Shown here one piece after another: positions 1 to 64,000 of a stretch of 64,000 nucleotides of DNA. The translations under genes were made by a program, and so were the position numbers. The notes under the pieces are model-generated. The model did not search any database. It was not told where the DNA came from and saw only the letters and a program-made list of their open reading frames with translations. The DNA is from Candidatus Falkowbacteria bacterium (GTDB taxonomy: Bacteria; Patescibacteriota; Patescibacteriia; XYB2-FULL-38-15): contig JACRNW010000001.1 of the NCBI GenBank assembly GCA_016214745.1, forward strand, positions 67,150 through 131,149, written 5' to 3'. How positions within the stretch are numbered: position 1 is the stretch's first letter; the number at the start of each line of letters is the position of its first letter.

Positions 1-1176
1 TAATAATCGCTGAATATAATTTTCAATTTTAAAATCTTCCACTGATTTTGCGGCTGCCTGCCGCATTTTTTGTAATTCATCGCGACTTGAGGCGGCCTGT
101 TTCAGGGCGCGCGCCAAATTTTCGGCGTTGCCTGCTTCAAATGTAAAACCATTTTCGTTATCATGGACAAGTTCAGCCACGCCCCCGATCTTCGCGGCTA
201 AAACCGGCACACCAGCGGCTAAACTTTCATAAATCACACTTGGTGAATTTTCATAGCAGAGCGACGGCACGACTGTTAAATCAACCAAATTAAAAATTTT
301 AACTGCTTCTTCTCCGACTAGTTTCCCGTGAATGACAAATCGCAAATCGTTACCAACCATTTTTTTTAGCTCTTCCATTCTTGATCCGTCGCCGGCAATA
401 TGGAGCTTAAAATCAATGTCTAATTTTTTCAAAACTTCCACTAAAAATAAAATTCCTTTGTGCTCTTCAATCTGGCCAAGATAAAGAAGTTTTAAAATAC
501 TATTATCCATTGGAATGCCGGCCGGATAAATCCGTTCCACCGGATTTGGCAGAACTACTTTTTTTGATTTTTTAAAAAATCCTTTTGATGCGTAAAAACC
601 CAAAAGCCATTTTGACGGCGAGACAACAACATCGGGTGAATCAAATAATTGCCGGCAAGCGGCCTCGTAAATTTTTCTAAGCCAAGTTCTCTGCTCCCAA
701 TTTTTTTCCTGACCGGAAATAATTAGCCCGCTTGGTACGGCGAGTTGCACGTCGTGCAAAGTGTGGATGTGTTTTATTTTTAATTTTCTTATCGCGCGGG
801 GAATTAAAAATCCGATCCCCATCAAATTGTGAGTCAGAACAAGATCTGGTTTTTCTTCGCGCAAAATCTTTTTCACCGCTCTCGCACTCTGGCAATTAAA
901 CATATCCCAAAAGTGCCACTTCGCGCGCCAAAGAGCGTTATGTTTATAATCGTTTAAATAATAAAAAATGTTCGCCGGATAAAAACGGTAAACTTTTATT
1001 CCGCCCTCCGCCGCCGCAACGGGCTTAAACGACGCCCACCCATCCCACGGTTTTGTTGAAATAACAAAAACCTCGTGGCCGGCGGCGGCTAAACCTCGGG
1101 CCACTCGTTCGGCCACTCTTTCCGCTCCCCCGCGGGAAATCGGCGGATACAAATTGGAGATTAGACAAATTTTCAT
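1..1176 (-). CDS. glycosyltransferase family 4 (GT1-type), partial; the C-terminus runs off the window start
   Basis: Not in the ORF track because it is open at the window edge. My translation from the ATG at 1176 (reverse) gives MKICLISNLYPPISRGGAERVAERVARGLAAAGHEVFVISTKPWDGW..., a typical GT4 N-terminal Rossmann domain. Confidence 0.72.
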   Translation of the reverse strand, partial: MKICLISNLYPPISRGGAERVAERVARGLAAAGHEVFVISTKPWDGWASFKPVAAAEGGIKVYRFYPANIFYYLNDYKHNALWRAKWHFWDMFNCQSARAVKKILREEKPDLVLTHNLMGIGFLIPRAIRKLKIKHIHTLHDVQLAVPSGLIISGQEKNWEQRTWLRKIYEAACRQLFDSPDVVVSPSKWLLGFYASKGFFKKSKKVVLPNPVERIYPAGIPMDNSILKLLYLGQIEEHKGILFLVEVLKKLDIDFKLHIAGDGSRMEELKKMVGNDLRFVIHGKLVGEEAVKIFNLVDLTVVPSLCYENSPSVIYESLAAGVPVLAAKIGGVAELVHDNENGFTFEAGNAENLARALKQAASSRDELQKMRQAAAKSVEDFKIENYIQRLL

Positions 1177-1308
1177 AACTGCTACAAATTATAACTCTAC
1201 AAATTACAAATCATTTACAAATATACGAATAACGGCAAGGAACATTTTTTTAAATTAACGCGTTAGCAAGAATTTGTACATTTGTACAAAATTTGTAATT
1301 TGTAGTGC

Positions 1309-2406
1309 CTATTGGCATAAGACTTTTTCTAATCGTTCACCGATTTTTTTCAAATCATATTTTTCTAAAACTCTCTGCCGTCCGTTTTTACCAAAATCTT
1401 TGGCCGCGGCGAAATTGACCAAAACGCTGCCTGACGTTACCGTAAATCCATTCACGCCATATTCAACCACGCTCCGCACGCCGGGCAAATTTGAGGCGAC
1501 TACCGGTTTTCCGGAAGCGCTCGCTTCAATCAAAACTATGCCAAACGCTTCGGACTGGTCAAGCGAAGGCAGGACGACAACATCAGCCAAATTGTAATAA
1601 TCCGGCAAATCTTCCGCCGCGAGCGACCCGGCAAAAATTATCTGATCTTTTAGATTTAGATTCGCCACTATTTTTTCATAATGCGGACGTAAATCGCCGT
1701 CGCCCACCACTAAAACTTTAGCAACTGGCGTTTCGGCTTTAGCCCGAATTAAAACCTCCAACCCTTTAAAATAATGCGCCTTGTCCAGCCCGCCGACGAA
1801 TAAAATCGTTCGGGCGGTAAACAGATTAAACTTTTTAAAAAGATCTTGCTTTGCCTCAGCCGGTGAAAATTTTTCCGCGTCAACTCCAAATGGCACTTCA
1901 AAAAACTTCTCCTGATTTTTTTCTAAAATTTCTTTGATATTGGAATTCTTAGCGTAATCCAGCGACGAAACAATAATTTTATCCGCCGCGCCTAAAATTT
2001 TTGGCATTAAATTTTTCGTGTGCCAGCGAAAAAACTTGCCGAGCAAACCTCGCCCCACGACATCGTGGTGATATGTAATAACAAATTTTATTTTTTTATT
2101 TTTTAATTTTTTATAAACAACCTCCGCGCCGCCAAAAAACGGATAATGTAAATGAATAACATCAAAATTATTTAACTTCCACCAAAGTTGCGGCAAAAAA
2201 GCCGCGTTGCCATATCTTAAAAATGGCCCGAGATGAAAGAGTTTAAATTTTTCTTTTAATTCATGGCCCTGGCCTCCCGGCCGGCGCGGCACAAAAACCG
2301 AAACGTCGTGGCCGCGGCGCGCTAATTCTTCCGCTTCGGTATAAGCGGCTGTTCCGATGCCGCCGCGATACGGCGGAAAAACCGGCGAAATAATAGCTAT
2401 CTTCAT
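1309..2406 (-). CDS. glycosyltransferase family 4
   Basis: MKIAIISPVFPPYRGGIGTAAYTEAEELARRGHDV... is a GT4 N-terminus. The C-terminal half has the EAFGIVLIEA/GKPVVAS GT-B motifs. Confidence 0.8.
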   Translation of the reverse strand: MKIAIISPVFPPYRGGIGTAAYTEAEELARRGHDVSVFVPRRPGGQGHELKEKFKLFHLGPFLRYGNAAFLPQLWWKLNNFDVIHLHYPFFGGAEVVYKKLKNKKIKFVITYHHDVVGRGLLGKFFRWHTKNLMPKILGAADKIIVSSLDYAKNSNIKEILEKNQEKFFEVPFGVDAEKFSPAEAKQDLFKKFNLFTARTILFVGGLDKAHYFKGLEVLIRAKAETPVAKVLVVGDGDLRPHYEKIVANLNLKDQIIFAGSLAAEDLPDYYNLADVVVLPSLDQSEAFGIVLIEASASGKPVVASNLPGVRSVVEYGVNGFTVTSGSVLVNFAAAKDFGKNGRQRVLEKYDLKKIGERLEKVLCQ

Positions 2407-2409
2407 AAT

Positions 2410-3468
2410 CTACCAAAAAATTAAATTTCGGACGACGCGCCAATAAAGATTAAAAACCGGATTAACAATATATTTCAAGATCGGGTTGGCGATTTCTTGA
2501 AATTCCAATTTACCAACAATCAGGCGCGCCAATTCCCTATCTTTTATTTTTCTCAATTTAGCTTTTGCTTTTTTATTCTTAATCATCCGCCGCCAATTTT
2601 TAAAATGAAAAAAATATCCGTAGGCCTTAATTTTTGTCCAAAACATTCCGCGGAGCGCCGCGTAAGCGAGCATTCCGAGTTCCATAAACAAAAATGGCAG
2701 AAAAATTAAAATCAGCGTACCCAACCTATAATTTTCAAACATCATAATCATCCGGTTTCGTTCCATATAATAAAACTGCAAAATGCTCCGGGAAAATTGG
2801 TACTTGTGATACATCACGGATTTTTCCGCTAGCACTATTTTGTACCCAGCCTGCCTCACTCGCCAGGATAAATCCGTATCTTCGTGATACATAAAAAATT
2901 CCGAATCAAAAAGTCCTATCTCGCGCAAAACTTTCACTGGATAAAGAGCAGATGCGCCGGATGCATAAAAAAATTGTCTGGAAATCGGCGGTTTTAAATT
3001 AGAAATTTTTTCTCCATAGCCTTCACAAAATCCAAAACCCAGAAAATGCATCTGGTTGCCGAGCGAATTAATTTTTTCCGTTTCCGGATGAAGCCGGATT
3101 AAAGATTGAATCGCGCCAACGCTCCTATCCGCCTCGGCTGCCGCGACCAATTCGCGGAGCCACTCGGGATCGGCAATCGTATCCATATTAAAAAGAACTA
3201 TGTAATCATAGTTCGCGTCCAATGCCCGGCGCATGGCCAAATTACTTCCTTCGGCAAAACCAGAATTTTTTTCTTCCAAAATAATTTCCGCTTCCGGCGC
3301 CGTAGCGCGGAGATACGCCGCCGTTTCCGGCGTTGTCGCATTATCAACTATAAAAACCTTAAAGCTATCCTTGGGATAGCTTTGATTTCGGAGACTCGCG
3401 AGACATTCCGGAAGATATTTTTTCGCGTAGTCTTTATAATTGATGAGAATTACGGCAACCTTTGGCAT
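2410..3468 (-). CDS. glycosyltransferase family 2
   Basis: VAVILINYKDYAKKYL...FIVDNATTPE and a DxD region. GT-A fold with C-terminal TM helices. Confidence 0.78.
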   Translation of the reverse strand: MPKVAVILINYKDYAKKYLPECLASLRNQSYPKDSFKVFIVDNATTPETAAYLRATAPEAEIILEEKNSGFAEGSNLAMRRALDANYDYIVLFNMDTIADPEWLRELVAAAEADRSVGAIQSLIRLHPETEKINSLGNQMHFLGFGFCEGYGEKISNLKPPISRQFFYASGASALYPVKVLREIGLFDSEFFMYHEDTDLSWRVRQAGYKIVLAEKSVMYHKYQFSRSILQFYYMERNRMIMMFENYRLGTLILIFLPFLFMELGMLAYAALRGMFWTKIKAYGYFFHFKNWRRMIKNKKAKAKLRKIKDRELARLIVGKLEFQEIANPILKYIVNPVFNLYWRVVRNLIFW

Positions 3469-3483
3469 AAATTAACTCACAAT

Positions 3484-3843
3484 CTATGTTTTTTCGTTTG
3501 TCGTCTGCTGCCCATTATTATCCACTTCTTCTTTCATGGCCACTGTTCTGACGACTTTAGTAATATTTCTTTCAATTTTTTCAATTTTAATTGTCATCTG
3601 GAAAATAATGTAAAAAATCAAAACGATGGAAAGATAAACAATCAAATCAGCGCCGCGGCCCACGCCGACAAGCTCTGCCAAGTAACTCGTCGTATCGGGT
3701 AATAAAATAATTATTCCGACCACAAACCAAAACCCAATCCAAAAAATTACGTCTCTGGAAGTCAAAATCCCCTGCCGCCATTTTATAACCACGCGGTAGA
3801 TAATGAGCAAAATTAAAAAACTCAAAAGATACTGGATAAGCAT
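3484..3843 (-). CDS. small integral membrane protein (DUF2304-like, commonly paired with GT2 dolichol-P-sugar synthases)
   Basis: 119 aa with three hydrophobic helices, sitting between two GT2 genes. Confidence 0.5.
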   Translation of the reverse strand: MLIQYLLSFLILLIIYRVVIKWRQGILTSRDVIFWIGFWFVVGIIILLPDTTSYLAELVGVGRGADLIVYLSIVLIFYIIFQMTIKIEKIERNITKVVRTVAMKEEVDNNGQQTTNEKT

Positions 3844-3850
3844 ACAAAAA

Positions 3851-4516
3851 TTACTTTATATTTTTTCCTAAAAATAAATCAAACAAAATTCTTAAATAAT
3901 CGGGCAGACGTTGGCCGCGGCGAACTTGGGGTGAAAAATATTTAACCGTAACCGGAACTTCCTCGTAGCGCAAACTGTGCCGGCCAATTTTTTCCAAAAT
4001 TTCCGATGCATGCGCCATACGATTTTGTTCAATCGTAATTTTCTTTGCCGCCTCGCGCGAAAAAGCCCGAAAACCGTTATGAGTATCAGATAAATTAAGT
4101 CCTGAAGTCAGCCGAGTAAAAATCGTGGCACCTTTCAAAAAAAATCTTTTGACTGGAGGAATGTCTGATTTTCCAAAGCGAGCTCCCAAAACGACGTCGG
4201 CCCGACCTTCCGCCACCGGCTTTACCATGCTGACGATTTCTTCGGCGACAAACTGTCCGTCCGCGTCGTAAGTTATGATAATATCCGCTTCGCGTAAAAG
4301 CGCGATTCTTTTTCCGGTTTCAAGAGCCGCTCCCTGGCCGCGATTTATAAAATGAAAATAAACAATCGCCCCCGCTTTTTTCGCGTGTTCCATGGTGTGA
4401 TCGGTCGAACCATCATCAACCACCACGACTTCATTGACATACTTTTGCACTTCCATCACAACATCGGCAATGGTTCTCTCCTCATTGTAGGCGGGAATAA
4501 CCGCGATTGTTTTCAT
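3851..4516 (-). CDS. GT2 polyprenol-phosphate (dolichyl-P-mannose/glucose synthase-like) glycosyltransferase
   Basis: IAVIPAYNEERTIADVVMEV...VVVVDDGSTDHT is the DPM1-like signature. Confidence 0.8.
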   Translation of the reverse strand: MKTIAVIPAYNEERTIADVVMEVQKYVNEVVVVDDGSTDHTMEHAKKAGAIVYFHFINRGQGAALETGKRIALLREADIIITYDADGQFVAEEIVSMVKPVAEGRADVVLGARFGKSDIPPVKRFFLKGATIFTRLTSGLNLSDTHNGFRAFSREAAKKITIEQNRMAHASEILEKIGRHSLRYEEVPVTVKYFSPQVRRGQRLPDYLRILFDLFLGKNIK

Positions 4517-4536
4517 ATTAAATATTTAAATACTGT

Positions 4537-5562
4537 TTATCTTTGATCAACCATCCCCTGCTGCCGGAGGAGTGGCTTATATGCCTGAGTATAATCAATA
4601 CTTTTTTGCAAACCGTCTTCAAGCCGAACGAGCGGTACCCAACCCAAAAGTTCTTTTGCCTTGCTCGTATCCGGCAAACCGAGCGCCGTCATAAAAAGCA
4701 ATGGTTTTTCAAAAATGATTTTTGATTCAGAGCCGGTCATGACAATAATTTTTTCCGCCACATCAAATAATTTTAAATCTTCATTACTTCCGAGATTCAC
4801 GGGGCCAATGTCGGCCGGCGCGGCCATAAGTTTTATAAGTCCGGAAACGACATCGTCAACATAACAAAGCGAAGTGGAAAAATTCTTATCGCCGTAAATA
4901 ATCAAATCTTTATTGTCCAACGCATCAATGATAAAATCCGGAACCATTTCTCCGTCAAATAATCTTTCTCGCGGACCGTAAGTTCTGAAAATTCTCGCGA
5001 TTTTTGCGTCAAGATTGTGCGCTTCACGGTAGGTACCCACCATTGTTTCAGAAAATCTTTTTCCTTCATCATAACAACCGCGCGGCGTCAAATGATCAAC
5101 GCAACCCAAGTCTCCTTCCTTAAATAATTCCTTATCTTCTTGCCGCGGCCCGTAAACCACTGATGAAGAAGTATGAACAAATTTCGCTTTATATTTTACC
5201 GCTAAATCCAAAACATTCTTCATTCCCACCGAATTCGCCGCGAGCGTCGCTATTTTAAACTTATCAAAATCTTTGGCTGAGGTCGGGCAGGCTAGATTAT
5301 AAATTTCCTGAAGTCCTTGAAATTTTATTTTAAAACGTTCGAGCTCCGGGAAAGATTCTAAATCAATCGGCTCAACTACATCATGGCGGATAAAAGCAAA
5401 ATCCGGATGCTGCAGAAGAAAATCAATATTTGAAACATTGCCTGTGGCAAAATTGTCCAGACAAATTACGCGGCTAGTTTTAATTAATTTTTCGCAAAGA
5501 TGCGAACCGATAAAACCAGCCCCGCCAGTTACTAAAACATTTTTCTTTTCCAACGATGCCAT
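4537..5562 (-). CDS. NAD-dependent epimerase/dehydratase (UDP-glucuronate decarboxylase/UXS-like)
   Basis: VLVTGGAGFIGSHLCEKL Rossmann motif. 341 aa short-chain dehydratase architecture. Confidence 0.72.
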   Translation of the reverse strand: MASLEKKNVLVTGGAGFIGSHLCEKLIKTSRVICLDNFATGNVSNIDFLLQHPDFAFIRHDVVEPIDLESFPELERFKIKFQGLQEIYNLACPTSAKDFDKFKIATLAANSVGMKNVLDLAVKYKAKFVHTSSSVVYGPRQEDKELFKEGDLGCVDHLTPRGCYDEGKRFSETMVGTYREAHNLDAKIARIFRTYGPRERLFDGEMVPDFIIDALDNKDLIIYGDKNFSTSLCYVDDVVSGLIKLMAAPADIGPVNLGSNEDLKLFDVAEKIIVMTGSESKIIFEKPLLFMTALGLPDTSKAKELLGWVPLVRLEDGLQKSIDYTQAYKPLLRQQGMVDQR

Positions 5563-5628
5563 ATTTTTATATTTTATATTTTCTCCGCCATGGGCGGATC
5601 CGCCTCCGGCGGAAATTTAAATTTTAAA

Positions 5629-7848
5629 TTATCTAATTACTCCAACGTTTATGCCGCCCTTAAAATCCTGACTGAAAGAAAAAAATTCTTTGCGCAAAAA
5701 TCCTTTATTGTTGTAAATCTTAATTTGCGGCCCGCTACCCGGCCCGCCGCCAACAATGATTTCAGACACCTTATCACCGTCAAGATCGCCCAAAGCCAAA
5801 GTTACTCCTCCAGTTAAATTAGTGAACGGAGAAAATTTTAATTTCAAGGTCACATATTGTCCGTAAATTCTTACTTCTCCGCCATTGCTCATTTTTGTGA
5901 CGGCAATTTCGGCGATTTGATCGCCATCAGTGTCGCCCGCGGCCACCCGAAGACCGTTTTTGTATTCTTTTTCAAACGCCAAAAATTGAGTATTTAAATT
6001 TCCCCTTGAATCAAAAACTTTAACCATCGGTTCCAAGCCGTTGCCCGGTGCGACAATAATATCTGCCTTGCCGTCGCCGTCAACGTCTCCGGCCGCCACA
6101 TTTACGCCACCGCGGAAAGTTGTGGGGAAAGCCATGAACCCGCCAATCGGTGTGCCGTCCTGGCGGAAAATTCTGACATGCGGCCCGCCGCCTGGTCCGG
6201 CGCCGGTAATGATTTCGCTCTTGCCGTCGCCGTCAACGTCTCCGGCCGCCACATTTACGCCGCCGCGAAAAGTTGTAATATAGGCCATAAACCCGCTAAC
6301 CGGCGTGCCGTCCTGGCGGAAAATTCTGACATGCGGCCCGCCACCCGGTCCGGCGCCGGTAATGATTTCGCCGGCTCCGTCACCATTTAAATCGCCCGAA
6401 GCGAGACTTACTCCGCCCAAAAAACTCGTTGTGTAAGCTAAAAAACTTTTTAAGAAAGATGAATCTTCTTTAAATATTTTTACTTCCGGTTTTAACGCGG
6501 AGGCCGGGGCAACAAAAATATTTCCCCTTCGAAGCGCGAACGGCGAACTCTCCACTGTTAGGGCGGCGGCTTCAATTGTCCGAGTAATATTTAATCGTCC
6601 TTTCCCCAATTTCCCCGCGTATTCCGGATTTAAACTATCAATGTTGTCGGCGTTCACGGTAAGTAAATTTCTCACTTCGGGAACGCCGAGATTTGGATTT
6701 AAAGATTTAATCAACGCGGCAGTTCCGGCGACAAGCGGCGCGGCTACCGACGATCCCGACCAACCGCCGCTATAATATTCAGTAAATTGCGGCATACCAG
6801 GATTGTAAGCAACCGTGCTCCAAATATCAACGCCCGGCGCGGAAACGTCAACGCATTTTGTTCCGTAATTGGAAAACTCCGCTTTTTTATCATCTTTGTC
6901 CGTAGCGGCCACGCCAATCACGACATTTTCCCCGTCGCCACCATAATAGCAAACCGGATAAAGCGGTTCTTCATCTAAATCTTTTCCTGCGCCGCCCTGA
7001 TTTCCCACGGCGGCCACCACAATCACGCCGGCATTGTAAGCCCGCTCCAGTGCGAGAAATAAACTTTTACTGAAACCTGAACCGATAAAACTCAAATTAA
7101 TTACGTCCGCTCCCTTTTCCACGGCATAATCAATACCTTCAATAACAGTTAAGACATCGCCCGAACCGGCTGAATCCAAAACGCGGACCGACATAATCTT
7201 AGATTTCCACGCCACGCCGGCAATGCCTCTCGCGTTATTTCCAACTGCGGCGGCAACTCCGGCAATAATTGTCCCATGATCAATTCCCTCTTTAGTAAAC
7301 CACCATTCTTTAAAATCCGGCCGCGGATTATTGTCGCCGGCGACAAAATCCCAGCCGTTCACGTCGTCAACATAAATATTACCATCATTATCCGCGCCGT
7401 CGTTTGGCACCTCACCTTTGTTGACCCAAATATTATCTTTCAAATCTGGATGATCAAGGTCTACGCCCGTGTCCAAAACGGCAATCACCGTTTCGGGAGA
7501 ACCCGAAGTTTTTTCCCATCCGCCCCACACTCTAACTTTGTCCAAGTACCACTGCTCAACGATGTACGGATCGTTCATGGTAATCGCTTCGGCTGTCATT
7601 TTGTAATTCGGTTCGGCAAATTCAACATCAGCTCGGCTTTCATAAGCAGAAACGGCTCCCAAGACACTCTCGCCCGGCGCGAGCGATATTTTTTCTATCT
7701 GTGGATTGCCTTTAAATTTTACTAAAACTTCACTCAATTCATAGGCCCCGTTTGAAGCAACGTTAAAATCGGCGCTCACAGTCGGAAGTGGCCCTAAAAT
7801 TAGAGCAAATAAACTAAAAATTACCACTAAGTTTAATTTCTTAGCCAT
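5629..7848 (-). CDS. secreted subtilisin-like serine protease (peptidase S8) with C-terminal FG-GAP repeats
   Basis: Signal peptide. Catalytic Asp (VLDTGVDLDHPDL), His (HGTIIAG) and Ser (SGSSVAAPLVAG) motifs. Five or more GDxDGDGxxEIITGAGPGGGPHVRIF FG-GAP repeats. Confidence 0.85.
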   Translation of the reverse strand: MAKKLNLVVIFSLFALILGPLPTVSADFNVASNGAYELSEVLVKFKGNPQIEKISLAPGESVLGAVSAYESRADVEFAEPNYKMTAEAITMNDPYIVEQWYLDKVRVWGGWEKTSGSPETVIAVLDTGVDLDHPDLKDNIWVNKGEVPNDGADNDGNIYVDDVNGWDFVAGDNNPRPDFKEWWFTKEGIDHGTIIAGVAAAVGNNARGIAGVAWKSKIMSVRVLDSAGSGDVLTVIEGIDYAVEKGADVINLSFIGSGFSKSLFLALERAYNAGVIVVAAVGNQGGAGKDLDEEPLYPVCYYGGDGENVVIGVAATDKDDKKAEFSNYGTKCVDVSAPGVDIWSTVAYNPGMPQFTEYYSGGWSGSSVAAPLVAGTAALIKSLNPNLGVPEVRNLLTVNADNIDSLNPEYAGKLGKGRLNITRTIEAAALTVESSPFALRRGNIFVAPASALKPEVKIFKEDSSFLKSFLAYTTSFLGGVSLASGDLNGDGAGEIITGAGPGGGPHVRIFRQDGTPVSGFMAYITTFRGGVNVAAGDVDGDGKSEIITGAGPGGGPHVRIFRQDGTPIGGFMAFPTTFRGGVNVAAGDVDGDGKADIIVAPGNGLEPMVKVFDSRGNLNTQFLAFEKEYKNGLRVAAGDTDGDQIAEIAVTKMSNGGEVRIYGQYVTLKLKFSPFTNLTGGVTLALGDLDGDKVSEIIVGGGPGSGPQIKIYNNKGFLRKEFFSFSQDFKGGINVGVIR

Positions 7849-8132
7849 ACCCCGTTAGAAGCCCTTGGCAAAAAAGAATTTTAAGCGATTGCTGAGATAA
7901 CGTTTTCCCATACCGGATTTAAGATATCTTTCTTGCGCACGAGCGTCTTCTCTATTTAAACATGCTTCATAATAAATTAATTTCCACGGAGCCCCATATT
8001 TAGTTGATTTATTCTTGCGAGAATTATGCCTTAAAATTCTTTTTTCAAATCGCAAGTTGAACCTATATACTTTTTCTTTGTTTTATCGCTAAAAATAAGA
8101 TAAACACACCATATAGGCTTCTAACGGGGCAT
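7846..8132. repeat. element bounded by a 17-18-bp inverted repeat (CATACCCCGTTAGAAGCC ... GGCTTCTAACGGGGCAT) enclosing the GIY-YIG remnant
   Basis: Left arm 7846-7863, right arm 8116-8132 (16 of 17 match as a reverse complement). The left arm overlaps the start codon of the S8 protease gene. Confidence 0.6.
7855..8110 (-). pseudogene. degraded small GIY-YIG nuclease gene (frameshifted, no in-frame start)
   Basis: The ORF gives LRHNSRKNKSTKYGAPWKLIYYEACLNREDARAQERYLKSG, the C-terminal half of the ~90-aa GIY-YIG proteins common in CPR. The N-terminal GIY part (VYLIFSDKTKKKYIGSTCDLKKEF*) lies upstream in another frame. Confidence 0.6.
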
Positions 8133-8154
8133 ATTAAAAGATTATACCACTTTT

Positions 8155-8201
8155 ATTTTAAAAAACAAACCCACCTAATTTCTTAAAGAAAAGACGGGTT
8201 T
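8155..8201 (-). terminator. putative rho-independent terminator downstream of the 8221-10101 gene
   Basis: On the minus strand, AAACCC...GGGTTT stem followed by a T-run. Confidence 0.4.
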
Positions 8202-8220
8202 ATTTGATTTATTTAATGGT

Positions 8221-10101
8221 TTAGTACAAGTCGCTGATCGTCCTTGTGGTCGCCTCAACTGAAACCTTGCTGTAATCCGCGGTTGAACTGACGTCCGCTC
8301 CGGCTACGGCATTGCCGTAATTTGTTTTGTACACTTCCGGCACGGCGATAATTTTCTTTTCCCAATCAGCGCCGTAAAGCGAAGTCGCAACAGAGGCAGA
8401 AGTAATCCAGCGCAATTGGCCCGTGGCAGTTAAGACATAAACCTTTGGATCAAGAACGCGGAAAGGCGTATCCATACTGACAAACTGAACTAGAAAAGTG
8501 CCTGGTTTCGCGAGCACATTGCCGCCAAATGGAACCGACGTCACGATGGTGTGGCTCACAGTTTTAATGGTGGAAAAATTAGTATACCAGGAAAAATAAA
8601 TTGCCTGAGTCGGGAAAACATATCTCTTGCCGTTATCCGCGTAATAATAAACTGCTGTGCTTCCGGCCTCTTTAAACAAATCGCCGTAAACCAAGGTTGA
8701 AGTGCCTGTGAAAGTGACGGTCGTAGTCTGAGAAATTGTTACCCCGTCTGCTATGGCAGTTAGAGTCGCTGTACCAGTCGCTCCTGATCTGACTTGGAAA
8801 GTTGCCTGGCCTGAAGAATTGGTCGTTCCGTCAACGATCGTAATTGCGTCAGATGAACCGCGGTTGGACGACAAGGTTACGGTTTTACCGGAAAGAAGAG
8901 CATCAGAAGCGTCACGAACAGTTACATAAACCACTGAGTAAGAACTGCCGTCGGCCACTACTGAAGCCGGGATCGCGAGAACACTTGACCTTGAGGCGGA
9001 AACAGAACTGGAAACTACTCCGGTGAAGACAACGCTGGCCGTTTGGTCAACTGTTACGCCATCAGCCACCGCAGTAAAAGTGGCGCTGCCCGGCGTGTTG
9101 GAATGAGCTTGAAAATAAGCTTTGCCGGACGCGTCTGTCGTCCCATTAACAATTGCGATTGTGTCAGTCGCTCCACGGCTTGATGACACCGTCACGGTTT
9201 TACCGGAGAGCGCGCTGCCGGAAGAATTTTTTATTGTCGCGATAATTACCGAGACGGAAGAACCATCAGCTGTCACTGATGTTGGGGAAGCGGAAACCGT
9301 TGACAGGCTCGCGGAAACCGCGAGAGCCGGATCAGTGCCAGTTCTAAAACTCCAAGGATTTGTTATCGCGGGAGAGGCGCCGGAAGAAAGTAAATATCCG
9401 ACCAAATCTTCACCGCTCGTTGAAACAGTGATGTTCGTATCATAAGGAGGAGATGTTAATCTTGACCGAGTAACCGTTTTATCACCGTCACTCCAAGCAG
9501 GCATCAACCAACTTCCGGAACTGATGGAAAGCGAAGTCGCACTGGTCTGCATCGGTTCGGAAAAAGTCACTCTAATATATGAAAGCGTAGTGCTGACTCC
9601 AGTTGCTCCGGCCGTCGGGACGGTAGAAATAATAACCGGCGAAGCATTATCGTCAACATTTCTGAGCGGCTGGGTTGGAGCTCCTACACCCGAAACCGTA
9701 ACACTGTCCAAAGTTCCTAAATTTTTGTACTGGAGATCTGCCTGGACATACATAGTTGCCGGGTAGCCGGTTTCATTTGCGTCGCCGGAAACAAGAAGAT
9801 AAAAATAATTTGTTGTGCCGTTACAATCAAAATCTCCGCCCACACCATTTAACCTGCCCGTCGGCGCGGTCAGTCCAATACTTCCGGCGCCCACAGCCCA
9901 ATCGCCCGCTTCAAATTTGCAACTTGTTACCGCTAAATCAAAAGTCACTTTAAGACGGTCGATCGTGCCGTTGTGATCAAAATCCGAAAAAGCGACTGAC
10001 GTTAAAGTCGGCGTCCAGGCGTTTGCCGTTTGCGGTAGCATATTTACCCCGCTTACGGTCAAGACCATCGCGACCATGAGAAAAATTCTAAAGGTTTTCA
10101 T
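8221..10101 (-). CDS. secreted surface protein with two Big_1-like Ig domains and the conserved C-terminal domain (type II)
   Basis: Signal peptide. Two copies of SASPTSVTADGSS...SGKTVT(V/L)SS(S/N)RG...ATF(T/Q). The C-terminal ~170 aa (GDLFKEAGSTAVYYYADNGKRYVFPTQAIYFSWY...) is homologous to the C-termini of 21848-23530 and the N-terminal domain of 25480-29247. Confidence 0.7.
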   Translation of the reverse strand: MKTFRIFLMVAMVLTVSGVNMLPQTANAWTPTLTSVAFSDFDHNGTIDRLKVTFDLAVTSCKFEAGDWAVGAGSIGLTAPTGRLNGVGGDFDCNGTTNYFYLLVSGDANETGYPATMYVQADLQYKNLGTLDSVTVSGVGAPTQPLRNVDDNASPVIISTVPTAGATGVSTTLSYIRVTFSEPMQTSATSLSISSGSWLMPAWSDGDKTVTRSRLTSPPYDTNITVSTSGEDLVGYLLSSGASPAITNPWSFRTGTDPALAVSASLSTVSASPTSVTADGSSVSVIIATIKNSSGSALSGKTVTVSSSRGATDTIAIVNGTTDASGKAYFQAHSNTPGSATFTAVADGVTVDQTASVVFTGVVSSSVSASRSSVLAIPASVVADGSSYSVVYVTVRDASDALLSGKTVTLSSNRGSSDAITIVDGTTNSSGQATFQVRSGATGTATLTAIADGVTISQTTTVTFTGTSTLVYGDLFKEAGSTAVYYYADNGKRYVFPTQAIYFSWYTNFSTIKTVSHTIVTSVPFGGNVLAKPGTFLVQFVSMDTPFRVLDPKVYVLTATGQLRWITSASVATSLYGADWEKKIIAVPEVYKTNYGNAVAGADVSSTADYSKVSVEATTRTISDLY

Positions 10102-10277
10102 AATTTTTAATTAAAATTAAATTAAGATTTAGAAGGCCGCTTTAGGCGACCCCTCTGCTTATATAAGACGAATAATGCGCCTAATTATTTCAATCTCACG
10201 TTAATTTAGTATACCAAAAAATACCGGAACTAAAAAGAGACGGGAACTGCCCATCTCTTTTTTTGCTATAAAATTGG

Positions 10278-12626
10278 CTAGTAAATCTTCATCAGCATTT
10301 CTTCCGCGCCGGTGATATCCGCGCCGTTGGCGTAAGAAAGTGTGGTAGGAATTGCGAGGATATTTTCGCTCCGGAAATTATTGGCGGTGAAACCGGCCGC
10401 GGTGACTTTTCTTTTTTCCGCACCCTGGATGTAGTAGACGTCGGTTGTGCCAGAATATTGGACAAGCGCGCCGGTCGGGTGAGTGTCGGTTGAAATATCG
10501 GAACCAAAAAAATAATCGCCCCAGAAAGCAAGAGGCACATCTATGATCTTCGTCGCCCAGTTGCCGCCGTAGAGAGTTTTAATTCTTGTTTCAGTCGGAA
10601 TCCATCGGAGGAGACCGTTTGGTTCAACCGCGTAGACCTTTGGGTTGGTATCAATTTTCACGAGCACGGTGCCGGGACGAACTGTCACATTCTTGCCCAG
10701 AGGAATGGCCCGAAGTTCCTCGGCCGTGACGCTTTTTACGTTGCTCCAATCCGGATACCAACTCTTGTAAGTTTTCTCATTAGGGAAAATATGGCGCTTG
10801 TTGTCCGAGCCAAAGTAATAAACCGTAGTGCTCAAAGGACTCTTGAAGAGATCCCCCGCCACAAGACCGGCTGGATTTTCCGCCGAAGGTGGGGTCTCTG
10901 CTCCCGGTGGCGGAGGCGTGGTATAAGTAATCGTGAAATCCGCGTCGGAAATATCAGAAGCGACAAAGACGCCACTCTCGTCATGTCCTTCAACTTTAAT
11001 CTTTACCGTACTGCTCGGAACGTTAGGAACTGTCCAAGAATATGTGCCGTCATTATTTTCATTCGTGGCAATTGTATATGGGAAATTCACACCGCGATCT
11101 AGAGAATAATAGATTTTTACTTTAGTAATTGTCGTGCTCGTAGAGGACCAAGTAATGTTCTTGCTCGAGAGACCGGCCCAAGATTCGCCGCCGTTTGGAG
11201 ACAAAACCATGACAGAAGCAGGCAATCCTCCGCCGCCTCCGCCTCCTCCTCCGCCAGCCGCGACAGTGGTGAAGCTGAAGGGATTGGCAACCGGACCGGC
11301 CGCGAGATTGCCATCACCGGCAGCTGCCGAGGCAATTGTTCCAGCCAGAGTAATGGTGTATATCTGCATACCGGCAAAGGCGTCATGAGCAGCGTAGGTT
11401 AAAACTGTGTCGCCAGAAGTCCAACCCGCCGCGCCAAGAGTGAATGAAGGAAGTCTCGTGATCGCGCCAGTAACAGAGGCCTGGGTCATGGCTTCGGAGA
11501 AAGTGATGACCATGCTCGCGTCCAAAGCCACATCCGTGGCGGCACTGGCTGGAGAAGTGGTGACAATCACCGGAGCCGCACTGTCGGTAAAGGCCGGCGA
11601 GGAAGCAGAAGTAATAGTTTTGCTGGCCGCGGTGTTTGTACCATCAGTCACGGAAGTACCAGCGGTATAGGCAAGGGAGAGATCACCGACGTTTGTTTTA
11701 ACAGTGGTGGTTGTAAAACCATAATCGCACTCGTCAGCGGCGGCAGAACCGCTGTTACATTCAACTGTTCCTTCCACAATTCCGGCAAAGTTCGCGGCGG
11801 AAGTAAGTGCCCAATCAGCACTGCCATTGGCCACGGCGCTGATGTTTTCCGACCAGATTACGCCGATAAGGTCGAGTTTTCCGTCGCTACCCATAGCATC
11901 GTAAAAAGTGGTGGAGACGACAGCCGGAGCGGCGCCGTCGACATATGTAGCCTGAGATTGGTTACCAAGTGTTGTGTTAGTATTTGGAACACCGTCAGCC
12001 AAAGAAAAAAGGTTCTGGGTGGAAACTGCGAGGAGGCTGCTCGTATCGTTTGTGATTACGGCAGTCGCTTCTGTGCCGAGGTCAACGTCGGTTGAAGTAA
12101 CGGCGCCGGTGATAAGGTCAGTGGCGTTCGCGCCAAAAGCCGCACCGGTAAAGGAACCGACGTTGCCAAAAACCAGATCATTCGCCCGAAGAACTGAAGA
12201 TGCGGTAACTGTTTCCGAATAGTCAAAGATTATACGATCAATCTTGCCGTCAAGGTCAACATCTTGGTAAGTAATAGTTTTAATCACCGGGGCCGCGCCA
12301 TCAGTGAAGGCCGGAGAGGAAGCAGAAGTAATGGTCTTACTCGCCGCGGTGTTTGTACCATCAGTCACGGAAGTACCGGCAGTATAGGCAAGACTTAGAT
12401 CACCGACGTTTGTTTTAACAGTGGTGGTTGTAAAGGTGTAAGTAACGACATTCATTGGCGGCCGCGGCACCACTGTTGCAAATAACGGCGGTTTCAGTGA
12501 GAGCGGCAAAATTCGCCGCGGAAGAAATCGCCCAATCAGCGCTGCCATCGGCCACGGCGCTGATATTTTCTGACCAGACAACGGTAATACGATCAAGTTT
12601 TCCGTCGTTAGTTGCCGGCGAAGCAT
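10278..12626 (-). CDS. C-terminal portion of a split giant surface-protein gene (locus A). Module M x2, a poly-Gly linker, a PNGGE domain and the conserved C-terminal domain (type I)
   Basis: Overlaps 12415-15054 by ~210 nt in another frame. The homologous in-frame sequence exists internally (ADECDYGFTTTTVK). The true start is probably the upstream ORF. The C-terminus GDLFKSPLSTTVYYFGSDNKRHIFPNEKTYKSWY... is shared with loci B and C. Confidence 0.65.
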   Translation of the reverse strand: MLRRQLTTENLIVLPLSGQKISAPWPMAALIGRFLPRRILPLSLKPPLFATVVPRPPMNVVTYTFTTTTVKTNVGDLSLAYTAGTSVTDGTNTAASKTITSASSPAFTDGAAPVIKTITYQDVDLDGKIDRIIFDYSETVTASSVLRANDLVFGNVGSFTGAAFGANATDLITGAVTSTDVDLGTEATAVITNDTSSLLAVSTQNLFSLADGVPNTNTTLGNQSQATYVDGAAPAVVSTTFYDAMGSDGKLDLIGVIWSENISAVANGSADWALTSAANFAGIVEGTVECNSGSAAADECDYGFTTTTVKTNVGDLSLAYTAGTSVTDGTNTAASKTITSASSPAFTDSAAPVIVTTSPASAATDVALDASMVITFSEAMTQASVTGAITRLPSFTLGAAGWTSGDTVLTYAAHDAFAGMQIYTITLAGTIASAAAGDGNLAAGPVANPFSFTTVAAGGGGGGGGGGLPASVMVLSPNGGESWAGLSSKNITWSSTSTTITKVKIYYSLDRGVNFPYTIATNENNDGTYSWTVPNVPSSTVKIKVEGHDESGVFVASDISDADFTITYTTPPPPGAETPPSAENPAGLVAGDLFKSPLSTTVYYFGSDNKRHIFPNEKTYKSWYPDWSNVKSVTAEELRAIPLGKNVTVRPGTVLVKIDTNPKVYAVEPNGLLRWIPTETRIKTLYGGNWATKIIDVPLAFWGDYFFGSDISTDTHPTGALVQYSGTTDVYYIQGAEKRKVTAAGFTANNFRSENILAIPTTLSYANGADITGAEEMLMKIY
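11566..11712. repeat. diverged third copy of the ~145-bp module-M repeat (internal duplication)
   Basis: ~85 % identical to 12296-12440 by eye. Encodes the second FTTTTVKTNVGDLSLAYTAGTSVTDGTNTAASK module. Confidence 0.7.
12296..12440. repeat. ~145-bp repeat copy 1, identical to 19785-19930. The frameshift sits at its distal end
   Basis: Direct comparison of the two stretches (cagtgaaggccggagaggaagcagaagtaatggtcttactcgccgcggtgtttgtaccatcagtcacgg...gtggttgtaaaggtgtaa). Confidence 0.85.
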
Positions 12627-15054
12627 CGTAGAAAGTGGCAGTAAGGACAGCCGGAGCGGCCAAATCTATCATCGTAGCCGGACCAGTTGTGCCAGCAGGA
12701 TTTAAGGCAGCATCCACAACGCTATTGTTGGTATCATCATTGTCATAGGCAATGGTCGGAGCGGTCGCACTGTTAGTTTCGCCCGCATCGGCTGTGACGG
12801 TAATGTCTTTATCCGTACCAAGACCCGGACTATCAGTTGCAACGGAAAAGGTTGCATTAATATCGCCGCCGACAATTGTCCAATCAACCGCCGTGCTGCC
12901 CGTCATTGTTACGGACTCTGACCAGGTGACGCGAAGTGTATCTATCGCGCCATTCCCATCAATATCGCGATATGAACCACCGATCAAAATTGGCGCAGCG
13001 CCGTCGGTTGAGGCAACAGGCGCCCCATCAGTAGCTATGACATTGCCATAGAGATCTTTTAATTTTGTGTTAACCGTGAGTTGCGTATTTGGCGTCGCAC
13101 CGGTGTCCATTGATCCGCTCTCCGTAAAATTCACCCAAAAAATATTATCATTTGCCGCACCGCCGGTAACATAGGCCTCCCCAGCATAGACGGCCACATC
13201 AAGTGTTATAGTAAAATTATCGTTCAAAGCTTCATCAGTAGTAAAAATAATTCTATCAATCTGGCCGTCGCCGTCAGCATCGGCCGTTACTCTTGAAGTG
13301 ACTACCGGACCCGCTGAGTCAATAGTTTGAGTATTGGCGTTCAAAACCACTGCGTCAGTCGGACCGTCGTTAGTTGAGGACATAAACACACCCACGTCGC
13401 CAGCCGAGCTGGCCACTCCATCAGCGCCCACGTCGTTATAAACCGGAATCTGGAATTTTAATGTTCGGCCATTGGTCGGCGTAATGGTTGTCAAAATTGC
13501 CGCAAAAATTCTTTTTCCGCCAATCGGTATTGCCTGGGTTAGGCCGCTCAACCGCCATTCTTTAGAGTCTCCCGGATTCACAGTCATTGCTCCAAGGCTT
13601 GTATCAACCCCAACCCCCTGAAAAATACCATCTCCGTCGTCAGCCCAAAGAGTAACCGAAGAAATATCAGTTGAGTTGACCGCCGTGCCGGTGTTTTGAA
13701 TACCCATGCCGGCAAGCTGATCGTCTTGCCGGTCCACCACGCTGTTCGGCGCCGCACCGCCGGCCGTTCCTTCGTCTACATAAATACTCTTAGTGGCGTC
13801 AATAGTGCCGGCACCCGTAAATTTACAAACCTGAGTTCCGACGCCGCCGCCATCGCAGTCGGCTACAAAATCAGTTAAGGAATCTCCGGCCGCGACGCCG
13901 CCGCCAACATAAACAGTTACATCAGCCGAAGCGGAGTAAGTAAATTTACCAGCCACGTTTTCAATAAATAAATCATTACCCGGCGTCCAAAGAGCATTGA
14001 CTTCTTTCACCCAACCGGCTGTAGCGGCAACGTTTGTCCCGGTATCGCCATCAGTCGGGGTTCCTAAAACAACGCTCTCCGCAACAATCGCGGTCAAACG
14101 ATTATCACCGGCGCTCACTCCGTTGGCTCCTGAATTATTAATATCGTCATAAACGTATTCCGTGCCTACCGCCCAAATTCCATCACCTCCCGTAACTTTA
14201 CCCTGCGTGAGCGCCTCGATTACTGTGAGGCAATCCGCATCCGCAGGACACGCGACAACAGAACCAACCGCGCCGCCAGCTGTCGCCGTAACTCTCGTAT
14301 CGCCAGTGGTCACCGTGAGACTCGTATCGACGTCAATGTAAACATCTTCAGCGGCATCCCACTGATTTGCCGTGCCGCCAAGCGTTACCGTGGGATTCGT
14401 CAGAGCTGTAAGTGAAAGTGCAATATCACCATTTCCCCCGGCCACTGCGGCTTCGGCGCTTTTATTGGAAATATATCTTAGGTTGGCGTCAGAATCTTGC
14501 CAGACGTTGGTCGGAGTCACCACACTATCGGCTACAACATTATCCCCCCCAACAATATCATACAGGGAATCTCCTCCGCTTAAAGCAGTAGCGCCGGCTG
14601 TATTTGTTGCCGTGCCATCAGCGTCAACCAAAGTATCCGCCGCCGAAGTGTAAACGCTATCCGCATCAAGATCGCGGATGACCGCCTCTGTGTCGCCTCC
14701 TTGGAAACCGGCTGCGCCAGCATCTTTATAACCAACGCCGCTAGTTGTTCCCAAAGCCGGAATCGCGGTTAGCGTACTTCCCTGCCAATAATTAATGCCC
14801 GAATTTTGCATTAAAATATCGGCCGTGTAGGCGCCACTGTTCCAGGCGTCGGGAATAACCACATTCATAACTGCCGTCATACTAGAGGATGGACCAATAG
14901 TTACGGTCGCCGCACCGGTATTTGTGAAATTAACCTGCAACGAAGCCTCGGTGAACAGAATCGGATAAATTAAAAATCCGATCATTGATGCGGCCACCAC
15001 AAAATAGGTCGCCACAAACAAGATCGGAAAACGTTTTCGGATAAACCTTGCCAT
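12415..15054 (-). CDS. N-terminal portion of split locus A. Signal/TM anchor, Thr/Gly/Ala/Asp-rich beta-rich region with DxDxDG Ca-binding-like loops
   Basis: MARFIRKRFPILFVATYFVVAASMIGFLIYPILF signal anchor. Ends ...CNSGAAAANEC then RYLHLYNHHC*, where the paralogous sequence continues DYGFTTTTVK. So it is frameshifted relative to 10278-12626. Confidence 0.65.
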   Translation of the reverse strand: MARFIRKRFPILFVATYFVVAASMIGFLIYPILFTEASLQVNFTNTGAATVTIGPSSSMTAVMNVVIPDAWNSGAYTADILMQNSGINYWQGSTLTAIPALGTTSGVGYKDAGAAGFQGGDTEAVIRDLDADSVYTSAADTLVDADGTATNTAGATALSGGDSLYDIVGGDNVVADSVVTPTNVWQDSDANLRYISNKSAEAAVAGGNGDIALSLTALTNPTVTLGGTANQWDAAEDVYIDVDTSLTVTTGDTRVTATAGGAVGSVVACPADADCLTVIEALTQGKVTGGDGIWAVGTEYVYDDINNSGANGVSAGDNRLTAIVAESVVLGTPTDGDTGTNVAATAGWVKEVNALWTPGNDLFIENVAGKFTYSASADVTVYVGGGVAAGDSLTDFVADCDGGGVGTQVCKFTGAGTIDATKSIYVDEGTAGGAAPNSVVDRQDDQLAGMGIQNTGTAVNSTDISSVTLWADDGDGIFQGVGVDTSLGAMTVNPGDSKEWRLSGLTQAIPIGGKRIFAAILTTITPTNGRTLKFQIPVYNDVGADGVASSAGDVGVFMSSTNDGPTDAVVLNANTQTIDSAGPVVTSRVTADADGDGQIDRIIFTTDEALNDNFTITLDVAVYAGEAYVTGGAANDNIFWVNFTESGSMDTGATPNTQLTVNTKLKDLYGNVIATDGAPVASTDGAAPILIGGSYRDIDGNGAIDTLRVTWSESVTMTGSTAVDWTIVGGDINATFSVATDSPGLGTDKDITVTADAGETNSATAPTIAYDNDDTNNSVVDAALNPAGTTGPATMIDLAAPAVLTATFYDASPATNDGKLDRITVVWSENISAVADGSADWAISSAANFAALTETAVICNSGAAAANECRYLHLYNHHC

Positions 15055-15073
15055 AGTTTTTGAATTTAGAGTT

Positions 15074-15107
15074 TAGAATCTAGACTCTATCAAAGTAGAA
15101 TCTATAA
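15074..15107. promoter_or_regulatory. two copies of the TAGAATCTAGA/TAGAATCTATA motif upstream of locus A
   Basis: Seen at 15074-15084 and 15096-15106. Three more copies sit upstream of locus B at 18038-18072. Confidence 0.4.
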
Positions 15108-15273
15108 ATTAAAATTATTTATATAAAATTTTTATAAATAAAACTAATTGCCCTTTTCAAGAGATTCTATTTTTTTACTATTATACCCATAAACATATTA
15201 TACCAAAAAAATAAAATAACTAAAAGAGGCGGATCTTCCAACCCGCCCCTTTTTTATTCATATCAGGAGTTCT

Positions 15274-18030
15274 CTAATAAATCCTGGACAGGGCCATCTC
15301 TTCTGCGACAAGCGGTGTGCCCAAAGTGTAAGACAGGGCCGTCGATACAGAAAGAACATTTGACAACTGGAAGTGATTTCCTGTAAAGCCGGCGGTGGAG
15401 ATTAGACGCTTTTCCGTGCCCTGGATGTAATATTTTTCAGTTGAACCAGTGTATTGAACCAAGGCGCCGGTCGGATGTTTGTCGGTTGTGACATCACTTC
15501 CAAAAGTGTAGTCAACCCAGAAGATGACTGGGACATCAATGATCTTCGTCGCCCAAGTGGAGCCGTAAAGAGTGGCGGCGCGAGCTTCGGTCGGAACCCA
15601 GCGAAGGAGTCCGCCCGGTTCAACGGCGTAGACTTTGGGATCAGTCTGGATTTTGACTAGAACTGTGCCGGCCCTGACCGTGACGTTATGGCCCAAAGAA
15701 ATGCCCTGGAGTTGAGAGGCGGAAATAGTCTTGATACCGGTGAAATCCACATACCAACTCTTGTAAGTCTTTTCATTTGGGAAGACGTGGCGTTTCCCAT
15801 CAGAACCATAGTAATAAACTGAAGAACTGAGACTGCTCTTAACCAAATCTCCGACGCTCAAAGAAACTGGAGTTTCACCAGGCGTGCCGGGAGCGGCAAA
15901 GGAGACTGAAGCGGTTTGAGTAAGAACCACGCCCGCGGCAGTAGCCGTGTAAGTTGAAGTGCCGGCTGTGCTTGATTTAACTTCAAAGGTGGCAACACCG
16001 TTCGTGCCAGTTGTGCCGGTCACGGTCGTAACCGTATCAGAAGCGCCGCGCGAAGAAGCGAGGGTCACAGTCTTGCCGGAAAGCAAATTAGAACTTGAGT
16101 CTTTGACGGTGACCGTAACAGTTGATTTGGAAGTTCCATTAGCTGTGACTGATGTTGGCGAAGCAACAACCGTGGAATTGGAAACGGAAACCGCGGAAGT
16201 AGAGTAAGTGATAGTAAAATTTGAATCGGAAATATCATTTAAGCTGCCACTCACCACTTTAACCTTTGCCGTGCTTGTGGCAACGTTCGGAACAGTCCAG
16301 GTGTATGAACCATCGTTCGTTTCGTTCGTCGCTATTGTGTTTAGAAAATTAATACCACTGTCGGTTGAATAATAGAGGCTAACCGGGTCGCTATTACTAA
16401 CAGTCGACCAGGTGATATTGTAAGATCCACCTCCGGTCAGAGTTTCACCGCCGTTTGGAGTTGTGACAGTGATAGACGCAGGCAATGATGCGGCACCGCC
16501 TCCACCGCTTGAAGCTCCAACTGTGGTAAAGTCAAAAGGATTGGCCACTGGACCAGCGCCAAGATTTCCGTCAGTCCCAGCCGCTGAAGCGATTGTTCCG
16601 GCTAAGGTGATGATATAATTCTGCATGCCGGCAAAAGCATCGTGAGCAGAGTAAGTAAGAATTGTACTTGCAGCATTCCATGATGCCGCGCCAAGAGTAA
16701 ATGCTGGAGCTCTGGCAATCGCGCCCGTGACGGAAGCTTCAGTCATAGTCTCAGAGAAAGTGATGACCAAGTTCGCATCCAGTGCCACATCTGTGACGTT
16801 GTCTACCGGAGAGGTGGTCGCGATGACCGGGGCCGCGCCATCAACTAAAGATATTGGACCAAAAGTGGGAGTGTTATTACTGCCGCCCCCATCATTAATA
16901 TTATTGGTGTTATTGGTATAAGTAATGGTTGGTTCAATACCTGCTAGCGTTTGCTTACCGGTTCTCGCGGCAGTGGCGTCAACCGTACCAGTGCCAACGT
17001 CAGTGCAAGTAATAGTGGCTAATGTTCCTGAACCCGCGCATTCGGCGAGGGCAAAGTCACCAACAAGTCCAATATCTCCGGCCGTGGAGAATGCCCAATC
17101 CGCGGCAGTAATAGCGGAAAAAGTCGTTATCTCGGAAAAGGCAAAAGCCACGCGGTCAACTTTTCCGTCAGCAGTAGAATCTGAGTAAGTCGCGGAGATC
17201 ATAAACGGCGCGGCGCCATCTATGTATAACGCTTGGGTTTGGCCGGCGAGCGTTGCGTTGGTATTTGGGATACCGTCAACCAAAGAGAACGCATTTTGAG
17301 TGGTGACCAAAAAGCCTGTGGCGTCATTTGTGTCAACAGCAGTTGCCTCAGTACCAAGGTTGACGTCAGTTGAAGTGACGGAACCAGTGATAAGATCTGT
17401 GGCATCAGCGCCAAAAGCCATGCCGGTAAAATCTCCAGCCGTAGTGGATAAATCATTGGCCGCGAGAACTGAAGCGGCAACAACGGTTTCTGTATAAGCA
17501 AATGTCATGCGGTCAATTTTTCCGTCGGCATCAGCGTCTTTGTAAGTAATTGTTTTAATGAATGGTTTTGAAGCGTCAGTAGCCGTGAAGGTTGACGTGC
17601 CGTCATTTGCATCGGCGACTACACTCGCTAATGTACCTTGATTTGTATAAGTAATTTGCGGATCCGTGACTCCACCAGTAGTCTGTGGCGTAGTAATTAC
17701 GCCTACATCAATGTACTCGTCAGTCGTACAAGTAGCGGAATTGGTAAAACCAACAAAGAGGGTTACACCTATCGTTCCGGTCTCAGCTACAGTCCAATCG
17801 CCAGGTTCGTAAGTGCAGGCTGTAACGTCCGTAAAGGTAAGTCTAATATTATCAACTGTTCCATTAGCATCAGCGTCTATGTATGTGGTAGTGAGAGGTG
17901 CCAGGGCAGCCGCTTTTGCCAAATGAACCGGCATGCTGTACCAAACGCCGAGAGAAATGCTTATGATCATGAGCATTACCACCGACCATGGCAATACTTT
18001 GAAAAATCCTTTTTTGATTCTTTCTGCCAT
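15274..18030 (-). CDS. intact giant surface protein (locus B) with the conserved C-terminal domain (type I)
   Basis: MAERIKKGFFKVLPWSVVMLMIISISLG signal anchor. Ca-binding-like DADADGKIDR modules, SPVDNVTDVALDA...ITFSETMT, a poly-Gly linker, a PNGGE domain, a Big-like domain and GDLVKSSLSSSVYYYGSDGKRHVFPNEKTYKSWY...RIY. It lacks module M. Confidence 0.75.
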   Translation of the reverse strand: MAERIKKGFFKVLPWSVVMLMIISISLGVWYSMPVHLAKAAALAPLTTTYIDADANGTVDNIRLTFTDVTACTYEPGDWTVAETGTIGVTLFVGFTNSATCTTDEYIDVGVITTPQTTGGVTDPQITYTNQGTLASVVADANDGTSTFTATDASKPFIKTITYKDADADGKIDRMTFAYTETVVAASVLAANDLSTTAGDFTGMAFGADATDLITGSVTSTDVNLGTEATAVDTNDATGFLVTTQNAFSLVDGIPNTNATLAGQTQALYIDGAAPFMISATYSDSTADGKVDRVAFAFSEITTFSAITAADWAFSTAGDIGLVGDFALAECAGSGTLATITCTDVGTGTVDATAARTGKQTLAGIEPTITYTNNTNNINDGGGSNNTPTFGPISLVDGAAPVIATTSPVDNVTDVALDANLVITFSETMTEASVTGAIARAPAFTLGAASWNAASTILTYSAHDAFAGMQNYIITLAGTIASAAGTDGNLGAGPVANPFDFTTVGASSGGGGAASLPASITVTTPNGGETLTGGGSYNITWSTVSNSDPVSLYYSTDSGINFLNTIATNETNDGSYTWTVPNVATSTAKVKVVSGSLNDISDSNFTITYSTSAVSVSNSTVVASPTSVTANGTSKSTVTVTVKDSSSNLLSGKTVTLASSRGASDTVTTVTGTTGTNGVATFEVKSSTAGTSTYTATAAGVVLTQTASVSFAAPGTPGETPVSLSVGDLVKSSLSSSVYYYGSDGKRHVFPNEKTYKSWYVDFTGIKTISASQLQGISLGHNVTVRAGTVLVKIQTDPKVYAVEPGGLLRWVPTEARAATLYGSTWATKIIDVPVIFWVDYTFGSDVTTDKHPTGALVQYTGSTEKYYIQGTEKRLISTAGFTGNHFQLSNVLSVSTALSYTLGTPLVAEEMALSRIY

Positions 18031-18037
18031 AAATTTG

Positions 18038-18072
18038 AAATCTAGAATCTAGAAAATAGAATCTAGAAGATT
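18038..18072. promoter_or_regulatory. three tandem copies of the AGAATCTAGA motif upstream of locus B
   Basis: gaaatctagaatctagaaaatagaatctagaaga. Confidence 0.4.
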
Positions 18073-18143
18073 AAAATTAGATTATATTATATGAAACGAA
18101 TTATCCACAAGTATATTACACCTAGTCGTCATCATTATACCAT

Positions 18144-18172
18144 AAAAAACCAGACCGGGGAAACCGGCCTGG
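18144..18172 (-). terminator. rho-independent terminator after 18196-19857
   Basis: Minus strand: CCAGGCCGGTTTCCCCGGTCTGG followed by TTTTTT. Confidence 0.55.
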
Positions 18173-18195
18173 TTTTTATCTTATTCTATCTGGTT

Positions 18196-19857
18196 CTAAT
18201 AAATCCTGGTCAACGCTGTCTCCTCGGCAGTGATTGGCGTGCCAAGGGTGTAGGATATAGTAGTCGGAGCAGAGAGAACATTGGACAACAGAAACTTGTT
18301 GGCCGTGAAACCAGCAGTGGAGATCAAGCGTCTTTCCGCGCCCTGGATGTAATACTTGTCCGTTGTGCCAGTGTATTGGATCAGAGCACCGGTCGGATGT
18401 TGATCGGTCGTGATGTCGCTTCCGAAAGTGTAATCAACCCAGAAGATGACTGGGACGTCAATAATCTTTGTCGCCCAAGCAGAGCCGTAAAGAGTCGTGG
18501 CGCGAGCTTCGGTCGGAACCCAGCGGAGAAGTCCGCCTGGTTCAACGGCGTAGACTTTGGGATCAGTCTGAATCTTCACAAGCACGGTGCCGGGACGAAC
18601 TTTAACGTTCGCGCCCAAAGCAATACCTTGCAATTGCGAAGCTGTGACGGACTTGATACCGCTAAAGTCAACATACCATGACTTGTAGGTCTTTTCATTT
18701 GGGAAGACATGGCGTTTATTGTCGGAACCGTAATAGTAGACTGAAGTAGAGAGCGGGCTCTTAATTAAGTCACCGACAGAAAGCGCAGTTGGCGTTTCAC
18801 CAGCGCCAGGCGTAGTTGGCGCGCCCACGGCCGTAAAGACAACGGAGACAGTGCTCGTAAGAACCGTGCCGGCGGCAGTAACCGTGTAGGTTGAAGTACC
18901 GGCCGTGCTTGAGTAGACGTTGAAGGTGGCTTTGCCATCCGCGCCGGTTGTGCCGGTTACGGTTGTAATCGTGTCAGATGAACCACGACTTGAAGCAAGA
19001 GTCACGACTTTGCCCGAGAGCGGCACGCTCGCGGCGTCCTTCACGGTCACGGTGATAATTGAGAAACTCGTGCCATTAGCCACGACTGAAGTTGGGGAAG
19101 CTACGATGGTGGAGTTCGCGACTGAAACCGTGGGTGTTGTGTAGGTAATAGCGAAATTGGAATCTGATATATCATTCAATGAGCCGGCCACTGCTTTTAC
19201 TTTGACAGTGCTGGAAGTGATATTCGGCACGGTCCAAGCGTAAGAGCCATCATTCGTTTCATTCGTAGCAATGGTGTATGGGAAATTAATACCGGAATCA
19301 AGCGAATAGTAGAGATTCACGGTGTCGGTCACACCCGTAGCAGACCAAGTGATGTTGTGGCTTGAACCACCAGCCCAAGATTCGCCGCCGTTTGGAGCGG
19401 TGACTGTCATTGAAGCCGGCAGCCCTCCTCCGCCTCCACCGCCGCCGCTAGAAGCCGCGACGGTCGTAAAGGTGTAAGGATCAGCTACTATGGCTGAATT
19501 ATCAAGAGTGCTGTCTCCTGCGGCCGCCGAATTAATTGATCCTTGGACCAAATCAATTGTATAGATTTGCAGACCAGCCCAAGCATCATGCGAAGCGTAA
19601 GTGACCACCGTGTTGCCAGAAGACCAAACAGCTGAACCGAGGGCAAAAGTAGGAGATCTGCCGAGAGTAGTTGTTGTGATATCAGTCGTAGTCATCGCTT
19701 CCGAGAAAGTGATAGAGAAGCTGGCGTCCAAGGCAACGCTTGTCGCGCCGTCGGCCGGAGAGGTGGAAGCAACAACCGGATTTGCACCGTCAGTGAAGGC
19801 CGGAGAGGAAGCAGAAGTAATGGTCTTACTCGCCGCGGTGTTTGTACCATCAGTCAC
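18196..19857 (-). CDS. C-terminal portion of split locus C. Module M x1, a poly-Gly linker, a PNGGE domain, a Big-like domain and the conserved C-terminal domain (type I)
   Basis: The track starts it at a GTG inside module M (VTDGTNTAASK...). The frame stays open upstream to CYTFTTTTVKTNVGDL inside the 145-bp repeat. No signal peptide, so the N-terminus is supplied by 19884-21434. Confidence 0.65.
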   Translation of the reverse strand: MTDGTNTAASKTITSASSPAFTDGANPVVASTSPADGATSVALDASFSITFSEAMTTTDITTTTLGRSPTFALGSAVWSSGNTVVTYASHDAWAGLQIYTIDLVQGSINSAAAGDSTLDNSAIVADPYTFTTVAASSGGGGGGGGLPASMTVTAPNGGESWAGGSSHNITWSATGVTDTVNLYYSLDSGINFPYTIATNETNDGSYAWTVPNITSSTVKVKAVAGSLNDISDSNFAITYTTPTVSVANSTIVASPTSVVANGTSFSIITVTVKDAASVPLSGKVVTLASSRGSSDTITTVTGTTGADGKATFNVYSSTAGTSTYTVTAAGTVLTSTVSVVFTAVGAPTTPGAGETPTALSVGDLIKSPLSTSVYYYGSDNKRHVFPNEKTYKSWYVDFSGIKSVTASQLQGIALGANVKVRPGTVLVKIQTDPKVYAVEPGGLLRWVPTEARATTLYGSAWATKIIDVPVIFWVDYTFGSDITTDQHPTGALIQYTGTTDKYYIQGAERRLISTAGFTANKFLLSNVLSAPTTISYTLGTPITAEETALTRIY

Positions 19858-19930
19858 GGAAGTACCGGCAGTATAGGCAAGACTTAGATCACCGACGTTT
19901 GTTTTAACAGTGGTGGTTGTAAAGGTGTAA
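19785..19930. repeat. ~145-bp repeat copy 2, identical to 12296-12440. Spans the junction of the two locus-C ORFs
   Basis: Direct comparison. Divergence from copy 1 begins exactly at gttac(ttac)acc. Copy 1 has two TTAC units and copy 2 has one. Confidence 0.85.
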
Positions 19931-21434
19931 CAGCCACGGTTTCAGCATCAGCCATTTCGTTGTTGGCCGGAGAAGTGTCGTCAATCTGACCGGCTGCGGC
20001 AACCGTGTAAGTCGGAGTCACTGTGATGGCGGTGTTAGATGTGGCAGAAACAGTGATGTTTAAATTTAAAATGGCGCTAGCGGTGCCCGCGTAATTAGCG
20101 TTGTCAATAGTAGCCGTGCCGGATGAAGCGACCAGTGTAATGGCCGGGAAGCCATCACCAGCGTTGCCATCAGTCACGTCAGAACTTTCGCTAAAGGTCA
20201 AGACAAGGCGGTCAACCGTACCGTCAGAATTGTTGTCTCCAGTAAGAGCGGAAATGAAAGCCGGAGCGGCGCCATCAGCGCCAACCACGGTCTCGCCATT
20301 GGCCATTTCGTTCACCGTGTCAGAGATGCTGCCCGCGCCAGCTGTGGCATAGGTCGGATCAATCGTGATCGCGGTGTTGCCAGTGGCTGAAACGGAAATA
20401 GTGTAGGTTAAAGTGGTAGTTCCGACCGCGCCATAGACACCGGCGGTGACAGTGGCCGTGCCAGAAGAAGCAACCAAAGTGATATCATCGTCAGTGCCGC
20501 CATCAGTGACAGTCACTGGTTCTGAGAAGGTCATGACTAAGCGGTCAACCGTACCGTCAGAATTGTTGTCTCCAGTAAGAGCGGAAATGAAAGCCGGAGC
20601 GGCGCCGTCGGTGCCAGCTACAGACGCTGTGTTGGCCATTTCGTTGTTGGCCGGGGCGACATCATCAATCTGACCGGCTGGAGCAGTGGTATAGGTTGGA
20701 GTCACGGTTAAGGCCGTATTAGCTGTGACAGAAGTCGTGATGTTTAAAGTCAGGGTAGTCGTAGCGGCGGCGGCGTAGTCAGCGTTGTCAATCGTCGCGG
20801 TGCCAGATGAGGCGGCTAAAGTGATGGCCGGGAAACCGTCGCCAGCGTTGCCGTCAGTCACGTCAGAGCTTTCACTGAAGGTCAAGACAAGGCGATCAAC
20901 TGTGCCGTCGGAGTTAGCGTCGCCGGTAAGAGCGGAAATGAAAGCGGGTTTAGCGCCATCGGCACCAACCACGGTTGCAAGGTTGGCCATTTCAGTGCTC
21001 GTCGCCGTATCTGCAATCAGGCCAGCTGGAGCAGTAGCGTAGGTTGGGTCAATAGTAATGGCAGTGTTGCCTGTTGCGCTCACGGTAATATTTAATGTTA
21101 AAGTTGGAACATTTAGCGCTCCGTAATCAGCGTTGTCAATCGTCGCGGTGCCGGATGAGGCGGCTAAAGTGATAGCCGGGAAACCGTCGCCAGCGTTGCC
21201 GTCAGTGATGTCAACGTTTTCCGAAAAAGTGATTACAAGCCGGTCAACAGTTCCATCCGCGTTATTGTCGACCGTGACAGCTGAACTCATTGTGGGCTGG
21301 GCCGCCAAAGCTGGCAAAACTCCTGGATTTTGAGGGGTTGGCATGGTAAAGGTTGCTACCAAGCCAATCACTAAAAATATTACCACCGACCATGGCAATA
21401 CTTTGAAAAACCCTTTTTTGATCTTTTCTGCCAT
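19884..21434 (-). CDS. N-terminal portion of split locus C. Signal anchor plus four ~114-aa tandem repeats
   Basis: MAEKIKKGFFKVLPWSVVIFLVIGLV is near-identical to the locus B N-terminus. Repeats of PAFISALTGD(A/N)NSDGTVDRLV(L/M)TFSE...GNAGDGFPAITL(A/V)ASSGTATIDNA. Ends ...ETVAVTPLQPPLLKQTSVI*, which is a frameshifted read of the module-M repeat. Confidence 0.65.
   Translation of the reverse strand: MAEKIKKGFFKVLPWSVVIFLVIGLVATFTMPTPQNPGVLPALAAQPTMSSAVTVDNNADGTVDRLVITFSENVDITDGNAGDGFPAITLAASSGTATIDNADYGALNVPTLTLNITVSATGNTAITIDPTYATAPAGLIADTATSTEMANLATVVGADGAKPAFISALTGDANSDGTVDRLVLTFSESSDVTDGNAGDGFPAITLAASSGTATIDNADYAAAATTTLTLNITTSVTANTALTVTPTYTTAPAGQIDDVAPANNEMANTASVAGTDGAAPAFISALTGDNNSDGTVDRLVMTFSEPVTVTDGGTDDDITLVASSGTATVTAGVYGAVGTTTLTYTISVSATGNTAITIDPTYATAGAGSISDTVNEMANGETVVGADGAAPAFISALTGDNNSDGTVDRLVLTFSESSDVTDGNAGDGFPAITLVASSGTATIDNANYAGTASAILNLNITVSATSNTAITVTPTYTVAAAGQIDDTSPANNEMADAETVAVTPLQPPLLKQTSVI
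19990..21340. repeat. four tandem ~342-bp coding repeats
   Basis: The spurious plus-strand ORFs at 20101, 20446, 20785 and 21133 all start MSIVAVPDEA.../MTVAVPEEA..., which reveals the period. The protein repeats were aligned by eye. Confidence 0.65.
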
Positions 21435-21466
21435 ATTTTTGAGTTTACGAATTATGAATTGGGAAC

Positions 21467-21488
21467 TGCGAATAAAATTTTATTCGCA
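21467..21488. promoter_or_regulatory. perfect 22-bp palindrome TGCGAATAAAATTTTATTCGCA upstream of locus C
   Basis: Exact reverse-complement symmetry. Sits 33 bp upstream of the 21434 start codon and is flanked by GAATT...AATTC. Confidence 0.45.
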
Positions 21489-21847
21489 ATTAATTCGGCA
21501 ATTCGTCTTTTTATAATTCCTAGCGAGTCCGCAAGCGGTCCGCCTCGGCGGAACATTTGGGACGAGCGACGGAATTTCAAGCGCTGTAGCGCTTATTTTT
21601 CCCGCAAAACAAATGTTCTCGCGGGATAAAGTTATATTTAATTAAATTTATTAGTTAAATTGTCAATTAAACAACAAAAAAATGCCTAAAATTTTAAGCA
21701 TTAACCAAGTCTCTCCCCCTAGAGAAACTTAAAACTAATTCGTTCGTTTGCGAAACGACAAGCACGGGACGATTCATATGAATTTAATCTTCTTTTATTT
21801 TATCACAAAAAAATGAGTCGGTCAAGAGGAAAGTTATCCACAACTTT

Positions 21848-23530
21848 CTAAAATCCTTTATCCTGGTCAATTGTCGCTATCGCCTGCTCTGCCGCTAAAT
21901 TGTAGTCCACGGCGAGATTGATGTCGGCGCCGTAATTGTAGTTCGTAGCAAACACTTCCGGCACGGCAACAATTTTCTTTTCCCAATCCGTACCGAAGAT
22001 CGTGCTCGCCGCATCGGCGGTTTTAACCCAGTGCAAAATTCCGCCGCGGCTTACGGCGTAAACTTTTGGATCCATCACGCGCCAGGGCGTATCCATACTG
22101 ACAACCTGGACCAACTTTCCGGGCCGCACCGTGACGTTGCCGCTTGTCGGCACAGCGGCAAGATCCGCGTCGGAGATTGTTTTAATGGAAGAAAAACCGG
22201 TGAACCATGAGGAATAAATCGCGGCGGTCGGAAAAATGTATCGTCTTCCATCGGAGGCGTAATAGTAAACGGCTGTGCTCGCAGTTCCTTTAATTAAGTC
22301 TCCAGCATGAAAAGAAACGGCGGTAAAAGTTAAAGTCGGTTTTTGGTCTAAAGTCACGACGCCGACTTTCGCGGTCAAAGTTGAAACGCCCGCCGCGGTT
22401 CCCGTGACTTCAAAAGTGGCCAGGCCGTCCGCGCCGGTTAATTCTTTGGTGGCTCTAATATTGTCAGTTGAACGATCGGAAGTTAAGGAGACAGTTTTTC
22501 CTGAAAGCGCGTTGCCGGCTAAATTTTTAACTAATACCGTGACAAATGCTCTTGTCGCGCCGTCGGCCGGAAGAATGGCAGGCGTGACAGAAACCGTGGA
22601 AGCGGCGGCCGAGGCCGAGACTGTCGCGGTTTGATCAACCGTTACAATAGTCCCCTGCCCGATGGTTTCGGCGTTGCCGAGCCAGTCGGCGCCTTGCGTT
22701 TTGATCGTGTAAGTTCCATCCGTAATATTTGTCCAGTTATATTCCCAGTCTGAATAATTGGTGCCGGTGTTTGTAACATCAACCCAAGAACCAGCCGAAC
22801 TGCCGGAACTTATCAAAATTTGGAGTGAAGCCAGAGTTGAACCGCCCTGATCGCGCGCCACGCCAATAATTTTGAAACTTGAAGTGGTGATAATCGTTCC
22901 TGCCGAGGGAGATGTAATCACGGTTTTGGGCGCGCTCGTATCATAGTTTGAAACCCAAATAGTTTGAATATATGGATTTATAATTCCATCCGCGACACCG
23001 GTTGCTCCGGCTAAAAACAAACCCGAATCACCGAGGTCAAACCGACCAACCGTTCCACCGTCAATAAGGAGAGGCACTTTCATTTGGACCGATTTATTCG
23101 CCACGATCGCGCCTTTTGTTCCGGTTTCAATGCTCACAAAAATCCGAAGACCGGAAGCAGGCACGGCTTTTTGCAATCCTGATAAATACCAATAACCGCC
23201 GGTTTCGTAGCGAGTCGCCTCGCCCAATTTTTCATCAACCGCCATGCCCTGAAAACCGGATGCTCCGGCGTCTGTCCAAACGACAACTTTTCCAAAATCC
23301 CAACCCCGGGCCGTGCCGTCATTTTGCAAAGTCAGGGCGTTTAAAACATCAGCCGACCCGTCGGCTCGCGCGACGGTAAAATCCATAACCAGTTTGTCAA
23401 ACTCCGAAGGATAAAAAATCGCGACCGGCGCGCCGGTGTTTGTGACGGTGATTGTTTCAGCGGCGGAGACGGGGAGGAGAGCAAAAACGAATAAAATAAT
23501 TAAAAAAATGGAAATTCTTTTTGACACCAT
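21848..23530 (-). CDS. secreted surface protein with a Big_1-like domain and the conserved C-terminal domain (type II)
   Basis: MVSKRISIFLIILFVFALLPVSA signal peptide. ...SGKTVSLTSDRSTDNIRATKELTGADGLATFEVTG (Big_1). C-terminus GDLIKGTASTAVYYYASDGRRYIFPTAAIYSSWF... Confidence 0.7.
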   Translation of the reverse strand: MVSKRISIFLIILFVFALLPVSAAETITVTNTGAPVAIFYPSEFDKLVMDFTVARADGSADVLNALTLQNDGTARGWDFGKVVVWTDAGASGFQGMAVDEKLGEATRYETGGYWYLSGLQKAVPASGLRIFVSIETGTKGAIVANKSVQMKVPLLIDGGTVGRFDLGDSGLFLAGATGVADGIINPYIQTIWVSNYDTSAPKTVITSPSAGTIITTSSFKIIGVARDQGGSTLASLQILISSGSSAGSWVDVTNTGTNYSDWEYNWTNITDGTYTIKTQGADWLGNAETIGQGTIVTVDQTATVSASAAASTVSVTPAILPADGATRAFVTVLVKNLAGNALSGKTVSLTSDRSTDNIRATKELTGADGLATFEVTGTAAGVSTLTAKVGVVTLDQKPTLTFTAVSFHAGDLIKGTASTAVYYYASDGRRYIFPTAAIYSSWFTGFSSIKTISDADLAAVPTSGNVTVRPGKLVQVVSMDTPWRVMDPKVYAVSRGGILHWVKTADAASTIFGTDWEKKIVAVPEVFATNYNYGADINLAVDYNLAAEQAIATIDQDKGF

Positions 23531-23582
23531 AGAGTTTAAAGTGAAAAGTTAAAAGTTAAAAATTACAATTAAAAATTAAAAG

Positions 23583-23960
23583 TTATTTACGGCCCTTAAA
23601 TTTCAAAATACTTGACCCCAAAAGATTTGCAATTTCCGTAACTTCGACCAATAACTTATTGATTGCGACCCTGTCTCCCTTACCGCTGTCGCGAAGTAAT
23701 GCCAACCAATATTTTGTTTCATTGGCAGATTTTAACGCGATATTTATAAAATTGGTGAAATCTTTTTTAGATCCACAGGCCTGTGCTTCAATAATATTTG
23801 CTCCAATGCTCGTTGCGCTACGAAGCATTTGTCTAACTATTACTTGGACGGAAAAATCCTTCTTATCAAGTTGATCTATAAATCGAATAATAGCCAAAGA
23901 AAACCTATAAACTTTTTCTTTTAGAAAAGTTTTATATTCTTTATTGTCCATAACTTTCAA
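23583..23960 (-). CDS. four-helix-bundle protein (23S rRNA intervening-sequence protein family, PF05635)
   Basis: Family-typical FSLAIIRFIDQL...RQMLRSATSIGANIIEAQAC...ALKSANETKYWLALL. Confidence 0.7.
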   Translation of the reverse strand: MKVMDNKEYKTFLKEKVYRFSLAIIRFIDQLDKKDFSVQVIVRQMLRSATSIGANIIEAQACGSKKDFTNFINIALKSANETKYWLALLRDSGKGDRVAINKLLVEVTEIANLLGSSILKFKGRK

Positions 23961-23998
23961 CTTTTAACTGTAACTTTACATTTTACAATTTTAACTTT

Positions 23999-24658
23999 TC
24001 ACTTTTTCAATTCCTCCAGCTCGTTCTTCGCCGTGGTGTTTTCCGGATCAAGTTCAATCAACCGCTCATACCAGCGGATCGCCTCTTCTTCCGGTCCAAA
24101 ATCTTTGTAATAAATGGCAAGCGGCCCGACAAAATAAAGTTCATTTTCTGAATTGGCCTCCAGTCCTCTCTTTAAAATGCTCGGGATTTCAATTTTTCTT
24201 TCCGGCATTTGATAGCGGTAAAGATCAGCCAAACTGCGATAAGCGGCAAGCCACTTTGGATCACTTTCCATAACTTTCACGTAGGCGCCGGCGGCCTCGG
24301 CGTATTGTTCATTTCTGGTATAAAGTTCGGCAATATTCATTAAAAGCAATGTGTCGTCCGGCTTCACTTCTAGTGCTGATTCGTAAAGTTTAATCGCGTC
24401 TTCCAATTTGCCATTATCTTTTTTCCAGGCGGCAATTTTTATGTAAGCGCTTGTGTCTGACGGATCATTTTTTAAAGTGTCATAAGCCGCTTGAATATCC
24501 GCCGGCAGTTCTTCTTTTTCGCCGGAAAATAAAGAAACAACATAATTTCTAAGATCCCCCATCTTTCCCTGCCAACTCCAGGTTTTCCATGCAAATAAAC
24601 CGCCCGCGATTAAAATAATAACGACGACAATCAAAATAATTTTCAATTTTTTGGTCAT
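23999..24658 (-). CDS. membrane-anchored TPR-repeat protein
   Basis: N-terminal TM helix followed by several AxxxYxxAlxxxP TPR-like repeats. Confidence 0.6.
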   Translation of the reverse strand: MTKKLKIILIVVVIILIAGGLFAWKTWSWQGKMGDLRNYVVSLFSGEKEELPADIQAAYDTLKNDPSDTSAYIKIAAWKKDNGKLEDAIKLYESALEVKPDDTLLLMNIAELYTRNEQYAEAAGAYVKVMESDPKWLAAYRSLADLYRYQMPERKIEIPSILKRGLEANSENELYFVGPLAIYYKDFGPEEEAIRWYERLIELDPENTTAKNELEELKK

Positions 24659-24692
24659 AGGTTTTTGGATTTAGTTTATTTTTTAATATTTT

Positions 24693-24750
24693 GGGAGTCC
24701 TGCCTTTAGGCAGAGACTGGAGTTTGTCTCGCCCTAAAGGGCGGTCTCCG
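24693..24750. repeat. REP-like hairpin pair (types A and B) flanking the RAYT gene
   Basis: GGAGTCCTGCCTTTAGGCAGAGAC and GTCTCGCCCTAAAGGGCGGTCTCC. Each folds as a GC stem with a TTTA/TAAA loop. Type B is roughly the reverse complement of type A. Confidence 0.6.
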
Positions 24751-25285
24751 GTTCGTTAGTTATAAAATCAACAATCGGATATAATTCAAAACACGAGTCA
24801 AACCACTCTTCTCCTTTTATTTTACTCCAACTTTTCGCGCTTGAAAAGGGATAACCAAAAACGCCGACCAAATTTTTACAAAACCCATGTTTTATTGGAT
24901 TTTGGTGAATGTAATTAAAATGTTTCCAAAAATCCGCTTCGTCGCGGATTGAATGGTCAAAATATTGATACCAGATTTTACGGCCTTTCTCATTTTCCGA
25001 TTTATTTAATTCAAAAGAGCTTTTGCCGTTAATGAAGTTAATAAATTTAGATAAATTTTCTCCGTTAAAAATTTTAAACAACAAATGGAAATGATTATCT
25101 AACAACACCCAGGCGTATAAATGAATCTCAAATTTTCGGAGTCCTGCCTTTAGGCAGAGACAAAATAATTTCTTTTTAGAATCCATGTCAAAATATGGTT
25201 TCCGGTCCACAGTTCTCGCGGTAATAGAATAAATTGTGTTGTCGAAAAAAATATGTGGCGGATGGTGATGTTGCGAGTGAAGCAT
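24734..25285 (-). CDS. REP-associated tyrosine transposase (RAYT; IS200/IS605 Y1-transposase-like)
   Basis: IHLYAWVLLDNHFHLLF is the HuH motif. 183 aa, flanked by REP hairpins. Confidence 0.68.
   Translation of the reverse strand: MLHSQHHHPPHIFFDNTIYSITARTVDRKPYFDMDSKKKLFCLCLKAGLRKFEIHLYAWVLLDNHFHLLFKIFNGENLSKFINFINGKSSFELNKSENEKGRKIWYQYFDHSIRDEADFWKHFNYIHQNPIKHGFCKNLVGVFGYPFSSAKSWSKIKGEEWFDSCFELYPIVDFITNEPETAL
25139..25162. repeat. REP type-A copy lying inside the RAYT coding sequence (in frame, encodes LFCLCLKAGL)
   Basis: The 24-nt ggagtcctgcctttaggcagagac is identical to 24694-24717. Confidence 0.6.
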
Positions 25286-25293
25286 ATGGTTTT

Positions 25294-25401
25294 GGTCTCG
25301 CCCTAAAGGGCGGACTCCGGTGAAATTGAGAGACGGACTCCGGCTTGGAGTCCTGGCTTTAGCCAGAGACCATTGTCGTCTCGCCCTAAAGGGCGGCCTC
25401 C
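25294..25401. repeat. REP-like hairpin cluster (B, A-variant, B) on the other side of the RAYT gene
   Basis: ggtctcgccctaaagggcggactcc ... ggagtcctggctttagccagagac ... gtctcgccctaaagggcggcctcc, plus the GGACTCCggcttGGAGTCC palindrome. Confidence 0.6.
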
Positions 25402-25479
25402 AATTTTATTTTACCACAAAATCAAAGCGACCCGGTCGAATGACCGGGCCGCTTTTTTCTATATCAACGAATTCGGAGA

Positions 25480-28400
25480 TTAGTAGCTCAAGCTTCCGCC
25501 AGAGAGAGGCAGATTCTTGGTCGCTGGATACGTGCTTGACGCTGAACCAGTCCTATCGCCGACATCGGTGCCAGAGCTGTCACGATATGTCACACCATAA
25601 ACGGTGGTCATATTCGTGCCATCTGGACCAACAGTCATCTGGTAGGTCTTGGTTGAGAGAGCGCCAGTTGTGTCACCAAAGATTCTGATGACTTTCGTGG
25701 TGCCAGCCGCAACTTGGAGGTTGTTATCCGTAGTCCAAGCGCCAGCGCACAGATCGCCAGTGCCGTCAGCCGCGCCGACCGTACAACCGAAGATACCGAT
25801 TGATATTGTCGCAGCGGACTCAAGGCAGACGTTCGCAGACGCGCTGTAAGTGTTACAGTTCGCGCCTGTTAACGTGGCATAAGTTGTGCCAAGATCATCG
25901 CTCTTCACAGTGAGAGTGTCAGTACCAGTGATAGTCGCGGTACCGCCATTCTTCAATTCCAGTTCTCTGATGGTGACATCATCGCCAGTGGCAGTAAGGT
26001 TCAGTCTTAAGACTTCCTTATTGGAACCAGCGGTTTGAGTGCCGGAAGGTGAAGAAGCGTTCAAGCTGACAGTCAAGATACCTTTGTGAGCGCTGAAGCC
26101 GTTTGAACCGAAGTTCTGGGAGACGGCCGTCGTACCAACGCTGTTAATGGTATTTTTGTCAATCGTCGCGCCTGAAGATTGGCCAGTGGCGATTATCCAG
26201 TAGTCGCCGTTCACACCAGCCGCATCGGCCCAAGTATTATCTTTATTCTGGGTCGTACCAGCAGCGCCAGCGCACTCAATACCAATCTGGATGACAGCGC
26301 CGGAAGAAGTCGTCACCTGAGTCTTGTCAGGCAAATCGGCCTTCAGGGTGATAGTCTTGTAGCTATCCTTTGGAATGACCAAAGTTCCGCTATCCAAGAC
26401 GACTGAAGCGCGGCCGTTGGCATCCAAAGTGTAACCCGAGGTGTTGCCAACTAAGGCGCCGTCAGCGTAAACATAAAGTTTCGCGATGTTGCCTAAAGTG
26501 CAGGCAGTGCCAGCCTGGGCGTTATTACCGCAGTAGAGGCCGATTGTCGTCACGTCAACTGGCTCATATTGAGTGGTGAATTTGTATTTCGCCACTTCAT
26601 TGGCCATTGAAGACGAAACGAGCTGCGCGGCAGACGGCATATCAGCCGCCTTTTCAACCTTCAAAGTGCCTGACGCGCGGAGCGTCTGGGCTTGGCCAGC
26701 GCCAGTGACAGACTTGCTGGCAGTGTTGCCAGTTGTCGCGCCAATGGCTGTAACATCGCCACCTGCGGCGACGTTGAAGGCGTGAGTATCAGCAGTGCCG
26801 TCAGTATCCGCATCGTAGGCGGTTGTGACGTCAGCTTTCAAAGTCAAGCGAGAAATCGCAGTCTTTGAAACGACGATCGGGGTCTGGAAGGTGAAGGTCG
26901 TGGTGAGACCATTGGTCGCCGTTGAGTTGGAAGTGGCTAAGCGTTCGTTGACCACTGTGGCGTCAGTGTTGTCCGGATCGCCCCAGAGTTCAAGGTTGTT
27001 CAAACCAGTGTAGAGAGTGCAGGTCACAGGACCAGCAGCGGCAACGCAAGTGTCAGTCACTTTAACGGAGCTGACTCTAATATTTTCACCGCCGGCTGAA
27101 GCGTCAAGATCAAGATAAGCAAAGATCTGATCTTGAGCGTTAATCACCATGCTGCCAACGACCGGGGTCGCGGCTGTGGTAATTGCTAAGACCGGACCCT
27201 GCAAGGTCATAGTGTTGCCAGTAATAGCAGTAGCCGGAGGAACAACAGCGCCAGTTGAAGTGGTGTAAGTGGTTTTGCCGGAATTCGCGCCTTTGCCCGT
27301 AATAGCAGTGACCGCCATAGAAACAACAATCGTGTTGCCAGCAGTCATGTTCGTGGACAAATTCGCTTTGGCATAGACCACAGTTGTGCCAATCGGCAAG
27401 GTATAACCATCGGTGACGGTTAAAGTTTCCGCGCCCACGCTTGTGTGGGTGGTATCACCGTCTTTTGGACCAGCCAAAATGGTGCCATCAGCCTTGACCA
27501 ACGTGAAATTCGTCACGTTTGTTCTGATACCAGTGCCGGCAGTGCCCGTGCCATCAGCAGTAGTGTAGGTCACTATTGTCTGAGTGACATTGATCGGCTC
27601 GCCAGCCACGGTGAAATCAAAGGCCATCAAAGAAACGTTCGTTCCGCCGACCGGAATTTTACCGGTGGCTGGAGCTGAAGCGCTCTTTGAAACTGTTAAG
27701 TAGCCCTGATTGATGGTCTGTCTTTGACAGGTGTAATCGGTCACACCAGTGTCGCAGAAAGCAGTCGTATTGGTAAAGGTCGGAGCAATACCAAAGTTAA
27801 AGGTTCCGCCCTTTATCATGCCGGCGAATGATGTGCCATCATGAACGTCAAAGCCAATTGTTCTGCCAGAACCGCCAGCCATATCAGCCTTAATTGACAA
27901 TTCAACATAGGCGCCTTTGGCCACTGTCAAGTTCAGGCTTGAAAACACAGCTTTGCTGTTTGAATCCAAACCAGTGACAGTTCCTAAAGAAGTGCCAGCT
28001 GTATCATTGAAGAGTTCAATATTCTTGACATCGGTATTGGCAGCTGTGCCATTCTTGATGGCAGTGATCTGCTCAATAACCAACGGTTCGGTTGAACCAG
28101 CAGCGATTCTGATCTGTGAGAATCTGAAACCAACCGCGGCCGGATCAATTCCGACATCGCCTGACGAGGCGCCCGGATTTAACGGACCGCCAGAAATCGT
28201 GGCGCTGCCGATTGAAGTGTTGACCAAAGACATTGTGTTGCCGTTAACCGGGAATGTTCCGGAAACGGTCGCAGTGGTCGTAATGTCTGACGCGAGGGCA
28301 ATGCCCAAGACGTGCTGGTCAAACGCCGTCGCGACGGCAATATCAGCACCCAAAACAACCGCTTTTGTGGTGCCGGCCGAAACGACGATCGGGTTTGAAG

Positions 28401-29247
28401 TCAGAGAAAAGGTTGCTTGATGGACTGAACCTAAGCTCTGTGAAGTGCCGCGTTGCACGCCGTCAACAAAAAGTTTGATGGCGCTCAAGTTCGCGTCAAT
28501 ACCAAGTCCTGATCTCGTCACCTTGAGGCCGGTGATTGTTGCATCAGCCGCGCCCGCGGTGAAATTAACTTTCGTGAAGTAAACGTTAGCCGCGCCTTTC
28601 GGTACTGAAGCGGCTGCCGGAGTGTCTGAAGCTAAAGCAATCGATAAGCCGCCCGTTCCGGAAACGCCGGTCAAACCTTTGCACTCATTGATTGAGGCAA
28701 CGGCCTGTTGAGTGGCTAAAGTGTAGTCTCCAGCAGCGTTGATTTCCGCGCCAATTGTGTAATTGGTGAGGAGCGCTTCTGGAATAGCGACAATCTGTGA
28801 TTCCCAAGTCGCGCCAAAGATAGCGACAGCGACGTCCGCGGTTTTAACCCAGCGGAGAACATTGTCTTTTTCAACGGCGTAAACTTTAGGATCCATTACC
28901 ATCCACGGAGAATCCATGCTGACGACCTGGGCTAATTTGCCCGGGCGAACAGTCACGTTACCGCCGAAAGGAATGGCAATTAAATCTGCGTCAGTCATAG
29001 TGGTGACGCCACTGAAAGTGGAGCCATACCATGAGGAATACGCAGCCTGATACGGGAATACGTATCTCTTCGCGTCCGCACCGTAGTAATAAACGGCGGT
29101 GCCAGTGCCCTTAATCAAATCGCCAGAAGTCACGGCGTTAGCAGTCAATGGCAAAGCCAAAGCGCCAACTCCGATTGACCAGACGATTGTTGTAAAGACA
29201 ACGGCGAAAGTAAATACTTTCTTCCCAGTCTTAATCAAATCGTTCAT
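25480..29247 (-). CDS. giant (~1255 aa) secreted surface protein. The conserved domain (type II) is N-terminal here, followed by a long Thr/Gly/Ala-rich beta-rich region
   Basis: Likely start at MNDLIKTGKKVFTFAVVFTTIVWSIGVGALA (signal anchor), then SGDLIKGTGTAVYYYGADAKRYVFPYQAAYSSWY... Confidence 0.68.
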   Translation of the reverse strand: MNDLIKTGKKVFTFAVVFTTIVWSIGVGALALPLTANAVTSGDLIKGTGTAVYYYGADAKRYVFPYQAAYSSWYGSTFSGVTTMTDADLIAIPFGGNVTVRPGKLAQVVSMDSPWMVMDPKVYAVEKDNVLRWVKTADVAVAIFGATWESQIVAIPEALLTNYTIGAEINAAGDYTLATQQAVASINECKGLTGVSGTGGLSIALASDTPAAASVPKGAANVYFTKVNFTAGAADATITGLKVTRSGLGIDANLSAIKLFVDGVQRGTSQSLGSVHQATFSLTSNPIVVSAGTTKAVVLGADIAVATAFDQHVLGIALASDITTTATVSGTFPVNGNTMSLVNTSIGSATISGGPLNPGASSGDVGIDPAAVGFRFSQIRIAAGSTEPLVIEQITAIKNGTAANTDVKNIELFNDTAGTSLGTVTGLDSNSKAVFSSLNLTVAKGAYVELSIKADMAGGSGRTIGFDVHDGTSFAGMIKGGTFNFGIAPTFTNTTAFCDTGVTDYTCQRQTINQGYLTVSKSASAPATGKIPVGGTNVSLMAFDFTVAGEPINVTQTIVTYTTADGTGTAGTGIRTNVTNFTLVKADGTILAGPKDGDTTHTSVGAETLTVTDGYTLPIGTTVVYAKANLSTNMTAGNTIVVSMAVTAITGKGANSGKTTYTTSTGAVVPPATAITGNTMTLQGPVLAITTAATPVVGSMVINAQDQIFAYLDLDASAGGENIRVSSVKVTDTCVAAAGPVTCTLYTGLNNLELWGDPDNTDATVVNERLATSNSTATNGLTTTFTFQTPIVVSKTAISRLTLKADVTTAYDADTDGTADTHAFNVAAGGDVTAIGATTGNTASKSVTGAGQAQTLRASGTLKVEKAADMPSAAQLVSSSMANEVAKYKFTTQYEPVDVTTIGLYCGNNAQAGTACTLGNIAKLYVYADGALVGNTSGYTLDANGRASVVLDSGTLVIPKDSYKTITLKADLPDKTQVTTSSGAVIQIGIECAGAAGTTQNKDNTWADAAGVNGDYWIIATGQSSGATIDKNTINSVGTTAVSQNFGSNGFSAHKGILTVSLNASSPSGTQTAGSNKEVLRLNLTATGDDVTIRELELKNGGTATITGTDTLTVKSDDLGTTYATLTGANCNTYSASANVCLESAATISIGIFGCTVGAADGTGDLCAGAWTTDNNLQVAAGTTKVIRIFGDTTGALSTKTYQMTVGPDGTNMTTVYGVTYRDSSGTDVGDRTGSASSTYPATKNLPLSGGSLSY

Positions 29248-29406
29248 AAAGTAAATTTCTTTTTTTGCCACGAACCAAACTAAGAACAAACTTGCGTTTA
29301 TTTCTTGGTTTTCAATTCGTGTTTATTTTTTATTAATGACAAAAGCCCCATTTGGGTCGACCTTTATGCTTTTATCGATTTATAAATTAAGAATTAAAAC
29401 TTAAAA

Positions 29407-30669
29407 TTATTGCGTGGCCGACGGATCCTGTGTTAAATCAATTCCTACTTTTAACGTACTTTCATCAATCACTGGTTCGGGCGGCGGAGGCGGCGGGACA
29501 ACTTTAACTGGCGTATAAACTTTTACCGTGTTTGTATTTGTTTCAGGAGTAACATTAACATCCGGATTTGTATTACCCAAGGATTCCGGCGAATTTGTCA
29601 GATCGGGATTTTCATTGACACTGCATCCTTCGCAAGGGGCCGGCAGAAGATTCGCGGCAACCGTAATGGCATCAGCGGCAATCTGCTCGGCCTGTTTAAC
29701 CAATTCTTTGCTTTCAATTGTTTTAGTCAAGGCAATTTCCAAATCTTTTTGATCCAACGCTTCTTTTGCTTCACCCAAAACAACCTTTGCCTGGTCGGCC
29801 GTTTGCTGGGCGACAAGAGTCGCGGCCGGATCAACCGGTAAAGTTAAATCACTAACTTGTCCCTGAACTTCCGCCACTTTAACTTCAACTATTCCAATTT
29901 TTTCTCCCACTCTCTCTAAAACATCCTCTTCCATCTCTCCCGAGAAAATCATTTCTCCCTGCGTGTGTTTTTCCACAATCATAGCAAGAGCTGCGTCACT
30001 CGTTTCATCCGCTAAATCTAAACTTTGATTTATGTTCTGCGTCGCATCATTAAGTTCTGGCAATTCATTCGTAGCCTGAACTAAATCTTCTTGATATTCA
30101 GTTGCTTTATTATCAACAATTTTGGCCACTTCAACCGTGGTTTCGGCAGATGACTCATTCTTCAAACTTTCTAATTTATTTTGGACTGTGGAAATTTCTT
30201 CTTTAAATTTATCCATGGCTACATTAATCTTTTGAATCTTTTTCTGGTCGGAATCAGTATTTCCTTTTATCTGTTTTATTTCATTAATTCTCTTTCCGGC
30301 CAATTCAACGTGGATTTTAGCCGATTCCTTTTTATCAAACGTCAGTGCCACTTGGACTTTTTCTGAAGCAATTTTCAAACCATAAAGCGCGTCGCCCGGC
30401 AAAGCCAGTTGGGAAGCGCTAACCGATAAACCGCTGCCTAAAACAAGCGCCACAACCGAAACAAGCGCCAAGACCGGCCGCGCCGCCAATTTCATCACTC
30501 TCCACGGAAAAACTATTTTTGATAATTCCAGAGCCCATTTTTCTCCAGCCGTGCTATCCTGCAAACTCCTTTTAACTTCAGACATCAAAAACTCCCGATT
30601 GGATTTTTTCCATTCGGTTCTTGGTCCGGAATTTCTAAGCGCTTTAAGTTGTTTAGTTATATCGGACAT
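29407..30669 (-). CDS. putative anti-sigma factor-like single-pass membrane protein (DUF5667-like) with a coiled coil and a Pro-rich tail
   Basis: Immediately downstream of the ECF sigma gene. TM helix LAARPVLALVSVVALVLGSGL. Long coiled-coil region and a PPPPPPEP tail. Confidence 0.4.
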   Translation of the reverse strand: MSDITKQLKALRNSGPRTEWKKSNREFLMSEVKRSLQDSTAGEKWALELSKIVFPWRVMKLAARPVLALVSVVALVLGSGLSVSASQLALPGDALYGLKIASEKVQVALTFDKKESAKIHVELAGKRINEIKQIKGNTDSDQKKIQKINVAMDKFKEEISTVQNKLESLKNESSAETTVEVAKIVDNKATEYQEDLVQATNELPELNDATQNINQSLDLADETSDAALAMIVEKHTQGEMIFSGEMEEDVLERVGEKIGIVEVKVAEVQGQVSDLTLPVDPAATLVAQQTADQAKVVLGEAKEALDQKDLEIALTKTIESKELVKQAEQIAADAITVAANLLPAPCEGCSVNENPDLTNSPESLGNTNPDVNVTPETNTNTVKVYTPVKVVPPPPPPEPVIDESTLKVGIDLTQDPSATQ

Positions 30670-30672
30670 AAT

Positions 30673-31254
30673 TTAATTTTTTTGCGCTACTTTTTCTTTT
30701 AAGGCGGCGACTGCCCGATGGAGCAGAACTCGGACCGCGCCTTCTGATTTTCCGAGTATCTCTGCCGTTTCTTTAACACTCATTTCTTCAATGAACCTCA
30801 GAACAATTACTTCACGATACTCGTCTCTTATTTTTTGTAAAGATTTTTTAACGTCTTCAAGGTCAGAAGCCAGATTAATTTTTTCCACCAAATCCTGTTT
30901 TGTATCAATGATTTCAACTCGCGGCTTTTCTTCTTCACACGCTTCTTGCGGCAAGGCAATAAATTCTTTCTGATCTTTTGACCGGTAAAAATCTATCACT
31001 GCGTTTCTCGCCGCCTGGTAAAGAAAGGCCCGCAAATTTTCAATGACCTCAGAACCCATTTCATTTATGTATTGCCACGTTTTCAAAAAAACATCTGCGG
31101 TTAAATCTTCCGCTTCTTCCTTTCGGCCAACCTTGAAATAAACAAACCGGTAAATCTGATCAACATAAATATCGTAAAGTTTGCCGTAGACTTCTGGGTC
31201 ACGGGTAGCGCGGAGTTTAAGGAATAAATATTGTTCTTTCAAACTTCTACTCAT
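30673..31254 (-). CDS. RNA polymerase sigma-70 factor, ECF subfamily
   Basis: Region 2 (DLTADVFLKTWQYI...FLYQAARNAVIDFYR) and region 4 (REVIVLRFIEEMSVKETAEILGKSEGAVRVLLHRA). Confidence 0.85.
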   Translation of the reverse strand: MSRSLKEQYLFLKLRATRDPEVYGKLYDIYVDQIYRFVYFKVGRKEEAEDLTADVFLKTWQYINEMGSEVIENLRAFLYQAARNAVIDFYRSKDQKEFIALPQEACEEEKPRVEIIDTKQDLVEKINLASDLEDVKKSLQKIRDEYREVIVLRFIEEMSVKETAEILGKSEGAVRVLLHRAVAALKEKVAQKN

Positions 31255-31601
31255 TGAGACGTTTTTTTAGAATTTTGTTACAGCCCTATTATAGAAAAAA
31301 ACCGCTAAAATTACAAATAATTTGGTTGTTGCTCCTTTCGGATTTCTTGACCTTTCACTGGTCTTTGTGTTAAAGTTATTGTATACAAAATGTTTAGATT
31401 AATATTATCTTATTTATCCACACCCCATATCTTTACAAATAAAATCAATGTTTTATAATAGAAATGTGAATATTAATTTATACATTACCTTAACAATATT
31501 ATAAACTTTTGGCAAGGTATAAATCATTAATTTAAATCATTAAATTTAATAAAATAATTAATAAAAATAAATAATTTTAATTTACACATTATTATCAACT
31601 T

Positions 31602-31877
31602 ATGGCCAACCAAAACCCAATTCGCGTTTCCGTATCCGAAGCCGCCCGCCTCTTTGGCATTAATCCCCTAACTGTCCGTCGGGCGATAAAAGATCAGCAA
31701 CTCCGCTATGTCGTGGTTCGCGGAAGATACAAAATTGACTTCGCGAGTCTCGTTAAATGGTCTCAACAGCGGCCGCTTGTCAAATACAAAACCGAAACCA
31801 AAGGACTGGGACAATACGTAGAAAAATGGCGAATTAAAAATACTCTTTATTCTCCAAATCCCAAATCTTCTGAATAA
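31602..31877 (+). CDS. small helix-turn-helix DNA-binding protein (excisionase/MerR-like HTH_17)
   Basis: VSVSEAARLFGINPLTVRRAIKDQQL HTH. Divergently oriented from the sigma gene across a >80 % AT spacer. Confidence 0.5.
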   Translation: MANQNPIRVSVSEAARLFGINPLTVRRAIKDQQLRYVVVRGRYKIDFASLVKWSQQRPLVKYKTETKGLGQYVEKWRIKNTLYSPNPKSSE

Positions 31878-31946
31878 ACATTTTAATTTAAAAAGACTGC
31901 GGGTGATTGCCCCCAGTCTTTTTATTATCCATGAATGGATTTATTT

Positions 31947-33080
31947 TTAGCGCGAACCAAGATAAATCTTTTTAATTTCAGAAACCACATACTCCCAATT
32001 ATAATTCGCGGCAACAAATTTCTTGGCCTCATTTCCTTTTTCTCCCAAATCCCTTCTCGCCAAAACTTCCTTAAGTCGCAAAGTTAAATCAGAAACATTT
32101 TTATTTTGGAAACTAAAACCATAATCTTTTATCAACTCCATATTTTCCGGAATATCAGAAGCCAAAACAACTTTTCCGTAACTCATGGCTTCAAGTACGG
32201 CAATCGGCAATCCTTCTGACTCTGAAGGATGCACAACTGCGAGAGAATTTAAAAACAAATCCTCAAGCGGCCGGCCGGATTGAAAACCGACAAAAATAAT
32301 ATCTAAATCTTCTTTAGCCAAATTTTTAAGTTCTCTGACATAATCGTCGGTAAAAGCCGAATCACCGGCAAGAACCAATTTCAAGCCGCGGAAACTCGCG
32401 TCTTTTTCTTTAAGGTCCTGAAATGCCCGGATCAAATAATGAGCGCCTTTATGGCGAACAAGACGTGATACCATGAGCAAGTATTTATCTTTTTCCAGAT
32501 TATATTTTGCTAAAATCTCTGAAGACGGACTTAAATTCTTTTCCATTACCGTAACTCCGTTTGGAACATAAGAAGTATCTTTATCATAAGCTTCAGAACA
32601 ATATTGCTGAAGGGTTTTGGAAACAGTAATTGTTTCATGGGCAAAACGGCAAGCGGCCCATTCCCCCGCCCGAAGAGTGAGTTTTGCAAAAAGACCCCAC
32701 TTTTGATGTTTGCGATCAATACAATGAAAAGTGGTTACAATTTTAGTTTTGCGGCAAAAAATTCTGGGCAACCAAGAAAGCAGCGACGGTCCAACGCCAT
32801 GGTAATGAATAATATCGTATTTTCCAAACATGGCGTAAATCGTTGCCAAAAAAGTATGCGAAATCGCATCAAAATGTTTAGTTTTTAATGACGGCAAATA
32901 AACTAAATTAATACCTTTATAGCTTTTAGGAAATTCCGATTTGCTTCCATACCACGGCCGGCAAAAAACCGTAACGTCAAAACCGCCCTCGGAAAGGCGA
33001 GTGCTTAATTCCTCTACGTGGCGTTCAATGCCGCCGTAGACGGCCGGTATTCCCTTTTGTCCAACCATGGCGATTTTCAT
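31947..33080 (-). CDS. glycosyltransferase family 4
   Basis: Start moved to MKIAMVGQKGIPAVYGGIERHVEEL. The C-terminal EGLPIAVLEAMSYGKVVLASD motif is present. Confidence 0.8.
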   Translation of the reverse strand: MKIAMVGQKGIPAVYGGIERHVEELSTRLSEGGFDVTVFCRPWYGSKSEFPKSYKGINLVYLPSLKTKHFDAISHTFLATIYAMFGKYDIIHYHGVGPSLLSWLPRIFCRKTKIVTTFHCIDRKHQKWGLFAKLTLRAGEWAACRFAHETITVSKTLQQYCSEAYDKDTSYVPNGVTVMEKNLSPSSEILAKYNLEKDKYLLMVSRLVRHKGAHYLIRAFQDLKEKDASFRGLKLVLAGDSAFTDDYVRELKNLAKEDLDIIFVGFQSGRPLEDLFLNSLAVVHPSESEGLPIAVLEAMSYGKVVLASDIPENMELIKDYGFSFQNKNVSDLTLRLKEVLARRDLGEKGNEAKKFVAANYNWEYVVSEIKKIYLGSR

Positions 33081-33118
33081 AATAAAATAGCTTATTTGCG
33101 TCAGTTTTATGACCCTAC

Positions 33119-33147
33119 AGCTTAGCAAATTTTAAACGTTTTGTCAA
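33119..33147 (-). promoter_or_regulatory. sigma-70-type promoter (TTGACA-17-TAAGCT) for the GT4 gene. The -35 sits inside the small palindrome TTGTCctcTTGACAA
   Basis: Read on the minus strand: cctcTTGACAaaacgtttaaaatttgcTAAGCT. Confidence 0.4.
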
Positions 33148-33221
33148 GAGGACAATTACAAAAACCGACCTTTCGGCCGGCTTTTACCAATTACCAATTA
33201 CTATTTACTAATTACTAATTT

Positions 33222-34541
33222 CTATTTAACCACTTTACTTTTACCTCCCGCTAAACTGTCGTAGATTAAATTAGTCGTGAGATCGGGCGCGTCTTTTTCC
33301 AAAAATTCACCCGTAAATTTATCTTCCCCGTAAACTTTAATTTTACCAAGAAGGGTCGGCTCCTTACCCAACTGCTCGGCGGTCGGCGTCAAGGCCAATT
33401 CAAACGCGACTCCTCGTTTTGGCCAATCTTCGCCGGTGTAATGACCAACGTCCCCCACTTTCCAGGTTATTGTGCGTCTCGTTGAATTATAACTTAACTC
33501 GCCAAGCGTTACGCTCATCTTTTCCGTCCAAAAAACATTTGGCGGCAAAACCGCGGAGACCGAAACATCTGCAAGATCATTTAGATTATTATCAACACTC
33601 AAAAAAATCCAATATCTGGTCGTTTCGCCGACTTTCGGCGGCAAAGGACCAAGGCCCAGCTGATCCCCTTCCTCCGTATAATATCTTGCCAGACTTTCCA
33701 AAAATAAATCTGAATTAAATTTATCTTCCCGCGCTGCGCTTTTGAATTTATAAGCCTGGCCAAAATCACTTTCCAATTTATAAGAAATTTCAATTGAACT
33801 TGAAAGAAGGCTGCCAAATTTCAATGCCAAGGACGGTTCCGCGGCCATATCAGTGCTAATTTTAAACTTTAATTCTCCAGTCGCGCCCGGCGATAATTTT
33901 TTGAAATCAGAAACTTGATCTTTTGTCCAAACAACCGCTCCGCTCCGCAATACGCCTTGCCCCAAAGAAAGTTTATTAAAATCAAGTAACGCTCCCTCTA
34001 AATTAACTTTTACGGCAACATCATAAAGATCCTTATCCCTGCCATTACTATATATGATGGCATACTCCAAATCTTCGCCGGGATTTACAACGATTGATTC
34101 CTGCCCGTTAATTTTCATCTGCGTTTTCAAAAATGATTCGGCGACTGGCCCGGACACAACTCCCTCCCCCGGCAGTTCAGGAAAATTAAACCAAGACAAA
34201 TAATTCCCGGTCATTATGCGGCTCGCAAACAAATATAAATTAAAACCGAAAAGAATTCCGAGCATCCCCAACAAAATCAAATCAATTATAAAATGCTTTC
34301 TTCTCTCTCCATATCGCCGTTCGTGGCTTTCTTTTAAACTTTGGTAAGGCGCCGCGAAAAAATTTATTGTGCCAATCAAAATGCCACCTCTTTTTGTTTG
34401 CGGCAGGGCCGCCTCCTTTGCTTCAACTTTAACCACCTCGCCGCGCGGCGAGCAGACTACTTCTTTTTTATCGGACGACTCCACACAAACCACTTCTTGC
34501 GGCTCCGTTAATTTTTCTTTTTTATTCTTCTTTATTTTCAT
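33222..34541 (-). CDS. hypothetical membrane-anchored extracytoplasmic protein
   Basis: Start moved to MKIKKNKKEK. One TM helix (FIIDLILLGMLGILFGFNLYLFA). No motif recognised. Confidence 0.45.
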   Translation of the reverse strand: MKIKKNKKEKLTEPQEVVCVESSDKKEVVCSPRGEVVKVEAKEAALPQTKRGGILIGTINFFAAPYQSLKESHERRYGERRKHFIIDLILLGMLGILFGFNLYLFASRIMTGNYLSWFNFPELPGEGVVSGPVAESFLKTQMKINGQESIVVNPGEDLEYAIIYSNGRDKDLYDVAVKVNLEGALLDFNKLSLGQGVLRSGAVVWTKDQVSDFKKLSPGATGELKFKISTDMAAEPSLALKFGSLLSSSIEISYKLESDFGQAYKFKSAAREDKFNSDLFLESLARYYTEEGDQLGLGPLPPKVGETTRYWIFLSVDNNLNDLADVSVSAVLPPNVFWTEKMSVTLGELSYNSTRRTITWKVGDVGHYTGEDWPKRGVAFELALTPTAEQLGKEPTLLGKIKVYGEDKFTGEFLEKDAPDLTTNLIYDSLAGGKSKVVK

Positions 34542-34569
34542 ATTTAGATCAAATATTTTAAAAATTATT

Positions 34570-36726
34570 TTACTGGCTGGAAAAAGAAAAAACATCGGTG
34601 GTTGAAGTAATTATTTCCGCCTTGCCATCATTATCCAAATCTTCCGCCGCGACCATTACGCCGCCGCGGCTTTGGGAACTAAAGGCAAAAAATTCGGCTT
34701 TAAGCGAAAAATCTTTCGCGTCAAAAACTTTTACGTCAGGACTGCCGCCGATTCCCGGACCGGTAATAATCTCTGCCCGGCCATTGCCGTCAAGATCAGC
34801 CATTGCCACATTTACTCCGCCGCGAAAAGACGGATCATAGGCAAAAAATCCCGGATGCATTAATTTTCCGCCGCCGGAAAAAACCCTGACATGAGGACCG
34901 CCGCCAAAGCCGGCGCCGGTAATAATTTCCGGCCAGCCGTTGCCGTCGGTATCTCCCACGGCAACAGAAACCCCGCCGCGGAAATTTTTGCCGTAAGCAA
35001 AAAATCCCGGATGGATTAACCGTCCCTGCCAATTAAAAATTCTAACGTGCGGTCCGCCGCCGCGGAGCGTTCCGGTAACGATTTCTAACTTTCCATCGTG
35101 ATTCAAATCACCGACCGCAAAATTTATTCCTTTATTATAATTTTCATCATAAGGATAAAAAGACGAAATCTTTTCTCCTCGGCTATTAAATATTTCCACC
35201 TTTGCGTCGCTTGCCACCACGGTTTCACGAGATCCGTCTTGATTTAAATCAACTGAAGCAACCTGGCTCGCCGGTTTATATTTACTTTCATAAGTAAAGA
35301 AACCCGTTCTTTTAAGTTTTCCGCTGCCGTCAAACACGCGGGCAAAAGAGCCATTTTGAAAATTTGAAACCGTCTTGGCTTCAGTCCGCCGCAGAAGAAT
35401 AATTCCGTCGTTCGGCCCGAGATTCACGCTCGTGACAACTGACCCGTCATTTACCGCCTTATCCTGAATTCCGTGAATTTTTTCAAACTCTTCGTCTAAA
35501 TCAATCGTCTTCGCCGCGCTTCCGGAATTTAGAAGAACTATTCCATTTTGAAAATCTCGACGCCACACTCCGGTTGTAACTTTAGTGCTGCCGGTCAAAA
35601 AATTGTAAGCTGAGTTCAGCGGTTTCCCCAAAAAAACATCATACTCGTCGTACCACCAAAGCTGATTATGGGCCTGGTCGCCGTAATCAAAACTAAAATA
35701 ACCATCGCCCAAAAGAGCGCTCGCGAGACAAAAACGCATTTTTTTATAATCATCCTGCCGGCCTGTATTTTCCGTATTACAATTTAAAATGGTCGTCTTC
35801 GGCGCCTGGCCATTGTTTAAAATGAAAAAATAATTATTCAAAACGTCAACCCATCCGTATCTGTGAAAATGTTCTATGGATATGCCGTTTAAGTTCGCGA
35901 AATAAATCTTACTGCTCGCGCCGCCGGCCTGATTCCCGACAATTATTTTTCCGGGCGCGAGCTCTCTTGTCCGCCGGAAAATTTTATCCATTCCTTCACG
36001 CCATTTTTGATCCGACACGGCCGGCGACTCGGCCTGGCCATCGCGATTTAAATCAATCTCGTTGCCCGAAGGCATCCAAGAAACGCCGTCCCACGCGTTA
36101 TCGTAAAAAACTCCGTCCCAATACGGCTGACTTAAAATTTCTCGCGCTACAAATTCCGGCAAATAATCATTCCACTTTTTCCCGCTTCCGTCGGTCGGAG
36201 AATCTTCCGTGACGTTTAGGAGCCACGTTCCCGGCCACCAAACAAGACGACCGCCGCCAGAAGAATTAAGCCACCAAGAATCGGACATTCCGTTATATAG
36301 TTTTCTCCGCAAACTATTTGATTTCAATTTATAAACGTTGGAGGTAAATTCTTGCGAAGTAATATATGCTAAAATTTTTATCTGCGGATTGTATTCTCTA
36401 ATTTTTTTCAAATTATCCGGCGTGTTGATCTGCGCTTCCATATCAATAACCAAAACATCCCATTTAGCCAATTCTTGCGCTTCGCCGGCAGTAATATCCC
36501 ACTTGAAAAAAAGATTGGCTATCCGGGGATAATTTTCCCCTTCGCTCACCGCCTGAATGGAAAAATCCGGATTTTTTTGATTATAAAAAATAGCCGAGAG
36601 AGCAATCGTCCCGACTACCAAACTCAACGTTAAATATTTTAAATATTTATTTCTAAGCCAAAACAAACCTACTCCCACGCCCGGCGCATCATGATCAATT
36701 TTAATTTTTTGTTTTTGACCCGGCAT
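34570..36726 (-). CDS. putative glycoside-hydrolase-like TIM-barrel protein (GHL family) with C-terminal FG-GAP repeats
   Basis: N-terminal TM. Central W/Y-rich domain resembling hypothetical GH-like families. Four or more GDxDGNGxxEIITGAGFGGGPHVRVF repeats. Confidence 0.45.
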   Translation of the reverse strand: MPGQKQKIKIDHDAPGVGVGLFWLRNKYLKYLTLSLVVGTIALSAIFYNQKNPDFSIQAVSEGENYPRIANLFFKWDITAGEAQELAKWDVLVIDMEAQINTPDNLKKIREYNPQIKILAYITSQEFTSNVYKLKSNSLRRKLYNGMSDSWWLNSSGGGRLVWWPGTWLLNVTEDSPTDGSGKKWNDYLPEFVAREILSQPYWDGVFYDNAWDGVSWMPSGNEIDLNRDGQAESPAVSDQKWREGMDKIFRRTRELAPGKIIVGNQAGGASSKIYFANLNGISIEHFHRYGWVDVLNNYFFILNNGQAPKTTILNCNTENTGRQDDYKKMRFCLASALLGDGYFSFDYGDQAHNQLWWYDEYDVFLGKPLNSAYNFLTGSTKVTTGVWRRDFQNGIVLLNSGSAAKTIDLDEEFEKIHGIQDKAVNDGSVVTSVNLGPNDGIILLRRTEAKTVSNFQNGSFARVFDGSGKLKRTGFFTYESKYKPASQVASVDLNQDGSRETVVASDAKVEIFNSRGEKISSFYPYDENYNKGINFAVGDLNHDGKLEIVTGTLRGGGPHVRIFNWQGRLIHPGFFAYGKNFRGGVSVAVGDTDGNGWPEIITGAGFGGGPHVRVFSGGGKLMHPGFFAYDPSFRGGVNVAMADLDGNGRAEIITGPGIGGSPDVKVFDAKDFSLKAEFFAFSSQSRGGVMVAAEDLDNDGKAEIITSTTDVFSFSSQ

Positions 36727-36768
36727 GCGAACTTACAACTTACGACCAAGAACCACAACTTGCTGTTG

Positions 36769-37986
36769 TTAATCGTTTGTCGTAAGTGTCTCGTAAACTT
36801 TCATTATTTTTTTATAATGATCTTCTGGAGAATTATTTTCCAAAATCATTTCTCTTGCCCGCCGGCCCATTTTTTCGCATAAATCGTTATCGCCGAATAA
36901 CCGTTGTATTTTTTCTCGAAAATCATTCACATCATTTGGCGCGGCCAAAAATCCGTTTTCCCCGTCATAAATAATTTCCGGAATTCCGCCCAGACTGCTC
37001 GCCACTGCCGCCTTGCCCAGAGCGCCGGCCTCAAGCAAAGACATGGGATAGTTTTCATACCAAATTGACGGTAAGACCACAAATTTTGAATCTCTAATCA
37101 AATCATGTAATTCTTTACCACTTTTATGTTCAACAAATTCTACATTAACTTTTAACTTTTCACTTTTAACTTTTAACTTTTCACTTTCCTGTCCGTCGCC
37201 GACAATTTTTAATTTTATGTCCGTATCAGCCAAAGCCCGAAAAAGAATATCTATTCCTTTTTCTTTTGCCAATCTGCCAAAATAAATAACGTAATCGCCT
37301 GGTTCATATTTTGGCAAAAATCGGCTCGCGTCAAGAAAAAGCGGGGTATTTTCCACTTTTGATTTAACTTGCCACGCCGCCAATTTTCCCGCCAAAAATT
37401 TTGATGGCGTAACAAAACACTTTACGCCTTTTTCATAAAATTGGCAAGCCCGGTGAAAAAACATCTCTTTGGCCTCGGCTAAACTTTGGAAACGCGAGTC
37501 GTGAACGCAGCGATGAAACACGGCGTTCCAATATCTATATTTTTTACATCTTTCGCAAACCGCCCCTTCGGTAAATAATTTAAAATTCGGACAAATTAAC
37601 TGATAATCGTGCAAAGTTTGCACCACCGGAATTTTATATTTTTTAAACACGCTAAAAATTGACGGAGAAATATGGTGGGAAATGTTATGCAAATGAGCGA
37701 TGTCCGGTTTTGTCGCAATAATTAATTTTTCTAATTTTTTCTTCGCCTCAAAAGAATAAAGCGAATGGCCAAATTTCTTTAAATCCCGGACTAATCCTTC
37801 CCTCTTCCCAAAATTTATTTCTTCAATAAAAAATTCATCATTCGGCGAAGCGAGATTCGCTCCGGCCTTGGTGCTGAAATGAATAACTTCGTGGCCATTT
37901 TTTTTAAGCAAATCTGCGAGTTCAAAAAAATAAGTCTCGCTGCCTCCGCGCCGATAAAAAAACTTGTTGACCTGAAGAATGCGCAT
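36769..37986 (-). CDS. glycosyltransferase family 4
   Basis: MRILQVNKFFYRRGGSETYFFELADLLKKNGHEV GT4 N-terminus. C-terminal EAGALGKAAVAS motif. Confidence 0.8.
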   Translation of the reverse strand: MRILQVNKFFYRRGGSETYFFELADLLKKNGHEVIHFSTKAGANLASPNDEFFIEEINFGKREGLVRDLKKFGHSLYSFEAKKKLEKLIIATKPDIAHLHNISHHISPSIFSVFKKYKIPVVQTLHDYQLICPNFKLFTEGAVCERCKKYRYWNAVFHRCVHDSRFQSLAEAKEMFFHRACQFYEKGVKCFVTPSKFLAGKLAAWQVKSKVENTPLFLDASRFLPKYEPGDYVIYFGRLAKEKGIDILFRALADTDIKLKIVGDGQESEKLKVKSEKLKVNVEFVEHKSGKELHDLIRDSKFVVLPSIWYENYPMSLLEAGALGKAAVASSLGGIPEIIYDGENGFLAAPNDVNDFREKIQRLFGDNDLCEKMGRRAREMILENNSPEDHYKKIMKVYETLTTND

Positions 37987-38060
37987 ATACTCAAAACAAT
38001 AAATTACTTAATTACCACGAGTTACCGAGTTACCGTCTTTGTAATTAAGTAATTGGGTAA

Positions 38061-39152
38061 CTAAGTAATTTTTTTATTCACTAATTCTTTATAAAGATTC
38101 TCGTATGACCCAACCATTTTTTCCACGCCAAATTTTTCTTCTGCCATTGCTCTTGCCCTCGCCCCCATTTCTTTCGCTTCGGCGGATCCCAAAAGAATAT
38201 GCTCCAAGCCGTCAGCCAAACTTTTAACATTTTTTGGTTCAACTAAAATCCCCGTTCTATCTTCCTCAATTATTTCCGGAATGCCGCCAACCCGAGAAGC
38301 AACAATCGGTTTGCCCGCCGCGGCGGCTTCCAAAACGGCAATGCCCAACCCTTCCCAGAGCGAAGGCAAAACAAAAATATCTATTTGATTTAAAATCTCG
38401 GCGATATTGCGCCTCGCCCCCAAAAAAATTATTCTTTCGCGCAAATTTAAATCTTTAGCCAATCGTTCAAGTTCACTTTTTTTTGAACCGTCACCCACCA
38501 CCCAAAGAATCCAGGGAATAGTTTTAATTAAATTCAATGCCTCAAAAAGATATTTATAACCTTTTTGTTCTTCAAGCCGGCCGACCACTCCAATAATCGG
38601 CGGATCGCCAAAATCTTTTTCCGATGAAGAAATAAATTTCTCCAAATCAATTCCATTTTGAACTACAACTATCTTTTTTGCCCTAATTTTATCATAGACC
38701 ACCGAATAATTTTTAACTGCTTCAGAAACGGCGACAATTTTTTTAGTAAAATGGCTCAAAAACTTTTTTAATTTTCTTTTGGCCCAACCTTCATCCAAAT
38801 TTGTATTGTGCTCCGTTGAAATAATTATTGGCACTCGAGCCAAAACGGCGGCAATCCGTCCCCAAGTATCTCCGCCAAAAAGATGGGTATGAACAATATC
38901 CGGTTTTTCCCGGCGTAAAAATCTCCAAAGTTTAAAAATTAATCCGAGACCGATTTTCCCTCTTTTTTCAAAAATGCGCACCTCTATCCCCGCTTCTTTA
39001 AAATCTTGGACTAATGGCCCGCCCCGAACTGCCGTGGCAACTTTAACTTCAAAATTATCAGCTGAAAGTCGGCGTGCTAAATCAAAAAGCATTGTTTCCG
39101 CGCCGCCAAAAGGTAAACCGGTTATAATATGTATAATTTTTATTTTTCTCAT
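38061..39152 (-). CDS. glycosyltransferase family 4
   Basis: Start moved to MRKIKIIHIITGLPFGGAETMLFDLARRL. C-terminal EGLGIAVLEAAAAGKPIVASRVGGIPEII motif. Confidence 0.8.
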   Translation of the reverse strand: MRKIKIIHIITGLPFGGAETMLFDLARRLSADNFEVKVATAVRGGPLVQDFKEAGIEVRIFEKRGKIGLGLIFKLWRFLRREKPDIVHTHLFGGDTWGRIAAVLARVPIIISTEHNTNLDEGWAKRKLKKFLSHFTKKIVAVSEAVKNYSVVYDKIRAKKIVVVQNGIDLEKFISSSEKDFGDPPIIGVVGRLEEQKGYKYLFEALNLIKTIPWILWVVGDGSKKSELERLAKDLNLRERIIFLGARRNIAEILNQIDIFVLPSLWEGLGIAVLEAAAAGKPIVASRVGGIPEIIEEDRTGILVEPKNVKSLADGLEHILLGSAEAKEMGARARAMAEEKFGVEKMVGSYENLYKELVNKKIT

Positions 39153-39154
39153 AA

Positions 39155-40594
39155 TTACATTTTTACCGCGGGTTTTGCCTCTTCGGCCAACCGCGCCGCG
39201 GCAAGCGCCACACCGAGCGGCAGCCACATTTTAGAAACAAAATAAGAAGTGTTGAAAAGTTGGAAAATAATGCTGCCGGCCGAAGTTAGAATCAGAGCTA
39301 AAAGAATACATTTATAAGGAGAATCTTCCGGCGTTTGTCTGTAAGTTCCAACCAGCCGCCAGATAATGTAACCAAGTAAAGAAAAAAATGTCAAAAAACC
39401 GAGCGCCCCAGTTTCAGCCAAAAGTTTTTGCACCACGCCATGAGCCTCGGACGGACTGCCAAAATCAACAATATACCATCGATTCATCGCCACTTGTTCA
39501 ACAAAAGTTCCGGCGCCGGCGCCGACAATCGGATGTTTAATAAAAGTTTCAAGAGCGATTTTGGTCAGCGCCAAACGATTCATATTAGAACTTCTAACAA
39601 TCTCGCTCGTCATAAAAATGTAGCCGTAAACCAAAAGCGGCGAAAGAATCAGCATAACCACGAGACCGAGTTCAAAATAATTTCTTATATTTTTTCTATA
39701 TTTTATTAAAACCAAAGCTAAAAGTTCAAAGGCCAGAGCAATCCATCCCGTTCTGGAAAAAGTCAGGAGATTAATCGCCGCCATCAAAAGCACGCCGGTT
39801 ATTAAAAGTTTTTTAAGCCAAATCTCTTTGGCTTCCCAAATTAAAATAAAACCGATTGGAATAACACTGATTAAAACTTCGGCAATCAAATTATGATTAG
39901 TCCCAAGAATCGGCACGCCAAAAATTGGCAAAGGCAGAGCGCGCCGCAGAAGCCCGGAATTTTCAGAAAATAAAATTGACCAAAGGCCCATTAGGGCGAC
40001 AAAAATTCCCACCGCGTAAAAAATTCTAAGAACATTTAAAAGAACTTTTTTGGAATTAATAACATTATATGGTAATACAACAAACATCAGATAGAAAAAT
40101 GTCAGCGGCCGGAAAATATACTTTAAACTGTAAAGAATATTTTCCGCGTTGATTAAAGATAGAAGCGAAGCCGCAAAAAATAAAAAGAAAAAGAATAGGC
40201 CGGGAAAATTTTCAAAAGAAAGTTTTGCGCCCCCACCCATCTGTTTTATAAAATGAAGCCCTCCATGAGGCGGAAGAAGCAAAGAACGCAGCGCCCAAGA
40301 GGCAAAAACTACCATGGCAATTAAATCAACGTAAGGAACATTGATATCGCGTCCGATGAACAACTGCAAATAAATAAATGGATAGAGCAGCACCATCAAA
40401 TACAACCCGAGAGTGATAAAACGAAAAAAGAAAAGCAAAATTAAAATTGCCAAGAGAATGCCTAAAACATATTGCCAGGGAGCAAAAAGCGCGACAATCG
40501 TAATTCCAACAATCAAAACCAGCGTCCAAATCAAAAAACGCTTTTGCTCTTCAGGCGTATGCCCGGGAAATAAAGTTTGGCCGAGATGCATCAT
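39155..40594 (-). CDS. O-antigen ligase/polymerase (Wzy_C) family polytopic membrane protein
   Basis: About 10 TM helices. The central loop ...LTFSRTGWIALAFELLAL... is typical of the Wzy_C domain. Confidence 0.62.
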   Translation of the reverse strand: MMHLGQTLFPGHTPEEQKRFLIWTLVLIVGITIVALFAPWQYVLGILLAILILLFFFRFITLGLYLMVLLYPFIYLQLFIGRDINVPYVDLIAMVVFASWALRSLLLPPHGGLHFIKQMGGGAKLSFENFPGLFFFFLFFAASLLSLINAENILYSLKYIFRPLTFFYLMFVVLPYNVINSKKVLLNVLRIFYAVGIFVALMGLWSILFSENSGLLRRALPLPIFGVPILGTNHNLIAEVLISVIPIGFILIWEAKEIWLKKLLITGVLLMAAINLLTFSRTGWIALAFELLALVLIKYRKNIRNYFELGLVVMLILSPLLVYGYIFMTSEIVRSSNMNRLALTKIALETFIKHPIVGAGAGTFVEQVAMNRWYIVDFGSPSEAHGVVQKLLAETGALGFLTFFSLLGYIIWRLVGTYRQTPEDSPYKCILLALILTSAGSIIFQLFNTSYFVSKMWLPLGVALAAARLAEEAKPAVKM

Positions 40595-40612
40595 AAACTT
40601 CCTGTTTTAACC

Positions 40613-41599
40613 CTATCTTTTGAATTTATTTCTAAAAATCCACCAGCCCACCCTAAAAGGGTGATTTTTAATCGCCGTTCTCGCCGTGCAAATCATCCAA
40701 ACATCTTGTTTCGCCTCGCGAACTTTCGCGCGCGCCGCTTCCGCTTCGGGAGAATTCCAAATTTCTTCAAAATTTTTCTCGTGCAAATTACCCATCACGG
40801 CGTTATGCACGACTGACGGATAAACTTTGCCAAACGGATCAAGAAAGAAAAAATCTGTTCCGGCCCGCGAAGGCAGAGCTTGCTTGCCGGTTTTGGCGAA
40901 ATTATAGAGACTATCGGCAAAATAAGTCCGCGCCCATCTCTTCGGCTGCCAACCATGCAACTCTTGTCTAATAACATAATTAAATTGCTCTTTCAAAATA
41001 TTGATATCCGGAGATTCCTGCACTTGTTTGCCTCCGAAGAAAAATTCTGAGCTCTGGGCCAAAGCCAAAGTAAATTGCACACCAAGTTCTCTTGATAAAT
41101 CGTAAACTTTGCTCATGTGCAAAATATTTTGTTTTGAAATAGTAAAAGCTAAACGCAGATTATTCATCCCAACTTCTTCGCGCAATACTTTCACGGTCTT
41201 TGTCGCTAAATTAAATCCTCCGGGAATGCCGCGGATTTTGTCGTGCATTTCACCGATTCCGTCAATTGAAATCCCAACTCCGGCTGTGGGAACATATTTT
41301 AAAATTTCCCGCATTTTTTCTTTAATCAAATCTGTGAGATAACCGTTTGTGGAAATAACAGTTCTCGCCTTTGGGCAGGTTTCGTGCAAAATTCTTACTA
41401 AATCTACGATGTCTTGCCGCAAAAACGGTTCGCCGCCGCTTACATTAATATCGCACAAAGTCGGCGGCAATTTTTTATATTGTTCCAGCTCCAGCTCCGG
41501 CGTATCTTTTAGTTTCCAAATATCGCACATCGTGCAGCGCGAATTACACCGATACGTCACGGCTAAAACACAATCAATGGGGAGATTTACTTTATTCAT
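40613..41599 (-). CDS. radical SAM enzyme
   Basis: CNSRCTMCDIW has the CxxxCxxC motif near the N-terminus. Confidence 0.7.
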   Translation of the reverse strand: MNKVNLPIDCVLAVTYRCNSRCTMCDIWKLKDTPELELEQYKKLPPTLCDINVSGGEPFLRQDIVDLVRILHETCPKARTVISTNGYLTDLIKEKMREILKYVPTAGVGISIDGIGEMHDKIRGIPGGFNLATKTVKVLREEVGMNNLRLAFTISKQNILHMSKVYDLSRELGVQFTLALAQSSEFFFGGKQVQESPDINILKEQFNYVIRQELHGWQPKRWARTYFADSLYNFAKTGKQALPSRAGTDFFFLDPFGKVYPSVVHNAVMGNLHEKNFEEIWNSPEAEAARAKVREAKQDVWMICTARTAIKNHPFRVGWWIFRNKFKR

Positions 41600-41627
41600 A
41601 TATTTATACCATTATAGCATCTCACGA

Positions 41628-41691
41628 GAATAAAAAAAGCGGGCGGGACGCTCTACGTGTCACTTTCTCAACACGTAAAACGCCCGCCCGC
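41628..41691 (-). terminator. rho-independent terminator with a very GC-rich stem at the low-GC/high-GC boundary
   Basis: Minus strand: GCGGGCGGGCGTTTTACGTGTTGAGAAAGTGACACGTAGAGCGTCCCGCCCGC then TTTTTTTATT. Confidence 0.6.
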
Positions 41692-42436
41692 AGCCCCAGT
41701 TCAGGGGCAGCGGATCAGCTGGACCAACTTGCATCGGCCCATTTGACCACATCTCGCACCCCGTCTGCTGGGGTGCAGGGATTTCCGGGGAGGGAGAAAC
41801 GGAAACCCCCACACTCTCCTCCTCGTCCGCCATGTGATGGCGGACTTACGAATTGTCCCTCCGGGAGGTTGCTACGGACGCTGGTTCCGCAGGTTGCAGC
41901 CGCCCAATCGGTTGTCGACGCTCCAGAATGCATCCGGAACGCCGCCAAGCGTGGCGCTGTGAGAACCCTGCAGAGTGCCGGGCGGGTAGGGACCAACGCA
42001 GCCCCAGAACGGCGGCGCAAGTTCGGCCACCGTCTGGTACTCAATGTACCAACCCGGATCGAGGGCCACGCTGAAGCAAACGGAGCTCACGCTCGTCGCC
42101 TCAACCAAGACGCTCCAGGGACCGGTGCAGACAAGACGGCCGTCAAGACCGTCAGTCGGACCCATGGAGATCGTCGTGCCGACGCAGCCTTCGATCGCGA
42201 TCCTCGGAGCGACGGCGCCCGCGTCCCAGCAGTGAGTGTACCTGCCGGGGCCGGTGCAGCCGTCGTCTACGACCGTGTCGCAGTCATCATCCGTCCCGTT
42301 GTCGCAGATCTCGGGGCGGACCACGGAGCAGCTCGTACTGCATCCGTTGTCGATGAAGCCGTCACAGTTGTCGTCCAACCCGTTGCCGCAGATTTCCGGC
42401 GGCACGGGTCCGCAGGTCCCGCAGGAGTTGAGTAAC

Positions 42437-42574
42437 CCTTCGTCGATCGAGCCGTTGCAGTCGTTGTCCACGCCGTCGCAGGTCTCGGGCGAACCCGCGA
42501 TCTCGCCGGCGCAGACGCCCCAGCGACCACCGCTGCAGGTCTGGGTACCACGGGCGCAAGCGCCCATGTCCGTC
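42437..42574. repeat. 138-bp repeat, identical to 43158-43296 (Cys-rich repeat unit)
   Basis: Direct comparison. Encodes ...TDMGACARGTQTCSGGRWGVCAGEIAGSPETCDGVDNDC in the true frame. Confidence 0.8.
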
Positions 42575-43157
42575 CGGCTGAGTGGTGCCGTCGACGCAGG
42601 AGCAACCCTCGTCGATGTCGCCGTCGCAGTCGTTGTCGATCGTGTCGCAGGATTCGGAAGCGGCCGGAGCGACGTAGCCGACGCAGACACCCCAGTAACG
42701 TCCGTCCGTGCACGTCTCGAGCCCACTCACGCAGGCCCCGAGGTCCGTCCCACAAGCTCGGGTTGCCCCGGGCGTGCAGATGCAGTCCTCATTGACGAGA
42801 CCGTTGCAGTTCTCGTCCAACGTGCCGGTGCAAACTTCCGGGGCGGGTCCGACGAAACCGGTGCAAGCGTTCCAGCGGCCCATGACGCAAGTCTGGGTTC
42901 CGCGAGAGCACTCGCCCGTGTCGTCGCCGCAGGGCTGGGCCGTACCGTTCACGCAAGAACAGCCCTCGTCCACTTCGGTGTCGCAGTCGTTGTCCAGCGT
43001 GTCACAGGTCTCGGGGGCAGGAGGCAGGAAGCCCACGCCGCCGCAGTCGGACCACTGTCCGGCTCCGAACCCGTTGTTCAAACAGGTCCGGGTCCCCATG
43101 ACGCACTCGCCGAGGTCGGTACCGCACGACTCGGAAACGCCGATGGTGCAGGTGCAC

Positions 43158-43296
43158 CCTTCGTCGATCGAGCCGTTGCAGTCGTTGTCCACGCCGTCGC
43201 AGGTCTCGGGCGAACCCGCGATCTCGCCGGCGCAGACGCCCCAGCGACCACCGCTGCAGGTCTGGGTACCACGGGCGCAAGCGCCCATGTCCGTCC
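43158..43296. repeat. 138-bp repeat, second copy
   Basis: Identical to 42437-42574. Confidence 0.8.
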
Positions 43297-44766
43297 TCCG
43301 CGAGGAGCGGATCACAGACCTCGGTGTCGGGGGCGATACCCGTGCAGTCGCTCCAGAATCCGCCAATGCAGAACTGGGCACCGAGCGTGCACTCACCCAT
43401 CTCCTCGCCGCAGAGGCGAGAAGAAGTTCCGACGCACTCGCAGCCTTCGTCGATCGTGGTGTCGCAATCGTTATCCACGCCGTCGCAGGTTTCGGAGGCG
43501 GGACCCGTGCCAAGGCACAGTCCCCAGTGACCGCCCATGCAATACTGGAGGCCGGTGGCGCAGGCGCCGATGTCCGTACCGCAGACGCGACCGTCGCCGG
43601 ACCGACATTCGCAGTCTTCGTCGATCGAGCCGTCGCAGTCGTTGTCCGAGCCGTCGCAGTACTCCGGGGTCACGACGCCGCAGGAGCCGCACGCATTGAG
43701 CAGCCCCTCGTCGACGCGACCGTCGCAGTTGTCGTCGAAACCGTTGCAGATCTCGGCCGACGGAAAGTGCTGGGGCTGACATGGGCCGTAACCCGAGTCA
43801 TCCGCCAGACAGAACATCCGACCCTCGGCACAAGCGCCGAGGAATCCCGGAATCATGCAGTCGATCGGCAGGCCGGTGTGATCGCAGGCGCAGCTCTCGT
43901 CGACTCGTCCGTCGCAGTTGTCGTCCACGCGGTTGCCGCAGACTTCCGGATTCTCATCCGGCCGAGTCGTGGGCTCGCAGACGTCGGAGTAACCCGATCC
44001 GTCCGCGAGACACCGCATCTCGCCGACCGCGCAGACGCCGGGAATGAGGGTGTTGCAGGGAATGACGTCGCCCAGGGGGCAAACGCCCTCGCCGCACACA
44101 CCGTCTTCGTCGGTCTCGCCGTCGCAATCGTTGTCCACGCCGTCGCAGGTCTCGGTCGTGCCGGCGCAATCCGGCGTGCCGGCGCAGTGGCCGGTCTCGT
44201 CGCAGTACATGCCGAGCGAACAGTCGATGAACGCATTGCAGATCGCGCGGCACTCGCCGCGGAAGCACTCTCCGACTTCGCAGTCGGAGTCCGAGGTACA
44301 CTCGTACCCCGCGTAGAAGGTGGTGCCCCCGCCGCCGCAGCCGAAGCTCGCGGCGCCGAGCACCGTGGTACACACGCACACCAAGATCCAGTTCGTCCAG
44401 TTCCTCATGTTCTCCCTTTCCATCTTCCTGTCCCTCCTCTTGTGCGGTGGAGCCGCACGCGGCAGATCCGCCGCCAAAAACCGAACTACCAACGTCAATA
44501 CCGTGCCTTGTTTACGGCACGGCAAACTCCTCCGCACGGATGTGCGAAGGAGAGATTACCAAAATTCCTAATTGTCAACGAACAGCAGTTTTTGACCTTT
44601 TATCTTTATTTCACAACAAGAAAGAGGGTTTTTATCCCCCTCCTTCTCGGTCAAAAACCGCACACTATAATTTAACATAAACTACAAATTTGTCAAGAGG
44701 ATAAAACAAAAACAGAGGATTTGACCCCTGCTTTGTTAAAACGTTTTATTCTTTATTTTTTTACTG

Positions 44767-45111
44767 TTATTTTACCGCTTCCGCGATTTTGGCGAAAACC
44801 GCTGGATGGTTTTCCGCCAAATCAGCCAAGATTTTTCTGTCCAAATCAATTTTTGCCTTGCGGAGCGCTCCGGAAAGTTTGCTGTAACTCAAACCGTTAG
44901 CGCGACTCGCGGCCCCTATTTTAATCTGCCAAAGTTGACGGGCAATTCTCTTTTTTGCTCGACGATCACGATAAGCATAAACTCCGGCCTTAAGCATCGC
45001 GACTCTGGCCAATTTTATTTTGCTCTTTCTCCCCCATTTGTAACCCTTAGTTTGTTTCAGAAGATTCTTTCGTCTCTTCAAATGGTTTTTTCCTCTTTTA
45101 ACTCTCGGCAT
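44767..45111 (-). CDS. rplT: 50S ribosomal protein L20
   Basis: MPRVKRGKNHLKRRKNLLKQTKGYKWGRKSKIKLA... Confidence 0.95.
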   Translation of the reverse strand: MPRVKRGKNHLKRRKNLLKQTKGYKWGRKSKIKLARVAMLKAGVYAYRDRRAKKRIARQLWQIKIGAASRANGLSYSKLSGALRKAKIDLDRKILADLAENHPAVFAKIAEAVK

Positions 45112-45136
45112 AAATAAAAATCTAAAAAATTATAAT

Positions 45137-45331
45137 TTAGTACTTATTCAACAATGTCTTAACGGTCTTGTCATAGACTTTGGAAACTTTGGTGTCTCGC
45201 CGTTTTTTTCTTGTTATTTTTCCGGAATCACGAGTATTAAAATGATCCTGACCGGCGTGACGTTTCAAAATCTTTGATTTTTTTGTAATTTTAAATCTCT
45301 TAGCGGCTAATTTATGAGTTTTTATTTTCAT
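45137..45331 (-). CDS. rpmI: 50S ribosomal protein L35
   Basis: MKIKTHKLAAKRFKITKKSKILKRHAG... Confidence 0.9.
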   Translation of the reverse strand: MKIKTHKLAAKRFKITKKSKILKRHAGQDHFNTRDSGKITRKKRRDTKVSKVYDKTVKTLLNKY

Positions 45332-45349
45332 AGTTTCAATAAAATTAAT

Positions 45350-45892
45350 TTACTTCTTGCCAACCGTCACAGAGAGTCGGCCTCCCTGAAAACTTAATGG
45401 TTGTTCAATTTTTGTAGACACTAAATTATTAAGCGCGTTGATAAATTGACTGGCGACTTCCCGTGCCATATTGGCGTATTGTCTTTCTCTGCCTTTCAAA
45501 ATAATTTCTATTTTTACTTTATCACCTGATTCTAAAAAATCTTTGGCCTGATTTAATCTAACGTCGCGATCGTGCGAACTGATACGAAGGGAAAGCCGGA
45601 CGCCCTTAATTTCTACTTTTTTTGCTTTAGCTTTTTGCTTTCTTGCTTCTTTATCCTTTTGATACAAAAATTTTCCGTAGTCAAGAATTTTGGCGATCGG
45701 AGGATCGGCTTTAGGAAAAACTTCTACCAAATCCAGCTCTCGCTCGCGGGCGATCCGCACCGCCTCCGGTACGGCCATCACGCCGAGATTTTGTCCATTC
45801 TCATCAATGACGCGGACCTGGGGCGCCTTTATTTGTTCGTTAATCCAATAATTAACCGTTTGAACTTTAACTTGTTTTCTTGAAATGCGCAA
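45350..45892 (-). CDS. infC: translation initiation factor IF-3
   Basis: INEQIKAPQVRVIDENGQNLGVM...ELDLVEV...KGRERQYANMAREV. The true start may be a non-ATG codon upstream. Confidence 0.85.
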   Translation of the reverse strand: MRISRKQVKVQTVNYWINEQIKAPQVRVIDENGQNLGVMAVPEAVRIARERELDLVEVFPKADPPIAKILDYGKFLYQKDKEARKQKAKAKKVEIKGVRLSLRISSHDRDVRLNQAKDFLESGDKVKIEIILKGRERQYANMAREVASQFINALNNLVSTKIEQPLSFQGGRLSVTVGKK

Positions 45893-45915
45893 GGTTTTTA
45901 ATTTTAATATTAAAT

Positions 45916-45940
45916 TATTTTGGTGGAGATGGCGGGAATT
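45916..45940. repeat. 25-nt direct duplicate of the tmRNA 3' end (tattttggtggagatggcgggaatt)
   Basis: Identical to 46081-46105. Lies ~165 bp downstream of the intact tmRNA 3' end. Confidence 0.7.
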
Positions 45941-46085
45941 TCACTGCTCGCTCACTTCGTTCACTGCGCTTTAAAACTCTGCGGTTTTAATATTTCCGCG
46001 AACGGAAACCTTACGGTTTCCGACCCTTCCCTGGTTCAATTCCCTATCTCAGATAACAAACTATTTTTTAATTTCTAATTTATTT

Positions 46086-46469
46086 TGGTGGAGATGGCGG
46101 GAATTGAACCCGCGTCTAGAAGTCTTCGACAAAACGAATCTACAAGTTTAGCTAAATTAAATTTTTAAAACACAAGGTATAAATTTAGCAAAATCCTTGT
46201 GCCCGAGGCCTATTAATTTTCAAAAATTTCTCTAAGCCAAAGAAATTTTCTATCTCGGTTATGACACCGGGACCCGCCTACCGAGAGTCGGCGGCCGATG
46301 TGCCGCGGCTAGTTAAGCCGTGGCAGGAGCAAAGCTCGGAACGCGAAAAGCGCTCTTTACCTTGTTAAATAAGTTTGCACTTATTGATTTTGCCAAAGTT
46401 TTGCGAGATTGTGGCAATACTCGACTTGCTCATTTTGTAAAGAACTCCTATCGAGGCCTGTCATCCCCA
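46086..46469 (-). ncRNA. ssrA: tmRNA (transfer-messenger RNA)
   Basis: 3' end ...GACGCGGGTTCAATTCCCGCCATCTCCACCA (T-arm plus acceptor with encoded CCA). A candidate 5' end GGGGATGACAGGCCTCGATAGG pairs with the 3' acceptor strand. Directly follows smpB. About 384 nt. I could not resolve the tag reading frame. Confidence 0.6.
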
Positions 46470-46473
46470 AAAA

Positions 46474-46917
46474 TTATTTCTTCATCGCTTCACGAATTTT
46501 TTTGTCTATTTCTCTCTTTTTAATAAGATCTCTTTTCTCGTATTTCTTTTTGCCCCTGCCAATCCCAAATTCAAGTTTTATCTTATTGCCTTTAGTATAA
46601 ACTCTAATCGGCACTAAAGTCAAGCCCTTTTGCTTGATTTTTCCGTAAAGCGAAGATAGCTCTTCTTTTCTAAGAAGCAATTTGCGAGGCCGAGTCGGTT
46701 CATAATTCGGGAGCGCGCCAGCCATTTTATAAGGCGAAACGTGGGCATTAGTAAGCCAGGCTTCGTTTCCTTTTAAAGTAACAAAAGCCCCGGCCAAAGA
46801 TATGTGGCCGGTTTTAATTGATTTGACTTCCTGACCCGTGAGGACTATTCCCGCTTCAAATCGTTCAAGAATTTCATAATCAAAACTGGCTCGTTTGTTG
46901 ACAGAAATTGCTGGCAT
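46474..46917 (-). CDS. smpB: SsrA-binding protein
   Basis: FDYEILERFEAGIVLTGQEVKSIK...KLLLRKEE... Confidence 0.9.
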   Translation of the reverse strand: MPAISVNKRASFDYEILERFEAGIVLTGQEVKSIKTGHISLAGAFVTLKGNEAWLTNAHVSPYKMAGALPNYEPTRPRKLLLRKEELSSLYGKIKQKGLTLVPIRVYTKGNKIKLEFGIGRGKKKYEKRDLIKKREIDKKIREAMKK

Positions 46918-47060
46918 ACCCCGTTAAAAATCTGTTTTTAAAGTTATTAACGTTTCCTTCCAAAAAAATAAAAAATTGATTTTATATCCCGCTTCCTCGA
47001 GCGAAAAATTTTTATAAAAAATTTTAGCCGAGGATTTCTAACGGGGCATAACTTTTATAT
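46915..47060. repeat. second element bounded by the same inverted repeat family (CATACCCCGTTAAAA ... TTCTAACGGGGCAT), with no ORF inside
   Basis: The arms match the 7846-8132 element. The left arm again overlaps a start codon (smpB). Internal taacgtttcc resembles the first element. Confidence 0.5.
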
Positions 47061-47161
47061 TATAAATCAATAATCGATATTTTTCAATAAAAATTCCTTG
47101 CCGCGCTCACAATTTTATGCTATCATTTAATCAATCCATTAACTTATAATCCACTAAAATT

Positions 47162-48184
47162 ATGCCTGACCAAAAACCGACCACCTGGAATATATCCACT
47201 CTGGCAATCGTCAAAATTATTTTAACTTTGCTGATTTTGTATTTTGCTTATTTAATGTGGGACATTCTTGTTTTAATCATTATGGCCATAATTTTAGCCG
47301 TTTTGATTGACCCCTTGGCAGACCGGTTTGAAAAAAGAAAAGTTCCCCGCACTCTGGCCGTTCTCTTGGTTTACATAATTTTAATTTCACTCATCGGCCT
47401 GATTGTTGTTTTAATCGTCCCGCCCATTACCACTCAATTTCAGCAACTAACCGATAATATTCCAAATTATTGGGATCGCCTGAAAGCTCTGGGAGCCGAA
47501 GATCTTTTGGCCAAATACGATCTCTCTGCGCTTCAAAATAGTTTCAAAGCTATTGAGACCAGTCTGACCGAAGGAATTTTCACCGGCTTGGGCGGAATTT
47601 TTGGCGGAGTCGTTTCTTTCTTTTTGGTTTTAGTTCTGACTTTTTACATGGTCGTGGAAGAAAAAGAATTAAAAAACGTCGTTCGCTCGCTCGTCCCGGC
47701 CCATTACCAGCCGTATCTTTCCCAACTTGCCGGACGGATGAAAGAAAAAATGGCTGCCTGGCTCAAGGGACAATTGATTCTCTGTCTCATTATCGGGCTG
47801 GCCGTTTTCACTGGCCTTTCTATTTTGGGAGTCAAGTATGCTTTGGTTCTCGGCCTCATCGCTGGATTTTTGGAAATTATTCCTTACGTTGGCCCGTGGG
47901 TCGCCGCGGCGCTTGCTATCTTTATCGCCCTGGGACAATCCCCGATGCTCGCCCTCTTTACTCTCATTCTTTTTGTCGTGGTGCAATGGTTGGAAAATAA
48001 TCTTTTGGTTCCAAAAATTCTGCAGAAGGCCGTCGGTTTAAACCCGATCATCTCTATCCTCGCGATTATCACGGGCGCCAAACTCGCCGGATTCCTTGGG
48101 GTGCTCTTCGCCATTCCCGTCGCCAGCGCTCTTTCAATTTTACTTCAGGACTTTTTTAGAAACGGCGGAAAACCAAACGTTTAA
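47162..48184 (+). CDS. AI-2E family transporter (UPF0118/PerM)
   Basis: Eight TM helices. C-terminal ...LVPKILQKAVGLNPIISILAIITGAKLAGFLGVLFAIPVAS. Confidence 0.8.
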   Translation: MPDQKPTTWNISTLAIVKIILTLLILYFAYLMWDILVLIIMAIILAVLIDPLADRFEKRKVPRTLAVLLVYIILISLIGLIVVLIVPPITTQFQQLTDNIPNYWDRLKALGAEDLLAKYDLSALQNSFKAIETSLTEGIFTGLGGIFGGVVSFFLVLVLTFYMVVEEKELKNVVRSLVPAHYQPYLSQLAGRMKEKMAAWLKGQLILCLIIGLAVFTGLSILGVKYALVLGLIAGFLEIIPYVGPWVAAALAIFIALGQSPMLALFTLILFVVVQWLENNLLVPKILQKAVGLNPIISILAIITGAKLAGFLGVLFAIPVASALSILLQDFFRNGGKPNV

Positions 48185-48195
48185 CAATTTTTAAA

Positions 48196-48957
48196 ATGAC
48201 TCGCATTAACGATCCTTCCTCTGACCCATGGATCAAAAAAGTTGATGAAAAAGAAAAATTAAAAGACGAAATCCGCGGAGAAGTTGTCAGAGAAATAAAA
48301 ACAAAAAAACGCAAAAAATTTTTTACTTGCTGTTTTTTTGAATTACTAATTATAATTCTGATTTTTGGGGGTCTGGTCGCCGCAGTTGCGAAAACCGGTG
48401 TAATTACTATTCCGATTTTTTCTAAATTATTTTATGATAAACCCGCGCCACAAAGAATCGTTTCAATAAATCCCGATGAAACAAAAAGTTTTGAAGAAAA
48501 AATCGTTGAAAAACTTGAGCAACTCAAATTAAAAACTCCCGCCGTCGGAGAAAATTATGAAGTCGTATTAGAATTTACGGAAGAAGAATTAACTGGTTTT
48601 CTCAAGTCCATGGAAGCGGATGAAAATTCGCCTTTCACTGATTCCCAAGTTTCCGTCAGTCCCGAGGGCGTTGAACTTTTTGGCGAATTGAAAAATTTAA
48701 ACCACGCTTTCTTGACAATCACCCTGAAGCCGGAAATAATAAATAATAATTTTAAAATCTCATTTAAAAAAATAAAACTTGGCAATCTGTCTTTGCCGGC
48801 CTCACTCGGAAATTTTCTGGTGGACAGACTGCTGAAAGATCAATTTGATTCCGCCGAGAAGTCTGTCTCTGAATTTGGAAAACTGGAAAATATAGAACTC
48901 TCCGATGGCAAAATAATTTTCCGCGGCCAATTAAACGCTTCGGCTTTTACTGAATGA
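48196..48957 (+). CDS. hypothetical single-pass membrane protein
   Basis: One TM helix (FFELLIIILIFGGLVAAVA). No motif recognised. Confidence 0.4.
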   Translation: MTRINDPSSDPWIKKVDEKEKLKDEIRGEVVREIKTKKRKKFFTCCFFELLIIILIFGGLVAAVAKTGVITIPIFSKLFYDKPAPQRIVSINPDETKSFEEKIVEKLEQLKLKTPAVGENYEVVLEFTEEELTGFLKSMEADENSPFTDSQVSVSPEGVELFGELKNLNHAFLTITLKPEIINNNFKISFKKIKLGNLSLPASLGNFLVDRLLKDQFDSAEKSVSEFGKLENIELSDGKIIFRGQLNASAFTE

Positions 48958-48961
48958 AAAA

Positions 48962-49729
48962 ATGAAAATAACTAATCGCTTAATTCCCGTCATTACCCCA
49001 GCCCTCATCCTTGCCGGTTTGGAGTTATTTTTTTTGAAACCGCAATTCATTTATTTTATTTTTATTTTTTTAGTTTTGGTAATTATCGGCGCGACCTGGA
49101 AAATTATCGGCAAAGGCCTCATGAATATTGAAGCAAGATGGCTTTATCTTCTGACTCCCCTTTCTTTTCTTACGAGCGGCGTTTTTTTTCTTATGTTTTT
49201 GGAACGGCCATGGGCGAGACATCTTCTCGCTCTTTTCCTGGCGATTTTCTGCGGCGTCTTTCTGGAAAATATTTTTGTTTACATTTACGAACACGCAAAA
49301 TATCAAATCAACTCCTTAGAAAATGTTTCCAATTATCTGAACCTGGCTTCAATGTTTCTTTTTAACTCCAGTCTTTTCGGATTTTCAGTTTTTTTAAATA
49401 TCGCCCTCTGGAAATTATCCCTGATTTCTTTTGTTATTACTTTTGCTCTAACTTTTCAAACGATTTGGATAAATAAAATAAATATCCGGGCGGCACCCAT
49501 TCAAATTTCCGTGATTTGTCTCGTCCTCTTTGAACTTTTTTGGGCTGTTTCTTTCCTGCCGACTGCTTTTTACGTGAATGGCCTGATTATTGCTATTTCT
49601 TTCTATTTGATGAATAATTTAATGCGGCTGCACCTGCTCGATAGTCTAAATAAAAAAGTAATCCGTCGTTATTTTATTCTTTGCAGTTTAATTATTTTCC
49701 TTATACTTTTAACCGCCCAATGGGTTTAA
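48962..49729 (+). CDS. hypothetical polytopic membrane protein
   Basis: Six to eight hydrophobic helices. Confidence 0.4.
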   Translation: MKITNRLIPVITPALILAGLELFFLKPQFIYFIFIFLVLVIIGATWKIIGKGLMNIEARWLYLLTPLSFLTSGVFFLMFLERPWARHLLALFLAIFCGVFLENIFVYIYEHAKYQINSLENVSNYLNLASMFLFNSSLFGFSVFLNIALWKLSLISFVITFALTFQTIWINKINIRAAPIQISVICLVLFELFWAVSFLPTAFYVNGLIIAISFYLMNNLMRLHLLDSLNKKVIRRYFILCSLIIFLILLTAQWV

Positions 49730-49732
49730 AAT

Positions 49733-50848
49733 ATGGAAACAAAATATTCTTCCTTAAAAATTATTATCTTGACCGTCATTTTTGGTTTGGGAGCTGGAGT
49801 TGTCGGGCAGATGCTCGCCGCCGTTTATTTTTTACCTCAAGAAATTTTTATTTCAAGTGAAGAAAACCGCGTTAAACAAATAGCGATTCAGACGGCTGAA
49901 AATGAAAAAATCCTTGAAGCGGAGCGAGCTATTTCCCCCGCGGTTCTTGAAATATATCTTCAAAAACCAACTTCTCATGATCCGCAAAATCAAATATATC
50001 TTCAAAAAAATAGAGTGGCCCTGGGAACGGCTTTGACCTCGGACGGCTGGCTTGTAAGTTATGGCGCTAATCTCGCCGATCCAAAAAATAATTTTGTAAT
50101 TTTGACCGCGGATCAAAAAATATTTTCTCCTAAAAAAATTATTTTTGACGAGGCTACGGAAACTGTTTTTATAAAAATTGACGCGGAAAATTTGGCTGTA
50201 CCAAAGCTCGGCACAACAGAAAATTTATCTTTGGGTGAAAACGTTTTAATCCCGGAAAGCAAACAATCGTTTAAAACTTTTCAAATAGCCGATCTGGCTT
50301 ACGAAAAAGCCAACGAACCGCGGGATCTTTTAAAATCCTCTGAAAAATTTTATAAATTAATTTTACTTGATCAAAACGCCGATGCCGCGGAAATTGGAGC
50401 GCCTCTCGGAAATCTTTCGGGCGAAATAACGGGCCTCATCTCCGGCATTTCACCTGCCACTGTAATGCCAATTGATTTTTGGCGCAACGCCTTTTTGGAC
50501 GTACTGAAAGAAGAAAAAATAACCAGGTCCTTCCTCGGCGTACATTACATTAATTTATCGCGAGCTCCGGGAATTAGCGACGCGTTCAGCCAAGGTAAAA
50601 CTTCTGGTGCTCTAATTTGGAGCGACAAAAATTCAAAAACTTCCGGCGTCATCCGAAATAGCCCGGCGGCCGTCGCTCTCCTCCGAGACGGAGATATTAT
50701 TTTAAAAATAAACCGCGATGAGTTAAATCAAAAAATTGATCTCTCTGAAATAATTTCTGAATATTCGTCGGGTGAAAAAATCCAAATCACTTTCTCGCGG
50801 AACGGCGAAGAAAAAACTGCTGACGTGACGCTCGGTGAAAAATTGTAA
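49733..50848 (+). CDS. membrane-anchored trypsin-like/PDZ-domain protein (HtrA-like, possibly non-catalytic)
   Basis: N-terminal TM. The C-terminal ~90 aa look like a PDZ domain (GALIWSDKNSKTSGVIRNSPAAVALLRDGDIILKINRDELN). No clear GNSGGP motif. Confidence 0.4.
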   Translation: METKYSSLKIIILTVIFGLGAGVVGQMLAAVYFLPQEIFISSEENRVKQIAIQTAENEKILEAERAISPAVLEIYLQKPTSHDPQNQIYLQKNRVALGTALTSDGWLVSYGANLADPKNNFVILTADQKIFSPKKIIFDEATETVFIKIDAENLAVPKLGTTENLSLGENVLIPESKQSFKTFQIADLAYEKANEPRDLLKSSEKFYKLILLDQNADAAEIGAPLGNLSGEITGLISGISPATVMPIDFWRNAFLDVLKEEKITRSFLGVHYINLSRAPGISDAFSQGKTSGALIWSDKNSKTSGVIRNSPAAVALLRDGDIILKINRDELNQKIDLSEIISEYSSGEKIQITFSRNGEEKTADVTLGEKL

Positions 50849-50916
50849 AATGAAATAAAAAAGAGTATAATAAAAATAGTCAATTTCCAATCGTTAACGT
50901 TATTAACGTCATCTCT

Positions 50917-51654
50917 ATGCCTACAAGTTATGTAAAAATTTTAAAAAATGAATGGCGCACAATTTTTTTCATTACCGGCGGAGCTTTGGCGTTAGCTTTA
51001 ATTTTAAGTTTAATCCAGCCATTCCAATACAGCGCCAAAACAAGAATGCTCGTGATCCCTTCCGGCGGCGGGCTTGATGCTTACAGCGCCCTGAAGTCGG
51101 CGGAAGCAATCGGTGAAAATATCGCCCAAGTAATTTACACTACTTCTTTTTTTGACAAAGTTATCCAGGACAATTCAAGTATCCAAAATATCTGGAGTAC
51201 TGATGAAACAAAAAAAAGAAAACAATGGGAAAAAATGATTAAAGCCGAAGTGCTTTATGGGACGGGCATGATTGACATCACGGTCTATCACAAAGACAAA
51301 GCTCAAGCAACTATGCTTGCCTCAACCATTGCCAACGTCTTGTCAAAGGAAGGCCGTAATTATTTTGGTATGCCGGGGCTTCAAATTATCATGGTTTCTT
51401 CGCCCCTACTTTCCAAATACCCGGTTAAGCCAAACATCCTTTTGAATATCTTTATGGGCCTGCTCCTCGGACTTTTAGGCGGCATAACTTTCGCCATTCT
51501 CACTTTTCATCCGGCTATGCGGGGAGAAGCTCCTCCGAGACCGATAAAAGTGGCTGAACCTCCAATGCATTTTCGACCCGAAGAAAAAGAGGAAAGAAAA
51601 ATAAGTGAGGAGCGGGAAATTATCAGCATGCACAACCATTATAATAAACATTAA
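50917..51654 (+). CDS. Wzz/YveK-like polysaccharide chain-length determinant N-terminal domain protein
   Basis: Two TM helices bracket a periplasmic-type domain (...QPFQYSAKTRMLV...). Confidence 0.4.
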   Translation: MPTSYVKILKNEWRTIFFITGGALALALILSLIQPFQYSAKTRMLVIPSGGGLDAYSALKSAEAIGENIAQVIYTTSFFDKVIQDNSSIQNIWSTDETKKRKQWEKMIKAEVLYGTGMIDITVYHKDKAQATMLASTIANVLSKEGRNYFGMPGLQIIMVSSPLLSKYPVKPNILLNIFMGLLLGLLGGITFAILTFHPAMRGEAPPRPIKVAEPPMHFRPEEKEERKISEEREIISMHNHYNKH

Positions 51655-51690
51655 AATTAAAAATAAATAAAATTTTCAATTTTAAAAACT

Positions 51691-51732
51691 CTGTCAACCT
51701 CCCTTGACAGATTTTTTATTTTGTGGTATAGT
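51691..51732 (+). promoter_or_regulatory. near-consensus sigma-70 promoter (TTGACA-17-TGgTATAGT) overlapping the perfect palindrome CTGTCAAcctcccTTGACAG
   Basis: -35 at 51704-51709, extended -10 at 51724-51732. The 7-bp inverted repeat arms span 51691-51710. Confidence 0.55.
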
Positions 51733-52265
51733 TAAATGTCTGATAAAAATAGTTCGTTTTAAACTAAAGGCAAATTGCGTTTTTCCGCTTGAATAAAGGC
51801 CTTTATAGATCCCCGAAGCTGTTTGGCTTGGCAAATTTTAGTGGTAATTGGCTTATATTGAGAAGCCAGATTTACCCTCGTTCTTTATCAATCACCAGGC
51901 CAAACGACTCTGGGGTTCTATGGCAGTACTTTTGCGGCGAACCACAGTTTAAAGAGTAAAAGTTATAAAAAAGTTGAAATGATAGAGAGTGCTTTCTACA
52001 TTAGTCCACTTCTCTTAAACTGCGGTTTCCTGCAAAGGATGGTACTTTGACAAATTGAATAACAACGGGCTTTAGCTCTCCGCCGACGAAGCGGATTGAT
52101 GCGCGCCTGATGAAATAGAGGGATAAAATCCTCTTTCTCAGGCTTAGGCCTGTTGACGATATATAAAACAAAACCCCCGGAGCGTGGTTGTTCCGGAGGT
52201 TACAAGTTTGGACACCATAACCGGCTTCGCGAGACGCGGGGCCAACGAAGGGAAGGAGTTCCTAG

Positions 52266-53090
52266 ATGACGAAGACCTTCGCGACGATGTTCGTGTTCGC
52301 GATGCTCTGCGTCCCGGCGATCGCCGAGGCGCAGCAGCAACTGGCCGATGGCGAGGCGCGTGCGCTCGTTTGCGGACCCGGAGAAATCCAGGTCTGCACC
52401 GAGACGCAGGCCGACGGCTCGGCTCCCCGGGTCATGTACCTGAGGGGAAGCCCGGTCATCGACTGCGTAGTTCGTTCCGAGACCGGAATCCAGCTCGAAT
52501 GTGTGAAATGGGAAGACGCCTGCAAGCGGGAATCCTGCGACAGGCGCGGCGGAAACTGGCACTGGGATGAGAGCTCGTGTCACTGCGACTACGAACGGCC
52601 GAGGGAAAGCCCTCCGCCGTCCGCGCCGCCAGCTCAGCCTCCGGGCCCGACGACGCCTCCGGTTCAACCCGGCCCGACGCCGACCTGCCCGGACTGCAAC
52701 GTGAGCCTCACGGTCTGTCCGAACGAGGAGATCGCGAGACTCGCGAACGAGCTTGCGCCTCTGGCGCAGGTCGCTCCCGAGACCTGGATCGTCCGGTCCG
52801 ACACGGATGAACTGAGGACGCGAGTCCTCTACATCCGCGATCGGGCGGCGGTGTGCGGCGAAGATAGAATCTTCGTCGACGCCGAGCGAGTACTGGCGGC
52901 AATGACGCCGCCGGAACCGAGTACGCTCCCATCGGGACCGCCGATGTCGAGCTACGAGGACGAGGAGAACTTCTGCACCAATTCGTTCGGCGGCGTACTG
53001 GTGTGCATCGTGCTGCCGACCGTGGCGGCCGGTGCCGCCATCTTCCTCGGTGTCTGGTTTGGCACCGAGTGGGAAGCGACCCAGGAGTAG
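52266..53090 (+). CDS. secreted Cys-containing Pro-rich protein with a C-terminal TM anchor
   Basis: GGAAGGAG RBS. Signal peptide MTKTFATMFVFAMLCVPAIAEA. PPPSAPPAQPPGPTTPPVQPGPTP linker. C-terminal TM helix. Confidence 0.55.
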   Translation: MTKTFATMFVFAMLCVPAIAEAQQQLADGEARALVCGPGEIQVCTETQADGSAPRVMYLRGSPVIDCVVRSETGIQLECVKWEDACKRESCDRRGGNWHWDESSCHCDYERPRESPPPSAPPAQPPGPTTPPVQPGPTPTCPDCNVSLTVCPNEEIARLANELAPLAQVAPETWIVRSDTDELRTRVLYIRDRAAVCGEDRIFVDAERVLAAMTPPEPSTLPSGPPMSSYEDEENFCTNSFGGVLVCIVLPTVAAGAAIFLGVWFGTEWEATQE

Positions 53091-53172
53091 TGTTCGTCAA
53101 CCCGGGGTCGGCGAGGCGGAAGCCCGTCGACCCCACAGAAGCTTCTGCCCCGAGAGGGCAGGGAGGGATGAG

Positions 53173-54183
53173 ATGAAGAACGTGAACCTGTTCGGGCTGT
53201 TCGTGTGCGTGATGGTGCTGGCGTCCTGTCAGGACGTCCAGCTCCCCGATCCGATCCACGTGTGTGAGGACAGCAACAACGACGACGTTTGCGACGGCGA
53301 CCAGGACGGCGATTCCGTCCCCTGGCAGTACGACAACTGCCCGCGGGCCGACAACCCCGACCAGGCCGACTGCGACGGCGACGGGATCGGCGACGCCTGC
53401 GACGACTTCGACAACCGGGATGCCGGCGCCGATGCGGACGCGGATGCGGATGCGGATGCGGATGCGGACGACTACGAGGGCGACGAGCCCGGCGAGTGTA
53501 CGGACGACGCGGACAACGACCGCGATGGTCGCTTCGACTGCGACGACCCGGGCTGCGTGAGCGATCCGGCGTGCGTCGCGGCTCCGTTCTGCGGCGATCA
53601 CGCCTGCAACGACAGCGAGACCTGCGCGAGCTGCCCGGCCGACTGCGGCATCTGCTCGGCAACCTGCGGCGACTGGGTATGCAACGGTTCCGAGACGTGC
53701 GCGACCTGCGCTCACGACTGCGGCACCTGCCCGGCGCCGATCTGCGGTGACGGCATGTGCAACGGCACCGAAACCTGCGAGACGTGCGCGTCCGACTGCA
53801 CCGGTTGCGCCGGCGACATCTTCGTCACGATCCGCGTGACCTCGTCTGACGCCTACCCCGCCGAAATTCATGTCTACTTCGCCGCTGATCCCCGGGATGT
53901 GGATGGCACCGACTCGGGCATGGCTCCCTACCAGACCAGTTTGACCCAGGCTCAGGCCTGCGGCCGAGTGGAAGGGGTGGAGGTCAGCGCCCGTCAGTTC
54001 TCGACGGCCGACCGCCCGTGGTACGGAACGCTCGGGATCCTAGGTCGTCTGACGATCCAGGTGAACGGCGTCGCCTACCCGGATGCGGCTGCTGGTCGTG
54101 CGGCTCTGCCGCTGATCGACCAGCCGTGGGGCGACCCCAACATCCATATCTCCCGGGCAGTTCTCCACTGCCCCGGTTCGTAG
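53173..54183 (+). CDS. lipoprotein with thrombospondin type-3 Ca-binding repeats and four CGDxxCNGxETCxxCxxDCGxC Cys-rich repeats
   Basis: Start MKNVNLFGLFVCVMVLASC (LASC lipobox). DGDQDGDSVPWQYDNCPRADNPDQADCDGDGIGDACD is a TSP3 repeat. Contains a (DA)n tract. Confidence 0.62.
   Translation: MKNVNLFGLFVCVMVLASCQDVQLPDPIHVCEDSNNDDVCDGDQDGDSVPWQYDNCPRADNPDQADCDGDGIGDACDDFDNRDAGADADADADADADADDYEGDEPGECTDDADNDRDGRFDCDDPGCVSDPACVAAPFCGDHACNDSETCASCPADCGICSATCGDWVCNGSETCATCAHDCGTCPAPICGDGMCNGTETCETCASDCTGCAGDIFVTIRVTSSDAYPAEIHVYFAADPRDVDGTDSGMAPYQTSLTQAQACGRVEGVEVSARQFSTADRPWYGTLGILGRLTIQVNGVAYPDAAAGRAALPLIDQPWGDPNIHISRAVLHCPGS
53431..53472. repeat. hexanucleotide microsatellite (GATGCG/GACGCG)x7 encoding (DA)n
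   Basis: gatgcggacgcggatgcggatgcggatgcggatgcggacgac. Confidence 0.85.
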
Positions 54184-54295
54184 ACCAACCAACAACTTAC
54201 CTGTTTAGTCCCTTGTCCCGACGCAAGTCGGAACAATAACAGGCAAGTCCAACAACCACAGACGCGACCTAGGGCGGTTGCGACTGCTTCGACAA

Positions 54296-54333
54296 GGCCA
54301 GCTTTCCTCCGGATTGCTGGCCTTCTTTTTTTA
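54296..54333 (+). terminator. rho-independent terminator
   Basis: GGCCAGCtttcctccggattGCTGGCC then TTCTTTTTTTATT. Confidence 0.6.
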
Positions 54334-54452
54334 TTATCAAGCGAGTGAGACCCCGGCAAGGCGGGACGAGCGAGCGCAGATAACACGGAGTATTTAAAAG
54401 TAATATTTTTAATTTAATCTCGTTTTAATACAAACTGGCCAAAACCAGTGTT

Positions 54453-54494
54453 TTGTCACACAACCTTGACAAATCCGGCATTCCGTTGTAATCT
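54453..54494 (+). promoter_or_regulatory. sigma-70-type promoter (TTGACA-17-TAATCT) overlapping the palindrome TTGTCAcacaaccTTGACAA
   Basis: -35 at 54466-54471. A second hairpin CTGGccaaaaCCAG sits just upstream. Confidence 0.45.
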
Positions 54495-54592
54495 ATAATG
54501 TTAGTTCATTGAACAACCCTTGCCGCAAGGCGAGGTAAAAATATAGTAAGTAGTTCACCTAAACTAAACATGCCGTCAAGGAGGGAAACAAG

Positions 54593-56311
54593 ATGGCAGA
54601 GAAGAAGAGTGGTGGCCTGCACTCTCCGATCGACGGCCGGCTAATCGCCGGGCGTTACAAGGTCGTAGATCCCGAACCTATCGGCCGGGGCGGCATGGGT
54701 CTCGTCTATCGCGGTTTCGACATCCGCACGAAGAGATCCGTTGCCATCAAGATTCTGCACGAGCAGTTCCACGGTATGCCCGACGTGGTTGCTCGGTTCC
54801 GCACGGAAACCGATGCGGTGAACCGTGTCGGCCACGAAGGCATTGTTGTCATCCTGGACTGTGCCCAGCCGGAAGAAACTCCGGTCTTCTTCGTCATGGA
54901 GTACCTGGACGGGAAAACGCTCGCCCAAGTGCTCGACGAGAATGGCCAGAGAGGCAAGCCGCTTCACGTCCAGCACATCCGCTACATCGGCTTGAAGCTT
55001 CTCGAGACGCTGGAAGCGGTCCACGAAAGCGGAATTATCCATCGCGACCTGAAGCCGGAAAACGTCTTCATCCTCGGGCTGCTAAGCAAGCGATATCGCG
55101 TCAAGCTTCTCGACTTCGGGATCGCGAAGTTCAAGGAAGCCGATCCCAAGCTGACTCAGGTGGGCACGATAGTGGGCACGCCCCTTTACATGTCACCTGA
55201 ACAGTGTCGGGGCCTCCCCGTCGACTACCGAACCGACCTCTACGCGATCGGCTGCATCCTCTACGAGATGGCAACCGGCCGACCGCCTTTCGTGGGCGAC
55301 CTGAGCGAAGTCCAACAGGGTCACCTCTCTCGTCTCCCGGAAGCTCCGAACGATCTGAACGGGGAAATCCCTCCGGCGCTCAACGCGGTCATCATGACGG
55401 CACTAGCTAAGGAACCGGACAACCGATTCCGCGACGCCGAAACCATGCGCGAAGCGCTCGAAGACGCCGTCCCCGAGGACAAGATGTTCTGGCGGGACAG
55501 CCGGCCGCCTTCGCCGGTGAACGGCAGCAGGGTGCTCGCCACTCCGCCGCGCATTCCAACCGCGATGGAGGATCAGCCAACGTCAGAGCGGCTCGACTCG
55601 TCTAAAACCCCGACTCGTCTGCTCGCTGACAAGCGGCCGCCGGCCGGGATCGCCTTGGCGAAAACCATGACTCCGGCTGACCTGAAACGGGCAGTTGATG
55701 AGGAGACGGCGCACCAGTTCGCCAAGAACTTCGGCGTCTGGATCCTGAAGCCCTCGAGTCGGGCGGCAGTGATCGCGATCGGCAGTACCCTCCTCATCCT
55801 CACCATCGTGTTCGTTCTTCTCGCGGCTTACCCGCCCAACACCGGCAAGCGCGCAAGAACGGCCGACGCTGGCGTCGAGGTCAGCACGACGGCGGTTGTC
55901 GTTTCCGAGAAGGAAACTCCTCCGCAGCCGAGCGGCCAGCCCGACGTCATCGTCCTGCCAGTTCCGGTTCCAGTTCCTCGGGACGACGCGACAACCGACG
56001 AGCCGAACGAAGTCGTCGAGATGGACGCAGTAGAAACTGCGGCCAACGCTGGCCCACCGGACGGCTACGCCGAACTACTCGCGGCGGCGGAACACGCCAG
56101 GAACTGGCGCACGGCCGTCGGAAGACTCGAGGAGGCAACAGAACTCTGGCCTGAAGGACCAGATGCCTGGAAAGAACTGGGCAACGTCTTCATGATGCAT
56201 GGGGAAATTCGGAAGGCCAGAGAAGCCTTCCGGACATGCCTCGACCTTCTGCCTCCGGACGCGTTCGTCCAGCGGGCACAAGTGGAGGGACGACTCAGGG
56301 GCCTGCAATAG
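54593..56311 (+). CDS. Hanks-type serine/threonine protein kinase with a C-terminal TM segment and a TPR-like tail
   Basis: GGAGGG RBS. GRGGMGLVYRG (P-loop), VAIK, HRDLKPENVFI, DFGIAKF, GTPLYMSPEQ. A TM helix near residue 400. Confidence 0.85.
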   Translation: MAEKKSGGLHSPIDGRLIAGRYKVVDPEPIGRGGMGLVYRGFDIRTKRSVAIKILHEQFHGMPDVVARFRTETDAVNRVGHEGIVVILDCAQPEETPVFFVMEYLDGKTLAQVLDENGQRGKPLHVQHIRYIGLKLLETLEAVHESGIIHRDLKPENVFILGLLSKRYRVKLLDFGIAKFKEADPKLTQVGTIVGTPLYMSPEQCRGLPVDYRTDLYAIGCILYEMATGRPPFVGDLSEVQQGHLSRLPEAPNDLNGEIPPALNAVIMTALAKEPDNRFRDAETMREALEDAVPEDKMFWRDSRPPSPVNGSRVLATPPRIPTAMEDQPTSERLDSSKTPTRLLADKRPPAGIALAKTMTPADLKRAVDEETAHQFAKNFGVWILKPSSRAAVIAIGSTLLILTIVFVLLAAYPPNTGKRARTADAGVEVSTTAVVVSEKETPPQPSGQPDVIVLPVPVPVPRDDATTDEPNEVVEMDAVETAANAGPPDGYAELLAAAEHARNWRTAVGRLEEATELWPEGPDAWKELGNVFMMHGEIRKAREAFRTCLDLLPPDAFVQRAQVEGRLRGLQ

Positions 56312-56316
56312 GCCCT

Positions 56317-56368
56317 GGGGCAACCACGCAAGATGTCAAACATCAAGCGTGGCTGCCCCTCTTTTTTA
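56317..56368 (+). terminator. rho-independent terminator
   Basis: GGGGCAaccacgcaagatgtcaaacatcaagcgtggcTGCCCC then TCTTTTTTATTTT. Confidence 0.6.
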
Positions 56369-56383
56369 TTTTATAAAAAAACC

Positions 56384-56412
56384 TTGACAAAAAAATACTT
56401 TTGTGGTTAGAT
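56384..56412 (+). promoter_or_regulatory. putative promoter (CCTTGACA-17-TTAGAT)
   Basis: -35 TTGACA at 56384-56389. The -10 is weak. Confidence 0.35.
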
Positions 56413-56474
56413 ATAAAGTGCTCTAAATGGGCGCAAGGGGGAGGCACGGGGCCTCCCTTAGATTTTAGGAGGGA

Positions 56475-57563
56475 ATGGAGATGAGGTTCATCACCCTGAT
56501 CGTGGCGGTTCTTTTCGCCCAGAACGCGTTTGCCCAGACGTCGGAGTCGACCGAGCAGACGGAGCAGTCCGCTGCGCCGGTCATCCTCGGCGAAGCCGGC
56601 AACGCGGCTCTCACGAGCTGCCTCGAAGCGGACGACGGGACCCAGTGCTGCACCGACTACGGCGACTGCGTGCAGAATTTGGGAGACAACTCCGAGCAGT
56701 GCGCTGCGGTCGCCCGACTGTGCGGGCACCAGGATCTCGACGCCGCCATGCGGGAAGGCTGCCAGCAGCGGAACGCGATCGTACAGGGCAGCGAATGCGC
56801 CTGCGCCGCGGGCTTGAGCTGGAACAACGAAAGCGACAAGGTTTGCTGCACAGCAAACCCCGCCACCTACGAACGCCGGCGAAACGCCTGCGAGCATTCC
56901 GGCGGAACCTACCACTGCAACAGCCGGGGCGGATGGTGCGGCTGCCCACTCGGCATGAGCCACCCGATCGAAGAGGATGGCGATGTCGACTACTCCTCCT
57001 GCACCGGCGAAGCGGTGAACCGCGAACGGCTCCAGGCGATGCGAGACAACATCGCGACTCTTACTGCCGAGGTCGAGGAAGCCGGACAACAGATCGCCGC
57101 CCTCCAAGCCGAGCGTGACGCCCTTCGAGCGCAGCTCGACCAGACTCTCAGTCAGCTGGCCGAGCTGGACAACCTCGAGGACACGGTCGGCGAGATGGAA
57201 CAACGGCTCGCCGAGATGGATGCCGAACTCTCGTTCTTGCGTCACCTGCGCGACCAGTACGAGGAATTCATCGCTCGGCAGGCGCAGACGATCGCCGATC
57301 TTGGCGGAATTCCTCCTCTCCCTCCGGGCATTCCGGAAGAGGATGAACCCCTCCCGGGAACAGCGGCGGCGGTCGCGGAAGCGGCAGGCGGAAGCCGGCC
57401 CGGACCGATGGAGCCACTACCCCCTCCCGAAGAGGAAGAGGGCAACTGGTGCTCCGAAAACGGCTGGGCATGCGCCGGTATCATCATCGGCGCAGCAGCC
57501 GCATTGGCCGGGGCAACCGTCGGGATCGTGGAGGCGACCCGCGACATTCAGGTCACTCAGTAG
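56475..57563 (+). CDS. secreted Cys-rich protein with a long coiled coil and a C-terminal TM anchor
   Basis: Signal peptide MEMRFITLIVAVLFAQNAFA. 16 Cys in the N-terminal domain. Heptad-like region LQAMRDNIATLTAEVEEAGQQIAALQAERDALRAQLDQ... C-terminal GIIIGAAAALAGATVGIV. Confidence 0.55.
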   Translation: MEMRFITLIVAVLFAQNAFAQTSESTEQTEQSAAPVILGEAGNAALTSCLEADDGTQCCTDYGDCVQNLGDNSEQCAAVARLCGHQDLDAAMREGCQQRNAIVQGSECACAAGLSWNNESDKVCCTANPATYERRRNACEHSGGTYHCNSRGGWCGCPLGMSHPIEEDGDVDYSSCTGEAVNRERLQAMRDNIATLTAEVEEAGQQIAALQAERDALRAQLDQTLSQLAELDNLEDTVGEMEQRLAEMDAELSFLRHLRDQYEEFIARQAQTIADLGGIPPLPPGIPEEDEPLPGTAAAVAEAAGGSRPGPMEPLPPPEEEEGNWCSENGWACAGIIIGAAAALAGATVGIVEATRDIQVTQ

Positions 57564-57592
57564 TTCTCGGGATTTCCTCCACCCGAGGACCA

Positions 57593-57641
57593 GGCCGACG
57601 TTTTGAGACAATCGTGTCTCGGACGTCGGCCTTTTTTTATC
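57593..57641 (+). terminator. rho-independent terminator
   Basis: GGCCGACGttttgagacaatcgtgtctcggaCGTCGGCC then TTTTTTTT. Confidence 0.65.
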
Positions 57642-57642
57642 T

Positions 57643-57684
57643 GTCAACTCCCCTTGACAAAACTTAAAAAATATGGTATATTTA
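57643..57684 (+). promoter_or_regulatory. sigma-70-type promoter (TTGACA-17-TATATT) overlapping the palindrome CTGTCAActccccTTGACAa
   Basis: -35 at 57656-57661, -10 at 57679-57684. The element closely matches the 51691 element. Confidence 0.5.
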
Positions 57685-57877
57685 CTTGTTCTGAAACGAA
57701 TGGAAAACAGTATCTACATAAACAAAATTGGATCCTGTAGTAGTTTGGTTTGATACCTGGGTTGCCTCCTCCTCAACCTCTTGGTTTTCAAATCAAACTA
57801 CTCAAGGACCCAACAAAATTGGTCCAAGCAACTCGGGATGGGTCCCGGGTTGAGAGAGTTTGGAAAGGAAAGCGCTG

Positions 57878-58984
57878 ATGGCGAATGGCAACAAGGTCTC
57901 AAGCTCCCTCCAGATTACCGGCCTGAAGCCCGACATCACGGAAGAGAAAATCCGTAGGGCTGTCGGCGAAATCGTCGGAGTGGGGCAGGACGGGATCTCC
58001 AACGTGGATATCCGGCGACGCGAAGATGGCAGGCCCGAGGAGCGAGGCGCGAATGCCGTCGTCGCCTTCAAGGATGTCGCAACGGCGACGGTGGCGAAGG
58101 CGGGACTTGGCGCAGGCAAGCTGTGCAGAATCCCCGACCTGAATCCCGACCGCGAGATCATGGCCGACTTCTACTTTCCTCCGCGGCCGCGCGACGAGAG
58201 GCCGCCGGCCACACCCCCACCCGCCGCACCCTCGATCGATCCGAACCAGCTTACGGCCATTGTGGCCGAACTCGAGGCCAGGCTCAAGGCCGACGCCGGA
58301 TTTCTGGCGAAGGTCAGGGGCAAGGACGGCGTAGCGCCGACGAAGGACGAGATCGTCGCGGCCCTCCGGTCCTTCCTGGTCACCGACCTCAAGGCTGCTC
58401 TGGCCCCGGTGCTGAAGGTTGACCTCAAGAACGACCCGACCTTCCAGGACCTGATCAAGGGCACTCCCGGCAAGGACGGCCCCGCGAAGGATGAAGTCAT
58501 CGCGGCGCTCAAGGCCGACGCCTCCTTCAAGGCGGAAGTCAAGGGCGAGAAGGGCGATGACGCACCCCGGTGGCCTCACTGGGTCTTGGTGGTTTTTGCC
58601 ACCTTGGCGTTCATCGTCATGCTCGGCCACCTCGTCTGCGGAAGCAGCGGCGACCAGGGTCCGCAGGGCGTCCAGGGCCAGGTCGGTCCCCAAGGTCCGC
58701 AAGGGCCCAAGGGCCCGATCGGACCGCGTGGTCCCGAAGGCTCCCAGGGTCCGCAGGGCGAACCCGGAGCCGCGGCGACCACAACGGTCGCACCGGCGCC
58801 GAGCGCGGAGCCGCCCGTCGAACCGGCGGCCACGGCGCCGCCCAGCCAGGCAACGCCGACGGGACGGCCCAACATCACGGAAGTGGATGGGCGCGAGCTC
58901 ATCCGCCACCAGCTGGACGACGTGTCCGTCCTATTCCGTGAGATCGATCGGAGGACCCGGCAACTGGAGGAAGCGCGCCAGTAG
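57878..58984 (+). CDS. membrane-anchored collagen-like (13 x G-X-Y) protein with GKDG...DEIVAAL repeats
   Basis: ATG at 57878 (MANGNK). TM helix [59 protein letters not shown]. Repeated GKDG(V/P)A(P/K)(T)KDE(I/V)(V/I)AAL(R/K) units resemble phage tail-fibre-like repeats. Confidence 0.58.
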
Positions 58985-59010
58985 ACGCGAAGGAGTATCT
59001 ACTGATCCAT

Positions 59011-59061
59011 GGGCGGACGACGTGAGGTGAAGAACCAAACGTCGTCCGCCCGCTTTTTTTA
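59011..59061 (+). terminator. rho-independent terminator closing island 2
   Basis: GGGCGGACGACGtgaggtgaagaaccaaACGTCGTCCGCCC then GCTTTTTTTAT. Confidence 0.65.
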
Positions 59062-59111
59062 TATCAAAAAACGGGCAATGCGCCCGCTTTATATTTTTAA
59101 TCTTCAAACCT

Positions 59112-59504
59112 CTAAATTCCCAACTCTTTCTTTAATTTTTCATAATCATTTTTTGCTTTCTCAAATTCTTCTTCCACTGCGGCCCGATTTCCACCTTTTA
59201 AAAATCCTAAAAACCGACTTAAGAGACTATTGTATTCTTTCAAATTTTTTTCCGCTTTGGCTAGCCGGTATTTGGCAAATTCCAATTTTGCTTTTTGCTC
59301 GTCAGTTAAAACGGAAATAACTGGCGCGGCGTTCGCCTCTACAACCGGTTTAATTCCCGCGGCGGACAAACGGTCTTCCACGGCTTTAATTAGTCGGCTA
59401 GACACTTGATCCAAAAATATTTTTATATTTGGATCCCGGATAACGGTTTGCGCAGTTTGTAAAATTTGATCGGCCATAAAGGGTCTATTCTTTGTTGACG
59501 GCAC
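59112..59504 (-). CDS. hypothetical protein (low GC)
   Basis: 130 aa. No motif recognised. Confidence 0.4.
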   Translation of the reverse strand: MPSTKNRPFMADQILQTAQTVIRDPNIKIFLDQVSSRLIKAVEDRLSAAGIKPVVEANAAPVISVLTDEQKAKLEFAKYRLAKAEKNLKEYNSLLSRFLGFLKGGNRAAVEEEFEKAKNDYEKLKKELGI

Positions 59505-59527
59505 TCGCTCGTCAATAAAAAATCAAA

Positions 59528-62032
59528 TTAAATTCCGTATTTTTTTCTTTCTCTTTGTTCAACGGATTTTATTATCGGCTCAAGTTCTTCTCTGGCCTTC
59601 GCTTCTAACTCCCCCCTGCTCTTTCCTTTATAATCCGGACTTTCTCCAAACTTTTTTACCAACTCGGAAAAAATTCTTCTTCGCTCGTCCGCCAAGGTTT
59701 GCCTGATTATCCGTTCAGTCTCTCTTTTTTTGGCCTCTTCGGGTGTTCTTAATTTTTCTACGGACGGTGCGGCAACCTTAACTTCTTTTTTTGCCGGAGG
59801 TATGATCTCCTCTTTTTTCTCCGCCGATTTTGGGGGTAAAATTATTTCATCCGGCTCAAAAAATCCAAAATAAAATTCTCCACCGCCGTATTTTTGCACG
59901 TCTCTTCCGCCCGGCTTTTTCAAAGTAAGATAAAGTTTCTGGCCGGCTTCAAAATTTTTAGGGACGCTGCGAACAATAACTTTTTTATTATCTGGCGTTA
60001 TAGCCCCCCAATCTCCCTGGGGCGATTTTTCGACAGCCACCCTTATCCGCCGCGGCTCATTATCCAAAAACTTTTTTAATTCCGTTTCGGACCCAGGTTT
60101 AAAATCCGGCGCTAATCTGCCCAATAAATCTCCCAGCGTAACCGTCAATTTTTCCCCGCCCGCTAATTTCAAAAAGAGACTCTTGCGGATTAATCTTCCT
60201 TGCGGCAAACCGGCAAAAATTTTTTCGTCAAGGGTTCCTTTATTTAGGGCTACAAAAAAATTACGATTTTCCGGCGTATAACGAATTACTCCGTCATAGC
60301 CAAGACTCGCCGCGGCCCATTGGCCTTCGCCGCCGATTTTATTTTGCGTATCTACTAAAAATTTCTTGCCGTCTTTAGTGACGACAAACCAATTTTTAGC
60401 TATCAAATCACTGACATCTTCCATCGTTTGCTCTATTACCTTGCGCCGTTCGGCCACATGGTCAACAACTTCTCCGTCTTTCTTTTTATAAATTAAACCA
60501 AATCTTCTCAGGTCTTTTTCATCCAAAATATCCGTAACATCCTTGCCTGATTCGGCAAAACGCAGAAGGGTATCCAAGGTCACAAAAGGAGACTTTAAAA
60601 ATCCCAACATCATCCGGTCGGAGTCTTCAAAATATTTTTCCATATCCGGAAAGCTGAAGTTATCCGACTGCGTTACCCATTCTACGACTTTTTCATATTT
60701 TTCTTGTTCTTTTTCATCTTTAAATTTTAGCAAACCCAACTCCGTTAAAACATTATAAACATTTTTCATAGCCGAAGTGCCACGATCCGAATATGGACCG
60801 TGGTGGTCCATAACCGTAGTAATCTCACTTTTTCGCTCCCCAGTTTTGGGATCTACGGTCTCAGTAGACTCAACCACCAAACCATCTTCATTGCCAGAAT
60901 CAATCGTAACCTGACCCTGCATTTTTTCTCCCGGTGTAAGAAAACCTACTTTACTGATGTCTAATCCTGCCTTTCCCAAAAGCGCAACGGCACATTTACC
61001 ATCCAAATCGGAGTAACGCAGTAAACCTATTTGCTTTTTCTCCTTATCGTATCCAAATCTGCCATGGGTAAACAATTCCCGTGTAGCTAAAAATTTTTTG
61101 GCTGATTCGGCGACCAATTCCCTCTCCGCTCTTTCCCTCGCCTCTTCCGGCTCAATTTTTTCTTTGGCTAAAATTTCTGCCGTTCTTTTTTCCGCGTCTT
61201 CCTCTTTAATTCCCTCCCCGAGAATACTCCTAAATTCTTCCATCTGCACCTTCTGCAATCTTTCTAAGATTGGTTTGCCTTCGCCGTAAGGAAGGCTTAA
61301 AAAGTATTCCCCGAGTCCCAAAACCATTTTATCAATTTCTTCATCGCTAAATTTTTCCGGTGATTTTTTCCGGATTATCTCGTCTAAAAGTTTTTTATGC
61401 GCTTCCTTTTCTTCCGATGAAAATGAAGAAAGAAAATACTGAATATTTTTTTTGGTCAATTCACCAAGCGCGTATTCTCTTAAAATTTTTCTATACCATT
61501 CTTCCGCTGTTTGCTCTGATTTCGCACCAGTCGAGATAGTAATTCCCGGCCTTCTTACAACCTCCACATTTTTTTTCTCATCAACCCATCGCCCTTCTTT
61601 CGGTTCTCTAATTCTTTGAGTCGTAGTTCTTGTACGGGCTATTTTTGCCGGTTCTTGTTTAAGATCTGCTATATCCGCTTTTACCTCCCCCTCTCGAATA
61701 GCTTCAGCGAGTCTTTGATAAGCTTCGTATTCCTCCGCCGAAGGGAAAGTTTTTAAAAAATTAACCAGGGCTTCTTTACTTAGAATACCCTGGTCATATT
61801 TAGTTCGCAAATTAGAATATGTGGCCATTTTTTTGGCCTCTTTTTGTCTTTTCTCTTCTTCCCATTTTTCACCGCCCGCCTCTGCCAATCCCCCTTTCCA
61901 ATCTCTCGATTTTTGGGGGGATTTTTCTGACTTTTTTTCTTCTCGTTCAGCCGCTCGCCTTTCTGCGTCAAGATGAACCAATTTTCCAGATTCGGTTTCT
62001 TCTGCGGCATCTCTTCTGCGAGATTTAGCCAT
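59528..62032 (-). CDS. large Lys/Glu-rich hypothetical protein with a possible DHH-family phosphoesterase core
   Basis: RYSDLDGKCAVALLGKAG (DHH motif I-like) and VMDHHGPYSDRG (DHH motif III) in the middle of 834 aa. Weak. Confidence 0.35.
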   Translation of the reverse strand: MAKSRRRDAAEETESGKLVHLDAERRAAEREEKKSEKSPQKSRDWKGGLAEAGGEKWEEEKRQKEAKKMATYSNLRTKYDQGILSKEALVNFLKTFPSAEEYEAYQRLAEAIREGEVKADIADLKQEPAKIARTRTTTQRIREPKEGRWVDEKKNVEVVRRPGITISTGAKSEQTAEEWYRKILREYALGELTKKNIQYFLSSFSSEEKEAHKKLLDEIIRKKSPEKFSDEEIDKMVLGLGEYFLSLPYGEGKPILERLQKVQMEEFRSILGEGIKEEDAEKRTAEILAKEKIEPEEARERAERELVAESAKKFLATRELFTHGRFGYDKEKKQIGLLRYSDLDGKCAVALLGKAGLDISKVGFLTPGEKMQGQVTIDSGNEDGLVVESTETVDPKTGERKSEITTVMDHHGPYSDRGTSAMKNVYNVLTELGLLKFKDEKEQEKYEKVVEWVTQSDNFSFPDMEKYFEDSDRMMLGFLKSPFVTLDTLLRFAESGKDVTDILDEKDLRRFGLIYKKKDGEVVDHVAERRKVIEQTMEDVSDLIAKNWFVVTKDGKKFLVDTQNKIGGEGQWAAASLGYDGVIRYTPENRNFFVALNKGTLDEKIFAGLPQGRLIRKSLFLKLAGGEKLTVTLGDLLGRLAPDFKPGSETELKKFLDNEPRRIRVAVEKSPQGDWGAITPDNKKVIVRSVPKNFEAGQKLYLTLKKPGGRDVQKYGGGEFYFGFFEPDEIILPPKSAEKKEEIIPPAKKEVKVAAPSVEKLRTPEEAKKRETERIIRQTLADERRRIFSELVKKFGESPDYKGKSRGELEAKAREELEPIIKSVEQRERKKYGI

Positions 62033-62042
62033 ATCTTTAAAA

Positions 62043-62062
62043 ATTTAATGGCGGGTCCGAAG
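62043..62062. repeat. 20-nt direct duplicate of the tRNA-Asp 3' end (cgggtccgaagggatttgaa)
   Basis: Identical to 62181-62200. Sits 138 bp from the intact tRNA end. Confidence 0.7.
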
Positions 62063-62180
62063 GGATTTGAAGACTCCTCGGTGCAATCCTCGGCGCCGCA
62101 AAAAGGATTTAAGGGAGAGTATTCTCTCCAATCTGCTCAATTTGACAAACCAATCGCAAAAGCGATTGCTTTGTCAAAAC

Positions 62181-62256
62181 GGGTCCGAAGGGATTTGAAC
62201 CCTCGATCTTCTCCGTGACAGGGAGACGTGTTAGACCGGGCTACACCACGGACCCA
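62181..62256 (-). tRNA. tRNA-Asp (anticodon GTC)
   Basis: GGGTCCGTGGTGTAGCCCGGTCTAACACGTCTCCCTGTCACGGAGAAGATCGAGGGTTCAAATCCCTTCGGACCCG. 7-bp acceptor, GTGT/ACAC D stem, TCTCC/GGAGA anticodon stem with loop CTGTCAC, T-arm GAGGG-TTCAAAT-CCCTT. CCA is not encoded. Confidence 0.85.
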
Positions 62257-62431
62257 TCTTTATATAAAAAATCAAAAATAAAATATTCTTGATTTATATA
62301 ACTTTACCAGTAAAAATTTTATCTGTCAATGTTTTTTTGATATAAAATGACCCCGGCCTTGGAGCATCTTTGCTCTTCCAGCTCGGGGTCTGGCAGCTAA
62401 ACTGCCGATATCTATGTTCTTCCGCCCTGGA

Positions 62432-62638
62432 CTAGGCGGCTCGTCTTGCCGCAGCGCGGTTGACGTACTGCCGTCCCCGACGCCTCCTTCGGGGCTCCTG
62501 CTTCATGTCCGCGTGGAGGCCGTTGTTCACGACCGCCTCCATGAGCCTCAACGCCCGCCGTTGACGCTTGCAGAAATGCTCCTCCACGATGTTCCCCTCG
62601 TTGTCCCGTACCGTCACCTTCCACTGCGGTCTCGCCAT
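62432..62638 (-). CDS. small basic ORF in high-GC mini-island 3 (hypothetical)
   Basis: MARPQWKVTVRDNEGNIVEEHFCKRQRRALRLMEAVVNNGLHADMKQEPRRRRRGRQY... About 300 bp of ~65 % GC DNA directly 5' of tRNA-Asp. Confidence 0.3.
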   Translation of the reverse strand: MARPQWKVTVRDNEGNIVEEHFCKRQRRALRLMEAVVNNGLHADMKQEPRRRRRGRQYVNRAAARRAA

Positions 62639-62757
62639 TCCTCGATCTCCTTTGGCCTTCCCTCGGCCGGTTTGGGCCCACCCCTCGTGAATGAGCCATA
62701 AACAAAAAGCGACCAATTTCAATCTTAACGTAATATTTGGTCGCCGTCAAGTCTATT

Positions 62758-64000
62758 TTATTTGCTTTTCTTTAATTTTTTCTCTGCCTCTAAAACTCTT
62801 AAAGTCGTCTTCAAAACTGAATCCGGATTTAGAGAAATACTGTCAATTTTATTTTTTACCAAAAATTCCGCAAAGTCGGGAAAATCGGACGGCGCCTGAC
62901 CGCAGATGCCGATCTTTACCTTTTTCTGACGGGCAGTTCTTATAACAGCCTTGATCGCCCGCTTCACGGCTTCATTACGTTCATCAAAAAGACGGCTGAC
63001 CAAACCAGAATCGCGATCCACGCCCAAAATCAGCTGAGTTAAGTCGTTTGAACCGATGCTAAAGCCATCAAAAATTTCGGAAAATTTATCCGCCAAAATT
63101 ACGTTGGACGGTATTTCCACCATCATATAAATTTTTAATGATTTTAATTTCGGTGATTTGCCCAAGCCCGATTCTCTAATCATGGAAACTACTCTTTTGC
63201 CTTCCGGAACCGTGCGGCAAAACGGCACCATCACAATAAGATTATCCAGACCAAAAACTTTGCGAACTTTTTTTATTGCTTCGCATTCCAGAGCGAAAGC
63301 TTTCTCATAATTTTTATCATAATAGCGGGAAGCGCCGCGCCAGCCGAGCATAGGATTCGCTTCTTCGGGCTCAAATCCCGCGCCGCCAATAAGACCGGCG
63401 TATTCATTTGATTTAAAATCTGAAAAACGGACAATCACGGGCTTTGGATAAAAGGCGGCGGCAATTCTTCCCACGCCTTCCGCTAATTTATCCACAAAAA
63501 TTTTGTCTTGTCTTTATACCCGTATGTTAATTTTTCAATTTGATTTTTAACTTTCAACTTTAAATTTTTATTTTTCAATAATGCGAGCGGGTGAATTTTT
63601 ATATAGTTGGAAATAATAAATTCTTCGCGAGCCAAGCCAACTCCATCGTTCGGGATGAATGAAAAATCAAACGCCTGTTCCGGTTCACCAACATTCATCA
63701 TAATTTTCGTTTTCGGCCGCTCTATTTTTTCCAAATTAATTCTTTTAATTTTTACCGGCAGAAGACCGCGATAAATTTTTCCTTCTTCGCCTTCGGCGCA
63801 ACTTACCGTAACTCCTTCGCCATTTTTTAAAATTTTCCGCGCTCCGACCGCTCCAACGACGCAGGGGATTCCGAGTTCTCTTGAAACTATCGCGGCGTGG
63901 CAGGTTCGGCCGCCTGATTCAGTAATGACGGCGCTTGCTTTTTTCATAATCGGCACCCAATCCGGATCAGTCATTTCCGCGACCAAAACCTCGCCGTCTC
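62758..64000 (-). pseudogene. ppsA: phosphoenolpyruvate synthase (PEP-utilising mobile domain plus C-terminal TIM barrel), partial at the window end, frame-broken by a 44-nt insertion
   Basis: GGRTCHAAIVSRELGIPCVVG (phosphohistidine domain) and ...[26 protein letters not shown]...GSNDLTQL (PEP-binding barrel). The frame shift sits at 63452-63495. Confidence 0.7.

Follow-up and report, generated by a model that had tools for sequence, protein, structure and literature searches.

Probable transposons of very small size, of IS/MITE type and with a GIY-YIG nuclease gene, at gene starts in Patescibacteria

Two loci in the window, i.e., the whole 64-kb stretch of DNA analyzed, are probably insertions of very small IS/MITE-like transposons that belong to one family, in which a GIY-YIG nuclease is the only gene. 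Element 1 lies at the start of an S8 protease gene and contains a pseudogene of the nuclease, and element 2 lies at the start of smpB. Judged by its sequences, the family is widespread in the ultra-small Patescibacteria. It is apparently undescribed so far: a full-text literature search returned no earlier description of the element family, and neither PADLOC nor NCBIfam includes a family specific to these elements.

Insertions at the starts of the S8 protease gene and smpB

Each window element is bounded by 13-bp terminal inverted repeats (CCCCGTTAGAA.. / ..TTCTAACGGGG) and by a 4-bp direct repeat, TATG. The arm motif TTYTAACGGGGYAT occurs four times in 64 kb, at 7847-7860 (-), 8119-8132 (+), 46916-46929 (-) and 47036-47049 (+), a count reached in 0 of 100 shuffles; TAACGGGG and CCCGTTAGA have no further occurrence in the 64-kb window. 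The original prediction of two loci with a common arm motif in inverted orientation agrees with the data; the occurrences are always paired, and the motif does not serve as a general start context. The right arm of locus 2 is to be placed at 47033-47049 instead of 47043-47059. The T/C difference noticed between the arms belongs to the TATG direct repeat just outside, and is not an imperfection of the inverted repeat.

Element 1 (7850-8129, - strand) is of the full-length type, 280 bp, with boundaries set by the empty site of L087 and the family-wide boundary rule, and it can be aligned end to end with the intact elements of its subfamily (A5). Its 5′ terminal inverted repeat, CCCCGTTAGAAGC, is located at 8117-8129 (-) and forms one strand of the helix P1, and the 3′ repeat, GCTTCTAACGGGG, is located at 7850-7862 (-); the inverted repeat is perfect over 14 bp (7850-7863 / 8116-8129). 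The upstream copy of the TATG duplication (8130-8133, -; CATA on the + strand) opens a 3-codon ORF, ATG CCC CGT TAG. The downstream copy (7846-7849, -) includes the ATG (7848-7846) of the S8 protease gene (5629-7848, -). The nuclease pseudogene (7855-8114, -), for a protein of 85 aa, starts with ATA (8114-8112), the position of ATG in the intact homologues, which begin MWYVYLL. The predicted frameshift is confirmed: one nucleotide is missing from the A-run at 8045-8040, so that the N-terminal part follows the frame of 8132, and the C-terminal 66 aa, still open (7855-8055), follow that of 8130. The 3′ repeat includes the TAA stop codon of the nuclease frame (7857-7855), from which the host ATG is 6 nt away.

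Element 2 (46919-47046, - strand) is a non-coding, MITE-like miniature of 128 bp, defined as an exact insertion relative to L081/L082, and its translation has no family match. The upstream copy of its TATG duplication lies at 47047-47050 (-; CATA on the + strand), and the downstream copy (46915-46918, -) includes the ATG (46917-46915) of smpB (46474-46917, -). At both host genes, the left arm overlaps the ATG as predicted, and so does the direct repeat. The 5′ terminal inverted repeat, CCCCGTTAGAAAT (47034-47046, -), and the 3′ repeat, ATTTTTAACGGGG (46919-46931, -), have one mismatch, with 12/13 bases complementary, which is also the single mismatch of the longer arms (46919-46932 / 47033-47046). 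These ends are those of element 1 and of intact elements in other genomes. The features by which MITEs are recognized, i.e., terminal inverted repeats, a target duplication, an empty site, small size and the lack of coding sequence, are all present, and multiple copies exist at the family level (31 minis in the genome loci and at least 120 metagenome loci). Derivation of element 2 from element 1 was considered and rejected, as the two have no significant internal homology and only the ends in common; the earlier-noted internal likeness (taacgtttcc) is not significant. We only infer that element 2 may be mobilized in trans by the enzyme of its partner. Since element 1 lacks its ATG and is frameshifted, both window copies are currently non-autonomous.

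The comparison with relatives, found through homology searches, gave uninterrupted sites for both loci. At smpB, L081/L082 (SmpB 98% identical) read ...AAAAGTTATGCCAGCAATTTC, and the window is longer by 128 bp and a second TATG, exactly 132 bp. At the start of the protease gene, L087 (protein 88% identical) reads ...GTGGTATAATTCTAAAATATGGCTAAG, and the window has an extra 280 bp and a second TATG. L086 carries a 127-bp, internally deleted derivative of the full element at the same TATG of the protease gene. The exact-protein look-up of the window SmpB, permease and P0241 gave no match. The sequence comparison shows that both insertions were made exactly at gene starts. This was one of the two options offered originally; the other, an ordinary RBS supplied by the element, does not hold. 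As the element brings a duplicated TATG, the host start codon is preserved.

The promoters lie outside the elements. An extended -10 of the S8 protease gene, TGGTATAAT (8141-8149, -), was read by eye from the sequence and is also kept in L086 and L087; it is absent from the list of the consensus promoter scan because it has no -35 match. With the ATG of the empty site 8 nt downstream of it, the mRNA would be leaderless or near-leaderless. The smpB promoter (TTGAAA, 17 nt, TATAAT, 11/12 matches; 47059-47087, -) is also present in the empty-site strains, with the end of its -10 at 9 nt from the original ATG.

A reading with no mobile element, in which the motif is the ordinary start context of genes or an RNA regulatory hairpin, would account for the position of the motif next to start codons and for a sense RNA predicted to fold with its ends paired (z ~ -4.3). 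It is barely conceivable, as it is already refuted by filled and empty sites in near-identical strains. The target duplications and the mere four occurrences of the motif in 64 kb, all paired, also stand against it, as do the lack of an Rfam match (only chance matches for 7600-8400 at E<=10) and of G:U enrichment.

Ends, targets and start codons of the family

More than 1200 intact GIY-YIG homologues of 85-95 aa were matched, mostly in Patescibacteria. The genome set, composed of 80 loci of family members (368 kb), contains 95 arm pairs of bimodal length, which correspond to ~64 full elements of 271-311 bp and ~31 minis of ~30-180 bp. The minis are non-coding and retain the ends alone. The same ends, with the 13-bp consensus YCCCGTTAGAnnn ... 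nnnTCTAACGGGR, flank the nuclease genes in ~70/80 family members from several phyla. Exact 4-bp flanking repeats are present in 54/95 pairs, compared with ~0.4 expected by chance, and all 54 have the form YNNR. The independent metagenome set of 126 minis (at least 120 loci) behaves alike: exact 4-bp flanks occur in 72/126, 70 of these 72 being YNNR, and a GIY-YIG gene is located within the fetched flanks in only 6/120 mini loci. Terminal inverted repeats together with a target duplication of fixed length are the classical marks of insertion sequences. The recognized transposases (DDE, HUH, serine or tyrosine) are not represented, and the sole ORF encodes a GIY-YIG protein. The element length leaves no room for a second gene. 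The suggestion of a mobile family with a MITE derivative therefore stands, as intact GIY-YIG genes and short non-coding elements are found behind the same ends in dozens of genomes. Its homing variant is not supported, since the many unrelated target genes have YNNR only in common, and since the elements have terminal inverted repeats and target duplications, neither of which is known for homing endonuclease genes.

Tandem and nested copies have one duplication in common, and the terminal base type (C..G or T..A) is alike in the mini and the full element of the same contig in ~10/11 contigs. Strict sticky-end inheritance of the duplication was considered and rejected: among related elements at different sites, it is the same in 12 cases and different in 10. 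With the duplication common to such elements in no more than about half of the cases, simple re-ligation of sticky ends does not suffice as a model. On viral contigs, the pattern search gave two matches, and the one examined has neither a nuclease gene nor a duplication.

The position of the elements is closely related to host translation. The host start codon is located exactly at the 3′ junction in 33/64 full elements, always co-oriented with the nuclease ORF, and in only one case on the antisense side; it coincides with 52/~60 TGAA and 5/5 TATG duplications. Two arrangements are distinguished. In the window subfamily, with the target T|ATG, the upstream copy opens an MPR-stop ORF at the old transcription/translation start, followed by the nuclease ORF, and the host ATG survives in the downstream copy, 6 nt past the nuclease stop codon. 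In other subfamilies, with the target A|TGAA, the nuclease frame continues from the upstream ATG and stops at the duplicated TGA, and the host start codon is rebuilt from the last element base (A or G) and TG. This start-codon bias could in part reflect survivorship in streamlined genomes, instead of targeting. The use of start codons with ATG and TGA borrowed from the element's own duplication represents a compact parasitism on translation signals.

IS5-group DDE enzymes make 4-bp duplications of the YTAR type, which the Y..R duplication of the elements resembles. The elements might be MITEs moved in trans by a conventional transposase, for example one of this kind, with the GIY-YIG gene as a mere passenger captured by some copies. 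That minis with unrelated interiors far outnumber the full copies speaks for this, and so does general knowledge of GIY-YIG enzymes, for which no transposase activity is known to us. It is nevertheless improbable: the nuclease ORF takes up the whole element, ends on a stop codon within the 3′ repeat or the duplication, and in many cases begins at the host ATG. Moreover, the constancy of the ends in the ~70/80 family members across phyla, the lack of any other gene common to the loci, and the helix P2, which ties the coding sequence to the element 3′ end, speak against it.

The arms could also be recombination sites, attC-like or other, of a host or integron tyrosine recombinase, with the 4-bp duplication as a crossover core. 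There is a likeness of GTTAGA / TCTAAC to the integron core GTTRRRY / RYYYAAC, a short palindrome arises at tandem junctions, the same tetranucleotide is often present in close relatives, and copies outside Patescibacteria occur in integron-integrase-like genes. These recombinase genes are interrupted targets, however, not neighbors, and no recombinase gene was seen beside the window copies. The likeness does not extend to the outer positions of the consensus, and the junction leaves ~14 nt between cores, compared with attC sites of 57-141 bp. The elements are single insertions at gene starts and not cassette arrays, and, set beside the description of integron cassettes, they seem to have neither attC sites of that size nor arrays near attI/intI. 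Such an origin is highly doubtful.

The nuclease and the paired helices

The comparison with databases was carried out on the conceptually repaired protein, since the window copy is frameshifted. The repaired protein matches the Pfam domain PF01541 with 57.9 bits (cut-off 22.6; 1.3e-15), and the domain is present in 120/120 homologues among the matches listed. Eight residues, Y5, Y16, G18, K25, R26, H30, N31 and E50, are invariant in 18 family members and, by analogy with I-TevI, on which their roles were mapped, would be of catalytic type. The AlphaFold model (pLDDT 82) has the alpha/beta GIY-YIG fold, with Slx1, UPF0213 BH0048, I-TevI and UvrC-N as the best PDB matches, and the profile search matches 1zg2 and Slx1. 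From its sequence, the family protein is a putative nuclease of the Slx1/UPF0213 branch of the GIY-YIG superfamily, with Slx1 and UPF0213 (YhbQ, BH0048) as the closest relatives in sequence and structure. The structure-specific cleavage of these proteins would suit the paired ends or the palindromic junction of the elements. Slx1 differs in having a RING/PHD domain and the partner Slx4, and we know of no cellular UPF0213 gene that is repeat-flanked or mobile.

The fold also recalls the GIY-YIG homing genes (I-TevI, T4 Seg), likewise selfish DNA with a nuclease of related catalytic fold as its sole product. A free-standing homing endonuclease gene might have spread by cleavage of one cognate empty allele and copying during recombinational repair, with the short locus as a decayed copy. 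The catalytic domain is weakly similar to the group I intron endonucleases (24 bits with TIGR01453, whose cut-off is 56, over profile positions 4-83 of 215 only), and outside Patescibacteria tyrosine recombinase genes have one conserved motif, and tRNA-Pro one position, at which insertions recur. Apart from these hot spots, which are partial exceptions, there is no single long cognate target; dozens of unrelated target genes have YNNR alone in common. The proteins of 85-95 aa have no DNA-binding extension, unlike the homing-type architecture (~200-250 aa). Inverted repeats, target duplications and putatively mobilizable non-coding derivatives with the same ends and unrelated interiors are further differences, which make homing very unlikely.

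Two helices are conserved in the family. The first, P1, is formed by the element ends and is 99% paired, with 3-6 covarying pairs. The second, P2, is internal to the coding region, is held by compensatory changes across the family and was tested inside each subfamily, as its register is shifted by 2 nt between subfamilies; it is 90-96% paired with 4-6 covarying pairs, compared with 20-65% paired in slid controls. Because of this shift, the family-wide consensus fold gave P1 only. In element 1, P2 is a perfect 16-bp inverted repeat, with the 5′ strand, AAAAAAGAATTTTAAG (8030-8045, -), in the K-R-I-L codons, and the 3′ strand, CTTAAAATTCTTTTTT (7870-7885, -), in the L-K-F-F-F codons, 7 nt from the 3′ terminal repeat. 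No G:U bias on the sense strand was present among the non-Watson-Crick cells, which speaks for DNA as the level of pairing or recognition. The hairpin AAATATCTT / AAGATATTT (~positions 203/237), the third one considered, was rejected as incidental, since it depends on the choice of Arg codon and is missing in many members.

A possible mode of movement and known systems

The probable assignment of the elements to one transposon family is accompanied by a possible mechanism. The GIY-YIG nuclease would mobilize both the full and the mini forms; its ORF fits the target in that it starts at the host ATG and stops at the duplicated TGA. The low share of metagenome mini loci with a GIY-YIG gene in the fetched flanks (6/120) counts against this role. 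The nuclease may recognize the paired ends and cut with a 4-nt stagger at R|Y steps. GIY-YIG enzymes are, to our knowledge, hydrolytic nucleases with no strand-transfer chemistry, and the joining must fall to host functions; host ligation or repair would complete the move. After the insertion, the host gene may be translated by termination-reinitiation coupling.

A bolder proposal, held tentatively and leaning slightly towards doubt, is that the ~85-aa Slx1-like nuclease is the one enzyme behind a new class of prokaryotic DNA transposons, the smallest autonomous ones known (~280 bp), which insert preferentially at start codons. In this case, the enzyme would recognize its own paired ends, and possibly also the palindromic end-duplication-end junction, and cut YNNR sites with a 4-nt stagger. 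The preferred sites would be start codons which coincide with transcription starts (leaderless genes), and the element would take over the host initiation signals, so that host translation depends on read-through of the element. P2 would then indicate that pairing with its own active-site codons dictates the nuclease C-terminal tail.

Several known systems resemble the elements in part. Insertion sequences and MITEs (IS630/Tc1-type, IS5 group; Correia/NEMIS-type) have the same terminal inverted repeats and short duplication of fixed length, autonomous and mini forms with only the ends in common, filled and empty sites, and tandem or nested insertions. The differences are that the only protein of the present family is a GIY-YIG nuclease of 85-95 aa in place of a DDE, HUH, serine or tyrosine transposase, that the coding form has ~280 bp, and that there is a strong bias to exact, co-oriented host start codons, with a borrowed start and a duplicated stop codon. 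The autonomous IS elements known to us have at least ~700 bp. The REP/RAYT (REPINs) and IS200/IS605 systems likewise have a small single gene between inverted hairpin-forming repeats, many short non-coding relatives, a tetranucleotide target and a likely dependence on DNA secondary structure. They use HUH Y1 transposases with subterminal hairpins and no target duplication, whereas the elements have a GIY-YIG protein and a 4-bp duplication. Penelope-like retroelements are the only established transposable elements which integrate with a GIY-YIG endonuclease (PMC8557442). Those are eukaryotic and encode a reverse transcriptase, which is lacking in the elements, DNA bounded by inverted repeats.

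If the nuclease drives the movement, the enzyme classes of prokaryotic DNA transposition are extended by a hydrolytic GIY-YIG nuclease, and a new lower size limit is set for autonomous mobile elements. The abundance of small 'GIY-YIG nuclease family protein' genes in Patescibacteria genomes would be explained as well. Small GIY-YIG nuclease genes of Patescibacteria appear as horizontally transferred genes (PMC12455944), and mobility would be the reason for this. The elements can serve as natural markers of strain-level variation, and their exact use of host start codons offers a way to study leaderless initiation and translational coupling in uncultured bacteria. A further observation concerns annotation: N-terminally extended database proteins run through the arm (MNPVRS.., CPVRS.., YAPLE..), and such nuclease and SmpB-type calls are likely systematic mis-annotations.

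Filled and empty insertion sites

Both elements lie on the minus strand and share one layout, which reads ...TGGTATAAT-cttttaa-[TATG]-CCCCGTTAGAAGCC...GGCTTCTAACGGGG-[TATG]-GCTAAG... at locus 1 (7850-8129, 280 bp, with a GIY-YIG pseudogene) and ...TATAAT-ataaaagt-[TATG]-CCCCGTTAGAAATC...GATTTTTAACGGGG-[TATG]-CCAGCA... at locus 2 (46919-47046, a 128-bp non-coding mini). The 14-nt arm motif occurs four times in the 64-kb window, always as two inverted pairs and nowhere else. The original prediction described the whole arm as an inverted repeat; this is correct for 13-14 bp, while the outer 4 bp form a direct repeat, TATG, and the right arm of locus 2 is in fact located at 47033-47049, ~7-10 nt from where it was first placed. 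The predicted overlap of the arm with the host ATG is present, as the downstream TATG holds the start codon of the S8 protease gene (5629-7848) and of smpB (46474-46917).

The suggested comparison with orthologous loci revealed empty sites for both loci and confirmed the insertion exactly at gene starts, since the sites of relatives differ by the exact element and the second TATG. The S8 protease is 100% identical to P0241, which places the window in a Candidatus Falkowbacteria genome. For smpB, the empty site is found in two assemblies whose SmpB is 98% identical and which share with the window the divergent permease gene and a near-identical intergenic region; both read ...ATAAAAGTTATGCCAGCAATTTC, to which the window adds exactly 128 bp and a second TATG. 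For the protease, a relative with an 88% identical protein and the same neighbours (L087) reads ...GTGGTATAATTCTAAAATATGGCTAAG, and the window carries an extra 280 bp and second TATG. A third state is represented by another relative (L086, protease 92% identical), in which a 127-bp element (1873-1999) occupies the same TATG. Its 5′ interior is homologous to the window full element and its arms are CCCCGTAG and CTACGGGG; the L086 element descends, through internal deletion, from the protease insertion seen in the window. One T is missing from both of its arms, and this concerted change is a hint of mutual correction between the arms.

The elements are shown to be inserted DNA, bounded by 13-bp terminal inverted repeats and flanked by 4-bp YNNR duplications; they come in a coding and a miniature form and are concentrated on start codons of the same orientation. 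The same inverted repeat surrounds the gene in ~70 of 80 loci from species-representative genomes. An arm-pair scan of all 368 kb of these 80 loci returned 95 elements of bimodal length: those carrying the gene measure 271-311 bp and those lacking it 27-183 bp, the latter clustering at 95-138 bp like the window mini. With boundaries set 2 nt outside the CCGTTAGA and TCTAACGG cores, exact 4-bp flanking direct repeats accompany 54 of the 95 elements (~0.4 expected), and all 54 have the YNNR form; TGAA is found in 26, and three, both window copies included, have TATG, which appears as CATA when the opposite strand is read. Positions 1, 11, 12 and 13 of the 13-bp repeat vary between elements yet remain complementary, and its rare mismatches have no G:U bias. 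In metagenomes, taken as an independent set, a pattern for 98-128-bp minis matched at least 120 loci; among the matches listed, 72 of 126 have exact 4-bp flanks, 70 of them YNNR. A subgroup of minis, recurring in different genomes, has a terminal repeat lengthened by a GC-rich palindrome (..AGAAGCCGCGATCGC...GCGATCGCGATCTGCTTCT..; L033 4198-4313, L047 2788-2904, L066 1783-1829, L067 1134-1254).

Position on host start codons

Among 64 full elements, 33 abut a long host ORF whose start falls precisely on the 3′ junction and which is co-oriented with the nuclease gene in all cases; a further nine have a host ORF start within 12 nt. The opposite orientation is seen once. In the TGAA-type register, the host ATG or GTG consists of the last element base (A or G) and TG, and in the TATG register the whole start codon lies inside the duplication. 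Across all elements, 52 of ~60 TGAA/TTCA and 5/5 TATG duplications are on start codons, and TAAA/TTTA duplications are mostly intergenic. The upstream TGAA copy also retains the TGA stop of the preceding gene in 13 cases, so the target there is an ATGA stop/start overlap.

Targeted starts are enriched in a -10-like hexamer that ends 6-8 nt upstream, a spacing typical of leaderless mRNAs, and depleted in SD-like motifs. The hexamer is found at 34% of the starts targeted by minis, compared with 13% of crude control starts (p = 3e-5). Expression of the nuclease, taken as the only selected trait, does not account for this, since minis, which have no gene to express, show the enrichment too. Both window targets share this geometry (extended -10 TGGTATAAT at 8149-8141; TTGAAA-17-TATAAT at 47087-47059). 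The smpB mini is missing from the 98%-identical strain yet is already on the ATG, which speaks for targeting and against long-term survivorship as the sole cause.

The nuclease ORF is tailored to its position on start codons. An in-frame fusion of the nuclease to the upstream copy of the host ATG (MNPVR(D/S)..) is present in 18 full elements. The ORF of a second subfamily lacks a stop codon and is terminated by the TGA or TAA that the downstream duplication supplies, in an ATGA overlap with the host ATG. Members of the window subfamily (L001-L003, L012 and the window) have TATG as their target; the upstream ATG opens ATG CCC CGT TAG, the ATG of the nuclease itself comes a few nt later, and the nuclease stop, TAA, is located in the 3′ arm, 6 nt upstream of the host ATG. 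The nuclease ORF (in the window, a 3-codon ORF instead) would be driven by the upstream start copy, and the host gene would then be translated through termination-reinitiation 0-6 nt downstream.

A -10 box within ~10 nt of the start codon, without an SD, also precedes other window genes, an example being the permease at 47162 (47098-47165, plus strand), and mRNAs with no leader or a very short one may be frequent in this genome. Several close SmpB homologues of 159-176 aa (P0122, P0124, P0125, P0127, P0128 and P0131) carry in their annotation 12-29 additional N-terminal residues without counterpart in the 147-aa forms, and the call in L084 begins ~80 nt upstream, in the promoter region. Such extensions are probably start-codon miscalls. 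The tmRNA gene (tag ANLFNKVKSAFRVPSFAPATA; 46086-46468, minus strand) is directly downstream of smpB, which places the mini at the head of an smpB-ssrA pair.

The nuclease and the paired ends

The remnant in element 1 is, as first proposed, a GIY-YIG pseudogene; the loss of 1 nt from an A-run at 8045-8040 has put its two halves out of frame with each other. Its initiator is ATA (8114-8112), which is ATG in homologues. The conceptually repaired protein was used for homologue searches and family assignment, the latter being unaffected by the repair. It matches more than 1200 proteins of 85-95 aa, mostly from Patescibacteria; identity among the best 120 is 64-78%, and all of these belong to PF01541. 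Most homologues begin with MWYVYLL, and the N-terminal extensions of some are translated 5′ arm (..CPVRS.., ..YAPLE.., MNPVRS..). A minimal GIY-YIG fold is predicted (model pLDDT 82), and the family protein has no DNA-binding extension. Its nearest relatives by sequence profile and structure are UPF0213 BH0048, Slx1, the I-TevI catalytic domain and UvrC-N. Slx1 is a structure-specific endonuclease. NCBIfam holds no specific family for the nuclease, and PADLOC gave no convincing match, with a single marginal one for one member (PDC-S14, E = 0.0012).

Sense-RNA folds of both window elements are closed by P1, the helix of the paired ends (z about -4.3). Every subfamily also has a long-range inverted repeat in the coding sequence, P2, pairing positions ~85-105 with ~245-265, its 3′ strand only 3-7 nt from the 3′ arm; in the window it is a perfect 16-mer (8030-8045 with 7870-7885). 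Its sequence is GCGAAAAAGAATTTTAA or AAACGCTTTAATC with the complement, depending on the subfamily, and the register shifts by 2 nt between subfamilies, which explains why the family-wide consensus fold contained only P1. Within subfamilies, P2 is 90-96% paired versus 20-65% in slid controls, with 4-6 pairs changed on both sides. One of them (U:A 17, C:G 5, G:C 4, A:U 2) connects third codon positions that lie 150 nt apart, a synonymous one for Leu and one for Phe/Leu. The 5′ strand codes the conserved ..RKR(I/F).. segment and the 3′ strand the C-terminal ..LKFFF / ..LKRF.. tail, whose sequence is therefore largely dictated by complementarity to the ..RKR(I/F).. codons. G:U is not enriched among non-Watson-Crick cells (6/42), which makes a structure at the DNA level more likely than one in RNA.

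We consider it fairly probable that both element forms are mobilised by the GIY-YIG nuclease; a passenger role of the gene, homing, recombinase sites and a plain regulatory hairpin are less probable alternatives. Every junction (flank/duplication and duplication/element, both strands) is an R/Y step, which would fit a symmetric enzyme making 4-nt staggered cuts, after which a host ligase or polymerase would complete the insertion. Slx1-like ancestry, strictly complementary ends, P2 and tandem copies with one common duplication (L001, L030, L057) suggest recognition of the paired ends or of the palindromic end-duplication-end junction. Both window copies are non-autonomous.

The element behaves like an IS/MITE pair but lacks a recognised transposase, the defining IS feature. 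Homing endonuclease genes have the same enzyme fold, but the element differs from them in target and architecture. Integron cassettes, REP/RAYT and IS200/IS605 elements do not fit either. No description was found in open full-text literature, Rfam, NCBIfam or PADLOC; one may exist elsewhere, for instance in subscription literature or ISfinder. GIY-YIG genes are listed among genes transferred from Patescibacteria (PMC12455944).

Unusual targets and neighbouring genes

At least three independent insertions are found at the same position of tRNA-Pro(TGG) genes, one a full element (L011 2482-2763) and the others minis (L045 740-842, L046 2894-2994, L061 2935-3035). The first 9 nt of the tRNA are rebuilt from the element's last 5 nt (CGGGG or CGGGC) and the duplication, and in L011 both termini are altered (G...C) to match the tRNA. 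This suggests a preference for targets resembling the element's own right end (CGGGR/YNNR). Minis also occupy the ATG/TGG start of another element's GIY-YIG gene, with the duplication TGTG (L006 2368-2501, L017 2377-2501); the elements thus parasitise each other's start codons.

Outside Patescibacteria, longer versions of 296-312 bp, found in Proteobacteria, Scalindua and Gracilimonas MAGs (L027, L031, L048, L050 and L069), are inserted into integron-integrase-like tyrosine recombinase genes, at or close to the ..HSFATHLLE.GYDIRTVQELLGH.. motif. For L048 and L069, the reading frame is restored when the element is taken out together with a 3-4-bp repeat; adjacent deletions are present in L031 and L050.

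Upstream of element 1, two large minus-strand genes (8221-10101 and 10278-12626) encode Big_1/invasin-like surface proteins, which have in common a similar C-terminal domain of ~120 aa (..LFK..ST.VYY...NKR..FPN...Y.SWY..).

Follow-up and report, generated by a model that had tools for sequence, protein, structure and literature searches.

Described systems of several kinds come close to the gene cluster studied here. In the tetranucleotide phase variation of Haemophilus and Neisseria, the number of copies of a 4-nt unit decides which frame is read, close to the 5' part of the surface-protein gene. These contingency loci need long tracts. The pilE/pilS, vlsE and MgPa systems keep related surface-protein segments in one locus, with short identical stretches that could mediate recombination, and they use promoterless cassettes and a single expression site. 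Mosaic families of tandem Ig-like surface proteins (Big_1/Big_5/invasin-like adhesins) consist of tandem paralogues whose N-terminal modules are shuffled. The last system is not a biological one. MEGAHIT v1.2.9 uses a k-list that ends in 141, its default largest k, and where its contigs are broken at repeats their end sequences have the length of maxK (the COBRA paper, PMC10914622). The same paper warns of errors arising in IDBA_UD scaffolding (its references 26 and 33). What we describe differs from these accounts, which cover end overlaps and generic scaffolding errors; we found no published description of an indel of a few bases bordering each repeat as long as k_max.

The window is a 64-kb stretch of a MAG that NCBI names 'Candidatus Falkowbacteria bacterium'. 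Its baseline GC is about 40-43 %, and its proteins are recorded as MBI5071351-84 with locus tags HZB93_*. It holds tandem paralogous genes for surface proteins, A, B and C, whose N-terminal modules are shuffled, and the reading frame breaks in A and in C. Arguing from the sequence, we believe with a probability of roughly 0.88 that these breaks are an artefact of scaffold building at 141-mer repeats and not biological switching. The features of the cluster are as follows.

10278-15054, minus strand: locus A, a single gene that codes for a 1590-aa surface protein when the TTAC duplication is taken out (ORFs, repair and domains)
11576-11716, minus strand: R3, a diverged third copy of the repeat, in frame inside locus A, with 88 % nucleotide identity to R1
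12301-12441, minus strand: R1, copy 1 of an exact 141-bp repeat (longest common substring, exact-repeat scan)
12442-12445, minus strand: the extra TTAC (GTAA on the plus strand) that frameshifts locus A, duplicating the last 4 bases of the 141-mer (orthologue comparison)
15274-18030, minus strand: locus B, an intact paralogue of 918 aa between R1 and R2 (ORF and domains)
18196-21434, minus strand: locus C, a single surface-protein gene of about 1079-1080 aa after a +1 or +4 repair (ORFs, repair and domains)
19790-19930, minus strand: R2, copy 2 of the exact 141-bp repeat, in locus C (longest common substring, exact-repeat scan)
19931-19943, minus strand: the abrupt junction of locus C, ...GAAACCGTGGCTG running into R2, with at least 1 nt missing for an open frame (sequence comparison)

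As called, each of the two broken loci is a pair of ORFs on the minus strand: 12415-15054 followed by 10278-12626 in A, and 19884-21434 followed by 18196-19857 in C. A sequence-only reading of this DNA had described the shared layout, a frame change exactly at the repeat edge, and downstream frames that stay open into the upstream ORFs. All of this holds. The edge in question is the 5' one in the gene sense, and the open frames run back over the repeat as far as 12665 in A and 19941 in C. Locus A codes in order for a signal/TM segment, an N-terminal region, M-R1, a B-like body with M-R3, Big_5, Ig-like domains and a conserved C-terminal domain. R1 itself codes for the C-terminal half (YTFTTTTVK...SSPAFTD) of the Ig-like 'M-R' domain. 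Locus C codes for a signal, four tandem domains of about 115 aa, R2, Big_5, Big_1/Invasin_D3 and the C-terminal domain. An exact look-up of the locus B protein gave no record.

R1 and R2 are identical over exactly 141 bp in a scan of the whole window for exact repeats. The earlier reading was right about the 100 % identity, but its length of about 145 bp (12296-12440 and 19785-19930) is too long and slightly offset. R1 and R3 match at 121 of 138 nt; of the 13 codons that differ, 12 are synonymous, through third-position changes of all kinds, and 1 is non-synonymous. Such strong purifying selection on the R peptide is one likeness to the mosaic Ig-like families. Because other copies are only 88 % identical, 141 consecutive matches between R1 and R2 far exceed chance. 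That A and C agree over at least 141 nt is probably real and the result of gene conversion between paralogues, as tracts of 101-204 bp in relatives also suggest, but k sets the length seen here, and an assembler that merges bubbles could make near-identical copies uniform. The earlier proposal of recent gene conversion is a plausible source for the shared tract and leaves the frame breaks unexplained. A diversity-generating retroelement (TR/VR) was considered and rejected: R1 and R2 are identical, the changes between R1 and R3 are not adenine-specific, and the ORFs scanned in the window include no reverse transcriptase. An exact search with a 32-mer core of R1/R2 found no match in GTDB genome contigs or JGI metagenome contigs.

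Further evidence comes from a gene that has nothing to do with this family.

41872-44537, minus strand: a Cys-rich repeat gene with the Cu-binding_MopE motif (PF11617), for which the ORF list gives three overlapping frames, 43002-44537, 42362-43513 and 41872-42726
42435-42575, minus strand: copy 1 of a second exact 141-bp repeat, 70 % GC, unrelated to R1/R2 (exact-repeat scan)
43156-43296, minus strand: copy 2 of the second repeat, with a frame break at its high-coordinate edge after ...EVCDPLLAE (exact-repeat scan)

The two longest exact repeats in the window are both 141 bp long and lie in unrelated genes; after them comes one of 66 bp. Copy 42435-42575 too has a frame break at its high-coordinate edge, where the natural repair is 5 nt (...GTTQP[CG]TDMGAC...), and adding 2 or 5 nt at each repeat edge turns the MopE-motif gene into one ORF of about 890 aa. 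At all four copies of the 141-bp repeats the break is at the high-coordinate edge; the low-coordinate edge is seamless, in frame and homologous. Among the remaining genes examined in the window, none appears split.

At the junction of locus A, CGTTAC is joined to TTACACC, and as assembled the sequence reads CGTTACTTACACC within 12430-12460. The extra TTAC repeats, letter for letter, the 4 nt with which the 141-mer ends. Two TTAC units are present where one is needed, just as the earlier reading had it: removal of one gives the 1590-aa ORF, which reads ...NECRYTFTTTTVK and runs colinear with ECDYGFTTTTVK, the diverged copy inside the locus at about 11576-11716, an in-frame homologue that had also been pointed out correctly. 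Any indel of -4, -1, +2 or +5 repairs the frame. The orthologue L001 lacks the extra TTAC and reads GAATGCCGATACACCTTC. The junction is in frame as NEC[RD]Y[TN]FTTTTVK in relatives P0001-P0005 and P0013 and in loci L001-L004 and L006 (orthologues in five related genomes). In reality, we believe, locus A is very probably one unbroken gene. Short-read misassembly across the repeat, which was among the explanations first listed, is the one supported, by a repeat length equal to MEGAHIT's k_max, by a second 141-bp repeat with the same one-sided breaks, and by orthologues that are in frame.

Programmed ribosomal frameshifting, +1 in A and -1 in C, on the shared ACACCTTTACAACC would make the split real and still give full-length proteins. 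The two shifts do fall within one short sequence, and CTT_T in A is like the prfB-type CUU U slip site. But one and the same sequence would need to slip both forwards and backwards, the zero frame of C contains no X_XXY_YYZ heptamer, and an A-site stop or rare codon is absent in A. The orthologues cross the junction in a single frame, with no conserved slippery site or two-frame arrangement, so the shift site is not conserved. We reject this reading, whose probability is negligible.

A programmed on/off or cassette switch would park N-terminal cassettes out of frame, with TTAC number or recombination between repeats varying the surface proteins. Ig-like repeat surface proteins in a tandem paralogue cluster are a gene type that is often phase-variable, and either copy would be in frame, arithmetically, with the TTAC count of the other. 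The earlier reading made much of this symmetry. It is arithmetic only, since several indel sizes repair either locus, and given two out-of-frame junctions, opposite needs arise half the time. Moreover, the sequence 5' of R2 in C is not homologous to A, so the TTAC unit count is irrelevant in C. Tetranucleotide phase variation of the Haemophilus and Neisseria kind is rejected: in place of a long variable tract there are only one or two TTAC units in A and C and none in relatives, and the second unit duplicates the terminal bases of the repeat. Nor is the cluster like pilE/pilS, vlsE or MgPa, with their promoterless cassettes and single expression site. Each paralogue comes with a start codon, a signal peptide and an intergenic region of its own, which leaves no silent or partial cassettes; the relatives carry a single R in each locus, and their genes are intact. 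Since the breaks are located upstream of the shared tract, recombination between R1 and R2, or R1 and R3, retains the broken 5' junction and restores neither frame. The same pathology is seen in the unrelated MopE-motif gene. Cassette switching or antigenic variation is, in our opinion, very improbable.

How might a scaffold come to carry such errors? Falkowbacteria MAGs at 4-26x coverage were deposited by He et al. 2021 (PMC7906910, BioProject PRJNA640378), whose pipeline ran default MEGAHIT and then IDBA-UD scaffolding. The window's MAG most likely belongs to this study, judging by how NCBI names it, by the style of its accessions and by the k=141 signature. The agreement with the de Bruijn repeat-node breaks described in the COBRA paper (PMC10914622) is close: the repeat length is 141, the direct-repeat node would be flanked by three contigs, the errors are one-sided at each copy, and there is a second independent instance in the scaffold.

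Suppose that this short-read MAG was assembled by a de Bruijn assembler with a largest k of 141, the MEGAHIT default. At least 141 identical bases in two loci would then form one shared 141-mer node, and MEGAHIT contigs would stop there, each keeping the 141-mer at its end. Three contigs would result (N being the 141-mer, in plus-strand order): (...A_down + N), (N + A_up...B...C_down + N) and (N + C_up...). A scaffolder, IDBA-UD's in the probable source study, would order these by read pairs and merge neighbours. This scaffolder probably trims overlaps by estimated distance. We infer that it cuts the estimated overlap without aligning the contig ends, and that this trimming is the exact step that fails at scaffold joins. 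The left contig would retain the full 141-mer and the right one would lose a few bases too few or too many. In locus A 137 instead of 141 bases would have been cut, so that the last 4 were written twice (GTAA then GTAA; TTAC TTAC in the gene sense), and in locus C at least 142. In the MopE-motif gene 143 or 146 would have been cut at one copy, and the other copy needs +2 nt (mod 3). The outcome would be a small indel at the high-coordinate edge of every 141-mer repeat copy and genes that look split. A de Bruijn contig cannot invent junction k-mers, so the errors would have to stem from the scaffolding stage. We also considered a fixed rule of always trimming 141, which would take an identical remainder from the two copies and fits the MopE-motif gene (both copies +2 mod 3). 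No single rule of this kind accounts for A and C together, because their corrections differ (mod 3); a noisy estimate is required.

If this is right, the Falkowbacteria genome has in loci A and C two members of a mosaic family of Ig-like surface proteins that are best regarded as intact, or at any rate as not demonstrably broken. Scaffolds made by MEGAHIT and then IDBA-UD can bear indels of a few bases at the edges of k_max-length repeats, and these would pass for split genes and pseudogenes. Such indels would favour the repetitive surface-protein genes that are mined in CPR bacteria for phase variation, pseudogenisation and host interaction. Exact repeats of exactly 141 bp within a scaffold, combined with a frame change at one edge, might serve to flag such joins.

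The alternative is that the sequence is correct. In a recent conversion or template switch, a stretch of 141 nt would have been copied between the paralogues A and C, with out-of-frame scars where homology ends, making very young pseudogenes or truncated proteins. Real gene conversion is seen among the relatives' paralogues, another likeness to the mosaic Ig-like families, and the surface-protein family is strongly mosaic between species. Exact paralogue repeats in the orthologous loci of other assemblies measure 101, 124, 139, 176, 199 and 204 bp, never 141, and the genes are in frame. The C junction has GTTAC microhomology and a homologous 3' crossover at ACTGA, and the halves of both genes are otherwise stop-free, which fits a very recent event. 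But a tract of exactly 141 nt would be a coincidence. Two independent frameshifts at one edge are required, there is no slippage substrate for the TTAC duplication, and every orthologue is in frame. It is also left unexplained why another, unrelated 141-bp repeat shows one-sided breaks of this kind; conversion in homologous sequence makes no indels at tract ends in two unrelated genes. We consider real scars in both genes improbable.

Locus C is a harder case than locus A under the scaffolding reading, and its true sequence is beyond certain reconstruction. The junction is GTGGCTG joined to TTACACC. Any indel of -5, -2, +1 or +4 repairs it; an added TTAC gives a 1080-aa ORF, and a single added G gives ...ETVAGYTFTTTTVK... 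and restores a Gly conserved in other domain copies. The sequence 5' of R2 is the end of a C_up-type domain (...EMADAETVA), with no homology to the M half-domain found ahead of R both in A and in every relative. The architecture is odd even when repaired, a half domain (R without M) after a complete domain, so part of the C junction may be real. There is a small chance that template switching has placed in locus C, at a non-homologous position, a 45-codon half-domain (R) taken from A, with GTTAC microhomology on one side of the copied R and ACTGA homology on the other, or that one or both genes are truly frameshifted in part of the population. If so, the R of locus C would be a fresh template-switch product, in a family of CPR surface proteins whose Ig-like half-domains are reshuffled. 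Removal of 134 nt from C gives the canonical domain boundary ETVAVTDGANP, as in P0010, and could be read as support for a scar. We rejected a 134-nt insertion: the C-position genes of L001-L004, the relatives readable through the junction, all have M-R before Big_5, and with the second 141-mer locus found such a biological model is unnecessary.

The wider comparison adds a few observations. A homologue search with a 291-aa query spanning the junction returned three weak matches only and missed the window's own proteins. In a small control set of unscaffolded MEGAHIT 'k141_' contigs (L011, L012, L014 and L015) the longest exact repeat is 98 bp and none reaches 141. P0004 has no signal peptide, and its gene in OZ246416.1 was considered as a possible split orthologue of C; the apparent break proved to be an assembly gap, a stretch of N within one 1113-codon frame. 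In the closest relative, L004, the full gene codes for 2160 aa.

We believe the split of loci A and C, two neighbouring surface-protein paralogues, is a scaffolding artefact, and on the sequence evidence we put the probability of this at a little under nine in ten. Underneath it lies an ordinary family of paralogues that recombine. The pieces involved are these:

10278-12626, minus strand: 3' ORF of locus A, 782 aa
12415-15054, minus strand: 5' ORF of locus A (A_up), 879 aa, signal/TM segment at its N-terminus
12301-12441 and 19790-19930, minus strand: R1 (in A) and R2 (in C), an identical repeat of exactly 141 bp by sequence comparison
15274-18030, minus strand: locus B, the intact paralogue between A and C, 918 aa
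18196-19857, minus strand: 3' ORF of locus C, 553 aa
19884-21434, minus strand: 5' ORF of locus C (C_up), 516 aa, with a signal

At NCBI, A_up and C_up are two separate hypothetical proteins of a 'Candidatus Falkowbacteria bacterium' MAG (locus tags HZB93_*, window proteins MBI5071351-84, by exact look-up), and the window's contig there is 145,105 bp long. In gene sense the A junction reads …GAATGTCGTTAC|TTACACCTTT… and the C junction …ACCGTGGCTG|TTACACCTTT…. Removing one TTAC from A gives a fused ORF of 1590 aa, …NECRYTFTTTTVK…, colinear with …ADECDYGFTTTTVK… of the diverged copy inside A, and adding TTAC to C gives a fused 1080 aa. The sequence-only reading was right that both loci break at the edge of a 100 % identical repeat, though the repeat is exactly 141 bp, not about 145, and its coordinates were slightly off. 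The symmetry it saw, each copy needing the other's unit count, is arithmetic: any indel of -4, -1, +2 or +5 repairs A and any of -5, -2, +1 or +4 repairs C. Past the repeat, the downstream frame of A remains open as far as 12665, that of C no further than 19941. The extra unit in A simply repeats the four bases with which the 141-mer ends (plus strand …GGTGTAA|GTAA…). R1 differs from R3, the diverged copy within A, at 17 of 138 nt, and because 12 of the 13 changed codons are synonymous the R peptide is under purifying selection. Chance cannot account for 141 consecutive matching bases in R1 and R2. A DGR was excluded by the mismatch pattern between repeat copies.

The key control comes from elsewhere in the window. 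In a scan of the whole of it for maximal exact repeats, two of exactly 141 bp came out longest and one of 66 bp next. The second 141-bp repeat is unrelated to R:

42435-42575 and 43156-43296, in a minus-strand gene: exact 141-bp repeat, 70 % GC, from the exact-repeat scan
41872-44537, minus strand: Cys-rich gene full of Cu-binding_MopE motifs (PF11617), in three overlapping ORFs (43002-44537, 42362-43513, 41872-42726)

In both copies the frame of this gene changes at the edge with the higher coordinate, 5' in gene sense. One reads …CSCVDGTTQP|… against a unit consensus of …QP-CG-TDMGAC…, so 5 nt are missing, and the other reads …EVCDPLLAE|…; 2 or 5 nt inserted at each edge give a single ORF of about 890 aa. 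Counting both repeat loci, the frame runs on without a seam at 4 of 4 low-coordinate edges and is broken at 4 of 4 high-coordinate edges. No further split gene was found among those examined in the window, which fits an error tied to repeats and not a general sequence error.

The number 141 is the last value of the default MEGAHIT k-list, and according to the COBRA paper (PMC10914622) a MEGAHIT contig that breaks at a repeat ends in a sequence of maxK length; the paper also warns of errors that arise in IDBA_UD scaffolding. He et al. 2021 (PMC7906910, BioProject PRJNA640378), who ran MEGAHIT at default settings and then the IDBA-UD scaffolder, deposited several MAGs named 'Candidatus Falkowbacteria bacterium', with coverage of 4-26x, and from NCBI naming, accession style and the k=141 signature we infer that the window's MAG is from that study. 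Unscaffolded 'k141_' MEGAHIT contigs that were fetched incidentally have no exact repeat of at least 141 bp, the longest being 98. The same node cannot be passed twice by a unitig, so two copies of a 141-mer in one scaffold must have been joined after MEGAHIT.

If a 141-mer node is shared, so that two paths enter it and two leave, three contigs would result, each with the node at an end. The gene order in the window would be right, since only one path uses all three contigs. Overlapping neighbours would then be merged by the scaffolder. At this step the IDBA scaffolder would skip as many bases as a distance derived from insert size dictates, without aligning the ends. The whole node would be retained on the left contig and the right contig trimmed by 141 ± a few bases, with the errors on the same side of the node every time. 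Imprecise trimming of this kind would duplicate 4 nt in A, delete at least 1 nt in C and remove 2 or 5 nt from the MopE-motif gene.

The relatives point the same way. In the paralogues Pfam matches Big_5, Big_1/Invasin_D3 and Kre9-like Ig domains, and a C-terminal region of about 150 aa is also conserved; their homologues, from Patescibacteria, are named 'invasin domain 3-containing' proteins. We compared five syntenic or related loci: L001 (JGI), L002/L007 (OZ246416.1), L003, L004 and L006, with L004 the closest (about 89 % nucleotide identity across neighbouring housekeeping genes). R is preceded in frame by a half-domain, M, in all five (…SENISAV…DWA.SSAANFA…C.....NEC[RD]Y[TN]FTTTTVKT…), and L006 has three tandem M-R units immediately after a C_up-type domain, so M and R form one Ig-like domain of about 118 aa with R its C-terminal half. 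L001 has GAATGCCGATAC-ACCTTC where A has CGTTAC-TTAC-ACCTTT; on this alignment TTAC is an insertion peculiar to the window's assembly. Programmed frameshifting, in which the ribosome would join the frames, is scarcely credible, as the orthologues are single-frame and the same sequence would need shifts in both directions. The sole apparent split among relatives, P0004 of L002, proved to be an N run inside a single frame (L002 9780-10026, in the tandem-domain region of the C-position orthologue on OZ246416.1, an 886-kb 'chromosome' record), and the gene caller cut the protein short at 891 aa. This gap indicates that other assemblies were also defeated by the same repetitive gene family.

The family is mosaic between species, and other assemblies hold exact tracts of 101, 124, 139, 176, 199 and 204 bp between paralogues, with all genes in frame. 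Those between or within paralogous surface-protein genes include:

L002 9557/13066, 204 bp, and 11120/19321, 176 bp
L003 12697/15685, 139 bp
L004 6579/6900, 199 bp
L001 723/1470, 101 bp

Such tracts are evidence that conversion between genes is common in this family, a real process in the background here. That the breaks are themselves conversion scars, or pseudogenes as had been proposed, is nevertheless unlikely: the coincidence of exactly 141 is required twice, and the MopE-motif gene goes unexplained. The proposal of cassette switching or phase variation is very improbable. The tract length fails, silent cassettes are absent, and the broken junctions persist after R-R recombination. The third suggestion, short-read misassembly across the repeat, is the one borne out by two 141-bp repeats, one-sided breaks and in-frame orthologues. 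As a scaffolding artefact the split has low biological meaning, but it is of some value as a quality-control signature: an exact repeat within one scaffold that is precisely k_max long and has the frame shifting at one of its edges.

Some of what is seen at A and C is probably real. A shared graph node implies at least 141 identical bases truly common to A and C, which presupposes that MEGAHIT bubble merging did not homogenise near-identical copies. In C, R follows a complete C_up-type domain without M and the junction is non-homologous; this unusual setting of a half domain behind a complete one is probably genuine. Adding one G to C gives …EMADAETVAGYTFTTTTVK… and restores a Gly present at that position in the other three copies of the domain as well as in P0001 and P0010. 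This reconstruction is attractive but not unique. If true, C would be an intact gene with a 45-codon in-frame patch identical to R of A.

The conserved C-terminal region, which had no Pfam match, is common to all paralogues and many Patescibacteria homologues (…GDL[IF]KS..S..VYYYG.D.KRH.FPNEKTYKSWY…VRPG…K….DPKVYAV…) and may serve to anchor the proteins at the cell surface or to bind the wall. It ends these proteins:

8221-10101, 10278-12626, 15274-18030, 18196-19857 and 21848-23530
25480-29289, by DNA repeat D6/D8

The neighbourhood is one of cell-envelope genes, with an S8 peptidase with FG-GAP repeats, glycosyltransferases and an O-antigen ligase-like protein. Upstream of the cluster (29407-31254, minus strand) an ECF-type sigma factor (30673-31254) lies beside a DUF5667 protein (29407-30669), followed by the 1269-aa protein at 25480-29289, which had no Pfam match. 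The arrangement is kept in L002 and L003 and may serve to regulate this cluster specifically.

GC-rich islands at about 41700-44700 and 52000-59500 (55-62 % GC; housekeeping genes nearby have about 40-43 %) encode secreted Cys-rich proteins, one TSP_3-like, and other genes:

54593-56311: Ser/Thr kinase with TPR repeats
57860-58984: collagen-repeat protein
also a coiled-coil protein

They are interspersed with typical low-GC CPR genes such as a tmRNA (46086-46468) and an AI-2E transporter, and could be horizontal acquisitions or chimeric scaffolding of another organism's contigs. At 24688-25404 an IS200-like Y1 transposase gene (24734-25285) lies between two families of short palindromic repeats, GGTCTCGCCCTAAAGGGCGG… and GGAGTCCTGCCTTTAGGCAGAGAC, with three copies each. 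The element is absent at the same position in L002 and L003, and it resembles an IS200/IS605 or REP/RAYT-type element.

Follow-up and report, generated by a model that had tools for sequence, protein, structure and literature searches.

Patescibacteria (CPR) are mostly uncultured episymbionts whose surface proteins presumably mediate attachment to the host, and to our knowledge almost nothing is known about how these proteins are exported and regulated. In the stretch of DNA analysed here, 64 kb of a Candidatus Falkowbacteria contig (hereafter the window), two genes begin with a near-identical block of about 60 nt, the 5' cassette of loci B and C, which raises the question of what keeps their starts alike: a recent copy of one onto the other, selection on the encoded peptide, or an additional constraint on the RNA. 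Judged from the sequence comparisons set out below, the B/C identity reflects family-wide conservation at the level of both the peptide and the RNA. We think it probable that the block opens an export signal specific to this lineage and carried by a family of large Ig-like surface proteins, and that a stem-loop in the mRNA imposes a second constraint on it.

The shared start of loci B and C

The cassette comprises the first 19 codons of two tandem Ig-like surface-protein genes on the minus strand. A repeat search and blastn within the window placed the two copies at 17975-18038 and 21379-21442, with 59 of 64 positions identical (92%), and the 32-nt exact core was found in these two places only, none being expected in 100 shuffles. 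When B and C were aligned with MAFFT from -170 to +180, the similarity set in about 8 nt 5' of the ATG (TCAAATTT/TCAAAAAT) and stopped after codon 19, with both flanks unalignable. The first-pass annotation, which had described near-identical starts followed by immediate divergence, was therefore right on both counts. Since the remaining paralogue sequence reached at most 68-78% identity by blastn, the cassette tract stands out. An alternative reading frame from the internal ATG of the cassette (CCATGG) was dropped, as it is missing in the variants with Leu15 (CCATTG).

Locus B is intact and reads, in order, cassette, variable N-body, Big_5, Ig-like, Big_1/Invasin_D3 and C-terminal domain; its product matched a Ca. 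Falkowbacteria protein at 100% in the homologue search, and an exact-protein look-up returned no record. The N-part of locus C terminates out of frame within a repeat shared with locus A (the J tract), and its C-part matches the last 577 aa of L004 gene 1, an intact gene, at 91.5% identity. Locus A starts differently (MARFIRKRF...) and lacks the B/C cassette. The C-terminal domain recurs in C, in A, in 8221..10101 and in 21848..23530, and takes an N-terminal position in 25480..29289; the 3' domain that the loci had been said to share was recovered by blastn as an alignment of 1301 nt at 71%. Sequence searches of PHROGs, Pfam, NCBIfam and PDB matched neither the N-terminus nor the C-terminal domain. 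A sigma-70 scan gave about as many candidate promoters as expected from shuffles, none of them convincing for either locus B or locus C.

Table 1. Coordinates of the features discussed, numbered from the first nucleotide of the window.
Feature	Position	Strand	Description
Locus A	10278..15054	-	N-part ORF 12415..15054; C-part in ORF 10278..12626; frameshift-split
J tract, locus A copy	12295..12441	-	identical over 140 nt to the copy in C
Locus B, intact gene	15274..18030	-	918 aa (MAERIKKGFFKVLPWSVV...); ORF and translation
Shared C-terminal domain (example from B)	15277..15930	-	weak fold matches to cell-wall-binding modules
Putative signal peptide of B	17911..18030	-	~40 aa; h-region VLPWSVVMLMIISISLGVW; possible cleavage after AKA; by eye from the translation
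Predicted stem-loop, locus B (+33..+59)	17972..17998	-	AGUAUUGCCAU-GGUCG-GUGGUAAUGCU; 11 bp including 3 G.U pairs
5' cassette, locus B	17974..18038	-	8 nt of start context and codons 1-19 (MAERIKKGFFKVLPWSVVM)
Locus C, C-part	18196..19932	-	productive frame from the J tract; Big_5, Ig-like, Big_1, C-terminal domain
J tract, locus C copy	19784..19930	-	YTFTTTTVKTNVGDLSLAYTAGTSVTDGTNTAASKTITSASSPAFTD; blastn
Locus C, N-part ORF	19884..21434	-	516 aa (MAEKIKKGFFKVLPWSVV...); cassette and four ~115-aa tandem repeats
Putative signal peptide of C	21303..21434	-	~44 aa; h-region VLPWSVVIFLVIGLVATF; possible cleavage after ALA; by eye from the translation
Predicted stem-loop, locus C (+33..+59)	21376..21402	-	AGUAUUGCCAU-GGUCG-GUGGUAAUAUU
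5' cassette, locus C	21378..21442	-	8 nt of start context and codons 1-19 (MAEKIKKGFFKVLPWSVVI)

At the protein level the cassette probably supplies a long, cleavable Sec-type signal peptide with its basic n-region and the opening residues of its h-region. In the translations, MAERIKKGFFK holds five basic residues (R and four K) and one acidic residue (E), for a net charge of +4, and is followed by a hydrophobic stretch, which is the n-region/h-region order of a Sec-type signal. Candidate AxA sites, read by eye, lie 8-13 residues past the h-region (AKA/A at about residue 40 in B, ALA/A at about residue 44 in C), and from these features we infer Sec export and cleavage of both N-termini. An hmmscan of the 50-aa N-termini and of the whole proteins against NCBIfam and Pfam (E<=1) found no signal-peptide family.

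Family-wide distribution and the origin of the B/C identity

The cassette is conserved well beyond this genome. Codon-degenerate scanning and profile searches detected the N-terminus MA[EQ]xIKKGFFK[VI]LP[WL]SVV in about 30 genes of a narrow clade of Patescibacteria. The codon-degenerate scan for KK[GSR]FFK[VIAT]LP[WL] returned 19 distinct genes, with the motif N-terminal in all of them, and the homologue and profile searches added further diverged variants, invariably within residues 1-40. The proteins that carry the motif range from 78 to 2218 aa and have very different bodies and one common C-terminal domain.

These relatives bear on the proposal that recent gene conversion or unequal recombination within this genome gave one locus the 5' end of the other. 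Such an event would fit the abrupt edges of a tract so much more alike than its background, as well as Trp15, which B and C have in common and which is Leu in most slot-orthologues of C. The same region has moreover been converted elsewhere in the family, where two Ga0265297 paralogues are identical over a 78-nt run (-6..+72) and both carry the private synonymous variants TTT10 and TTA13. Against this, 4 of 57 nt separate B from C, including a 2-nt difference within one codon, whereas relatives from other genomes lie nearer to each of them: C is 2/57 from OZ246416_a and from Ga0180007, and B is 2/57 from Ga0265296-3516. Within-genome distances (4, 0, 8, 10 and 4; between-genome mean, 6.6) were not significantly smaller than those of random pairs (P=0.13), the 57-nt cassettes of B and C did not cluster together, and the homogenisation of 5' flanks within a genome looked for as a mark of gene-conversion antigenic variation was seen in only one of five genomes. 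The same cassette is also held across genomes whose single-copy genes are just 72-88% identical. Since B and C are no closer to each other than to genes of other genomes, their identity is a matter of family-wide conservation and not of recent conversion between them, and we regard the copying event as improbable. The idea of a segmental gene-conversion family thus holds in part: mosaic genes and conversion tracts do exist (see below), but the B-C cassette identity bears no signature of conversion.

Synonymous constraint and a predicted mRNA stem-loop

If conservation and not copying explains the cassette, selection on the signal peptide could in principle be all that is needed, with the codon conservation and the hairpin described here arising incidentally from start-proximal codon preferences and shared ancestry. 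The peptide motif is indeed deeply conserved, with amino-acid variants, and most of its codons do show synonymous variants. At invariant amino-acid columns of 10 genes, however, pairwise codon identity was 0.80 within the cassette, the highest of all 10-column windows, and 0.50 outside it (P=6e-5), and the codons kept in the cassette are seldom used in the family (GCA, 14%; GTA, 13%; TCG, 10%; GTG, 20%). Synonymous constraint on the cassette thus exceeds that on the remainder of these genes; in the single-copy flanking genes codon identity was 0.50-0.74. Part of the low synonymous diversity could be due to recombinational homogenisation across strains rather than to selection.

Codons 12-20 can fold into an 11-bp stem-loop, which is the RNAalifold consensus structure, with 99% of cells paired among 19 sequences and single-sequence z-scores of -2.9 and -3.1. 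Since three of its pairs are G.U, only the sense RNA can form it. Among 22 distinct sequences 93% of cells were paired, versus 33-65% with slid partners (93-99% versus 33-68% over both alignments), these pairs being counted in the same sequences from which the structure was derived. At least 9 of the 11 pairs are retained in 24 of 26 genes. Double-sided changes occurred at 5 pairs compared with 0.7 in shuffles, a count that is too high because GC and GU tie at one pair, and only about 3-4 of them are independent compensatory events (L029 A-U>G-C, L031 A-U>G-C and L025 U-A>A-U), again on a structure taken from the same sequences.

Recoding with synonymous codons separated the structure from the protein that it encodes. 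All 11 pairs arose in 0.7% (B) and 0.09% (C) of the trials, the minimum free energies of -13.5/-12.4 kcal/mol compared with about -3 kcal/mol for the recodings, and the nulls gave P=0.007, 0.0009 and below 3e-4, so that the structure is kept beyond what coding requires. Six of nine diverged members also folded better than their own recodings (Fisher P=4e-8); L026, L028 gene 1 and L029 had no significant hairpin in this test, and paralogues with classical signal peptides folded no better than their own recodings. A covariance model of the hairpin matched at the two gene starts only. Rfam gave no match at E<=1 in 15000-22000, and only tmRNA and tRNA at gathering score in the whole window.

For selection on the peptide alone, then, speak the small number of double compensatory changes and the three diverged members without the hairpin; against it stand the codon identities, the recoding results and the pattern of wobble positions, since those of V12, L13, P14, V17, V18 and residue 19 are exactly the ones that pairing requires, while those of Ser16, in the loop, and of Gly8, where all four bases occur among the cassette genes, vary. 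We consider it unlikely that the peptide accounts for everything, and favour a peptide signal with an added constraint on the RNA.

Two further observations concern the position of these signals. The conservation of codons 2-11 (GCA, ATC, TTT-TTC) is unaccounted for by the hairpin, and the onset of the hairpin at +33 is farther downstream than expected for an element abutting the initiating ribosome. A weaker hairpin at +7..+30, formed by the A-run and T-run around Gly8, appeared in single-sequence folds only and not in the alignment consensus, and was dropped.

A hairpin of this kind could also act in DNA, where the neighbouring Y1/RAYT transposase, or some other recombinase responsible for moving gene bodies, would recognise it in single-stranded form. 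Y1 transposases work on imperfect DNA hairpins, and a RAYT gene lies next to the family in conserved synteny. The stem, however, needs its three G.U pairs, and these pair only weakly in DNA and leave C.A mismatches on the other strand, and the covariance model found nothing beyond the two gene starts. The REPs that belong to the RAYT (CCGCCCTTTAGGGCGAGAC) have no sequence relation to the cassette hairpin, are confined to 24.69-25.40 kb and are absent from the vicinity of the cassettes, so a link between RAYT/REP and the cassette was rejected; a role of the hairpin in DNA seems extremely unlikely.

Mosaic genes, a proposed mechanism and known systems

Mosaicism across strains, the test set by the first-pass annotation, is present. 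Upstream types U1 and U2 each occur with both types of signal-peptide core (Ta and Tb) and with as many as six types of body (all assigned by eye from printed segments, as automatic clustering merged them), so upstream region, core and body reassort. Locus B resembles Ga0265296 gene 2 at residues 19-155 (0.96/0.78; 0.96 for residues 19-45) but is closest to JBAZEY gene 1 at residues 396-918 (0.88-0.93), and this incongruence of segment similarity among strains marks the genes as chimeras. The proposed architecture of conserved 5' end, variable middle and conserved 3' modules accordingly applies to the family. The 145-bp junction repeat was likewise recovered, as the J tract of loci A and C (98.6% over 147 nt, blastn); its 140 nt of complete identity between A and C, versus 84% to the orthologue, identify a conversion tract. 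In the assembled sequence, a TTAC duplication at the 5' edge of the locus A copy (within 12435-12447) shifts the frame. A DGR-like template/variable repeat was discarded for this tract: the copies are identical for 140 nt and then fully diverged, with no adenine-specific mismatches.

Could these tandem paralogues be a programmed system of antigenic or phase variation, with an expression site, with A and C as silent donors, and with the 5' cassette and 3' domain as anchors? Their ends are conserved around a hypervariable centre, mosaicism is strong, and two of the three loci are frame-disrupted exactly at the 140-nt identical tract. Each copy, C included, nevertheless comes with an ATG, a cassette and a terminator of its own and with an upstream region distinct from the others; the counterparts of the frame-broken genes are intact in related genomes, so that a single expression site with promoterless, truncated donors is not what we found. 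No recombinase or invertase is associated with the genes, all copies are in direct orientation, and the adjacent RAYT has only its unrelated REP hairpins. Nothing indicates a programmed donor-cassette/expression-site system, which we judge very improbable.

In the mechanism that we propose instead, purifying selection would keep the signal peptide on genes whose mature parts are hypervariable, and codons 12-20 would be held in rare synonymous codons that form the 11-bp stem-loop in the sense transcript. By analogy with fepA, the stem-loop may tune translation initiation or early elongation, or serve as a common handle for a regulator. Together, the constraints on peptide and RNA would produce the near-identity of B and C with no need for recent copying. 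A side effect is that the cassette is the one stretch of homology linking genes whose upstream regions and signal-peptide cores differ, and crossovers in the cassette, the J tract and other conserved blocks would have shuffled promoters/slots, signal cores and bodies into new combinations among strains; the crossover site inside the cassette is a putative one.

A lineage-specific export signal that marks a hypervariable, recombining family of surface proteins is thereby defined, together with a candidate mRNA structure embedded in it, and sites of recombination that reshuffle the family's genes are located. The cassette also offers a conserved site of ~57 nt for primers or probes with which variant surface-protein genes could be retrieved from metagenomes. 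A more far-reaching and rather doubtful suggestion is that a whole set of hypervariable surface-protein genes of episymbiotic Patescibacteria shares, in this stem-loop, a cis-acting RNA element dedicated to control by a regulator or the export machinery, or to the coupling of translation to export. If so, a single regulator, be it a protein or a small RNA, or else the export machinery would select the variants made, through a common mRNA handle, and the cassette would be a dual signal, in peptide and RNA, at which crossovers exchange gene bodies between slots as well.

The cassette system is no new category of system. YSIRK-G/S and KxYKxGKxW signal peptides carry a short basic motif, in the n-region or early h-region, on many large repetitive wall-associated surface proteins, and the family described here likewise has a family-specific basic motif on a long signal peptide of otherwise unrelated surface proteins. 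It differs from both in its motif, its host clade (Patescibacteria) and the absence of an NCBIfam or Pfam match at E<=1, and from KxYKxGKxW in the residue order of IKKGFFKVLPW too, which is incompatible with K-x-Y-K-x-G-K-x-W. Unlike both Gram-positive families it has no LPXTG, its C-terminal domain resembling instead a non-covalent wall-binding module (weak fold matches), and it has an embedded mRNA hairpin, which is absent from the definitions of those families.

For fepA, a translation-activating stem-loop in the early coding sequence has been described (Jagodnik et al. 2017, cited in PMC11979758). As in that account, the stem-loop predicted here falls in the part of the mRNA that encodes the signal sequence of an exported protein, a short way past an unstructured start. 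The two are unrelated in sequence and the stem here starts at +33; the likeness is one of position and context only. Similar architectures are described for the Trypanosoma cruzi MASP family, whose N-terminal (signal) part is highly conserved and whose remainder varies strikingly (PMC2691823), and for hypervariable Ig-domain proteins of Thermococcales, with a conserved N-terminal part and a variable remainder (PMC8416519). Organisms and sequences are unrelated to ours in both cases, and the analogy is one of architecture only.

Finally, the conserved flanks, hypervariable centre and conversion tract (the J tract) recall Anaplasma msp2/p44 and Neisseria pilE/pilS, but here there is no single expression site and there are no promoterless donors, the copies being complete transcription units; Borrelia vlsE is another segmental gene-conversion system. 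In Helicobacter pylori babA/babB and Streptococcus pyogenes emm, near-identical 5' and 3' ends enclose divergent middles, and chimeras arise by recombination between paralogues or strains. Our family differs from these in its proteins and phylum, in a 5' block of just ~60 nt and in a B-C identity that does not stem from recent conversion, and it shares with them the mosaic pattern seen here.

The shared start of loci B and C

Loci B and C, which together with locus A are neighbouring genes for Ig-like surface proteins, begin with a common cassette that a repeat search and blastn recovered as a two-copy family (59/64 positions identical, 92%). In gene sense it consists of TCAAAWWT-ATG plus the first 19 codons of both ORFs, and its 32-nt core, ATTACCACCGACCATGGCAATACTTTGAAAAA, is present in two exact copies in the window and in none of 100 shuffles. 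On aligning -170..+180 we found no similarity between B and C in either flank. The near-identical starts and the immediate downstream divergence described in the first-pass annotation were thus both recovered, and the shared block is a real, non-random feature. Outside it the paralogues are 68-78% identical by blastn, with one exception, a repeat common to loci A and C (the J tract).

Features of the surface-protein cluster
Feature	Position	Strand	Basis or remark
Cassette copies B and C	17975-18038, 21379-21442	minus	repeat search, blastn
Predicted hairpin copies	17972-17998, 21376-21402	minus	RNAalifold
Locus B	ORF 15274..18030	minus	918 aa, begins with cassette
Locus C N-part	ORF 19884..21434	minus	516 aa, begins with cassette
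Locus A	12415..15054 + 10278..12626	minus	two ORFs, frame-split
Locus A early-CDS hairpin	14989-15027, approximate (codons 10-22 of ORF 12415..15054)	minus	recoding comparison
J tract copies	12295-12441 (A), 19784-19930 (C)	minus	blastn, 98.6% over 147 nt

A homologue search matched the product of locus B at 100% identity to a Candidatus Falkowbacteria MAG protein annotated as 'Ig-like domain-containing protein'. Besides further Ig-like domains, Big_5 and Big_1/Invasin_D3 occur in B, C, A, 8221..10101 and 21848..23530, all of which share a C-terminal domain of ~200 aa that is N-terminal in 25480..29289. The proposed architecture of conserved 5' end, variable middle and conserved 3' modules holds. 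The N-part of locus C carries four tandem repeats (19951-21285) of ~333-351 nt (~115 aa) each, mutually 63-87% identical, with the unit 'DGTVDRLV(I/L)TFSE...DGNAGDGFPAITL'.

Other Patescibacteria homologues of B begin with the same peptide. For sampling unbiased by nucleotide identity, we scanned collections of genomes and metagenomes for KK[GSR]FFK[VIAT]LP[WL] with a pattern degenerate at every codon. It gave 22 distinct matches, 19 of them true and all 19 at an ATG (consensus MA[EQK]xIKKGFFK[VI]LP[WL]S[VM]V); among GTDB species representatives the motif is confined to three. When 1.84 billion representative proteins were searched with a profile built on the 40 N-terminal residues, 14 true matches came back, all of them at residues 1-40. 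The matched proteins are 78-2218 aa long, include N-terminal variants (for example MAQKVKKQFFKILPWSVA and MTQRIKKGLFKVLPASVV) and have the same C-terminal domain as the window genes. No Pfam or NCBIfam model, those of known motif-type signal peptides included, matched at E<=1. Since the translated N-terminus has a basic n-region, then a ~19-residue hydrophobic stretch and, 8-13 residues on, AxA, it is probably a long Sec signal peptide.

The similarity of the two starts had been read as a sign of gene conversion, which the distances do not bear out. The first 57 nt of B and of C show 4 differences. C has closer counterparts in the related sequences OZ246416 and Ga0180007, with only 2 differences from genes there, and B has one in Ga0265296_1003516, likewise with only 2; between genomes the average is 6.6. 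Within five genomes with two cassette genes each the distances are 4, 0, 8, 10 and 4, not significantly closer than random pairings (P=0.13). Because B and C show no special closeness and the compared genomes are well diverged (flanking single-copy genes have 72-88% nt identity and, where residues are identical, 0.50-0.74 codon identity), the comparison indicates clade-wide conservation of the cassette, not recent copying. Conversion is seen in one genome, Ga0265297, where two paralogues show no difference over -6 to +72 and have private synonymous variants in common.

A predicted hairpin in the early coding sequence

At invariant amino-acid columns of ten complete genes, mean codon identity is 0.80 in the cassette vs 0.50 in the rest, and no other 10-column window anywhere in the gene is as conserved at synonymous sites as the cassette (P=6e-5, degeneracy-matched resampling). 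The codons conserved there are seldom used in these genes (GCA 14%, GTA 13%, TCG 10%, GTG 20%), and at the Gly8 wobble position all four bases are found. At +33..+59 RNAalifold predicts a stem of 11 bp and a loop of 5 nt, AGUAUUGCCAU-GGUCG-GUGGUAAUGCU, whose pairing needs the wobble bases of Val12, Leu13, Pro14, Val17, Val18 and residue 19; where bases vary, they are in the loop or alternate in a way that keeps the pair (A/G facing U, C/U facing G). Single-sequence folds gave z = -2.9 and -3.1. With three G.U pairs in its stem, the hairpin can form in the sense RNA only.

At least 9/11 pairs are retained in 24 of 26 genes, diverged members included. Among 22 distinct sequences, 93% of cells pair vs 33-65% for slid partners, and double-sided stem changes outnumber those in shuffles, true independent compensations being few, about 3-4 (A-U to G-C in the related sequences L029 and L031, U-A to A-U in L025). 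All 11 pairs survive in 0.7% (B) and 0.09% (C) of synonymous recodings, with folding energies of -13.5 (B) and -12.4 (C) kcal/mol vs about -3 for recodings. Six of nine diverged genes, two in shifted register, fold better than their own recodings (Fisher P=4e-8); three fold no better. No hairpin signal against recodings was seen in unrelated genes or in paralogues whose signal peptide is classical. The hairpin has no Rfam match, and a covariance model of the hairpin matched in the window only at the two gene starts.

Locus A, whose N-terminus (MARFIRKRFPILFV...) is different and may be a diverged form of the cassette, also has an early-CDS hairpin (MFE -15.9) that beats its synonymous recodings (P=0.009).

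Function at such a place has a precedent in fepA, where a stem-loop within the signal-sequence coding region activates translation (Jagodnik et al. 2017, as cited in PMC11979758). By analogy, the cassette hairpin would have a function.

Exchange within the surface-protein family

Related genomes conserve the order RAYT (REP-associated tyrosine transposase), TPR gene, 560-aa gene, variable genes, 626-aa gene and S8 peptidase, the variable genes differing in number and composition. In the window the RAYT gene (24734..25285), whose synteny with the surface-protein cluster is likewise conserved, sits amid six REP-like hairpin repeats (24688-25401) of two types with three copies each, one inside the ORF (25138-25161).

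Mosaic structure across strains, the test set beforehand, emerged from both type combinations and segment-wise identities. With types assigned by eye in 19 cassette genes, upstream type U1 occurs with both signal-core types (Ta and Tb) and six body types, U2 with both cores and three bodies, and body B1 downstream of four different upstream types. Every pairing of U1 or U2 with Ta or Tb is represented, which implies at least one exchange between upstream region and signal core; the sole sequence common to the different upstream regions and cores there is the cassette, and the exchange point probably lies inside it. Residues 19-155 of B have 0.96/0.78 identity to gene 2 of Ga0265296 and 0.19-0.25 to gene 1 of the related sequence JBAZEY, but from residue 396 on B is closest to that JBAZEY gene (0.88-0.93). 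The C-part of locus C (18196-19932) is 91.5% identical to the C-terminal 577 aa of gene 1 of the related sequence L004 (L004 2-4051), above the 85-88% of housekeeping neighbours, whereas the N-parts are only 35-41% identical. This points to recent between-lineage exchange of the 3' half.

Loci A and C have one frame break each, in a segment that reads in frame in related genomes, and the J tract copies lie exactly at these breaks. The ~145-bp junction repeat of the first-pass annotation was confirmed at 147 nt (98.6%), including 140 nt without difference; the tract is only 84% identical to the orthologous tract of L004 and 86% to a second copy within A, at 94-96% protein identity. In A its 5' edge carries a TTAC duplication (within 12435-12447), and with this removed the tract reads ...NECRYTFTTTTVK, matching L004; locus C reaches it in a different wrong frame. 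The identity reflects either a recent intragenomic exchange, a conversion that would have left pseudogenes, or faulty assembly of the two copies. The conversion signature of the window appears to be the J tract and not the 5' cassette.

Elsewhere, 42000-44700 and 52000-59000 are G+C-rich islands (0.54-0.66 vs about 40% genome G+C) with long ORFs overlapping on both strands. One of these resembles a Ser/Thr kinase (54593..56311), and others are rich in Cys/Asp and look secreted. The islands may have a foreign origin or mark a place where the MAG is chimeric. The tmRNA gene (46086-46468, tag ANLFNKVKSAFRVPSFAPATA) and tRNA-Asp (62179-62256) are ordinary.

The observations are best explained by an export-signal cassette that is conserved, carries an mRNA stem-loop within it and belongs to a surface-protein family undergoing recombination. 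This is a variant of three known kinds: motif-bearing signal peptides, early-CDS stem-loops and mosaic surface-protein families.

Follow-up and report, generated by a model that had tools for sequence, protein, structure and literature searches.

The window, that is, the whole stretch of 64,000 nucleotides that was analysed, carries at 24734–25285 on the minus strand a gene of 183 codons for a putative REP-associated tyrosine transposase (RAYT, or TnpAREP). Short palindromic repeats of the REP kind are found on both sides of this gene and also within it. The open reading frame had been recognised in the original prediction as that of a Y1 transposase. It contains a HUH motif formed by H65 and H67 (NHFHLL) and a catalytic tyrosine, Y125 (NYIHQNP), and it is matched by the Pfam family Y1_Tnp. 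A pattern scan of the 64-kb window detected six palindromic units of 24 nt, all located within 24694–25401, while the chance expectation for each pattern, based on 100 dinucleotide-preserving shuffles, was 0.00 matches. All six units named in the original prediction are present, although each of them lies one base lower than was written there. The flanks of the RAYT gene carry five units within 117 nt, in both orientations, and the sixth is located inside the gene. A relaxed scan, which accepted every perfect hairpin of 5 bp whose loop was TAAA or TTTA, as well as every pair of the two flanking foot motifs, revealed no extra REP copies in the other 63 kb of the window.

Read from the GGAG end, a unit opens with these four bases and two further ones; a stem of 5 bp then encloses the loop TTTA, and (A)GAC follows the second arm. 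The foot of these repeats is GGAG, placed 2 nt from the stem; the canonical REP foot is GT[AG]G. Two types of unit can be distinguished. Type A has the sequence GGAGTCCTGCCTTTAGGCAGAGAC and occurs in its exact form at 24694–24717 and 25138–25161. Type B has the sequence GTCTCGCCCTAAAGGGCGGNCTCC, with copies at 24726–24749, 25295–25318, and 25378–25401. The two types had been described as mutually inverse. They do have opposite orientations, but their stems also differ, since the self-complementary stem of type B is GCCC/GGGC and that of type A is TGCC/GGCA.

The units are arranged as two inverted doublets (24694–24749 and 25347–25401), one monomer, one remnant, and one intragenic copy. In the doublet just downstream of the RAYT stop codon, the outer half is the exact type A unit at 24694–24717 on the plus strand, with the segments GGAG, TC, CTGCC, TTTA, GGCAG, and AGAC. 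The inner half is the type B unit at 24726–24749, which has its GGAG foot on the minus strand and a CGCCC/GGGCG stem, and which covers the last five RAYT codons together with the stop codon. Folded as single-stranded DNA, this first doublet (64 nt) reaches -14.2 kcal/mol (z = -3.4). On the upstream side, 9 nt lie between the type B monomer at 25295–25318 (minus strand) and the RAYT start codon. The REP remnant at 25330–25341 has no hairpin, with GAGAC fused directly to GGACTCC, and may be the footprint of a deletion or rejoining event. The distal upstream doublet combines a type A variant at 25347–25370 (plus strand), whose two mismatches are both in the stem and compensate each other (CTGGC/GCCAG), with a type B unit at 25378–25401 (minus strand), 7 nt from its partner. 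A terminator-like hairpin of 14 pairs at 25424–25455 on the minus strand closes the upstream gene of 1269 aa and bounds the REPtron, as the RAYT gene together with its cognate REPs is called here. A promoter scan found no convincing RAYT promoter in the upstream REP cluster. Rfam gave no match at the repeats, either in 24000–26000 at E up to 1 or in the whole window at gathering scores; the only Rfam matches elsewhere in the window are one tmRNA and one tRNA.

The intragenic unit at 25138–25161, recorded on the plus strand, agrees with the type A copy at 24694–24717 at 24 of 24 positions and is in frame with the RAYT gene, as the original prediction had claimed. The strand that carries the GGAG foot is antisense to the gene. 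The sense strand reads (T)GT CTC TGC CTA AAG GCA GGA CTC (C), which corresponds to residues C42–R50 and to the peptide (C)LCLKAGL(R). The gene's only CTC (twice), CTA, TGC, and GCA codons are those of this unit. The site lies upstream of the HUH motif, within helix alpha-A, which comprises residues 35–51 of the structural model and is predicted with a pLDDT of about 98. Alignment with homologues had been proposed as a way of recognising the embedded REP as an insertion. Codons 42–50 show no gap or length change relative to 28 homologues, so the intragenic REP is not an insertion.

The suggestion that the protein is nearer to RAYTs than to the IS200 transposase TnpA is supported by profile searches. 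The NCBIfam model REP_Tyr_transpos (NF047646) scores 101.4 bits, above its cut-off of 80, whereas the IS200 equivalog model (NF033573) scores 21.8 bits, below its cut-off of 55. Among solved structures, the sole meaningful sequence match is E. coli TnpAREP (4ER8). The same structure is the best fold match of the AlphaFold model (pLDDT 89), with E 1.3e-10 over 175 columns and TM scores of 0.65/0.72, in an alignment that runs nearly end to end and includes the region C-terminal to the Y1 catalytic core. The IS608 and ISDra2 transposases align over about 105–125 columns with E of about 1e-6, four to five orders worse than 4ER8. None of 29 sequences departs from H65, Y125, or the NP.KHG motif, and H67 is conserved in at least 90% of them. 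The residues with which the E. coli enzyme reads the GTAG foot, W94, E100, H101, and R104, correspond to W105, D110, H111, and R114 here; a change from E to D at this position has been reported for subclasses 2.5 and 2.7 (PMC6006769). Judged from its sequence and modelled fold, the 183-aa protein is a RAYT and not an IS200 transposase. A total of 90 homologues were recovered. Where their source is named, it is Patescibacteria, Falkowbacteria, or Magasanikbacteria, with the exception of one WOR-3 protein and of generic names such as "putative transposase". The description of the host as a low-GC genome does not agree with the GC content of the window, which is 47%; only the RAYT gene is AT-rich (34.6%).

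Relatives of the locus, referred to by L numbers, were examined; among them are 80 metagenomic loci encoding RAYT homologues. The window itself contains one copy of the RAYT gene. The neighbours that recur around it are a large surface protein, then, beyond the RAYT, a TPR protein of 220 aa and a Big_1/Invasin_D3 protein. This set is found in L117, L118/L119, L121, L123/L124, and L130, while on the shorter contigs L120, L125, and L129 the TPR gene alone is visible. The syntenic orthologues are 66–85% identical to the window RAYT, and the collinearity of L130 with the window extends over about 20 kb, with a nucleotide identity of 72–81%. L128 lies in a different genomic context. Single copy number and conserved synteny point to the housekeeping-like behaviour of RAYTs, not to an insertion sequence; such behaviour is regarded as defining of RAYTs (PMC5581495). 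On the basis of these comparisons, the RAYT, single-copy within the window, is considered to be vertically inherited and domesticated.

Clusters of 5-bp hairpins with TAAA/TTTA loops occur within about 250 nt of many of the homologues in the 80 loci. Each family has its own foot, such as GGAGTC, GTAGCC, GAGTAG, or GGAATT, and GTAG feet are found in the related loci L043, L049, and L058 of the candidate phyla radiation (CPR). The arrangement seen in the window also recurs. The 3' end of the gene is overlapped by a REP in L121 and L127, as in the window, and a REP lies just upstream of the gene, in the position equivalent to that in the window, in L117, L118, L127, and L128. Doublets with 2-nt spacers were observed in L012, L019, L022, and L032. 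The original description of a RAYT bracketed by REP hairpins is thus upheld by the RAYT model, the best match to 4ER8, the synteny, the relatives that are flanked in the same way, and the spread of the repeat family in other CPR genomes at places far from any RAYT.

The dispersal of REPs was assessed by searching a collection with a single genome for each species for the strict pattern. It was present at 36 loci, of which nine CPR genomes accounted for 28. The CPR genomes contributed 35 strict matches, and in 30 of these the variable stem triplets are perfectly complementary, with nine different stems; hits from other phyla are regarded as chance hits, with complementary stem triplets in none of the eight. 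Weak RAYT similarity is present in only one of the 36 loci, which indicates that the REP copies are dispersed. Distal doublets are also present in L118 and L121. The copy number of the REPs in the relatives is low, with at most 8 strict matches per genome, located on separate contigs. Long open frames contain 17 of 40 hairpins in these relatives, and in-frame copies were identified in the genes for SecA, TrmD, ribosomal protein L4, PheT, TsaE, Mpg, and a glycosyltransferase. Among the dispersed stems, TGCC is the most frequent (9 of 30), and it is also the stem of the internal copy. Because all REPs of the window belong to the REPtron and its other 63 kb are free of them, dispersal is evident only in the relatives.

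Relatives down to about 50% identity also have the internal REP in this position. The site is identical to that of the window at 24 of 24 positions in L117, L118, and L127, at 23 in L125 and L128, and at 22 in L126, while the whole-gene nucleotide identity of these orthologues is 64–83%. L127 and L128 share 56–61% of amino acids with the window protein. All eight internal-REP codons are identical between genes with about 60% amino-acid identity and a codon sharing of about 57–61% at conserved residues. In four pairs between the window group (the window, L117, and L118) and L127/L128, the internal REP is the longest identical run, 22–29 nt, and the next-best runs measure 10–17 nt. It is also the longest identical run between the window and L117 and between the window and L118, and it is tied with another run of 26 nt between L127 and L128. 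Permutation of pairwise run lengths gave p = 0.004–0.04, which represents moderate significance from tests that are not mutually independent. When each gene was scanned with its own flanking REPs, the best match lay at the alpha-A site in nine loci. Distant homologues at 50% identity or less (L039–L077) have no REP-like match at alpha-A.

The ten distinct internal sequences keep the hairpin, as all 50 stem pair cells are paired. The loop varies among TAAA, TGAA, and TAAG, the last being that of the internal copy at the alpha-A site of L131. Compensatory changes have occurred in three of the five internal stem pairs, and every such change couples a synonymous with a non-synonymous substitution. 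The score for covariation amounts to 0.396 versus 0.216 in shuffles (0 of 500 reach it), and it collapses in slid controls. In L038, the internal element CAGCC-TGAA-GGCTG-AATTCC has the stem of its own flanking REP and the foot of the inverse type of that REP. This element entails C-to-S, G-to-E, and L-to-F replacements, and it is the G-to-E and L-to-F replacements that create the lineage's own REP foot. L038 is the one lineage in which the internal stem matches the cognate flanking REP; in L037, L127, L128, and L121, the internal stem is unlike the local flanking stems. The internal site has decayed in L123 (14 of 24) and L129 (17 of 24), where the stems pair only as G-T on the sense strand. 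Inferring the reference strand from these G-T pairs led to no conclusion, because both sequences look like decaying copies. In a sliding comparison of synonymous identity across ten orthologues, a test diluted by three lineages without the site, the REP codons rank 44th of 180 windows and are not an outlier. The amino acids of CLKAGL are themselves conserved, and consequently protein-level selection confounds the nucleotide signal. Constraint at the nucleotide level is therefore a likely, though not proven, reading of these alignments. The internal REP has been lost in some lineages, which means that it is dispensable and not essential.

The locus is probably best understood as a REPtron of a single-copy RAYT and its cognate REPs, with an old internal REP that is maintained as a nucleotide sequence and follows the changes of the cognate family. 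The REPs belong to a short type: the foot at the 5' end is GGAG, a spacer of two bases comes next, and the TTTA loop is closed by a G+C-rich stem of 5 bp that may change freely as long as it is paired. The TnpAREP enzymes of E. coli, Stenotrophomonas, and Marinomonas suggest, by analogy, that the enzyme would recognise the REP as a folded single strand via foot and loop, and that Y125 together with the HUH metal site would cut and rejoin the DNA beside the REP; the basis of REP binding and cleavage is taken from the known systems (PMC3333891, PMC3479197, PMC8266576). REP doublets could thereby spread at low copy number, often in frame into the genes of compact genomes. Codons C42–R50 of helix alpha-A themselves make up a full REP, with both foot and hairpin, on the strand antisense to the gene, and the preferred reading is that they act as a cis site recognised by the RAYT in its own gene. 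As for the role of such a site, two speculative options may be considered: a self-limiting site of binding or cleavage, or a copy that is sheltered by protein-level selection and re-seeds the family. A broader and only tentative proposal is that a CPR subclade of RAYTs has a recognition element in its helix alpha-A codons, which co-evolves with the extragenic REPs and provides self-feedback or a master copy. A master copy, if true, would explain the occurrence of the identical 24-mer GTCTCTGCCTAAAGGCAGGACTCC, of the commonest stem type, across distantly related CPR lineages. The agreement between the internal-copy stem and the commonest dispersed stem fits the master-copy idea, but is no test of it.

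Several other explanations have to be weighed against this reading of the locus. A Pfam Y1_Tnp match, subterminal hairpins on both sides of the gene, and secondary fold matches to the IS608 and ISDra2 transposases are also what an IS200/IS605-family insertion sequence might present, with the hairpins as its left and right ends and the whole unit transposing. This is extremely unlikely, given that the protein falls far short of the IS200 equivalog cut-off and passes the RAYT model, and that its structural model covers 4ER8 over more columns than the IS608 and ISDra2 enzymes. Moreover, the same neighbours are kept where the flanking genes are only 72–81% identical in nucleotides, the gene is single-copy in the window, and the hairpins vary in number, take either orientation, form doublets, and are also found at places remote from transposase genes. 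A true in-frame insertion of the subclass 2.4 kind, harmless and arising because the flanking REPs made the gene a target, is very improbable as the origin of the internal REP, even though the phenomenon as such is reported in the literature (PMC6006769) and is seen among the relatives. The gene of L130 includes, in frame and behind the HUH motif, a REP of its own that differs from the one here (SSEMNEVNFA), L125 carries a REP at the N-terminus (GNTLKGVTP), and extras of the TPQGGVTP type follow strand beta-1 in P0017, P0020, and P0025. The window gene, however, has no added length relative to the 28 homologues, including those without REP-like sequence at this position, so that an exactly compensating deletion of 24 nt would be required. 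Its site is placed upstream of the HUH motif in a conserved and confidently modelled helix, not in a loop, and the L-K residues at the position of the REP loop are common to more distant homologues.

It is also conceivable, although we consider it rather unlikely, that the REPtron is real but that its internal "REP" is without function at the DNA or RNA level and is the neutrally decaying relic of a single old accident. Such an accident might have been, for example, a short patch of gene conversion templated by the REP that immediately precedes the start codon, with CLKAGL kept for protein reasons. Neutral decay is consistent with amino acids that are conserved wherever the nucleotides are, with the decay in L123, L129, and, in part, L125 and L126, with the unremarkable synonymous statistic, and with internal stems that are often unlike the local flanking ones; the G-T pairs are explained by C-to-T transitions, the commonest type of change. 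It accounts less readily for eight codons that remain identical at about 60% amino-acid identity, forming the longest identical run there, and for the fact that these codons occur nowhere else in the gene. The double, pairing-preserving changes in three of five stem pairs and the L038 replacements that yield the lineage's own REP foot likewise argue for an internal REP that is held at the nucleotide level.

Compared with the E. coli K-12 REPtron (y and z REPs, BIMEs; 4ER8; Ton-Hoang 2012, Messing 2012), the system described here shares an enzyme of the HUH/Y1 kind with a RAYT-specific C-terminal part, in which W, (E/D), H, and R are kept. Also common to both are a single-copy gene at a fixed chromosomal site, flanking REP monomers and inverted doublets, and a conserved 5' tetranucleotide foot followed by a hairpin. 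The REP itself is much shorter here, with a perfect 5-bp stem, no bulge, a fixed TTTA loop, and the foot GGAG 2 nt from the stem. The copies in the relatives number tens at most, in contrast to the hundreds of E. coli, and here a REP lies inside the coding sequence and the host belongs to the CPR.

The short, perfect palindrome resembles the REPs of group 3, or subclass 2.5 (Stenotrophomonas; Marinomonas MWYL1 REPMb; Corneloup 2021, Quentin 2018). The REPs of this subclass have 1–2 nt between foot and stem and a combined length of 10–13 nt for foot, spacer, and stem, a range into which the 11 nt found here fit (PMC6006769). Marinomonas REPMb has an identical TTTA loop, and its cleavage depends on loop positions 1 and 4 (PMC8266576). 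In subclass 2.5, as here, D replaces E100. This subclass has been described as largely confined to xanthomonads and pseudomonads, whereas the present host belongs to the CPR and the foot is GGAG.

The original prediction regarded a REP inside its own transposase gene as unusual. In-frame REP insertions in RAYT genes are in fact typical of subclass 2.4 (RAYT group 4; Quentin et al. 2018, PMC6006769), which likewise has a cognate REP within an intact RAYT reading frame. Insertions of this type are present in the relatives L130 and L125 and absent from the window gene, where the REP is instead formed by conserved codons of helix alpha-A upstream of the HUH motif, is conserved among orthologues, and has a covarying hairpin. 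Since in-frame REPs in RAYT genes have already been published, it is the variant that is new, while the kind is known. Small in-frame palindromic repeats in functional genes are also known as Rickettsia palindromic elements and intragenic REPs (Di Nocera et al. 2013, PMC3733652). The Rickettsia elements are longer, about 100–150 bp, and have no known RAYT, and the likeness concerns the genomes of the CPR relatives, not the window. The restriction of REP/RAYT systems mainly to Proteobacteria, as originally assumed, is too narrow, because RAYTs are documented well beyond this phylum (PMC5581495, PMC6006769). The literature search found no paper describing RAYTs in the CPR or Patescibacteria, and none on Rickettsia palindromic elements in Parcubacteria.

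The locus is a genuine REPtron in the CPR; what is new about it is that the RAYT reading frame contains a conserved REP that did not arise by insertion. Both domesticated transposases and repeat populations that persist for long by vertical inheritance have REP-RAYT systems as their main model. A REP placed in the enzyme's own conserved codons and changing together with the flanking family would link both partners physically, and this link bears on the long-term matching of enzyme and repeat. REPtrons are also extended to the candidate phyla radiation, which was outside the coverage of earlier surveys of complete genomes. In the gene-dense genomes of this group, REPs become peptide insertions in essential proteins (SecA, TrmD, L4), and REP-derived peptides matter for the annotation and modelling of CPR proteins. 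If the co-evolving internal REP is true, then together with the frequent in-frame REPs in essential genes it would make the CPR a distinctive setting for REP-RAYT systems. If the internal copy is a neutral relic, the locus represents an ordinary REPtron in a new host group.

Two further candidates among the relatives were set aside. The hairpin in L056 that appeared to be internal is a REP overlapping the 3' end of the gene, and not a copy in mid-gene. The internal REP was also considered as the recombination breakpoint of mosaic RAYT genes, and was rejected in this capacity, with the halves of these genes being swapped around residues 88–100. The mosaic breakpoint of L130 is located near window position 25010.

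In-frame REP units, and doublets of them, belonging to the same family as those of the window are found within bona fide housekeeping genes of CPR genomes. The genes concerned encode SecA, TrmD, ribosomal protein L4, PheT, TsaE, Mpg and a GT4 glycosyltransferase, and the units lie at L007:544-567, L012:5571-5620, L014:6129-6152, L002:3142-3191, L021:3627-3650, L026:1490-1513 and L017:1380-1433 (L numbers denote database loci). They are translated into peptides such as GVRPLGRDxSLPKGRTP, and around each insert Pfam domains extend over the two flanks. In TrmD and L4, the gap in the solved homologues coincides exactly with the REP insert. In this behaviour the CPR REPs are similar to the Rickettsia palindromic elements.

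The RAYT genes of the clade carry further in-frame REP insertions, namely in the relative at L125 and in the homologues P0017, P0020 and P0025. The insertion in L125 (L125:191-216) is located at the N-terminus and encodes the peptide GNTLKGVTP, while the REP-type extras of the three homologues follow strand beta-1 and are of the TPQGGVTP type. A truncated relative, P0034, is missing approximately nine residues (KNIFCLCLK) compared with the homologue P0004. The endpoint of this deletion is the loop of the internal REP, and the miscalled N-terminus of P0034 is a translated upstream REP (GLCLKAGL). The loss may represent a hairpin-associated deletion. A REP remnant is also present in the window itself at 25330-25341, where GAGAC abuts GGACTCC, so that both outer parts of the unit are retained without the hairpin; this could be the footprint left where a hairpin was deleted, or where DNA was cut and rejoined.

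The closest syntenic genome, represented by locus L130, provides a comparison for the RAYT gene as a whole (L130:10001-10663 versus window 24734-25285). The 3' halves share 86% nucleotide identity, a value above that of the neighbouring genes, whereas no DNA similarity is detectable between the 5' halves. The flanking REPs of L130 belong to a different family, GGAGTAGCGAAATGAACGAAGTGAATTTCGCG, which has also been inserted in frame into its RAYT gene, after the HUH motif. Because the 5' half lacks DNA similarity and the flanking REPs differ, the N-terminal half of RAYT and the REP family appear to have been exchanged together.

Near the RAYT, the TPR and Big_1 genes have between them a minus-strand gene (23583-23960) for a "23S rRNA intervening sequence protein", a four-helix bundle. 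The slot of this gene is occupied by a GIY-YIG gene in L117 and is empty in L118, both loci of RAYT relatives. L121 and L130 contain several such genes alongside large surface-protein genes, and one per locus also matches the bAvd family. Elsewhere, the window holds minus-strand genes for tmRNA (46086-46468, 166 bits) and a tRNA (62180-62255). Two stretches, 42001-44000 and 52001-58000, have 59-66% GC, compared with approximately 37-52% in the rest of the window, and contain long open frames overlapping on both strands. One of these frames (54563-56311) codes for a Ser/Thr protein kinase that also matches TPR weakly, below threshold, and another (57854-58984) for a collagen-repeat protein. The stretches may have a foreign origin or result from a mis-join.
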